From: Acholeplasma laidlawii PG-8A
GTDB lineage: Bacteria > Bacillota_I > Bacilli_A > Acholeplasmatales > Acholeplasmataceae
Reading direction: 5' to 3'
DNA length: 32,000 bases
Assembly (NCBI RefSeq): GCF_000018785.1
Contig: NC_010163.1
Location: forward strand, 1,080,001 to 1,112,000
Each line of letters begins with the position of its first letter. The first letter of the stretch is position 1. Under the pieces are notes generated by a model. That model made no database searches and had not been told where the DNA came from. It saw nothing but the letters and a program-made list of their open reading frames with translations. Positions 1 to 32,000 of this stretch are shown here, in pieces. Position numbers and translations under genes: made by a program.

Positions 1-195
1 GTGTATTGCAGAAGTACCAGAAACAAGCGCTGCTGCATGATTTATACCTACTAAAGTAGCGAGTTCTTTTTCAAAATTATCAACGTTAGGACCAAGTGGT
101 GCAATCCAATTTGTTTTAAATGCCTCATTTACAAATTCTTGTTCATAACCTTCTTTACTCATATGAGGTGAAGCTAGTAATATTTTTTCTTTCAT
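1..195 (-). CDS. DegT/DnrJ/EryC1/StrS-family PLP-dependent sugar aminotransferase, first 65 codons only (gene runs off the window start)
   Basis: Hand translation of the minus strand from the ATG at 193-195 gives MKEKILLASPHMSKEGYEQEFVNEAFKTNWIAPLGPNVDNFEKELATLVGINHAAALVSGTSAIH, open to position 1. AGGA lies about 8 nt upstream. The N-terminal pattern is typical of DegT-type aminotransferases. Not in the supplied ORF track. Confidence 0.65.
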   Translation of the reverse strand, partial: MKEKILLASPHMSKEGYEQEFVNEAFKTNWIAPLGPNVDNFEKELATLVGINHAAALVSGTSAIH

Positions 196-212
196 GTTTT
201 TCATCCTTTTGA

Positions 213-833
213 TTAGATATCAAAGTATTTTATTATTTTATTTTTATCATACCCAGTGCTTACTAGGTTCATATATATTATTTCATTATTTGCATAACTT
301 GATATTAATATCGCATCATGTTTATAATCTAGAGCCTCTTTAAATGAAATAATTTGTTTATTAACTAAGTATTTTTGCTGTTTTTTTAGATTATCATCAA
401 TGACCGCTAATACATTAATTGGTGTGTTTTTAGAAGTAATAGTCTGAAGTAATATTTCAGCAACTTCTCCTGCTCCATAGAGTAAAATATCTTTATAACC
501 TTTATTAGAAAGGTTATAAAGAAATGCGTCAATGTTTTCTTTTGCAGAATCATATATTGTTTGTGCATTATCTAAATATCCAATATTCAAAAACTTTCTT
601 CGTTCAATACCTTTTTTTGTAATATGATACCTTACTGTTTTAGTTGAGATATGCTCTTTTTCTAACAAACCTTCTTTTTCATACATATCAATGTATGTAT
701 TAACCATAGAAACAGCAATGTTAATTGCTGTTGAGATTTCTCTTTGAGTAATATTAGGATCTTTTTCTATTAAGTTTAAAATCATGTACTCTTTATAGAT
801 TATAGTTGGTTTAAAGAAGTTTTTAGCAATCAC
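213..833 (-). CDS. Winged-helix transcriptional regulator with a C-terminal Rossmann-like domain
   Basis: 206-aa ORF. GTG start at 831-833 with GGGGAG 8 nt upstream. HTH-like segment ITQREISTAINIAVSMVNTYIDMYEKEGLL. Glycine-rich Rossmann-like segment ILLYGAGEVAEILL. Family-level call only. Confidence 0.6.
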   Translation of the reverse strand: MIAKNFFKPTIIYKEYMILNLIEKDPNITQREISTAINIAVSMVNTYIDMYEKEGLLEKEHISTKTVRYHITKKGIERRKFLNIGYLDNAQTIYDSAKENIDAFLYNLSNKGYKDILLYGAGEVAEILLQTITSKNTPINVLAVIDDNLKKQQKYLVNKQIISFKEALDYKHDAILISSYANNEIIYMNLVSTGYDKNKIIKYFDI

Positions 834-850
834 TACAACATCTCCCCTTA

Positions 851-871
851 TTGTTCGTTTATTGAATAATT
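851..871 (-). promoter_or_regulatory. 21-nt leader motif ttgttcgtttattgaataatt (copy 1), just upstream of the RBS of the wHTH regulator gene
   Basis: Identical 21-mer also at 2322-2342 upstream of galE. Both copies lie 18-24 nt upstream of the start codon, adjacent to a G-rich RBS. Confidence 0.5.
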
Positions 872-1186
872 TAATTGTATACTATTTGTATGAATTATTC
901 AAGCACTTTAGAACAATATCTTAGGATGGTAAAGATTTTAATATTATTGCAATCTAAATTTATAACTAGTATTTCCACATGTAAGATGATTATTCAAGAG
1001 ATAACTTTATTTTCACCCGAAAAAAATTATTTTTTTAACATTACAATAATTTCAAATATACCCTCATCACATTTTATATTATAAATCACCCTTTAACAAG
1101 CACTTCATTATTAAAATATTTTCACCAAATATTAAGATTATTCCGTTCTTTATAAACACCTTTAGACCATTTTTGTAGACTCAATC

Positions 1187-1212
1187 AAAAAGACAACCTA
1201 AAAAGGTTGTCT
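1187..1212 (-). terminator. Rho-independent terminator of galE
   Basis: 8-bp stem agacaacc (1191-1198) / ggttgtct (1205-1212) with a 6-nt loop. On the minus strand it is followed by a T-run (ttttgatt). Confidence 0.65.
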
Positions 1213-1293
1213 AATTTTAATAATATTTCGTTTTTCATACTTATCCATTTAATCAATTAATCATATCCCCATATGATTATTTGTATCCATTGC
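1187..1293 (-). repeat. Intergenic 3'-UTR/terminator element, copy A (downstream of galE)
   Basis: Shares ordered blocks with 9800-9915: aaaaagacaacc-N6-ggttgtct hairpin, acttatcca, cccc-N3/4-gattattt, gtat, attgc. Same orientation in both copies. Confidence 0.6.
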
Positions 1294-1302
1294 AAATTAG
1301 AT

Positions 1303-2298
1303 TTATCTTAAATTCTTTTCAAATACCCAAGCATCTTTAACCATATCTTCAAGAGTCAACTTTGTTCCCCAATGAAGTTCTTTCTTCGCTTTAGATGCAT
1401 CTGCATAAACAGTAGCAAGATCCCCTGGTCTTCTTTCTACTATATCATAAGGTATTTTAATACCATTTACTCTTTCAAAGGTATGAATCAGTTCTAAAAC
1501 ACTTGTACCTACACCTGAACCTAAATTATATATATTAAAATTACTTTTAGCATTCATTAATGCAGCAATATGTCCTTTAGCTAAATCAACTACATGGATA
1601 TAGTCTCTAACACCTGTACCATCAACTGTATCGTAGTCATTACCAAAAACAAATAACTTTTCTCTTATGCCTTTTGCTACTTGAGTAACATAAGGCATAA
1701 GGTTATTCGGTATGCCTTGTGGCTTTTCACCAATTAAACCTGACTTATGTGCTCCAATAGGATTAAAGTATCTAAGTAACGTTATGTTCATATCTTTGTT
1801 ATTACGAGAAAAATCTTTTAAGATACGTTCACTCATCTTCTTTGTCTCACCATATGGATTAGTAGTTACCTTTAATTCCATTAGCTCATGTAATGGTGAT
1901 ACTTGATCACCATATACAGTAGCAGATGATGAAAAGATAAAGTGTTTCACTTTATACTTTTCTGATAATGATGCTAGTGTCATGGTCGTATTTAAATTAT
2001 TTTGATAATACATCAGTGGTTTTAAAACAGACTCGCCTACAGCTTTGTAACCTGCAAAGTGAATCACTGCATCTACTTGTTCTTTATTAAATATGTTATC
2101 CATGATATTCATATTTGAACAATCTGCTTCATAAAACTTTAATTTATTAATTTTTGTTATGGTTTTAATTTTATCTAATACATCTATTTGACTATTATAT
2201 AAGTTATCTACTATAACTACTTCATGTCCTAATTCTAATAGTTCTACTACGGTATGTGATCCAATGTATCCCATACCACCTGACACTAATACTTTCAT
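1303..2298 (-). CDS. galE: UDP-glucose 4-epimerase
   Basis: 331 aa. N-terminal GGMGYIGSH Rossmann motif, SSSATVYG, YGETK (YxxxK catalytic motif), and GalE-like length. GGGGG RBS upstream of the ATG at 2296-2298. Confidence 0.9.
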   Translation of the reverse strand: MKVLVSGGMGYIGSHTVVELLELGHEVVIVDNLYNSQIDVLDKIKTITKINKLKFYEADCSNMNIMDNIFNKEQVDAVIHFAGYKAVGESVLKPLMYYQNNLNTTMTLASLSEKYKVKHFIFSSSATVYGDQVSPLHELMELKVTTNPYGETKKMSERILKDFSRNNKDMNITLLRYFNPIGAHKSGLIGEKPQGIPNNLMPYVTQVAKGIREKLFVFGNDYDTVDGTGVRDYIHVVDLAKGHIAALMNAKSNFNIYNLGSGVGTSVLELIHTFERVNGIKIPYDIVERRPGDLATVYADASKAKKELHWGTKLTLEDMVKDAWVFEKNLR

Positions 2299-2321
2299 AA
2301 TTACCCCCGGTTTAAATGAAT

Positions 2322-2342
2322 TTGTTCGTTTATTGAATAATT
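2322..2342 (-). promoter_or_regulatory. 21-nt leader motif ttgttcgtttattgaataatt (copy 2), upstream of the galE RBS
   Basis: Exact repeat of 851-871. Confidence 0.5.
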
Positions 2343-2682
2343 CTATTTTAACCTATTTATACCCATTTAGCAATATTCCACATCTCTAATCATCATTTGA
2401 AACCATCATTAAATTATCTTTTAAATCATTTGATTAATTTCTCAAGGATCTCCGAAAATAATACAAGTAAAAAAGGAATAAAGTGAAAAAAATCTAATTG
2501 AGGTTCAAAAGTATAGCACTAGCATTTTTCATTTTATGAACCACCACATTTATTATAATATATATTATGATGATGTATATATTCAATCCATACTATTTCA
2601 AATTATGTCGACTCATCTTATATATTTGTAATGATTTATTAGATGTTTACCATATAAATCATCCATTTTATTATTGGTAAAC

Positions 2683-2895
2683 TTATCTAACTTTATTACT
2701 TCTATAGGTGTTGTAGATATTTTGGTGTGCGTATCTACCAATTGAATCGGCACTAAGCAGTTCTTGATGGACATATTCGGGAACTTCCAAGTATTCATAG
2801 ACTGATCCATCTTTAAATTCAAATACCAAAAGACCTGTATCACTATCGTATCCAACAGAATCTATATGTGATGATTGAACGTATTTCATATTCAT
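2683..2895 (-). CDS. KTSC domain protein
   Basis: 70 aa. SSHIDSVGYDSDTGLLVFEFKDGSVYEYLEVPEYVHQELLSADSIGRYAHQNI matches the KTSC (PF13619-type) pattern as I remember it. The ATG is 2 nt after the HerA stop (TAA-TT-ATG), so it is probably co-translated with the SIR2-HerA operon. Confidence 0.8.
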   Translation of the reverse strand: MNMKYVQSSHIDSVGYDSDTGLLVFEFKDGSVYEYLEVPEYVHQELLSADSIGRYAHQNIYNTYRSNKVR

Positions 2896-2897
2896 AA

Positions 2898-4676
2898 TTA
2901 AAATCTCCTTTCTCTCATTTTTCTAACAACATTTATATAATCTGTATCTTTACTTTCAAATTTATGACTCCAACTCTTAATTATATCTGGATCGTTACTA
3001 TTAGGTCTTGGTTCAAATTTTTGAATTCTTACCCTGGATGGTATTTTAATTGCATCACCAACAACAATACACTCACCTATTCGTAATGTGGGGAGTAGAT
3101 CCATTAATCCAGTCATGTTGTTTGGTGCTGTAGCTTTTACTGAACTTTGATCAGACGAATTAGTCAATCTCATAGAAATTGTTGTACCAACTTGAGCAAG
3201 TATCGTATCAGAAATTTCTGATGGACGCTGAGTTACAACTGCTGCTCCAATCCCAAATTTTCTACCTTCCTTAAATATTTTTTCTACACTCTTCCTTGCA
3301 TATCCGTAAATATATCTTGAATCTTGATTTTTTGGTAAATAAGCATGTGCCTCCTCAAACACCATTAATATAGGACGTGCTCTACCAGTATAATCTTCAT
3401 CTTTACCCCAAAACATACTATCATATACAATTCTATTTATTAGACCTATCGAAATATCCATCAGCTCATAAGGTATGCCACTTAAATCTAATATCGTCAA
3501 TCTTTTTTCATGTCCCATCCATTCAATAATCAAGTCATTCAAGTCCTTATTTTCTCCATCAAGATAGCCTCCAGGTTTAAACATAAAGTCATATTTATTA
3601 TCACTCAAGCGAGAAAATATTTTCTTTTCATATAAATACATGGTTTGATTCTTACTTTTATATGGTGCTTTAGAATCAACTGTATAGGGTTGAAATTGAG
3701 CTGGTATTAGTTCAGAATAATCACCCTCATCAATGAGCATTTCATTATCTCTAGTCTGTGACACTTGGTCTGCCTTGTTATATGTCGCTATTACTTCTCT
3801 ATTAAGATTGTGCCACATTAAACGAATATCAAATGGTATTGGTGAATCTTCAGTAATATATTCCTCATTAATCGATCCGGCTTTTATTTTATCTTTATTT
3901 TCCTTTTTTAATCTTACAATTTCTTCTCTAAGTCTCTTATCTTCAGGACGTTCACTTCCTGCCTCTCTACCAACCAAAAAAAATGATAATTCATCGAAGT
4001 TCATAGCCCAATACGGAATATATAAAGGTGAGTCTGGGCTGTTTAATCTCATAACTTTCGATTTAGCTGGAAATGCAGATGAATATTCACCATGAATATC
4101 AATTAAGATTATTCTGGAGCCTTCGAATTTTTCTAGTATGCTAGAAATAACTCGTGCTGTTGTATTTGATTTACCACTACCTGTTGAACCCAATATAGCT
4201 AGGTGTCTTGAAATTATTTTTTGCAAATCCAGATAAATTGGTAGGTCATTTGAGGATGCATGGGTCCCTAGTTCTATTTGTCCAGTTGAATCAAAATCAT
4301 AAATTGACTTGATATCACTCTCTGTGACTATGTGAACCTCGTCGTTAATTGTGGGAAACACTCCAATACCCTTCTGAAAAACACCTCTACCGATTTTTTC
4401 TCCAATCAAATTTACTCTTATGTTTCTATTCACAAGATCATGATCAATTAATGTCATTTTGGTTTGGTCAACGCCTGATATATTTACAGAATCAACAACT
4501 CCAAATAACATAGTATTACCCAATGGTATTCTTACTAATGTTCCTATTTGACCGATGCGATACTGAATACCATCAATAATCGGTGATGCACTTGGAATAT
4601 CATTTGAGATTCTTACATCAATTTTCCCACTATCTACATTAGTGATAAATCCTATAAAGGTGATTTTTTTATGCAT
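2898..4676 (-). CDS. herA: HerA-like (DUF87) ATPase of a SIR2-HerA anti-phage system
   Basis: Walker A GSTGSGKSNT, HerA-type Walker B region IILIDIHGEY, and C-terminal GIGAAVVTQRPSE. I prefer the ATG at 4674-4676 (GGAGGAG 6 nt upstream) over the TTG at 4691 used by the track. It overlaps the SIR2 stop by 8 nt (ATGCATAA). Confidence 0.85.
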   Translation of the reverse strand: MHKKITFIGFITNVDSGKIDVRISNDIPSASPIIDGIQYRIGQIGTLVRIPLGNTMLFGVVDSVNISGVDQTKMTLIDHDLVNRNIRVNLIGEKIGRGVFQKGIGVFPTINDEVHIVTESDIKSIYDFDSTGQIELGTHASSNDLPIYLDLQKIISRHLAILGSTGSGKSNTTARVISSILEKFEGSRIILIDIHGEYSSAFPAKSKVMRLNSPDSPLYIPYWAMNFDELSFFLVGREAGSERPEDKRLREEIVRLKKENKDKIKAGSINEEYITEDSPIPFDIRLMWHNLNREVIATYNKADQVSQTRDNEMLIDEGDYSELIPAQFQPYTVDSKAPYKSKNQTMYLYEKKIFSRLSDNKYDFMFKPGGYLDGENKDLNDLIIEWMGHEKRLTILDLSGIPYELMDISIGLINRIVYDSMFWGKDEDYTGRARPILMVFEEAHAYLPKNQDSRYIYGYARKSVEKIFKEGRKFGIGAAVVTQRPSEISDTILAQVGTTISMRLTNSSDQSSVKATAPNNMTGLMDLLPTLRIGECIVVGDAIKIPSRVRIQKFEPRPNSNDPDIIKSWSHKFESKDTDYINVVRKMRERRF

Positions 4677-5847
4677 CCAATTCTCCTCCAATGGTTGTAG
4701 TAATCTTTATTAAGAAATCAGTAAATATCTTAAAATCACCCAATGTAACATTCTTCATATCTGAATTTACAAACTGGTCATAGAATTTGTCTTCACTTAG
4801 ATTGTCAAAATCCCACTCAAACAGTGATCCTGATTTAATAACATGATTCGGTCCATAAACAGTGATGTTTTTATACATCACAAAATTATCTCTATTATCT
4901 AATAAAACTTTATCTTCATATACAAAGACCATTACATGAAGACGTTGATTATTTATTAAAGAAGTAAATATTACTTCATTGATATGCTGATCACTAAAAG
5001 AATAACCCTGAATTATGAACAGTGTCTCCGATTTTATTAGGAAATATTTTAATCTATCAAAATAGGTGGTGAATGGTTGTTTTCTAGATAAAGTATATTT
5101 TTCCTTTGATGGATATATTACTATCTCTTTATCACTTTCTTTCTTCAGTTCATGGTTCGATCTATAGATAACATCACCCTCACGATTTTTCTTCCAAAAC
5201 CAATTTAATGAACCATGAAGTTTCCATAACCTAACCCAATTTATTGGTAGACTTGATTCTCTCTCAATATTTTCAACACTCTCCTGATGAAAGAAACTAT
5301 GATATGATCCAATAAAACCATCAAAGTAAGGGATTTCTCTATCTTCTAGAGCCTTTTCTAATAATAAATCATAGTTCGTAGTGAAAATCTCAATTGCATT
5401 TGAATTTCTTACTGAATTTGCCCATAAAGCAAATCGCTTAAAAGCTTTAAATAAATCCTCATTACTAACAATTTCATTTTCTTTACTTGTTAACGTATTA
5501 TAAATGTCATTGCAGATATCATGATCAATAAGAGATGATTGTGCACCATTAATGCCAAATATTTCTAGTGAATCCATGTCGTTAGTTAGACTTCTAATCA
5601 TTCGAAGTGAATTGAGTATATCTTCTATTGTGGAGTAATCATTCATTTGTTTAGTTTTTTCAATAGAAATTATTTTGTCAATAGCTTCTTTATGTATACT
5701 ATTTTTACGGACACTATCAGTGAGTGCTTTGATTCCCGGCATTCCTGATGACATGGAACTCCCTGCCCCTAAAAAAACCCCCGTTTTCATATTATTCGAT
5801 AACTTATTCATTATGTTACTCAATTCTTGATACACGCTAATCTTCAT
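4669..5847 (-). CDS. SIR2-family (SIR2_2-type) NADase-like protein, partner of HerA
   Basis: GAGSSMSSGMPG, FTTNYDLLLE, KLHGSLNW and IIQGYSFSD are the SIR2_2 motif set. I prefer the ATG at 5845-5847 (MKISVYQ..., GGAG 7 nt upstream). The 34-codon extension in the track has no RBS. Confidence 0.85.
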   Translation of the reverse strand: MKISVYQELSNIMNKLSNNMKTGVFLGAGSSMSSGMPGIKALTDSVRKNSIHKEAIDKIISIEKTKQMNDYSTIEDILNSLRMIRSLTNDMDSLEIFGINGAQSSLIDHDICNDIYNTLTSKENEIVSNEDLFKAFKRFALWANSVRNSNAIEIFTTNYDLLLEKALEDREIPYFDGFIGSYHSFFHQESVENIERESSLPINWVRLWKLHGSLNWFWKKNREGDVIYRSNHELKKESDKEIVIYPSKEKYTLSRKQPFTTYFDRLKYFLIKSETLFIIQGYSFSDQHINEVIFTSLINNQRLHVMVFVYEDKVLLDNRDNFVMYKNITVYGPNHVIKSGSLFEWDFDNLSEDKFYDQFVNSDMKNVTLGDFKIFTDFLIKITTTIGGELDA

Positions 5848-6006
5848 TTTTCTTCTCCGATAAATATATTTTTGATAATTATTACTATTTAATTTGTTGT
5901 ATTTAAATATGTATAAATTTTTGAAAAATATCCTATACTTCGTTGTCAAGTATAACTACTCATAAATTTTATAGTCTTGTTTTTAGTTATAGACAAAATA
6001 TATTAC

Positions 6007-7197
6007 TTAATCCTTATAGTTATAGAAATAATATCCACTTTTTACATCATTTATATTGGTAATTTCAATAATTCTGATCCTTTTTTCTAATAACATTCTA
6101 TGAAGTAAATTATTTCCCACAGCATTTGGTATTGATTCTCCATAGTTTTTTAATAGTTTGATAGCATTATTCACTGTATCAGTTCTGACCTTTCTTTTCT
6201 TATCAAAGTTACTCCATGCAAAATATATAATGGTTGTACTTTCTATTAAATTACATGCATCAAAAATACTCTGAAAATATGAATAATCTTGTGGATTTAG
6301 TGAATGTCCATATATTAGTATGTGACCTTTAACAGCCTCTTTCAAGTTGAAACTCTCATCTCCATCATATGCATGTATTTTTCTAGCCGTCTTTGTAAAT
6401 AAGTATTTACTTTCATTTGACTTAATCCATTTTTTCGATTCTAAATCTTGTTCATCTATACCAAAAATGACTTCCTCTGAATGAATACTTCCATGAATAT
6501 TAGTCATGTTCCACTGTTTAATATCATCATAGTTTCTAGTAAATGTTGGTATACTATAGTTGAAATTAATTAGTGAAAATATTGAATCATTAACAGAACT
6601 TGCAATTTTAGAAAACTCTTTGTATAACAATGAATTTCTTCTTTCATATTTGATTTTATTTAAGCGTAATTGATTACTGACATACTCTTTAAAATCTAAT
6701 TCAATTATTTTTAATTGATCTAGAAGCCATTTATTATACTCTATTTGTGAAAAAGTCATTTCTTTCAATTCGAATGCTTTGCTTATTAAAGCAAACAATG
6801 GATTGAATGTTCTAACTAGACTGCTATAATTTTTACCTTGTTTTTGTATGTCTATTAGTGATATTTTGTTTTCTGAAATATATTCAAAAATCAGATTTTC
6901 AACATTATGCCACCCAGCATTCTTTTTAACTATTTTTTCACTAATAAAAACAACATCCCAAATGGATATCTGATCAAACAGCAAATTTATATCTGATTCT
7001 GTCATTCTATTTATAATTCTGTATATCGAATTATTCAAATTTAGCGAATTATCATAATCCATTTTAGATTGAATTTGATTAAAATAATCAATAGTAATTT
7101 GAAAATCCTCTTTACTATATCTTTGATTAAAATAATCAAGATAATCCGTTTTTAACCCACATTGAATATCAAATCCATTGCCTAAAACAAGTAGCAT
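6007..7197 (-). CDS. abiH: AbiH-like abortive-infection protein
   Basis: 396 aa. The N-terminus MLLVLGNGFDIQCGLKTDYLDYF matches the AbiH family (PF14253-type) hallmark xxGNGFDxxxGLxTxY. AAGAGGTG RBS. Confidence 0.75.
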   Translation of the reverse strand: MLLVLGNGFDIQCGLKTDYLDYFNQRYSKEDFQITIDYFNQIQSKMDYDNSLNLNNSIYRIINRMTESDINLLFDQISIWDVVFISEKIVKKNAGWHNVENLIFEYISENKISLIDIQKQGKNYSSLVRTFNPLFALISKAFELKEMTFSQIEYNKWLLDQLKIIELDFKEYVSNQLRLNKIKYERRNSLLYKEFSKIASSVNDSIFSLINFNYSIPTFTRNYDDIKQWNMTNIHGSIHSEEVIFGIDEQDLESKKWIKSNESKYLFTKTARKIHAYDGDESFNLKEAVKGHILIYGHSLNPQDYSYFQSIFDACNLIESTTIIYFAWSNFDKKRKVRTDTVNNAIKLLKNYGESIPNAVGNNLLHRMLLEKRIRIIEITNINDVKSGYYFYNYKD

Positions 7198-7295
7198 TTC
7201 ACACCTCTTAATACCTTGATTTTAATTCATTTTTTTATTACATTAATCTATCTTTAATATTTCACATTTTGTAATTCTTAAATATGATTTGTTGC

Positions 7296-8033
7296 CTAAA
7301 TCTTTATTTCTAAATTATCTAGAAGTTTGAAATTAACATCTCTTTTATCGTTAATAGCATCATTAACACTCTCTATTAGGAACTTTTTATAATAGTCACT
7401 TATCATATTAACCAAATTCTTAATATTGTTTGTTAGATCGTTTTTTTCTTCTCCGTTTATATAGCAAGTTTCATAGTCATCGTACATTAAAAGAATTCTA
7501 TGATGACTAATCGCATTTCTAAGTTCTTTGATTGCTCTTAAATTTTGAATAACATACTCGTCACTATTTGGAAACATTCTCTTAAGATCTTTATCAGTGA
7601 ATTTCTCGACTATCTGAATTAGTTGACCAAAATCTAGATCTTCTAATTCAAAGGCAATATTACTTCCATTTTTTAAGTTAGCTTTTATACTTTCACCTAA
7701 TTTTAATGTAGAAAGTCCATGGTTATGGCTATTAGCTATAAATGCCCTGATTTGCTCTTCAAAGGCTGATATGAACTTGTATAAACGATTTCTAAGTCTT
7801 TTATCATATTTATATAAATCAGAGACAGTTTTATATTTAATCTTTCCATCATCATCTAATCCAATAAAATTTATCAATACCACATGATAAGCAACACCTT
7901 TTAAATCAAGATATTTACTGCAGCGTTCTTCTTCCTGCGCATTACTAAATATCAATTTCTTCATGAGTTTTGATTTTGTGATATGGATATCTATATATTT
8001 ACTAGTTTTCCCAGTCATATTTGTTGTACACAT
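7296..8033 (-). CDS. Abi_2 (AbiD/AbiF-like) HEPN-domain protein
   Basis: DLYKYDKRLRNRLYKFISAFEEQIRAFIAN and IKELRNAISHHRILL (Rx4H HEPN motif) are Abi_2 hallmarks. The start is ambiguous (ATG at 8033, 8018 or 7964) and none has a clear RBS. The first two overlap the upstream NTase ORF. Confidence 0.75.
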   Translation of the reverse strand: MCTTNMTGKTSKYIDIHITKSKLMKKLIFSNAQEEERCSKYLDLKGVAYHVVLINFIGLDDDGKIKYKTVSDLYKYDKRLRNRLYKFISAFEEQIRAFIANSHNHGLSTLKLGESIKANLKNGSNIAFELEDLDFGQLIQIVEKFTDKDLKRMFPNSDEYVIQNLRAIKELRNAISHHRILLMYDDYETCYINGEEKNDLTNNIKNLVNMISDYYKKFLIESVNDAINDKRDVNFKLLDNLEIKI

Positions 8034-8673
8034 TATTTATAGATTCAATAAATAGTTGATAGGACTTCTTTTCAATGTCTTTATTGTTATTCTTTAGTTT
8101 TAAATACTCAAACTTTAACGCTTCCCATAATCCAGCAGCCTCTATATTGCTAAGTTTAAAAGAATAGTTTCTACTTCTTGGTCTTTCATTCCATAAATAA
8201 GTAGGTGATGAAGCATTCTTGTCTCTTATAATGATTTTTTGAGATTGATTTTCTTGATCATCTAATACATCTTCCACAATTCCAAAATCACAAGAATGTA
8301 CTATACTACTTTTTTCATGGTCTATTAACTTAATTGTAATTGCATTCTTATTATCTTTTGTCTGATAACCGTATTTTTTACCTATTTTTTGAATAATTTT
8401 GAAGAAATTTTCACGAATAATCTTTGCACTATTGTATCCTTTAGCTACTTTCTTAAGGCTTAGATTATAGTCAAAATCAAATCCCTTGTTAGATCCTATT
8501 TCTTTTGTAATGAGTTTTTTTCTGCCACTACCGATTAATGAAAATTGAAATGTATACTCTGGTTTCATTTCATCTTGAATTTCTCTAATAATTTCCTCAA
8601 ACTTATTTCTAACCGGTGTATATTCACCTTTTACTACAAATTCATACGCCATATATTTAACTTTTGCACTCAA
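8002..8673 (-). CDS. Pol-beta-superfamily nucleotidyltransferase-like protein, subfamily unknown
   Basis: SLIGSGRKKLITKEIGSNKGFDFDYNL (G-S ... D-x-D) plus a later acidic strand HSCDFGIV. The track start is the TTG at 8671-8673; an alternative ATG is at 8650-8652. No strong RBS seen. Confidence 0.6.
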   Translation of the reverse strand: MSAKVKYMAYEFVVKGEYTPVRNKFEEIIREIQDEMKPEYTFQFSLIGSGRKKLITKEIGSNKGFDFDYNLSLKKVAKGYNSAKIIRENFFKIIQKIGKKYGYQTKDNKNAITIKLIDHEKSSIVHSCDFGIVEDVLDDQENQSQKIIIRDKNASSPTYLWNERPRSRNYSFKLSNIEAAGLWEALKFEYLKLKNNNKDIEKKSYQLFIESINNVYNKYDWEN

Positions 8674-8890
8674 CTTTTATTAATCTAGTTGTGTACCCCT
8701 ATCCTCTCTAATTATAATTTCAAATCTATCATACTTATTGCTTTGAGTGATTTTTGAACAGAGTCCTATCAAATCTCTGTTATAATTTTCCAGTGCAAGT
8801 CTTATCTACACATTAAACTTATTAATTAAATCAATACTCAAATTTACATAGTTACTCAAACAAATTAATTTATAGTTTATCAAGAGAATC

Positions 8891-9199
8891 TTAATTTTTT
8901 TCAACCGATTTCATCTTATAATTACTTTCAATTTCGTACGTTCCTGATTTGGGTTTTAATATTTCATTCGACTTATTATCATGTTCTTTTGTAAATAAAT
9001 ACGTTAATGTAGTTATTAAATATATAGAGAAAATTAATATACATAACGATAATACTATAACTAAATCAGTTTGATTTTTCTTAAGTGCAAACACTCCAGC
9101 TGTAATAAATGATGCGTACACAGTTACACCTATACTCATTATCAGTATTATTTTACTTTTAGATAGCTTAACATATTCTGTGGGGCTTTTTTCAGACAT
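8891..9199 (-). CDS. Small membrane protein with 2 predicted TM helices, function unknown
   Basis: 102 aa with two hydrophobic stretches (IILIMSIGVTVYASFITAGVFAL and LVIVLSLCILIFSIYLITTLTYLF). GAGAGGTGA RBS. The start is 6 nt after the upstream stop. Confidence 0.6.
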   Translation of the reverse strand: MSEKSPTEYVKLSKSKIILIMSIGVTVYASFITAGVFALKKNQTDLVIVLSLCILIFSIYLITTLTYLFTKEHDNKSNEILKPKSGTYEIESNYKMKSVEKN

Positions 9200-9205
9200 C
9201 TTATT

Positions 9206-9766
9206 TCACCTCTCTTCCATAATTACTTTAATGTAGTAATGTAATGTAATATATATTTGTAAACCAGTTAGTATAGTTAAAATCAGCACACCATTATGAT
9301 TATCTGAATAATTCAGATAAATCGTAAACATGACGTTAATTAGCATAGTTAACAAGAAATCACTAAAATAGATTTTATTATGTTTTGTAGCTAGTATTTT
9401 ATGTCCACCATCACCAAACTGAAAACATATAATAACCACTGTGATCCCAAATCCGAATACTGCAGTGAATATACTTGTTCCATAATTATTTTCAACACCT
9501 TTGATACTAATTGCACTTAAGATACCGATGAGTGCACTCGGCATTTGTAGTGCAAATAAAGACGTTAATCTATATAGTTTATTATTTTTTGACTCTATAA
9601 TGTCTGTTAAAAATGGTAAAAAGAATATCACGAAAATTATCACAACTTTTACAGATGTAATGTTTTCAAAGTATTTCAACTCATAAAATATAAACACTAT
9701 TGGTATTAACAGTAATAATTTTCTAAGAATACTTATTTGTTTTTTTACAAATTTATCATCGCCCAT
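9206..9766 (-). CDS. Polytopic membrane protein with about 5 TM helices, function unknown
   Basis: 186 aa, about 5 hydrophobic segments, AGGTGAGGA RBS. No family recognised. Confidence 0.6.
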   Translation of the reverse strand: MGDDKFVKKQISILRKLLLLIPIVFIFYELKYFENITSVKVVIIFVIFFLPFLTDIIESKNNKLYRLTSLFALQMPSALIGILSAISIKGVENNYGTSIFTAVFGFGITVVIICFQFGDGGHKILATKHNKIYFSDFLLTMLINVMFTIYLNYSDNHNGVLILTILTGLQIYITLHYYIKVIMEER

Positions 9767-9799
9767 TATAGTTCCTCACCTATTATTTAATCTATAATG

Positions 9800-9915
9800 A
9801 AAAAGACAACCAAAAAAGGTTGTCTTAAATTCATTACATTATTTATTTTACTTATCCAACATTTATACATAAACAAAGAATCCTCCCCTTGGATTATTTA
9901 TTATGTATGTATTGC
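9800..9915 (-). repeat. Intergenic 3'-UTR/terminator element, copy B (contains an orphan terminator hairpin at 9804-9825)
   Basis: Hairpin agacaacc-aaaaaa-ggttgtct is identical in stem to 1191-1212. It is followed by acttatcca (9850-9858), cccc (9885-9888), gattattt (9892-9899) and attgc (9911-9915), in the same order as copy A. Confidence 0.6.
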
Positions 9916-10040
9916 TCCCCCAAGCCACACATGTCTACATTGTATCATGTTTTTTTAAAATGTTAATAATTTACGGTTCTTAATGCATAAATATATGTCC
10001 ATTTTCCTTGTAAAATACAGTAACTTAAGTATATAACATG

Positions 10041-10080
10041 AAAAATAGAAAAAACCTAACCATTTTACCGGTTAGGTTTT
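10041..10080 (-). terminator. Rho-independent terminator of the GH94-like gene
   Basis: Stem aacctaacc (10053-10061) / ggttaggtt (10070-10078). On the minus strand it is followed by ttttctattttt. Confidence 0.65.
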
Positions 10081-10097
10081 CTATCTATAATGTCATA

Positions 10098-10122
10098 CAC
10101 ATATCTTATCCGGGGAGATTAG
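10098..10122. repeat. Short GC-rich repeat acatatc[ttatc]cggggagattag (copy 1, overlaps the GH94 stop codon)
   Basis: Matches 29990-30009 exactly apart from a 5-nt ttatc insertion. The GC-rich core ccgggg is unusual in this AT-rich sequence. Confidence 0.5.
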
Positions 10123-12647
10123 TCTTGTATATGTATTACATTTTGGTGTTCCAATATGGATTTATTAATATCTATATATAGTAGACCACTTAAAGTATCT
10201 AGTTTAGCTTCGATTACTTTACCATTTAATTTAAATGTTCTATTACCGTTGTTATTGTTTTTATACACGATGCGTGTAAGTTTGTTACCAATACTTACCA
10301 TCAGTGTTGCTTCTTTTGAGAAGAATGCTTTTGATGGACGAAGTCTTAGGTGATCAAACTTTACTTCAAGGCCAAATAAACCACGAATTAAAGTTTTAAG
10401 TAATGTATTTGCAGAACCTGTATACCAGTCACTCATGGACTCACCGTCCATGTTAAGCTCCTCATTGTGTACATATGAGTTTGGCATAATAAATGGTGAT
10501 GTAGACATTTCCTTTTTAGTAATAGGTAAAACTTTCAAGACTTGCTCATTAGCAAAATCTCCTTCACCTAACATATAAAGTGCTAAGACACCAAAAAGTG
10601 TTGCATGTACATAAGTTGCTGCATTTTCAGCTGTACCAGGTGGTAGGTTTATAATACGACCAAATCCGTGGAAGTCTTGCATGGCTGGATCAAATGTTTT
10701 TAGACCATATTTAGAGTCAAGATTATGGAATGCGTGTAATAAATGTGGTTTCATCTCAGGTGTATTTTTAATCATATCTGAGATGATATAAAAAGCATTA
10801 GAGGTTAAGCTATTTCTTGAGTGACCATCCGGGTCATTAAAGCTACCTACAAAGTAACTTCTGTCATGTCCCCAACCATGTAAAACGCGTTTTTCATCTT
10901 GCTTTATTACGACTGCGTATTTATTAATGCCTAAAGATAAATTATGTCTTACCACCTCATATGTGTTAATATGTTCATTTTGAGGATCAACTAGTTTTAA
11001 GATTTCAATCATGCGTTCTAAGTTTTCATATAGTTGGAGTGTTGCCATAACAGAAACACCATTACCATAACCTGAACTACCTTCAATTAAACCTAAGCCA
11101 TCAAGTGCATCATTCCAGTCTCCGTATAATGCCTTTAGGCCATATGTACTTGGATCAATATTAGACACTAAGTAATTAGTAACTCTAATTAAGTGTTCTA
11201 ATACAGAGTTTTCTACTTTAGATTTTTTAGCACTGTTTGGTTCAATACGCTCATAATACCCACATACTTCATTTAAGATATCATAATCCTCAGTATATGC
11301 TAAATAGGTATGAAGGGTTGAAATAATCCATAGACCTTGGTCAATAAATGGTCTTAAATCCATCCTCGGATTACCCTCTTTAGGAGGAAGCGCATATTGT
11401 CTAGGCGGTAATCCGGATGGATCAATAAAGGAAAGGACTTCTAATATTTTACTTCTTACATTTTTTCTATCCCAAATCAGTGATGATTCTAATTGTTGCA
11501 TAACATCTCTAACACCTAAAAATACGGTACCTGAGTTTGAAGATAGGGATGAGAAGTGTATTTGGTAATTAACTAACTTTAAAAACTGATTTAAGACTTT
11601 ATCATCTACTCGATTGTCATTTACACCTTTAAAGGAGATGCCAAAGTTATCAAAATCATAACTTTGAGTATTAGATAAACCTTCATATACTTTTTTAATT
11701 TCTTTATCAGTTAAATCAGATGCCATCATCTTATTTAATGTATCTTTATCGTGGCATGTTTCAATACGGTAACTACTAATGATGGTATCATAGGCTTTCA
11801 CTTCGTAGTTAATTAAATCAGCATTAATTGCAGTATCTGTAAAATTTGTAACAAGGGGTGCTTTTTCAAATTTTAGACTTCGAATGCTTAAAGCATTACG
11901 AACTGATCTATAACGTTTACCTACATAATCAATTCTTGAAGTTGTATTTTGAATGTTTTTAGGTTTTGTATGAAGATGTCTTTTAACCACACCATAATTT
12001 TCAATTCTGGTGTGTCTATCAATATCTTCTGGTGCATCATATATAAACATGTTATTTTCATAACTTACCTTTTTAAACCATTTTGTTTCAATACTTTCAC
12101 CGCTATCATATTTAAATAGCATATTAAAGAATGATGAAAGTGTAATTTGTTTGGTCTCTCCTGTTAGGTTGTGTGCTACTGTATTAAAGTAAATTTTAAA
12201 GTCTTTACTAATATAGACTGTAACCGCATATAAGAAGTTCTTAGTAACTGTAATATAGTAAGCTATATTTTTACTAAACACTGTGTAACGTTTATTTTCT
12301 ATTTCATCATTACGCTCTGATACACCTAGTAAAGACACAGGATATGTGTTGTTACCATCTTGTTCAATTCCAAAAAAATCTAAAAATGGTTCTTTACCTT
12401 CTAAATTTGGCGGTAGTATATAGTAAGATGAATGGTTTATTGAAATATAACCTGATGCATATGCCCAAATGGTCATACCATTTACGGCATATGGAAACCT
12501 AGCTCCACTATTGACAGGATCTGTTATAAGTGTTAATTCATCATCTAAGTAGTAAGCACCACTAGCAAGCTTTGTAATATTTAATTGGCCACTTTCAAAA
12601 AGTGAAATTTTTTGATAAATACTGATTACATCTTGTTTAAGTTTCAT
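10119..12647 (-). CDS. GH94-like glycoside phosphorylase, probably a beta-1,3-gluco-oligosaccharide (laminaribiose-type) phosphorylase by context
   Basis: 842 aa. LYGDWNDALDG (the GH94 catalytic DWND region) and C-terminal YTGSANTLLKTLIRGLFGL. Neighbours are GH16, a phosphohexomutase and a sugar ABC transporter. Substrate specificity is inferred. Confidence 0.7.
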   Translation of the reverse strand: MKLKQDVISIYQKISLFESGQLNITKLASGAYYLDDELTLITDPVNSGARFPYAVNGMTIWAYASGYISINHSSYYILPPNLEGKEPFLDFFGIEQDGNNTYPVSLLGVSERNDEIENKRYTVFSKNIAYYITVTKNFLYAVTVYISKDFKIYFNTVAHNLTGETKQITLSSFFNMLFKYDSGESIETKWFKKVSYENNMFIYDAPEDIDRHTRIENYGVVKRHLHTKPKNIQNTTSRIDYVGKRYRSVRNALSIRSLKFEKAPLVTNFTDTAINADLINYEVKAYDTIISSYRIETCHDKDTLNKMMASDLTDKEIKKVYEGLSNTQSYDFDNFGISFKGVNDNRVDDKVLNQFLKLVNYQIHFSSLSSNSGTVFLGVRDVMQQLESSLIWDRKNVRSKILEVLSFIDPSGLPPRQYALPPKEGNPRMDLRPFIDQGLWIISTLHTYLAYTEDYDILNEVCGYYERIEPNSAKKSKVENSVLEHLIRVTNYLVSNIDPSTYGLKALYGDWNDALDGLGLIEGSSGYGNGVSVMATLQLYENLERMIEILKLVDPQNEHINTYEVVRHNLSLGINKYAVVIKQDEKRVLHGWGHDRSYFVGSFNDPDGHSRNSLTSNAFYIISDMIKNTPEMKPHLLHAFHNLDSKYGLKTFDPAMQDFHGFGRIINLPPGTAENAATYVHATLFGVLALYMLGEGDFANEQVLKVLPITKKEMSTSPFIMPNSYVHNEELNMDGESMSDWYTGSANTLLKTLIRGLFGLEVKFDHLRLRPSKAFFSKEATLMVSIGNKLTRIVYKNNNNGNRTFKLNGKVIEAKLDTLSGLLYIDINKSILEHQNVIHIQD

Positions 12648-12651
12648 GTTA

Positions 12652-14025
12652 TCATATTCCTTTTAGTATATTTTTTAATGATTCGATAATGGATTCACTT
12701 TTTGACACATCATTTGTTTCAACAAATATTCTTAAGAGTGGCTCAGTACCTGAGAATCTTAAGAGTATCCATTCATCATTTTCTAGTACATATTTATAAT
12801 TTGATTTATATTGAATCACTTGTTTGAATTCAAATGGTAGGTTTGTCTTTTTATTGAGAAAATCTATAAGTTTTTCTCTGTCGTCAAATACCATTTCTGC
12901 TTCTTTTGTATATCTATAAAAGTTTGCAAATTCACGTACTTCAGCTACAATCTGTGAAAGTGGTTTTGCAAGTTTTGTTACAATCTCTATCATTAAGAGC
13001 GCGGATAAGGTAGAGTCTTTACCCTTAACATAATCTCTAATGGTAAGACCTCCTGAGGATTCACCACCAATTAAAGCATCATGCTGCATCATTCCAGCTG
13101 ATATATTTTTAAATCCTACATCGACGGTATGCGCTTTAAATTTTAGCTTTTTTGCAAGTGCATCAATAAGGTTAGAGGTTGCAATATTTTTTACAATATC
13201 ACCAGACAAGTGTCTGTGTTTTACTAGATAATAATAAATAACTGCAAGTATTTCATTATTATCTACAAAGTTACCGTGCTCATCGATCATACCCAGTCTA
13301 TCTGCATCTGAATCCAGACCCATAATAAGCTCATAACCTTTTTCCTTTTGAAGTTCCCGGTTTACGCCAATAACTTCTTCTAAAGGGTTTGGCAGGATAT
13401 AGTTAAAGTTAGGCGTTTGATCCCCTCTTAAAAACTCTAAGTTTACTAAATTATAGTAACGTTTAAAATAAGGAATTGTCTTTACACCTGTACCATGTAT
13501 AAAGTCTACTAATATCTTATTTTCAGCATTTGGTTTAATATCAATGAATTTTTTGACAAAGTTAAAGTAAGGTGATAAAAAATCAATTTTAACAACTTCT
13601 TTTATATCACGCTTATTTAATGAACCCGGTTCATTAATTAACTTTTCCAAATGGTTTGTTGCTTCTTCACTGGCATCTACTCCATGTTCAAAAAGTTTAA
13701 CACCATTATAATTATATGGATTATGAGATGCAGTGATCATCATGCCAATTGAAATATTTAAGTAACGTGCCATATACATCGCAACCGGTGTTGGTGTAGC
13801 ATCATCACTTAAATACACTTTAATACCGGCAGCAGATAATACTTCAGCAATTAAATTAGCTGTCTCTTCTGAATAGGCTCTAAAGTCATAAGATAAAGAC
13901 ACTTCTTTCTTATATTGTTTTTCTTTAATGTATTTATAGATACCTGTTGCGATTTTAACAATATTTTCCGGAATGAAATCTTTTCCGATAATTCCCCTAA
14001 ATCCACCGGTAGTAAATCTAATCAT
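12652..14025 (-). CDS. Alpha-D-phosphohexomutase (phosphoglucomutase/phosphomannomutase family)
   Basis: All four family motifs are present: TASHNP, GLDSDADR, GGESSGG and RFSGTEP. I prefer the ATG at 14023-14025 (AAGGTGA 7 nt upstream) over the TTG at 14031. TGAAAATG junction with the GH16 gene. Confidence 0.85.
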   Translation of the reverse strand: MIRFTTGGFRGIIGKDFIPENIVKIATGIYKYIKEKQYKKEVSLSYDFRAYSEETANLIAEVLSAAGIKVYLSDDATPTPVAMYMARYLNISIGMMITASHNPYNYNGVKLFEHGVDASEEATNHLEKLINEPGSLNKRDIKEVVKIDFLSPYFNFVKKFIDIKPNAENKILVDFIHGTGVKTIPYFKRYYNLVNLEFLRGDQTPNFNYILPNPLEEVIGVNRELQKEKGYELIMGLDSDADRLGMIDEHGNFVDNNEILAVIYYYLVKHRHLSGDIVKNIATSNLIDALAKKLKFKAHTVDVGFKNISAGMMQHDALIGGESSGGLTIRDYVKGKDSTLSALLMIEIVTKLAKPLSQIVAEVREFANFYRYTKEAEMVFDDREKLIDFLNKKTNLPFEFKQVIQYKSNYKYVLENDEWILLRFSGTEPLLRIFVETNDVSKSESIIESLKNILKGI

Positions 14026-14027
14026 TT

Positions 14028-16484
14028 TCAATTCACCTTGTGTGTTAAATTTATAAATAAATCATCATATGTGATATTTGTTCCCTCAAAAATCACATTG
14101 ATGGCTCTAGTGCCTTCCACTAGATTAATTACGGATGTAAAGTTTGTAAATGTATTCGCGTTTAAGTTTGATACAATAATATCTTCACCACTTATCACAT
14201 TTAAATCTTTATCTAAATACTCAATACGTACAACTGCGTTATTTGAAGCTTTGGCTTTGAGTTTAAGTGTGAGTTCAAAGGCATCATTTAACCCTGTAAT
14301 AAGGGACTCAGCACTGCCAAGTAAACCAGTTTTTAATTCACCATTTGAAATCACTGCATCCCCTGTTAACATATAACCTGTTTCATAATCTAGATCACCG
14401 TGTGGTAAAAGGTTAGAAACTGGTTTTTTTATTGGCGCTGTTGGGTAAAATGCTGTTGGAGAGGATGCCCCAGTTGGACCAACAACATACGGATGATCCG
14501 GGAATGACTCATATTTGAAATATTCAACTTCTAAATAATCTGTTTCAAAGTTTGGATCTCCTGCCCAGTTATTTGGAAACCATACACCAATCCAGTATCT
14601 TGCAGACATCGTTGGAACTTTAGTATGTTCTGTATATGCAAGTTTGCCATCGATAAAGTATTTAATATGAGGCGTCGGTAGTGTATGCCATTCAAAACGG
14701 TATATATGCCAGTTTCCATCATTATGGAAACTATCCATTTGATGGGTGTGGTTGTTATAGTTTGTTTCGGTTAACCAGTTGGTTAACCAAACTGTACTAA
14801 AATCATTGCCTACGTTAAACTCAAAATCAATTTCACTATTAATACCATCTAAGTAGTTAAATGTCCAAAATGCTGTTGTTGCCCCAAAACGTGGCATGAT
14901 TTTAGCTTTTACTTCAAAAGATCCTGGGCCAAATGCTTCTTTAGTATAGATAGCTCCCCCAGTGCGTTTTCCATTATTTTGTTCAACACCTTTTAATGGA
15001 CCTTCATAGTAATCACCATTGGCTTGAATGAGTAAATTACCTTCTTCTGTGTAGTGTACGTTTTGGAAGATTACACCACCATGATGTGTACCTCCCCAAC
15101 GTTGATTTGCAACAGCCCAAACATTGGAGTCAATACCATTTTTAAAATCTATGTTTAAACGTTGCACATCATCACCTTCTTCTACGATTTCGGGCCTGGG
15201 TTTTTTAGTTAGGTTAAAGAATAAATCATCGAAGTAAATACCAGAATCTCCTCCAATTAAAGACACTTCAACACGTTTAGTTCCAAGAGGTACATTAAAG
15301 GTAAATTCTTTACCATAGAATGTATCTGCTATAAAATCTTCATCGCTTGAGTTAAACTCAATCATATACTGATCAATTTTTTGTGTCTCTGCTGGGTAGA
15401 ACTCTAATAAGACATATCCACTACCATTTAAAGGTAGTTTTGCATGTGCACTAAATGTCATTTCAAATGTTTCATCTAATCCTGTGACAAATTGATATGC
15501 AATATCATTTTGTGGAACAAAGATTCCTCTTGATCCGTTTAAGCCTTCACCTTCTAGTAGTTCCACACCACTAGTTACAGGATAACGCCAAGCTGGAGCA
15601 TCTGTTTCAAAACCTGCATTTGAAATGAGGTTTGCTATTGGATGTTCAATCGCCTCTGATGGATAAAAGTTTGAAGGACTTTGATTATTTGCTGGCGTTG
15701 GTGTATATGGTTGTTCTTTAAATGGTGTATATTTGAACCAGTCTACATAGGTATAGTCTGTTTCAAAATCAGGTACACCTGCCCATGCATCTGGAAACCA
15801 GTTACCAATATTAAATTCTCCTGCATGATCTGGTACATAAGAAGATTGTGATGAAACTAATACATCATCAATATAATAATCAATACGTTTTGGATCTGTA
15901 AACCAGTCAAAACGGTATGTACGCCACTCAAAATCATTTTGTGCAAAATCTAAGGTATTAGACACTGTACTATATTCTGTTAAACTAATCCAGTTTGTAG
16001 TCCATACTTTTCTAAAGTCATTTTCGACGTTACTTTCGATATCTATTTCATGGTTCATACCATTATCATAATAGTAAGTCCACATAGCAGTAGTTGAACC
16101 AAAACGTGGCATAATACGCATACGTACTTCAAATCTACCAGGACCTAGTGCTTCTCTTGTTGTAATCATTGCACCTGTACGTCTGCCATGATTATTTCCA
16201 ATACCACGAAGTGGACCATCATACAAGTCACCATTGGTTTGAAGAACTACAATACCGTCATTTGTGTAATGGACGTTTTCATAGATGACACCACCATTAC
16301 CTACACCCCACTTACTATTACCAATAACCCACATATTCGGGTCAATTCCGTTATCAAAATCATCAAATACAATATTCTCTAAATCTAGATATTTATCTGG
16401 ATCAAATTTTGGTTCTTCTTTTTCTACACAACTTACCAATAGGATAGAAAGTAGAAAAATCATGATTAAGCTTATTTTCTTCAT
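14028..16484 (-). CDS. Secreted lipoprotein with two GH16 (laminarinase-type) catalytic domains, each followed by a CBM-like module
   Basis: Lipobox LLSILLVSC. Two GH16 ExDxE motifs (HEIDIES and SEIDFEF) sit in duplicated modules of about 230 aa. CBM4_9-like segments follow each module (NLISNAGFE..., NLLPHGDLDYE...). I prefer the ATG at 16482-16484 (MKKISLIM...). Confidence 0.8.
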   Translation of the reverse strand: MKKISLIMIFLLSILLVSCVEKEEPKFDPDKYLDLENIVFDDFDNGIDPNMWVIGNSKWGVGNGGVIYENVHYTNDGIVVLQTNGDLYDGPLRGIGNNHGRRTGAMITTREALGPGRFEVRMRIMPRFGSTTAMWTYYYDNGMNHEIDIESNVENDFRKVWTTNWISLTEYSTVSNTLDFAQNDFEWRTYRFDWFTDPKRIDYYIDDVLVSSQSSYVPDHAGEFNIGNWFPDAWAGVPDFETDYTYVDWFKYTPFKEQPYTPTPANNQSPSNFYPSEAIEHPIANLISNAGFETDAPAWRYPVTSGVELLEGEGLNGSRGIFVPQNDIAYQFVTGLDETFEMTFSAHAKLPLNGSGYVLLEFYPAETQKIDQYMIEFNSSDEDFIADTFYGKEFTFNVPLGTKRVEVSLIGGDSGIYFDDLFFNLTKKPRPEIVEEGDDVQRLNIDFKNGIDSNVWAVANQRWGGTHHGGVIFQNVHYTEEGNLLIQANGDYYEGPLKGVEQNNGKRTGGAIYTKEAFGPGSFEVKAKIMPRFGATTAFWTFNYLDGINSEIDFEFNVGNDFSTVWLTNWLTETNYNNHTHQMDSFHNDGNWHIYRFEWHTLPTPHIKYFIDGKLAYTEHTKVPTMSARYWIGVWFPNNWAGDPNFETDYLEVEYFKYESFPDHPYVVGPTGASSPTAFYPTAPIKKPVSNLLPHGDLDYETGYMLTGDAVISNGELKTGLLGSAESLITGLNDAFELTLKLKAKASNNAVVRIEYLDKDLNVISGEDIIVSNLNANTFTNFTSVINLVEGTRAINVIFEGTNITYDDLFINLTHKVN

Positions 16485-16497
16485 ATATTTGTCCTTT

Positions 16498-17667
16498 TTA
16501 CTTTTTAGCAACGACACCAAATGCATTGGTTACACCCACATGGATGGCACCATAAATAATGTTTTCATCACCTAGGGTCGTAAACTTAATACTAATGTCT
16601 TTAATCTTTGGATCAAGTCCTTCTAAGACCCAATCGAGATATTGTTGACCTAGTGCTTTAATTCGGCCCCCAACAAAGAATTGTCTGTAGTTAAATATAT
16701 AACTTAAGTTAGAGATTAACTCTCCTAACTTATGTGCAGTATATTTAACAACCTCTAATACTAATGCATCCTTTTCATAGAATGCTTTTACTACATCCCT
16801 ATATCTAAACTTTTCACCAATCATTGTTGATTTCCCCATAAATTGTTGATAAGTTATTTGTTTTTTTATAGAGTTAATCGAACATATAAGGTCATACACT
16901 AAGTTATTACCAAATTGATCATATGTAGAGATAAGTCCAAACTCTGCTGCATATCCATGATCACCTTCAATAATCTTATTTTCATTAAGAATCGCACCAC
17001 CCATACCAGAGTCCACATATATAAGTATTCCATTTTCAGTGATACGCTCTATTTTTCCATAATGCTGCTCACCAATAATTGCTAAGTTAATGTCATTTTT
17101 TAAAATGACATTAAGATGAAGTTTTTCTTCAAAGAATGCTCTAACTGAGACATCTTTAATTAAATTAAACTTCACTGAATTTTCAATTTCATCAGTAAAC
17201 TTATTAATCTGACCAGGTGCAGATACGATAATTGAGATGATACTTAGAAAATCCTTTTCAAATTGTTTTTTCTTATTTAAGATAATTGTGCATATTTCAT
17301 TTAAATCATCTAAGTTTAAAAATTCTCTGTCTTCTATAATCGTTTCATCAAAGATTTCTCCATTTAAATAAGAAAAGACAATTTTAATATAAGTAGATCC
17401 AAATTCAACAACACCTAAAATACCTGCTTCTTGTTTGATTGCATAAAGGGTGCGCTTATATTTTTCATTTTCATTATCGCTGTCTGCTAGATTTTCTACC
17501 AGATTCATACCTTCCATTTCAGAAAGTATCTTGAACACAGCTGTTTTAGATAATTTAAGGGCTTTTGCAATATGTGTTGCAGATAATTTTTTTGTGTATA
17601 AGAGTCTTAAGATAGACTCGATATTATTTTCCCTAATACCAGTATTTTTTACACCTTGTGCTGTCAT
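16498..17667 (-). CDS. ROK-family transcriptional regulator (N-terminal wHTH plus sugar-kinase-like domain)
   Basis: HTH segment LSATHIAKALKLSKTAVFKILSEM. ROK-like core (VSAPGQI, VDSGMGGAIL, GYAAEFG). I did not see the usual ROK Cys/His zinc motif. AAAGGAGA RBS. Confidence 0.7.
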   Translation of the reverse strand: MTAQGVKNTGIRENNIESILRLLYTKKLSATHIAKALKLSKTAVFKILSEMEGMNLVENLADSDNENEKYKRTLYAIKQEAGILGVVEFGSTYIKIVFSYLNGEIFDETIIEDREFLNLDDLNEICTIILNKKKQFEKDFLSIISIIVSAPGQINKFTDEIENSVKFNLIKDVSVRAFFEEKLHLNVILKNDINLAIIGEQHYGKIERITENGILIYVDSGMGGAILNENKIIEGDHGYAAEFGLISTYDQFGNNLVYDLICSINSIKKQITYQQFMGKSTMIGEKFRYRDVVKAFYEKDALVLEVVKYTAHKLGELISNLSYIFNYRQFFVGGRIKALGQQYLDWVLEGLDPKIKDISIKFTTLGDENIIYGAIHVGVTNAFGVVAKK

Positions 17668-17763
17668 TTTTTAAATCTCCTTTATTCCTAATTTATTAAC
17701 ATACTGATTAGGCAAACCACTTGCATAAGTGATTTGCCCAACCAATATTCATTTATATATCTG

Positions 17764-20583
17764 TTATGCTTGTTTTAATACAGGGGTGCTACCATCAATG
17801 ATTGTCCATACATCACTACTAAAGTTTACATAAGTTGCTGCTGCAACAAAGCTTTCAGCACTAATGATATACGTACCATCATCTGCTACACCACCAAATG
17901 ATACTAAGTTTGGAGTACCTACTGTGTCAACATTTGCAAACACATTTTCTAAAGTACCAAAGTTAGTAACTACTAGACCAACCGCTGTTGGGCCATTATC
18001 AGATACTGCTTTACCTAATACGATAATATTTTTAAGTAGTCCGTGGTTATGTTCTACAATTGCACCACCGTTTGCACCCCAAACATAAACTTCAATGTCT
18101 ACAACAACATCTTGAATTGTTCCTGAGTTATTTGCAGCGAGTGCACCAGACCATGCGTTTGCTTCAAGAAAGCCTTCAAAGTGTGTGTTTTTAACAACAC
18201 CAGTTTCTCCGATATAACCAAAGAAACCTTTATTCCATCCACCACCTGGCATATTGATACCTGAGATTTTATAACCTTGACCATCAAATACACCTGTAAA
18301 TGGAATACCTACGATTGCTTCATCTTCATTAGGTGCAATACCAACTGCAGTCCAGTCCGTTGTTAAGACAATATCATTTTTAAGTTTATATGTTTTTGAT
18401 AAAGCTTCTGGGTCAGTTTGACCAGCCAGTAGACTTAATAATTCTGCTTCTGTTTCAATATAAACTACTACTTCAGGTAATACGGTATCCTCATTAATTA
18501 ATTGAGGTACTTGACCATCTACAATTAACCAAGTTGCACTATCAAAGTTTACATAAGTTGCTGCTGCAACAAAACTTTCAGCACTAATAATGTGTGTACC
18601 ATCATCTGCTACGCCACCATTAGATACTAAGTTTGGTGTACCTACTGTATCAACATTTGCATATACATCTTCTAGTGTACCGAAGTTAGTAACAACTAGT
18701 CCAACTGCTGTAGGACCACTATCTGATACAGCTTTACCTAATACGATAATATTTTTAAGTAAACCATGGTTATGTTCTACAATCGCACCACCATTATTAC
18801 CCCAGACATATACTTCAATGTCTACAACAACATCCATAATAGTACCTGAATTATTTGCAGCGAGTGCACCTGACCATGCGTTTGCTTCAATATTACCTTC
18901 AAAGTGTGTATTTTTAACAACACCAGTTGTTCCAATGTAACCAAAGAAACCTTTATTCCATCCACCACCTGGCATACTAATACCTGAGATTTTATAGCCT
19001 TGACCATCAAATACACCTGTAAATGGAACGCCTACAACACCTTCATCTTCATTTGGTGCAATACCAATTGCTGTCCAATTAGAAGTTAAGACAATATCAT
19101 TTAATAATACAAATGTTTTACTTAAATTGTCTGGGTTTGTTTGTCCAGCAAGTAAGTTTAATAATTGTGTTTCTGTTTCAATATATACTGTATCATCTAC
19201 AATTTCAGGATTATATACACCTGTAAATGTTTTTTCAGCACTAATTTCAGTACCATCAATTGTCACTACTACTGTAAATTGGAAGTTTGCAGAAATTAAA
19301 GCTGTATCAAATGTTACTAAACCTGATTCGCTTACTGATACGCCTGCCACTGCTTCTTTAAGTGCATAAATAATAACTTCACTACCTTCTGGGTTAATGA
19401 CTTCTGCATTTATTTGTAGTTCACTTGATACTTCAACATCATGATTTAACTCAGTATTTTTAATTGTAATACCTAATTCAGGAACGATCACTGGTGGAAC
19501 GAATCCTTCATGTTTTAATAATGGATATGTTCCATTTTCAATATACCAAACATCTGCATCAAATGAAGCCCAAGTTGAAGATGTTTTCATATCTACTGTA
19601 GGTAACATATACATTGGGTTTGTTGATGGACTAAATGCTGTATAGTTAGGTGTTTCAAGTGCTTGGTAGTCACCATACACTTCAATCATTGATCCATCAT
19701 TAGCAACCACTAAACCAGCAGAACGACCTGATGTATTAGGGTTTGTTTCACTAACAACTTTACCAATACCGTAAGCATATTGGATTAAACCTCTATTAAC
19801 AGATACTAGCGAACCTGCGGATGTACCTGTTACAGTAACTCTTACATTAGATACAACATTTTCTATTAAACCTTCGTTAATACCTGCGATACCACCGGAC
19901 CATCCAGTTGCATTTACTATACCTTCAAATGTTGTATTCTTAACAATTGCAGTTGCACCAATTTGAGCAAAGAATCCTGCATTAAATAATGGTTCTTCAC
20001 TTTCAACTAATATGCCACTAATTGTAAAACCATTTCCATTAAAGATACCATTAAATGGCGTACCTGGAATGATTTGTCCAGAATCAGTTTCAACTTCAGC
20101 AATACCAATTGGTGTCCATGGAGCTGTTAGTTCAATATCATTCATTAATACATAAGATAATGATAAACCACCTTCATTTGTATGAATTGCACGTAGTTCT
20201 TCTTCTGTTCTAATTTCAACAACTTCAACACCAACATTTACAACTGTAAACTCTAGTGTTGCACGAATTGTTGGATCATATACAGATGTTGCTACGACTG
20301 TAAATTTCATACCATCTTCAACAGCATTACCAACATTTAACTTATTACCAGTAATGGATACACCGGATACAATACCTTGGATACTAAATCTAATTTGTTG
20401 ATTAGATCCTTCAGGTAATGCTTTTGCAACTAGTGTATGTTCACCTGGTGCTACAGTCGTTGAAGTCATATTAAATTCGATAGATTCAACATCTGGCACT
20501 GTAGTTGGTGGTTCTTCACTTGGGGTACAAGCGACTAACACAAGTGATAACACCAATAACATCATTGTAATTATCTTTTTCAT
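17764..20583 (-). CDS. Large surface lipoprotein with Big_2 Ig-like domains and three GLUG-motif-containing modules
   Basis: Lipobox LVLVACT. N-terminal Big_2-like segments. Three modules of about 240 aa containing GW(S/N)GG/NxG repeats (ATGWSGGIAGINEGLI, ANAWSGALAANNSGTI). The last two modules are near-identical. Confidence 0.7.
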   Translation of the reverse strand: MKKIITMMLLVLSLVLVACTPSEEPPTTVPDVESIEFNMTSTTVAPGEHTLVAKALPEGSNQQIRFSIQGIVSGVSITGNKLNVGNAVEDGMKFTVVATSVYDPTIRATLEFTVVNVGVEVVEIRTEEELRAIHTNEGGLSLSYVLMNDIELTAPWTPIGIAEVETDSGQIIPGTPFNGIFNGNGFTISGILVESEEPLFNAGFFAQIGATAIVKNTTFEGIVNATGWSGGIAGINEGLIENVVSNVRVTVTGTSAGSLVSVNRGLIQYAYGIGKVVSETNPNTSGRSAGLVVANDGSMIEVYGDYQALETPNYTAFSPSTNPMYMLPTVDMKTSSTWASFDADVWYIENGTYPLLKHEGFVPPVIVPELGITIKNTELNHDVEVSSELQINAEVINPEGSEVIIYALKEAVAGVSVSESGLVTFDTALISANFQFTVVVTIDGTEISAEKTFTGVYNPEIVDDTVYIETETQLLNLLAGQTNPDNLSKTFVLLNDIVLTSNWTAIGIAPNEDEGVVGVPFTGVFDGQGYKISGISMPGGGWNKGFFGYIGTTGVVKNTHFEGNIEANAWSGALAANNSGTIMDVVVDIEVYVWGNNGGAIVEHNHGLLKNIIVLGKAVSDSGPTAVGLVVTNFGTLEDVYANVDTVGTPNLVSNGGVADDGTHIISAESFVAAATYVNFDSATWLIVDGQVPQLINEDTVLPEVVVYIETEAELLSLLAGQTDPEALSKTYKLKNDIVLTTDWTAVGIAPNEDEAIVGIPFTGVFDGQGYKISGINMPGGGWNKGFFGYIGETGVVKNTHFEGFLEANAWSGALAANNSGTIQDVVVDIEVYVWGANGGAIVEHNHGLLKNIIVLGKAVSDNGPTAVGLVVTNFGTLENVFANVDTVGTPNLVSFGGVADDGTYIISAESFVAAATYVNFSSDVWTIIDGSTPVLKQA
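17767..18492 (-). repeat. 726-bp in-frame tandem repeat, copy 2 (C-terminal module of the lipoprotein)
   Basis: The antisense ORFs at 17864 and 18590 are offset by exactly 726 nt and are near-identical. The encoded modules VYIETE...FVAAATYVNF are repeated. Confidence 0.85.
18493..19218 (-). repeat. 726-bp in-frame tandem repeat, copy 1
   Basis: See 17767-18492. By eye most positions are identical, with scattered substitutions. Confidence 0.85.
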
Positions 20584-20636
20584 TTATTTACCCTCTTTTT
20601 TTCTGTACTTATTGAGTACAATTTAATTTTAATTTA

Positions 20637-21506
20637 TTAACCTTTTAATCCGCCGGCTACCATGTTTTCCATGATAGTGTTTCTAAATGCTATAAAAATT
20701 GCTAAGATTGGTACAATCGAGATAATCATAGTTGCAAACATTTCTGCGTATGCACCAGTTGAAACCATTGTTTGTGTTAAGTATCTAATACCTACTGCAA
20801 GTGTTGGATAGTTCTTTAGGTATATGGATGGTGTAATATAATCATTCCAAATACCAATACCATAAATAATAGCAAGAGATATCATAATCGGCTTGGCCAT
20901 TGGTAACATAATTCTTAAAAACACTTGAAAATCAGAAGCACCATCTACAAATGCAGCTTCTGCATATGTAGGGCTTATGTTTTTAAAATACCCATGCATA
21001 ATAAAGAATGTAAACCCAAATGAACCAGAATATAATATTAAAATCCCGAAAATAGAATTATATAAACCTAAGTTTTGCATCAATCTAAACTGTGCAGGCA
21101 GTGTACCTACAATCGGCATAATAAGCGTAAAGAGCGCTACACTATATAACAAATTACGTCCTTTAAATTTATAACGAGCAATGACATATGCTGCCATCGT
21201 AGATAATAACGTGTTAATTACAGTAGCTGCAAGTGTGATACCTACACTTAATAAAAACATATGCGTAATATTAAATGTACCTGCAGAAGTTTGCATGTTA
21301 TAACCTAAGACACTCGTATAATTTCTAAAACTAAAACTTTGTGGTAATGCCCAAACATTAGTAAAGAATTCTTGATTGGTTTTAAATGAGTTTACAAACA
21401 TCCAAGCAAATGGGAATATTAATGTAAATGCGTATACTGAAAATATTATAAATATGACCCAAAGTATTATTTTTGCTGGTGTTGAATAAAAGCGATGTGA
21501 TTTCAT
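20637..21506 (-). CDS. Carbohydrate ABC transporter permease (MalG-type)
   Basis: 289 aa, 6 TM segments. EAA loop AEAAFVDGASDFQVFLRIMLPMAKP. 1-nt TAATG overlap with the upstream permease gene. Confidence 0.85.
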   Translation of the reverse strand: MKSHRFYSTPAKIILWVIFIIFSVYAFTLIFPFAWMFVNSFKTNQEFFTNVWALPQSFSFRNYTSVLGYNMQTSAGTFNITHMFLLSVGITLAATVINTLLSTMAAYVIARYKFKGRNLLYSVALFTLIMPIVGTLPAQFRLMQNLGLYNSIFGILILYSGSFGFTFFIMHGYFKNISPTYAEAAFVDGASDFQVFLRIMLPMAKPIMISLAIIYGIGIWNDYITPSIYLKNYPTLAVGIRYLTQTMVSTGAYAEMFATMIISIVPILAIFIAFRNTIMENMVAGGLKG

Positions 21507-22450
21507 TAGTATTCAACCTCCGTAAAGAATCTATTTAATGTCTTTCTAGTAAGTAATATTATCGGTAACCCAAATAAGGATAATACAATACCAAATGTCG
21601 CCATATATGCAATGTTTTGATTTTGAAGAACTGAGTTATATATTGCTAAGGCAATCGTATTTGTATCACCACTTGTTGGTGTTAAGAATAACGGTTGTAA
21701 GAGTGCAGTAAATACTGATGTCATACCTAGAATAAAGGTTGTTACAATGGTTGGCCAGATAAGCGGTATTACAACTGTTGTAAACTCTTTAAAAAATCCA
21801 ATACCTTCTAATTGACCGTATTCCATTAATTCTTCTGGAATACGTGCAATCGCACCAGTCATTAGGATAATATTAAATCCTAAACCTACCCATACGCCAT
21901 ATACAAAGATCATAATTTGATTAGTAGGATAACTACCAAACCAAGATGGTACTACAACATTTGAATCAAACATACCAAAGAACCATTTATATATATCATT
22001 AACAGGTCCAAGGTTTGAATCAAATGTAAATGAGAATGCCATCGTCATTACTACAATAGGTAGAATGGAAGGTAGGAAGTATACAACTCTGAAGAACCCT
22101 GAAAATGGTAACTTCTTAAATAAGAAGTAAGAAAATGCCATCGATAAAGGTAATATAATTAAACTATTAACTGGCATATAGAAAAGCGAGTTTATAATAG
22201 TTCTTCTTGTCCATGGATCATTGATTACGCGGTCAAAAAACATAATGTAGTTATCAAATCCACTATAGATATACTTACCCTCAGTCCAAGAGAATTTTTG
22301 GAATGTCAAAACAATAGTATCGATGTTAACATACCCAAAGAACAGTAGAAACTGTAATACAGGGTATGCTAACATAAGCGTAATAAAAATGCGTTGTTTA
22401 GTCTTTTTCTTAAATATTCTCTTTTTCTTTATTTCGATACTTTTTTCCAC
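21506..22450 (-). CDS. Carbohydrate ABC transporter permease (MalF-type)
   Basis: 314 aa polytopic protein. EAA-like loop EELMEYGQLEGIGFFKEFTTVVIPLIWP. GTG start at 22448-22450. Confidence 0.8.
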   Translation of the reverse strand: MEKSIEIKKKRIFKKKTKQRIFITLMLAYPVLQFLLFFGYVNIDTIVLTFQKFSWTEGKYIYSGFDNYIMFFDRVINDPWTRRTIINSLFYMPVNSLIILPLSMAFSYFLFKKLPFSGFFRVVYFLPSILPIVVMTMAFSFTFDSNLGPVNDIYKWFFGMFDSNVVVPSWFGSYPTNQIMIFVYGVWVGLGFNIILMTGAIARIPEELMEYGQLEGIGFFKEFTTVVIPLIWPTIVTTFILGMTSVFTALLQPLFLTPTSGDTNTIALAIYNSVLQNQNIAYMATFGIVLSLFGLPIILLTRKTLNRFFTEVEY

Positions 22451-22455
22451 TTAGT

Positions 22456-23904
22456 TTATCCTGCTATTTCTGATTGCCATTTTGACCAGTTGGCTTTAAT
22501 GTGATCATAACTTTCTATAAAGATGTTACGAACATTATATTCATTACCTGCCGCTAACCAACCTTCTGGGTTTGTTAGATAATCACGGTTATTATAATGA
22601 TTAAATAATGTTGCATAATATTGTAGATTTTGTGGTGGCCATTCTAGTCCCACTTTACCTTCTAGTATCATGAGTGAATTACTATAAAGGTTGAATTTTT
22701 GACTGTTTTGGTTAATTTCAATAATTGATTTAGAAAACTCTGATAGGTTTGAACTATCTAATTCTACCGTGTCATAGTTCATAGCAAGTAATACACCATT
22801 AGTTTTTTCTGTGAATGTTGCAATACTTTCATCTTTTGCTAGGAAGAGTAAGAACTTCTTAGCAAGCTCTTTATTTGGGGCTTTCTTAGGGATAATAATT
22901 GAGTCACCAGCACCAACAGTGTAGTTTACTCTAATTGGGTTGCCTTCATTATCTGTTTTAGCACCTGCTACAAATGGTGCTGGCATCATACGCATTTCCA
23001 TAATATCCGGATTGATATTAGAAATCATTTCTGATTCTAACCATTGTGCATTAGGAATCATTGCTGCATAGCCATTTAAGAAGTCCATTTGAGCTGCCAT
23101 ATATTGTTTACCAACAGAATCCTCAACAGAATACAATGGATTTTTAGCAACCAGGTTCGTCCAAGCTTCTAAAGCCTTGTAGTGACCTTGATTGGTTTCA
23201 GGGTTAAAGATTTCACTAGATTCTGCTTTTTTATAATCATTAAAGAATTCTGTACCATTGATTTGAGCCCACCAGTCAAATACTAAGTAATCCCAGTAGT
23301 AAGTTTCTTGACTCCATACAAATGGTTTAATAGTAGCTGCATTAGGTTTTAAATCTGTTGGATCTACTTTGATTTTTGCATTATAGATAGTTTCTGATAA
23401 TGCCACTAATTCATCATAAGTTTCTGGAACTTCCCAACCGTTTTCTCTAAACATTTTAGCGTTATATACAATACCACCTACACCGTTTGTCCAAGGTAAT
23501 TTATAGTACTTACCACCAAACTTAGCTGTTTGAAGTAAACTTTGGTCTACTTTATCTTTTAATAAGACACCATCTTCTACTTCTTGTTCCATTAGATCAT
23601 CTAGTGGTTCAATATGTCCTTGAACCGCTAAAAACTCCCAGTTAATACCGTGGGAAAAGAAAATGTCATCGTTTGAACCGTTTTGTAATCTGTTAGGAAT
23701 ATCAGATGCTAAATCTGGATTTGCCTCTACTGTTACAGTTACACCTGGGTTCTCTGCTTCAAATTGTCTAGCTAGTGTATTGATCCATACTTGACCATAA
23801 CCACCTAAATAGACAGAAATCTTCAAACTATTTGGATCACTTGTTGTACATGACGCTAATATAAGTGCGCTTAATGCAATCAGTGACAGAAATATCTTTT
23901 TCAT
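22456..23904 (-). CDS. Extracellular sugar-binding lipoprotein of the ABC transporter
   Basis: 482 aa. Lipobox LILASCTT. Size and composition are typical of family-1 solute-binding proteins. GAGAGGTAAG RBS. Confidence 0.8.
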   Translation of the reverse strand: MKKIFLSLIALSALILASCTTSDPNSLKISVYLGGYGQVWINTLARQFEAENPGVTVTVEANPDLASDIPNRLQNGSNDDIFFSHGINWEFLAVQGHIEPLDDLMEQEVEDGVLLKDKVDQSLLQTAKFGGKYYKLPWTNGVGGIVYNAKMFRENGWEVPETYDELVALSETIYNAKIKVDPTDLKPNAATIKPFVWSQETYYWDYLVFDWWAQINGTEFFNDYKKAESSEIFNPETNQGHYKALEAWTNLVAKNPLYSVEDSVGKQYMAAQMDFLNGYAAMIPNAQWLESEMISNINPDIMEMRMMPAPFVAGAKTDNEGNPIRVNYTVGAGDSIIIPKKAPNKELAKKFLLFLAKDESIATFTEKTNGVLLAMNYDTVELDSSNLSEFSKSIIEINQNSQKFNLYSNSLMILEGKVGLEWPPQNLQYYATLFNHYNNRDYLTNPEGWLAAGNEYNVRNIFIESYDHIKANWSKWQSEIAG

Positions 23905-23946
23905 ATTACTTACCTCTCATAAGTCAATTTAGTTTACTTTAACATT

Positions 23947-23975
23947 AGTATATCACATGATGAAATCGTTTACAA
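23947..23975 (-). promoter_or_regulatory. Sigma-70-type promoter of the ABC transporter / laminarin operon
   Basis: On the minus strand: TTGTAA (23970-23975), 17-nt spacer, TGaTATACT (-10 at 23947-52 with an extended TG). Confidence 0.55.
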
Positions 23976-24061
23976 GTAAATTTAATTAAAAAAATAGTTA
24001 TTTTAGGTTACTTATTCATTTTGATGTGATTATGGTGTAAAACCGTTACCATAAATTAAAA

Positions 24062-24086
24062 AGACAACCCTTGTCTCGGGTTGTCT
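24062..24086 (-). terminator. Rho-independent terminator of the UvrD-like gene; the stem is related to the hairpins at 1191-1212 and 9804-9825
   Basis: Stem agacaaccc (24062-24070) / gggttgtct (24078-24086). On the minus strand it is followed by ttttaattt. Confidence 0.65.
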
Positions 24087-24152
24087 TCTCTTCTTATCTT
24101 ATTTATTTAATTGTTACGTGTCACATAGTTTAAAACTTATTTTGTATTATAC

Positions 24153-26294
24153 TTAAGCTATTTTAGCATCTATTAAACTTAAGTGTTTATCATTTAGATT
24201 TAGTGCATGATAAAGTTTTATCACAGCAACATAATACCTGATTTTATCTCTGTTTGTTAAACCTTGGTAGATTTCAATGTTTTTCTTGGCTTGATCTTTT
24301 TCGTTTTTAGATACAGACTTTTCATAGTCATGTTTATGGTGTGTTGCAGATAAATATCTATAGATATCATGAACACTCTTAAACTCAGAGATGGTAAAGG
24401 ATTTATCTAATAACTTTTGGTTTATGAGATAATCATAGTCCCTATCCATATTAAACCCACCTGCAGAACCACCTGATAAATAACCTGCAATCCGGTTTCT
24501 TTTTTCATTAAATGCCACATCTAATGTCACCTTTAATGTATGTTGGATAAAGTATCTAAATGCTTGCATATAGATATCTATATTAGGGTTTGTCTCTTTA
24601 CCATTTAATATTTTATCAAAGTTAATGATAAGCTCTATGAGATAAGTAAGCTCATTATATAGTTTAGGGTATGCCTTATACTTAATTTTTACTTCTTCAA
24701 AGATATGATGTTGTTCCATTCTTAAATAAGTATTTGTAGGTATATAAATAATATCTTTATAGATGGACTTTTTAACACTAATTTTAATCCAGTTTTCTTT
24801 TATTTTCTTGAGTTCTTCTAATACTTCATGGTTACTATTTTTTAGATCATAAAGATAGACTAAATCTCTTGCAGTAAATAAGAGGTTATATACAATCTTT
24901 CTTGATTGTTCTAATTGATTAGTTAATAGACTTGTTAGATCTTTAATGAAGACATATTTAAAATCTAGACCCTTAGTTTCTTCTAGTGTGAGCACATTCA
25001 CACTAGAAGGCTCTACTTGGTAAACCTTCATATAACTTTTAGTTTGTAGGAATATAATAAAGTTTTTAATTGAAATATCTTTGGATATCTTCTGATAAAG
25101 ACTAATTAGTCTCATATAAGATGCCTTAGTTTGTTTATCTAAACCTAATTCATCCATCGTACGTAGCATGAAGGTTAAAAAGTTTGTTTTATCGATTAAA
25201 GGATCTTCTGCATAGTTAGATAGTCCATCCACTAATCTATCACAATCTATCATTTCTTCTTTATCTATATAATTTAATAAACCCTCTTTTTCTAGTCTTT
25301 TAATCATTGATGGTTTATCTTCATTTGATACAATCACTGCAATATCAAAAAGTTCTGTTTCAATCTCATCTTCATTTAGTTGTTTGATGGTACTTATCAT
25401 TTCTTTATAGATTTCTTCTTCACTTGAAAGTATATTTAGATTTGGTTTAAAGTGATCTTGTCTCATATATTTGATTTCTGGAATTAAGCGAGACGTATTC
25501 TTTTCAATCATACTAGCAAACCTTAATATAGATAGATTTGTCTTGTAGTTATCAACTAATACTTTTCTTTCAAAGTTCTTATCTAAATACACATCATATA
25601 AATAAGTAGACTTAATATCTATATCTTCCATTAATTGATCATCATTACCCAAAACATAAATGTTTTGGGTATTGTCAAATAACTTAAAGACAAACGCCTT
25701 ATTACCACCATAGATATCTTGTGCATTATCAATAAAGATATGGCTATACATATTATGATACTTATTTTGAAGTTCCTTATCTTCAGAAAAGAGTTTGAAT
25801 GCATAACTTACAAAATCTTCATTTAAAGAAACTTTATGTGTCTTTAAATAACTTTCATAGATATCATCTATTTTATTCTTATAATTCATAAAAATACTTG
25901 GTTTAATCTGATATGCTTCATACTGTTTCTTAGTAATCATAACCTCTTTAGTGATATCATCTTTAATCTTATCTAGTACTTCTTTGCTTAAAAACTTTTT
26001 ATTATAACCTTCATAGTCTAAAATAACCTTTAAAGCAAACATTTCCAGTGTAAAAATGGATATGTTTGAAATATCTAAAAGTTCATCTAATTTATTCATG
26101 ATATTATACATATCATTTACTGTTGTTGTAAGTATAAGTATATGTTTAGGATTTAATTTAATTTGTTTCACTAAGTAGTCTATACGTTCTACTAAAACGT
26201 GTGTCTTACCAGTACCAGCACTTCCAATTAATAAAAAATATGGTGCATCTGTTTTAATTGCGTACCTTTGATCTTCTGTGTAGTTATAATTCAT
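24153..26294 (-). CDS. UvrD/Rep-like SF1 helicase-family protein with a degenerate motif II and a C-terminal extension of about 230 aa of unknown function
   Basis: Motif I GSAGTGKTH. Motif II reads IFIDNAQD instead of DExQD. Motif VI-like region is LTLEETKGLDFKYVFI. The C-terminal region has no recognised family and contains RYLSATHH. Confidence 0.65.
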   Translation of the reverse strand: MNYNYTEDQRYAIKTDAPYFLLIGSAGTGKTHVLVERIDYLVKQIKLNPKHILILTTTVNDMYNIMNKLDELLDISNISIFTLEMFALKVILDYEGYNKKFLSKEVLDKIKDDITKEVMITKKQYEAYQIKPSIFMNYKNKIDDIYESYLKTHKVSLNEDFVSYAFKLFSEDKELQNKYHNMYSHIFIDNAQDIYGGNKAFVFKLFDNTQNIYVLGNDDQLMEDIDIKSTYLYDVYLDKNFERKVLVDNYKTNLSILRFASMIEKNTSRLIPEIKYMRQDHFKPNLNILSSEEEIYKEMISTIKQLNEDEIETELFDIAVIVSNEDKPSMIKRLEKEGLLNYIDKEEMIDCDRLVDGLSNYAEDPLIDKTNFLTFMLRTMDELGLDKQTKASYMRLISLYQKISKDISIKNFIIFLQTKSYMKVYQVEPSSVNVLTLEETKGLDFKYVFIKDLTSLLTNQLEQSRKIVYNLLFTARDLVYLYDLKNSNHEVLEELKKIKENWIKISVKKSIYKDIIYIPTNTYLRMEQHHIFEEVKIKYKAYPKLYNELTYLIELIINFDKILNGKETNPNIDIYMQAFRYFIQHTLKVTLDVAFNEKRNRIAGYLSGGSAGGFNMDRDYDYLINQKLLDKSFTISEFKSVHDIYRYLSATHHKHDYEKSVSKNEKDQAKKNIEIYQGLTNRDKIRYYVAVIKLYHALNLNDKHLSLIDAKIA

Positions 26295-26332
26295 AGAAAT
26301 TCCCCTAACTTCTATTGTTGTGTCATAGTAGT

Positions 26333-26359
26333 ATTATATCATGTTCCATATGGCATCAA
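26333..26359 (-). promoter_or_regulatory. Candidate promoter of the UvrD-like gene
   Basis: On the minus strand: TTGATG (26354-26359), 15-nt spacer, TGaTATAAT (extended -10, TATAAT at 26333-26338). Confidence 0.45.
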
Positions 26360-26529
26360 CCTTTATCAAAAGATGATATTTTTTTCTTTTGATATTCTGA
26401 AAAAACAACAAGAGCGTATATTCTAGTAACTTTTTCTCTTGTTTTATGGATGACTAAAGTATCTTAATTTATCAAATTTATTCACTTAAACATATTGCCT
26501 TAACCATATTTAATTTTGATTTATACAAT

Positions 26530-26558
26530 TTGATTAATCAAGTGTTTTATGGTAGAAT
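26530..26558 (+). promoter_or_regulatory. Candidate promoter of the sce7726-like gene
   Basis: TTGATT (26530-26535), 17-nt spacer, TGgTAGAAT (-10 at 26553-26558). AAGGAG RBS about 10 nt before the ATG at 26597. Confidence 0.5.
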
Positions 26559-26596
26559 CAATACATTAATAATCGCTAAAAGGAGTTAAAGATATC

Positions 26597-27382
26597 ATGT
26601 TTAATTTAGATACCATCAAAAATTTATATTATGTATATTCTCCTTTAAAATCAAATCGTGAGTTAGAAAAAAATTATATCACAACTACACATAATGAAGC
26701 CCCTTCAAATGTTTCCATTCGAACACATTACAATGATATAATTCTCAAAAATTTTCTAAATGAATCAGTCATAAAGGCAGCTTTTATTCAAAAATATTCT
26801 TTTCAAAAATCGCCAGATTCTAATGTCACAGCATTTGAGATTAATGTAGGTGGTAGTAGAGCTGACCTTTGCTTATTAAATGGTAAGAGTGTAGTATATG
26901 AAATCAAAACTGAATTTGATACATTTAATAGGTTAGAATCTCAACTACTAGATTACAGAAAAACTTTTGAGTATATCTACTTAATTATCCCAAAATCAAA
27001 GTTAGGAGAAGCTCTTAGCTATCTTACACCAAATGACGGCATCATTATCTATTCTCAAAATAGACATCAAAAAATCCTATTTAAAGTTTACAAAGATGCT
27101 ATAATAAATCCTCTAATTGATTCTAGATTTCAACTAGAGCAATTAACCAAAGCACAACTTTATAAACTAACAGGTGAAAAAAATGGTGATAAGAATGTAT
27201 TGGTTGATAATATCTTATCAAGTCACACTGCTGATGAAATTAACAAAATATATATTGATTTCATTAAATTGAAGTTTAAGAAAAGATGGACTTACTTATA
27301 TCATCATAGAAATCATATTAATCCCCTGGATTATCAATGGTTTTTCAAAAACAACATTGACTCAAGCATAATCTATAGATAG
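26597..27382 (+). CDS. sce7726-family-like protein with a PD-(D/E)xK nuclease-fold motif
   Basis: 261 aa. GGSRADLCLLNGKSVVYEIKTEFDTFNRLESQLLDYRKTFEYIYLIIP gives D...ExK spacing typical of restriction-endonuclease-like folds. The resemblance to the NCBIfam sce7726 family is from memory. It is adjacent to a sce7725/Beta_protein-like gene. Confidence 0.55.
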   Translation: MFNLDTIKNLYYVYSPLKSNRELEKNYITTTHNEAPSNVSIRTHYNDIILKNFLNESVIKAAFIQKYSFQKSPDSNVTAFEINVGGSRADLCLLNGKSVVYEIKTEFDTFNRLESQLLDYRKTFEYIYLIIPKSKLGEALSYLTPNDGIIIYSQNRHQKILFKVYKDAIINPLIDSRFQLEQLTKAQLYKLTGEKNGDKNVLVDNILSSHTADEINKIYIDFIKLKFKKRWTYLYHHRNHINPLDYQWFFKNNIDSSIIYR

Positions 27383-27403
27383 TAATTCTATAGATTTTTT
27401 TTT
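27371..27403 (+). terminator. Terminator hairpin shared by the convergent gene ends
   Basis: Perfect 9-bp stem atctataga (27371-27379) / tctatagat (27387-27395), 7-nt loop, then a T-run to 27403. It overlaps both stop codons. Confidence 0.6.
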
Positions 27404-28416
27404 ATTTGCGTCAAATATCTTAACATAGTATAGTAATTCCATATTGCCCAGTTTCCAAATTTTTCTTTCATGTAGTTTTCCTTCATTAGAGCATAGGCCT
27501 TACATTCACCATCAGGATCTAGTTTGTGTTCATATTTTCTAATTAATTGGTCCATGACATATTCAAAACCGCTTGCTCCTTTTTTAGAATCTACATTCAA
27601 AACAGAAAAAAATTGGTTTTGATTGTAGTCAAACATTAAAGATAAGGCTGACCCTTCACCATTGCTACCTGTACTCGGTAAAGCATTTTTATATCCAAGA
27701 TAGTCAGCTACTCCATCAAAATTATATTCATCATAGTTTTTTAAGATGCTGTTATCTATCAAATCTGTAAACACACCATCTTTAAAACTTCTATTTGCTA
27801 TGCTCTCCTTTCTTGGCGAGTGCAGAATTATATTTTGATATTGTCCAGTCCTATTGTTTAAATCTTCAATATCAAAACAGTATGGTTCAATGGATTCTTC
27901 ATTGATATCAAATATGAATAAATCGCTTCGTCTTAATATGTTATCCAAATTAGTAAAGTGTTTTTGAAATTTATCAGCTGCTATTCTTATGGCGATAGTA
28001 TTCGTAAATTTCTGTAGTTCTGTTACAAAATCCACCAATAAGTTGGAGTCATCAAAATACTCTCTAACACCCTTCACCGATATTACTGGCACGCCATAGT
28101 TAGATAGCGCTACTTTTTTCAGCATTTCAAAATATTCTTTGTGAGTAGATTTTCGATTTTCGAACGAGAAAGTTAGTTTTTCGTTATCTTTGTATCTATA
28201 CTCATTCTCAGCGAAAACAAATACATCAATGAAATATTGATAACCAAGATTTTCATCATAGTATTCAAGCAACTCATCAAATGAGTTTACTTTTTTATTG
28301 ATTTTATCAAATATGACTTCTATTATCGGTGCAATATTACCACCAAATAAATCTCTATACTCTGTAAAAATTTTGTTTTCATACATTCTATTTTTCATAA
28401 CTGGCAAATAAATCAT
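27388..28416 (-). CDS. Beta_protein (PF14350-type) / sce7725-family-like protein
   Basis: 342 aa. The N-terminus IYLPVMKNRMYENKIFTEYRDLFGGNIAPIIEVI fits the family pattern Y-x-P-x-x-K-x-[KR]-x-x-E ... P-[LI]-I-E-V. AAGGAGGA RBS. It is the third gene of the HigB operon. Confidence 0.6.
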   Translation of the reverse strand: MIYLPVMKNRMYENKIFTEYRDLFGGNIAPIIEVIFDKINKKVNSFDELLEYYDENLGYQYFIDVFVFAENEYRYKDNEKLTFSFENRKSTHKEYFEMLKKVALSNYGVPVISVKGVREYFDDSNLLVDFVTELQKFTNTIAIRIAADKFQKHFTNLDNILRRSDLFIFDINEESIEPYCFDIEDLNNRTGQYQNIILHSPRKESIANRSFKDGVFTDLIDNSILKNYDEYNFDGVADYLGYKNALPSTGSNGEGSALSLMFDYNQNQFFSVLNVDSKKGASGFEYVMDQLIRKYEHKLDPDGECKAYALMKENYMKEKFGNWAIWNYYTMLRYLTQIKKNL

Positions 28417-28434
28417 TTTAAAATCCTCCTTTTA

Positions 28435-29472
28435 CTATTTTTTTAAGTGATTCATTTCATTGTATTCAATTAATTTATCATGTTGTAAAAAAGACACAAC
28501 AATACCTGGTATTACTTTATTCTTCTTTGAAAAAATAATTATTTCTTCATCACTGAAATTACGTTTTTGAGTAAATTGACTATAAAGTTCCTTATCAATT
28601 AAAAATTCTTTTGCCTGTTTATTCGCCAACTCTTCCACTTCTTGTTCATCATCAAGAGTTATATTGTACTTATCTTTTCGAATATCATTATTTTTAATAT
28701 GTATGAGTTCATGAATCAATGTAAAATAATATCTATCAATTTGCTTATATCTATCAGACAACAAGATAAGCGGTCTTCCATGATAATCCCTAACGGCTCC
28801 ACGTATTTTAGCATTAGGAATTGATTCGTAAAAGACAACTAGTATACCCAATCTATTGGCAAATTTGGTAATGTTTTGTTTAGCAAGTTCAAAATCTTTT
28901 GTGTAGATCAAGTTCTTTATCATGTGAAATTTTCGTAAGAAATTGTCATGATTAAATTCAGGTAAATTTTCAATATCATTTTGCAACTCTATTTCCTGTT
29001 CAGCCAATTTTACCCACAATAATATTGCTTCTCTTGTTCCTCCATCTTCATGGAAACTATATTCTATTTGATTAAATAAACCATCAATTTCTTTTACTGA
29101 TGAAATACCCATTATGCTCAACAATGAGGTGATTTGTTCTTTAACTGACAGTTCCATACCTTTAAATATATGTTTGAGTTGGTATTTTCTAACAATTTCC
29201 ATAGCATCATGGGTGTCATTCGATTCCATTCTTAATAGATGTAATCTATGTGCAACTTCTAGATCCATCCAAAATTCAGCTTTTACTCCTTTGAATACTT
29301 TTTCCAGTTTAAGGGCGAACTCTTCTGTCAATTTAACCTTACCGTTAATTACATTTGAGATATGTCTTTGACTACTCTCAGTGATAGCTGCAAGTTCTTT
29401 TTGAGTAATATTATTTGACTCCATATATTCTTTAAGTATATTACCAGGAGAAACCATAAAATTAAAATTCAT
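28435..29472 (-). CDS. HigA-like XRE-family HTH fused to an ImmA/IrrE (M78) zinc metallopeptidase domain
   Basis: N-terminal SPGNILKEYMESNNITQKELAAITESSQRHISNVINGKVKLTEEFALKLEKVF is a HigA-type HTH. C-terminal FTLIHELIHI provides the HExxH of M78. I prefer the ATG at 29470-29472 (AAAGGA 7 nt upstream) over the TTG at 29493. Confidence 0.8.
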   Translation of the reverse strand: MNFNFMVSPGNILKEYMESNNITQKELAAITESSQRHISNVINGKVKLTEEFALKLEKVFKGVKAEFWMDLEVAHRLHLLRMESNDTHDAMEIVRKYQLKHIFKGMELSVKEQITSLLSIMGISSVKEIDGLFNQIEYSFHEDGGTREAILLWVKLAEQEIELQNDIENLPEFNHDNFLRKFHMIKNLIYTKDFELAKQNITKFANRLGILVVFYESIPNAKIRGAVRDYHGRPLILLSDRYKQIDRYYFTLIHELIHIKNNDIRKDKYNITLDDEQEVEELANKQAKEFLIDKELYSQFTQKRNFSDEEIIIFSKKNKVIPGIVVSFLQHDKLIEYNEMNHLKK

Positions 29473-29489
29473 TATTATATCCTTTCTGC

Positions 29490-29801
29490 TCAATGAGTAT
29501 CAACTATATCGAGTATCAATATCTCATCAATATCATTCTCATCTAGTTTACTTTCATCTGGTACAGTAAAAATAAGACGATAATTTCTAGATAGGTCAAT
29601 CGACCAACAACCTTCGTACTTTCCAGTTAACTTATGTTTCCTGGGAGGAGGATTGTGAGAGATTAGCGATAAATTTCTAACAGCACGTAACTCGGTTAGT
29701 CTAGAAATAAGATTACTATAAAGTGGTGCATAGTACTTTTTTATTAATCTATCATTAGTCAATATTTTTGCCAATTTATTTGTATTGAAATTGATTATCA
29801 C
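29490..29801 (-). CDS. higB: HigB-type toxin (plasmid-maintenance killer protein / RelE superfamily)
   Basis: 103 aa. KHKLTGKYEGCWSIDLSRNYRLIFTV ... ILILDIVDTH matches the HigB (PF05015-type) pattern. GTG start at 29799-29801 with TAGGAGGGG 6 nt upstream. The toxin-first gene order is typical of higBA. Confidence 0.8.
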   Translation of the reverse strand: MIINFNTNKLAKILTNDRLIKKYYAPLYSNLISRLTELRAVRNLSLISHNPPPRKHKLTGKYEGCWSIDLSRNYRLIFTVPDESKLDENDIDEILILDIVDTH

Positions 29802-29827
29802 CTATTGCCCCTCCTATCTACCCTTAC

Positions 29828-29856
29828 ATTATAATTGATTATACATATTAAGTCAA
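29828..29856 (-). promoter_or_regulatory. Near-consensus sigma-70 promoter of the higB operon, with an embedded inverted repeat
   Basis: On the minus strand: TTGACT (29851-29856), 17-nt spacer, TATAAT (29828-29833). TATAAT-ca-ATTATA inverted repeat: its downstream arm ATTATA overlaps the -10 hexamer by 4 nt, the upstream arm lies in the spacer. It is a possible HigA operator. Confidence 0.6.
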
Positions 29857-29896
29857 TATAAATAGTAATTAAGGGTAATATTAATTTTGACATAAA

Positions 29897-29930
29897 TAAA
29901 AGCCTTGAATCTAAATAGATACAAGGCTTT
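29897..29930 (-). terminator. Hairpin insulating the higB operon from flotillin read-through
   Basis: 10-bp stem aaaagccttg (29897-29906) / caaggctttt (29921-29930) with a 14-nt loop and flanking A/T runs. Confidence 0.5.
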
Positions 29931-29989
29931 TACATTAGTGGTTGAAGTTTATTTAAAACCTTATCCCCACTATGAATATAATTCAGATC

Positions 29990-30009
29990 TACATATCCGG
30001 GGAGATTAG
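29990..30009. repeat. Short GC-rich repeat acatatccggggagattag (copy 2, intergenic)
   Basis: See 10098-10122. It is followed by the palindrome attagctaat. Confidence 0.5.
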
Positions 30010-30208
30010 CTAATGATCTCAATTATACTTTGGTTTTTCAATAAAGATTTAAATGTAATTTTAAAGCGTTTTCACAACACAGATATCATTATAACAAACT
30101 TTTTATGTTTTGTTAAGCCATTATCGGTATATTGGTTGTTTTTATCAAGATTATGAAAAAATTGTAAGTTTAGATATGTTTTTGAGTGAATATTGATTAA
30201 AATAATCA

Positions 30209-30241
30209 AACCTGAGCTAAGTTTCAGGCTTAACTCAGGTT
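30209..30241 (-). terminator. Probable terminator of the flotillin gene
   Basis: Stem aacctgag (30209-30216) / ctcaggtt (30234-30241), about 20 nt downstream of the stop at 30261. A T-rich tract follows on the minus strand. Confidence 0.5.
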
Positions 30242-30260
30242 GATTGTTTGATTATTAGTT

Positions 30261-31685
30261 TTACTTTTTATCTTTTTCAGTTTTTGGTTCTACTGGTTTT
30301 GAAGTGAGTTTACCCGATGCATATCCTGCTAACAACGAGGTTAGATCAATACCAGTTGATTCTTGAATAGATGATAAGATTTGAGTGGATGAATTAACGA
30401 TATCTCCAACTAACTTAGTAGAGTTACCATCACCATACATAGTGATTTTATCTACTTTAGCAAGTGGTGATGCTGCAGCACCAACAATCTTAGGTAATAC
30501 ATCAGAATTTAAGATTAATTCTAAGACCGCTGCATCTTCCATTAACTTCATCGCTTCTGCTTTTTTCTCAATCGCTTCAGCTTCTGCAAGACCTACCGCT
30601 TGAATACCCTGTGCACGTTGTTCTTCAGCAAATCTTTGAGCTTCAGCAGCTACTTTAATAGACTCAGCTCGTTTAGCTTCTTCAATATATTTAGCTTCAG
30701 CTTCTTTAGAACGAATATAAAGATCAGCTAAAGCCTTTTGTTCAGCAGCATAGCGTTTCGCATCCGCGTCTTTTCTAACGACTGCATCTAAACGTTTTTC
30801 TTCAACTTCAATTTCTTTTTGTTTTAATTCAATCTCTTTTGTACGTTTAGCAATCTCTGCTTCTTGAATTGCGATATTTACACTCTTAGATTCATTAGCA
30901 CTTTGAATTTGATACGCAGCATCTGCTACCGCTTTTTGTGTATCAGATTTTTGTTTTAAAGCTGATTGACGTAATTCTAAATCTGTATTTTGCTCAGCAA
31001 TTTTTAACTCAGCAGTAATTCTTGCTTCGTTGGCTAATTCTTTTGCTTGCGCTGTTGCAATCTCTACATCTTTTTCAGAGTTTGCACGGGCAATAGAAGC
31101 TTCTTTTCTAATTTGAGTAACATTATCAACCCCAAGGTCTTCAATGACACCATTTTTATCACTAAAGTTTTGAATGGTGATATTAATGATTTCAAGACCC
31201 ATACGGTTCATATCTTGCATTGCAGAGTTATATACTTGTTCTGCAAACTTTTCTCTGTTTTGAACAAGTTCTTTTAACTTCATTTGACCAATGATTTCAC
31301 GCATGTTACCTTCTAATATTTCTTTAGTAACTACACGTATACCTTCTAAGTCTCTAGATAAAAGAATTTGACCAGCTAAACGGATTGAGTCTTCATCTGT
31401 CATAATACGGATGTTTGCTACCCCATCTACAAAGATATTGATAAATTCATTTGTAGGTACAGCAGAATCTGTTTTAATATCTGTTTGAATTAATGATAAT
31501 GGGATCGCATCAATTCTTTCTAAGAATGGAATACGTAATGTACCCTTTCCTATAACTACTCTTGACTTCTTAGGTCCTGTAATAATATATGCTTGGTTTG
31601 GTTTAACCTTAACATAGGATGCTGCAAATAAAACGATCAAAATGACCACAACGGCAATAGATATGCCGATGATGAGTTCTTCCAT
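30261..31685 (-). CDS. floT: Flotillin (SPFH/band-7 domain, FloT/YuaG-like)
   Basis: N-terminal TM helix, SPFH core (VKPNQAYIITGP..., NREKFAEQV), a long Ala/Glu-rich coiled coil, and a C-terminal PLAKVDKITMYG segment like B. subtilis FloT. I prefer the ATG at 31683-31685 (AGAGGGGAAAG RBS). The 23-codon extension in the track is unlikely. Confidence 0.85.
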   Translation of the reverse strand: MEELIIGISIAVVVILIVLFAASYVKVKPNQAYIITGPKKSRVVIGKGTLRIPFLERIDAIPLSLIQTDIKTDSAVPTNEFINIFVDGVANIRIMTDEDSIRLAGQILLSRDLEGIRVVTKEILEGNMREIIGQMKLKELVQNREKFAEQVYNSAMQDMNRMGLEIINITIQNFSDKNGVIEDLGVDNVTQIRKEASIARANSEKDVEIATAQAKELANEARITAELKIAEQNTDLELRQSALKQKSDTQKAVADAAYQIQSANESKSVNIAIQEAEIAKRTKEIELKQKEIEVEEKRLDAVVRKDADAKRYAAEQKALADLYIRSKEAEAKYIEEAKRAESIKVAAEAQRFAEEQRAQGIQAVGLAEAEAIEKKAEAMKLMEDAAVLELILNSDVLPKIVGAAASPLAKVDKITMYGDGNSTKLVGDIVNSSTQILSSIQESTGIDLTSLLAGYASGKLTSKPVEPKTEKDKK

Positions 31686-31818
31686 ATGTACTTTCCCCTC
31701 TTTCGTATGGTTATGTTTTAACACTTTAGAATAATTATACATGAATTTATACATGATTCCTACTCATTCAATAAAAAATTTTACGTAATTTTTATACTTC
31801 AACTTAAGACAACATAAA

Positions 31819-31861
31819 AACCCTATAAACTTGTTAAATAAACATACAAATTTATAGGGTT
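31819..31861 (-). terminator. Terminator of the GlsB/YeaQ-like gene
   Basis: 11-bp stem aaccctataaa (31819-31829) / tttatagggtt (31851-31861). A T-run follows on the minus strand. Confidence 0.55.
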
Positions 31862-31874
31862 ATTTAGTACTTTA

Positions 31875-32000
31875 TTACCTTTTCTTAAGTGCTTTTAAGA
31901 TACTAATAAATACTATAGCGCCTAGAATAGATATAAAAAATCCTGGCCATGAGATATCAGTTGTTGTAAAGTTTTTAAATCCACTTGCAGCCCAGCCTCC
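31875..32000 (-). CDS. GlsB/YeaQ/YmgE-family (transglycosylase-associated) small membrane protein, C-terminal 41 codons (gene starts beyond the window end)
   Basis: Hand translation of the minus strand gives GGWAASGFKNFTTTDISWPGFFISILGAIVFISILKALKKR followed by a stop (TAA at 31875-31877). The glycine-zipper TM and basic tail are typical of the family. Confidence 0.55.
   Translation of the reverse strand, partial: GGWAASGFKNFTTTDISWPGFFISILGAIVFISILKALKKR

Follow-up and report, generated by a model that had tools for sequence, protein, structure and literature searches.

The window analysed here is a stretch of 32,000 nt from Acholeplasma laidlawii PG-8A (contig NC_010163.1, positions 1,080,001 to 1,112,000), and all positions below are counted from its first nucleotide. 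It contains two overlapping open reading frames on the minus strand, gene A and gene B (Table 1). A preliminary description of this DNA had placed both frames correctly without giving the strand. It had also named AbiH (6007-7197) and SIR2-HerA (2898-5949) as defence-island neighbours of the pair, and both were confirmed. In the islet around the gene pair, several unrelated defence systems are packed head to tail.

The true start of gene A is almost certainly ATG 8652, since homologues begin M-x-Y-E-F/Y at this point and an AAGGAGG Shine-Dalgarno sequence precedes the equivalent ATG. Gene B starts within the end of gene A. When its third ATG (7964) is used, the overlap is replaced by a gap of 37 nt, and the preliminary description was right about both arrangements. 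It was also right that the downstream gene has no ribosome-binding site of its own, as no purine-rich Shine-Dalgarno sequence is present before either of the gene B ATGs. Together with the overlap, this absence implies that the two genes are expressed in a coupled manner, and gene B is thus probably translationally coupled to gene A. A promoter scan was uninformative in this AT-rich DNA (29 sites versus 32.6 expected).

Table 1. Positions of the two genes, their conserved motifs and the upstream region in the window
Feature	Position	Strand	Evidence or remark
Module 5' intergenic region, presumably promoter and 5' UTR	8674..8890	-	No RNA partner detected
Gene A, mini cGAS/DncV-like nucleotidyltransferase (NTase)	8002..8673	-	ORF from TTG 8673; likely start ATG 8652, giving 216 aa (8652..8002)
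G48-S49 codons, NTase GS motif in LIGSG	8527..8532	-	Invariant in 38/38 sequences and 72/72 paired NTases
D66-F67-D68 codons, metal-binding DxD of the pol-beta core (GFDFDYN)	8470..8478	-	D66 and D68 invariant
D129 codon, third catalytic carboxylate, HSCDFGIV	8287..8289	-	Invariant in the homologue and pair alignments
K194 codon, C-terminal helical lobe, EYLKLKNNN	8092..8094	-	Kept in 72/72 pairs, including the most divergent branch
Overlap of gene A end and gene B start, 32 nt, without Shine-Dalgarno	8002..8033	-	ORF map; probable translational coupling
Gene B, short Abi_2/AbiD-F-family HEPN protein, 245 aa, predicted RNase, putative toxin/effector	7296..8033	-	Pfam, PADLOC and PHROG matches
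Y76-D-K-R-L-R81 codons, Abi_2 hallmark helix	7791..7808	-	D77, K78 and R81 in 72/72 pairs; aligns with PbAbiF YRFDKKLR (8vz6_A)
R172-N-A-I-S-H177 codons, HEPN R-x4-H catalytic motif, LRNAISHH	7503..7520	-	R172 and N173 in 72/72 pairs; H177 in 71/72

Gene A belongs to a family of 200-250-aa proteins that have no annotation other than 'hypothetical' and occur widely in gut metagenomes and in Bacillota and their phages. The family comprises 385 clusters at 90% identity and 1,098 at 50% identity. Neither gene A nor its alignment has a match in Pfam, PADLOC, NCBIfam, PHROGs or PDB sequences. All of the 5,027 PADLOC models failed to match gene A, and the NTase profiles of Pfam and NCBIfam matched neither gene A, nor 38 relatives, nor 10 divergent relatives. 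The CD-NTase, SMODS and DncV profiles of PADLOC and Pfam all left gene A below threshold. The best profile signal within the family came from DncV-like_NTFase in one divergent member (15.3 bits versus a cutoff of 24.9).

The catalytic set that the preliminary description had picked out (LIGSGRKK, GFDFDYN and HSCDFGIV) is present, and G48-S49, D66/D68 and D129 are invariant in the homologue alignment (38 sequences). Only where two NTases are fused in tandem is D129 lost, in the degenerate N-terminal copy. Such tandems were the only fusions among the top 150 representatives, where no NTase-Abi_2 fusion protein was found. G48, S49, D66, D68, D129 and K194 are kept in essentially all of the 72 unique gene pairs. 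For these motifs, as for R172, N173 and H177 of gene B, the conservation greatly exceeds what chance would give. By analogy with cGAS/OAS-type enzymes, K194 may contact the NTP phosphates. The retention of GS, DxD, D and K194 in 72/72 pairs indicates that selection acts on gene A for its enzymatic activity rather than for binding alone.

The AF2 model of gene A is confident (pLDDT 91.4, pTM 0.86). It shows a pol-beta core and a helical C-lobe with a long N-terminal helix as bridge, and the C-lobe consists of three helices only. When the model was compared with the PDB by Foldseek, the top 50 matches were all cGAS/DncV-like proteins of the Mab21 fold, including CD-NTases, cGAS, DncV, a cGLR and MiD51. 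The probabilities were 0.97-1.0 and the best E was 1e-5, with a TMq of 0.39-0.56, which is a moderate match. No MNT or KNTase was among these top 50. The GS-to-DxD spacing of 17 residues also suits the cGAS/DncV-like type. In the BFVD viral fold library, the only match was one uncharacterised giant-virus protein. These results support the placement of gene A among the pol-beta-superfamily NTases, with its catalytic set intact. Because the confident AF2 model matches only cGAS/DncV-like CD-NTases, it indicates that gene A is a miniature CD-NTase-like enzyme, which was previously unclassified. The earlier assignment of gene A as an NTase is consistent with this fold and with the catalytic triad conserved in homologues, but the enzyme was then taken for an enlarged MNT, and by its fold it is rather a reduced cGAS/DncV-like CD-NTase.

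Gene B matches the Pfam Abi_2 family (PF07751) with 43.5 bits (cutoff 25.6), PADLOC AbiD with E = 8e-10, and PHROG 2158 'abortive infection resistance protein'. PF07751 is present in 34 of 34 close homologues of gene B. PADLOC PDC-M34B is matched weakly (E = 1.8e-6) over residues 130-185, which cover the generic HEPN core only. The sequence has YKYDKRLRN...FEEQIR and LRNAISHH, so that both the Abi_2 hallmarks and the R-x4-H motif seen at the outset were confirmed. The motif region reads R172-NAIS-H177-H178-R179 with R179 invariant, and the single exception at H177 among the 72 pairs is one sequence with a gap. These matches indicate that gene B is a true Abi_2 HEPN protein. Its sole PDB sequence relative is PbAbiF (8vz6, E = 0.16), and hhalign gave a probability of about 20% against phiC2 AbiF. 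The AF2 model of gene B (pLDDT 89.1) is a single all-alpha domain, and no sensor-domain match was found in Pfam. Foldseek on this all-alpha model was uninformative (best E 0.83, Cas13d at E = 4.5, 8VZ6 not recovered).

The current literature treats Abi_2 (AbiD/F) proteins as toxins of type III toxin-antitoxin (TA) systems, blocked by an upstream abiF RNA antitoxin (PMC12373285, PMC12737573, PMC13064643). With this RNA as the canonical partner, the notion of Abi_2 as a single-gene abortive-infection factor, on which the preliminary description relied, is outdated. The abiF RNA family (RF03085) was found upstream of phiC2 abiF as a positive control (37.6 bits). It was absent from the window at E <= 1, from the whole window together with 10 paired loci when the gathering threshold was applied, and, at E <= 0.1, from another 8 paired loci. 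The intergenic region upstream of gene A has no Rfam match, its fold is not significant (z-score -0.56), and it is not conserved in relatives. On these grounds an upstream regulatory RNA of the module was rejected. In many of the paired loci only 3-46 nt lie upstream of gene A, and the slot that normally holds the abiF RNA is occupied by gene A itself. An unrecognised RNA antitoxin other than RF03085, perhaps embedded in the coding sequence, is still conceivable. Because the abiF RNA is absent, the most likely role of the NTase changes.

Gene A and gene B are a conserved pair. When the Abi_2 clade was used as query, the NTase gene was found immediately upstream in 73 of the 75 loci with enough flank, which answers the synteny check outside the source genome that the preliminary description had proposed. 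The pair recurs in unrelated defence islands, in prophages and in a complete phage genome. ORF-call overlaps of 14-74 nt exist in all main-clade pairs, and in more than 30 metagenomic loci the HMM-aligned cores share 19-25 nt. A reversed gene order was observed at one genome locus (L083) and in one complete gut phage (NatCom_17901). Across the 72 unique pairs the identity drops to ~12% for the NTase and ~24% for Abi_2, and the partners co-diverge with r = 0.92. Homologues were absent from the plasmid collection, and one was found in the phage collection.

The dependence is one-way: the Abi_2 clade depends on the NTase, not the reverse. Of 114 unique NTases, about 94 stand alone, and most of the gene A family is carried by phages and ICEs as solo genes. 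The pairing as first proposed is therefore right for a conserved coupled pair but not for an NTase family dedicated to Abi_2. Within the paired clade, one NTase is solo (L031) and another has a DUF5677 protein instead of Abi_2 (L020). A degraded Abi_2 gene was searched for by tblastn in the gap after the L031 NTase and none was found; a terminator follows the NTase gene there. Neighbour clustering and a Pfam census were applied to the solo NTases, and they gave heterogeneous MGE cargo and a phage ParB-methylase rather than another recurrent effector. No recurrent partner that could serve as an antitoxin was found beside them either. Solo homologues on phages and ICEs often adjoin anti-restriction ParB-methylases.

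The literature searched contained no description of an Abi_2 plus NTase pairing, of PDC-M34, or of SMODS plus AbiD. As no PADLOC model matches the NTase, the earlier view that the pairing is not a named system was upheld. The pair looks like an undescribed two-gene phage-defence or toxin-antitoxin module.

In place of the abiF RNA, the NTase may act as an enzyme that negatively regulates the Abi_2 RNase, in a self-contained two-gene Abi/TA-type module. We put the chance that this reading is correct at about even. Gene B would be the toxic effector, an Abi_2 HEPN RNase. Its AbiF/AbiD relatives are kept inactive by a cis-encoded abiF RNA plugging the HEPN site, an RNA that the gene B clade lacks. 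Gene A would be translated first and gene B would follow by coupling, and gene A, a predicted catalytically active NTase, would be the equivalent of the antitoxin. The one-way dependency is the pattern expected of a toxin and its neutraliser. Phage infection might stop the supply of the NTase product or destroy it, be it by shutting off the host, by a phage nuclease or sponge, or by depleting NTPs. Released in this way, the RNase would cleave RNA and abort the infection.

The restraint could be exerted in different ways. Hailong HalB, Clover CloB and Panoptes mCpol are pol-beta/polymerase enzymes that restrain a toxic effector by a constitutive nucleotide product (PMC12265719, PMC13434031, PMC12657218). 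By analogy, the NTase may continuously make a nucleotide or short oligonucleotide that fills the HEPN active site or the dimer interface as a stand-in for the AbiFr RNA, a route that we regard as possible but doubtful. Alternatively, the NTase could covalently nucleotidylylate the RNase in the manner of MNT-HepT, which is unlikely. The compact all-alpha build of gene B, without an appended sensor, is more readily explained by direct control at the active site or dimer interface than by the sensing of a second messenger. The large solo clades imply that the NTase has some Abi_2-independent function, and hence that it is not a dedicated antitoxin family. One extension of the negative-regulation reading would cover them: the product of the mini CD-NTase would plug the Abi_2 HEPN site in place of the abiF RNA, and the solo phage and ICE homologues would be counter-defence enzymes, supplying such an antitoxin in trans against Abi_2/HEPN toxins of the host. 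We hold this extension to be improbable.

The main rival explanation is activation in a CBASS-like or OAS-RNase L-like manner, in which the NTase would be silent until an infection is sensed, and a cyclic or linear oligonucleotide would then switch on the Abi_2 RNase to degrade RNA. The top 50 fold matches of gene A are nearly all signal-synthesising CD-NTases, DncV or cGAS, and a sub-threshold DncV-like_NTFase match and strictly conserved catalytic residues point in the same direction, as do the synthase-then-effector order and the defence-island setting, which resemble CBASS. The closest structural relatives of gene A, CD-NTases and cGAS, make activating signals, which speaks against negative regulation. 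HEPN RNases switched on by the products of NTases or polymerases exist: RNase L is activated by 2-5A, and Csm6/Csx1 by cOA. The NTase-plus-HEPN pairs OAS-RNase L and Cas10-Csm6 work by activation, which also counts against negative regulation. However, no ligand-sensor domain (CARF, SAVED, STING or ankyrin) is recognisable in gene B, which consists of one helical domain of 245 aa, and the 216-aa gene A is without most of the regulatory C-lobe and is matched by no PADLOC or Pfam CD-NTase HMM. A synthase/effector pair would not be expected to combine an Abi_2 clade that almost always depends on the NTase with large, catalytically intact solo NTase clades in phages and ICEs. In addition, Abi_2 relatives are toxic by themselves and have to be neutralised (PMC12373285), and the abiF RNA is lost in the gene B clade. 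Activation is thus rather unlikely in our judgement.

The NTase might instead be directed at RNA, adding nucleotides to the 3' ends of tRNA or mRNA in a MenT/AbiEii or tailing manner, and thereby mark RNase substrates or repair or mask cleavage products. The conserved catalytic set agrees with such an activity, which could also account for a stand-alone activity of the solo phage copies, and tRNA-modifying pol-beta NTases such as AbiEii/MenT do act in Abi/TA systems (PMC13064643). But neither profile nor fold comparisons showed gene A to resemble AbiEii/DUF1814 or CCA-adding enzymes, and MenT-like solo toxins should have a conserved antitoxin neighbour, which was not found; an RNA-directed enzyme is accordingly very unlikely. 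Still less probable is that two independent defence or accessory genes merely share a transcript, with Abi_2 under some other control such as an unrecognised RNA or regulation of its translation. AbiD1 is indeed controlled at the level of translation (PMC13064643), most members of the NTase family are solo, and the islet packs unrelated systems head to tail. Independent genes are hard to reconcile with the linkage seen from the Abi_2 query (73/75 loci), which is kept across different neighbourhoods and in reversed order and holds where identity has dropped to ~12% for the NTase and ~24% for Abi_2, the partners co-diverging at r = 0.92. The overlap without a Shine-Dalgarno sequence, implying coupled expression, and the lack of a conserved upstream RNA or structure also argue against them.

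If negative regulation by the NTase is true, a protein-enzyme-regulated branch would be added to the AbiD/F family, and an RNA antitoxin would be exchangeable for a nucleotide-synthesising enzyme. Few defence families are as abundant as AbiD/F, from which Cas13 has been proposed to descend. Annotation tools label such loci simply as AbiD/Abi2, so the partner gene is missed. The present analysis gives the orphan gene A family, some 1,100 clusters in size, a fold and an initial functional context. Were the product an inhibitory nucleotide, the module would be the fourth case of inverted signalling after Hailong, Clover and Panoptes, and the first with a HEPN RNase as effector. A synthesised antitoxin would form a bridge between type III TA and nucleotide-signal immunity. 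The solo phage copies would constitute a new type of anti-defence enzyme, provided that they do neutralise HEPN toxins.

The module shares features with several known systems. PADLOC PDC-M34 is approached only through the weak PDC-M34B match of gene B; gene A matches no component model of it, since it has no PADLOC match at all. The AbiF/AbiD type III TA systems (PbAbiF-AbiFr, PDB 8VZ6; C. difficile AbiF-RCd22) have the same Abi_2 HEPN protein with the YDKxLR helix and R-N-x3-H, are found in defence islands and phages, and carry a co-transcribed regulator immediately upstream. In contrast, neither RF03085 nor a conserved upstream RNA is present here, and a protein-coding NTase gene is in the slot. 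Canonical AbiF proteins have 287-350 aa versus 245 aa for gene B, and the relation is only distant.

Like the module, MNT-HepT type VII TA systems have a pol-beta NTase gene just upstream of, and overlapping with, a HEPN RNase gene, and by analogy an enzymatic neutralisation of the toxin is plausible. Their NTases are minimal proteins of 100-140 aa, whereas gene A has 216 aa, a cGAS/DncV-like two-lobe architecture and no NTP_transf_2/MNT profile match. The HepT-type motif is R-x4-H-x-Y with an acceptor tyrosine, and gene B is an Abi_2 protein without this tyrosine (H177-H178-R179).

CBASS CD-NTases, cGAS and OAS provide the best and only significant fold match to gene A (top 50 of Foldseek). 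CBASS CD-NTases share the GS...DxD...D set with DncV-like spacing, the adjacent effector gene and the location in defence islands. Unlike them, gene A is about 100-200 residues smaller and falls under the threshold of every CD-NTase, SMODS or DncV profile. Its effector gene B lacks a nucleotide-sensor domain, and most members of the NTase family have no adjacent effector.

A similar logic is that of Hailong (HalB/HalA), Clover (CloB/CloA) and Panoptes (mCpol/2TM-beta), in which a two-gene operon encodes a small nucleotide-polymerising enzyme and an intrinsically toxic effector, as may be the case here. No HalB or CloB entry was among the top 50 Foldseek matches or the PDB sequence searches of gene A, and the Panoptes mCpol has a GGDEF/palm fold unlike that of gene A. 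In these published systems enzyme-dead mutants are toxic. Their effectors are an ion channel, a dGTPase and a membrane protein, versus a predicted HEPN RNase in the present module.

The preliminary description placed two overlapping ORFs here, an NTase-like one (gene A) and an Abi_2 HEPN one (gene B), in a defence island beside AbiH and SIR2-HerA. Both ORFs were found on the minus strand at the claimed positions and with the claimed motifs, and all three neighbours are present. The overlap is also correct, as is the gap of 37 nt that a start at the third ATG would leave. When homologues and their upstream regions are aligned, the true start of gene A falls on the ATG at 8652, which gives 216 aa, and AAGGAGG precedes the equivalent ATG in its relatives. 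No Shine-Dalgarno sequence was found before either ATG of gene B, which agrees with the earlier claim that the downstream gene has no ribosome-binding site of its own. HerA, SIR2, AbiH and the pair form a compact defence islet of ~6 kb, set among sugar-metabolism genes: an epimerase gene (1303-2298) on one side and GH94/PGM/GH16/ROK sugar genes (10119-17667) on the other. From 9803 to 5900, the minus strand has no predicted intrinsic terminator.

Features of the NTase-Abi_2 locus and its defence neighbours
Feature	Position	Strand	Remarks
Gene A	8673..8002	-	LIGSGRKK, GFDFDYN and HSCDFGIV in translation
Gene B	8033..7296	-	YKYDKRLRN...FEEQIR and LRNAISHH in translation
Gene A/gene B overlap	8002-8033	-	32 nt
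AbiH	6007-7197	-	Neighbour of the pair
SIR2	4669-5949	-	PADLOC SIR2 9e-124; overlapped by HerA
HerA	2898-4691	-	DUF87/HerA_C

The same strand carries two small multi-TM ORFs directly upstream of the pair (8891-9199, 102 aa; 9206-9766, 186 aa), and the 102-aa protein has a weak PADLOC match to 'CARF, 2 TMs' (E = 0.0056). They probably have no connection to the pair, because they are absent beside it at other loci, and they could be a separate membrane effector. A 939-aa ORF (17764-20583, minus strand) amid glycan-utilisation genes has no Pfam match at E <= 1e-5.

Gene A had no match in Pfam, PADLOC, NCBIfam, PHROGs or PDB sequences when searched as a single sequence, as a 38-sequence profile or member by member. 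Its family is large and uniform (385 clusters at 90% identity; 1,098 at 50% identity, 666 with E <= 1e-10), and nearly all members are 200-250 aa long. G48, S49, D66, D68 and D129 are invariant in the alignment. The AF2 model is confident (pLDDT 91.4, pTM 0.86), and the 50 best PDB structures that Foldseek returned for it are without exception cGAS/DncV-like (Mab21-fold) proteins, among them ClCdnE, RmCdnE, CdnB, CdnG, CdnC, DncV, cGAS, cGLR and MiD51 (best E 1e-5, probability 0.97-1.0, TMq 0.39-0.56). No MNT or KNTase-type minimal NTase was among these 50. The NTase fold and catalytic set proposed earlier were recovered, and these matches speak against gene A being an enlarged MNT. One divergent family member gave a sub-threshold match to Pfam DncV-like_NTFase (15.3 bits). 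The GS and DxD motifs are 17 residues apart, a spacing equal to that of DncV and longer than that of MNTs; D131 and D133 of DncV were confirmed by a PDB title. From the Foldseek matches, the DncV-like_NTFase signal and this spacing, gene A is predicted to be a miniature CD-NTase-like enzyme.

Tandem NTase-NTase fusions of ~430 aa each (P0167, P0175, P0195) were also observed. Their C-terminal copy is intact, and in the N-terminal copy GS and/or the third catalytic Asp have been lost, which suggests a dimeric enzyme that can evolve a pseudo-enzyme subunit.

Gene B is an Abi_2 member, as had been proposed. It exceeds the Pfam Abi_2 cutoff (43.5 versus 25.6 bits), and PADLOC AbiD (8e-10) and a PHROG for an abortive-infection protein match it as well. 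Only 35 clusters make up its close clade. R172-N173-x3-H177 is invariant, and so are D77, K78, R81, E92 and E93. The sole sequence relative in the PDB is PbAbiF (8vz6), with E = 0.16 over the YDKxLR helix. The AF2 model (pLDDT 89.1) shows one all-alpha domain with no appended sensor domain, and Foldseek with this model was uninformative.

According to recent work, AbiF/AbiD proteins are type III TA toxins whose HEPN site is blocked when an antitoxin RNA, encoded upstream in cis, binds to the protein. Rfam lists this RNA as the abiF motif (RF03085); in C. difficile it is called RCd22, and in the 8VZ6 structure AbiFr (PMC12373285, PMC12737573, PMC13064643). RF03085 was not found at 6900-9300 of the window at E <= 1, in the entire window and 10 paired loci (gathering threshold), or in 8 more paired loci, reversed and divergent ones included, at E <= 0.1. 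The same scan found it 75 nt upstream of phiC2 abiF (37.6 bits) as a positive control. The 5' region of the pair in the window is not conserved in relatives and its fold is not significant (z = -0.56), and at many paired loci the gap between gene A and the gene before it is merely 3-46 nt. Taken together, these observations place the NTase gene in the usual slot of the RNA antitoxin.

The linkage of the two genes was surveyed from both sides. With the Abi_2 clade (close relatives of gene B) as query against metagenomes and viral contigs, an NTase-family gene lay directly upstream of Abi_2 in 73 of the 75 loci whose flanks were long enough. Among these loci is a much more divergent gut branch, with the two genes 5-15 nt apart, and L143 is a further divergent pair. 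The order is reversed, with Abi_2 first, at L083 and in the complete gut phage NatCom_17901 (26-nt overlap; hhalign probability 98.3%). Among 72 unique pairs, GS, DxD, D and K194 of the NTase and R-N-x3-H of the HEPN protein are essentially 100% conserved, while identity falls to ~12% for the NTase and ~24% for Abi_2. The pairwise identities of the partners correlate with r = 0.92, part of which is accounted for by shared phylogeny. The linkage, the reversed pairs, the conservation and the correlation show the pair to be a genuine, ancient and co-evolving module. NatCom_17901 (L225, PV036423.1) is a Heliusvirales genome in which Abi_2 (3352-4029) and the NTase (4004-4621) are both annotated 'hypothetical protein', with anaerobic ribonucleotide reductase and thymidylate kinase genes nearby.

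From the NTase side, homologues with 67% and 41% identity to gene A, which lie in different defence islands, each overlap a downstream Abi_2 gene of ~250 aa, and ~40%-identity homologues in Clostridia and their prophages are solo. With an Abi_2-clade HMM and ORF calling on 80 species-representative genomes and 46 viral contigs, Abi_2 was directly downstream and overlapping in 12 of the 80 GTDB loci, all from Acholeplasmataceae, Mycoplasmatota or Bacilli, and 6 viral contigs also carried the partner. In the identity tree, 17 of the 19 unique NTases in the clade of gene A are paired, and ~94 from other clades are solo. The dependence is one-sided: the Abi_2 clade is essentially never without the NTase, whereas the NTase is usually without Abi_2. 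No homologue was found in the plasmid collection, and the phage collection gave one, annotated as hypothetical.

Solo NTases lie between terminase genes and a ParB_N-N6/N4 methylase, beside ParE, PrgI, TnpV or recombinases, or as tail-module morons. Neighbour clustering found two recurrent partners only, the short Abi_2 (17 non-redundant loci) and the phage ParB-methylase (16). At these 16 phage/prophage loci (L107-L113, L120-L128, L131, L135, L136, L138, L032; about 5650-7050 in each), whose NTases fall into two divergent clusters, a gap of 20-70 nt separates the solo NTase from a ParB_N + N6/N4 DNA methylase gene (~440 aa) downstream on the same strand. Terminase genes or a ParE toxin often precede the NTase, and the arrangement is a candidate conserved phage module with an accessory or anti-defence role. 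At L020 (5026-5883), the place of Abi_2 after a paired-clade NTase (52% identity to gene A) is taken by a 285-aa DUF5677 protein, possibly through an effector swap, and Abi_2 is likewise missing from L023, a closely related locus of Acholeplasma oculi. Christensenella-type loci (L033, L034, L036, L103, L104, L106; about 3900-7100) carry a tight trio of a ~335-aa unknown protein, the NTase and a ~460-aa protein with weak PADLOC HEC-07 and HicA-like matches only, which may be a further NTase-containing system. In a single case (L065, 5675-6640), the gene 23 nt downstream of a solo-clade NTase encodes a 321-aa protein with a metallo-beta-lactamase fold, a candidate alternative partner.

We put at about even the chance that gene B is a toxic RNase effector and gene A its enzymatic negative regulator, and we infer every functional step of this mechanism. 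Gene A would be translated first, and translation of gene B would be coupled to that of gene A. The HEPN site or dimer interface may be occupied by a nucleotide or oligonucleotide that gene A makes, or gene A may covalently nucleotidylylate gene B as in MNT-HepT; infection would break the inhibition and set the RNase free. Inhibitory products have precedents in Hailong HalB (oligo-dA), Clover CloB (p3diT) and Panoptes (2'3'-c-di-AMP) (PMC12265719, PMC13434031, PMC12657218). A further reading, that the NTase makes the 'antitoxin' and solo phage/ICE copies are anti-Abi counter-defence enzymes, is unlikely.

The main rival is activation of gene B by gene A, as in CBASS or OAS-RNase L, and the fold relatives of gene A favour it. 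Negative regulation is preferred because the canonical antitoxin is lost, the one-sided dependence fits a toxin with its neutraliser, the NTase catalytic residues are strictly conserved and gene B has no sensor domain. All of these count against activation, which we regard as somewhat unlikely. An RNA-tailing function of the NTase is improbable, and that the genes are independent and merely co-transcribed is highly improbable.

Known systems resemble the locus in part. The RNA antitoxin that defines AbiF-type type III TA is missing, and MNT-HepT differs in its NTase type and in the HepT tyrosine motif. Gene A shares the fold and catalytic triad of CBASS enzymes, but it is not recognised by their profiles and differs in size, and gene B lacks an effector sensor domain. 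PADLOC would label the locus 'AbiD' alone: gene A matches none of its models, and PDC-M34B matches one side only, weakly. No description of the NTase-Abi_2 pairing was found in the literature searched. The preliminary observation is thus confirmed and its interpretation supported in part: the conserved NTase-Abi_2 pair stands, an enlarged MNT does not. On these predictions, the locus couples an Abi_2 HEPN toxin with an orphan mini CD-NTase-like enzyme that takes the place of the RNA antitoxin.
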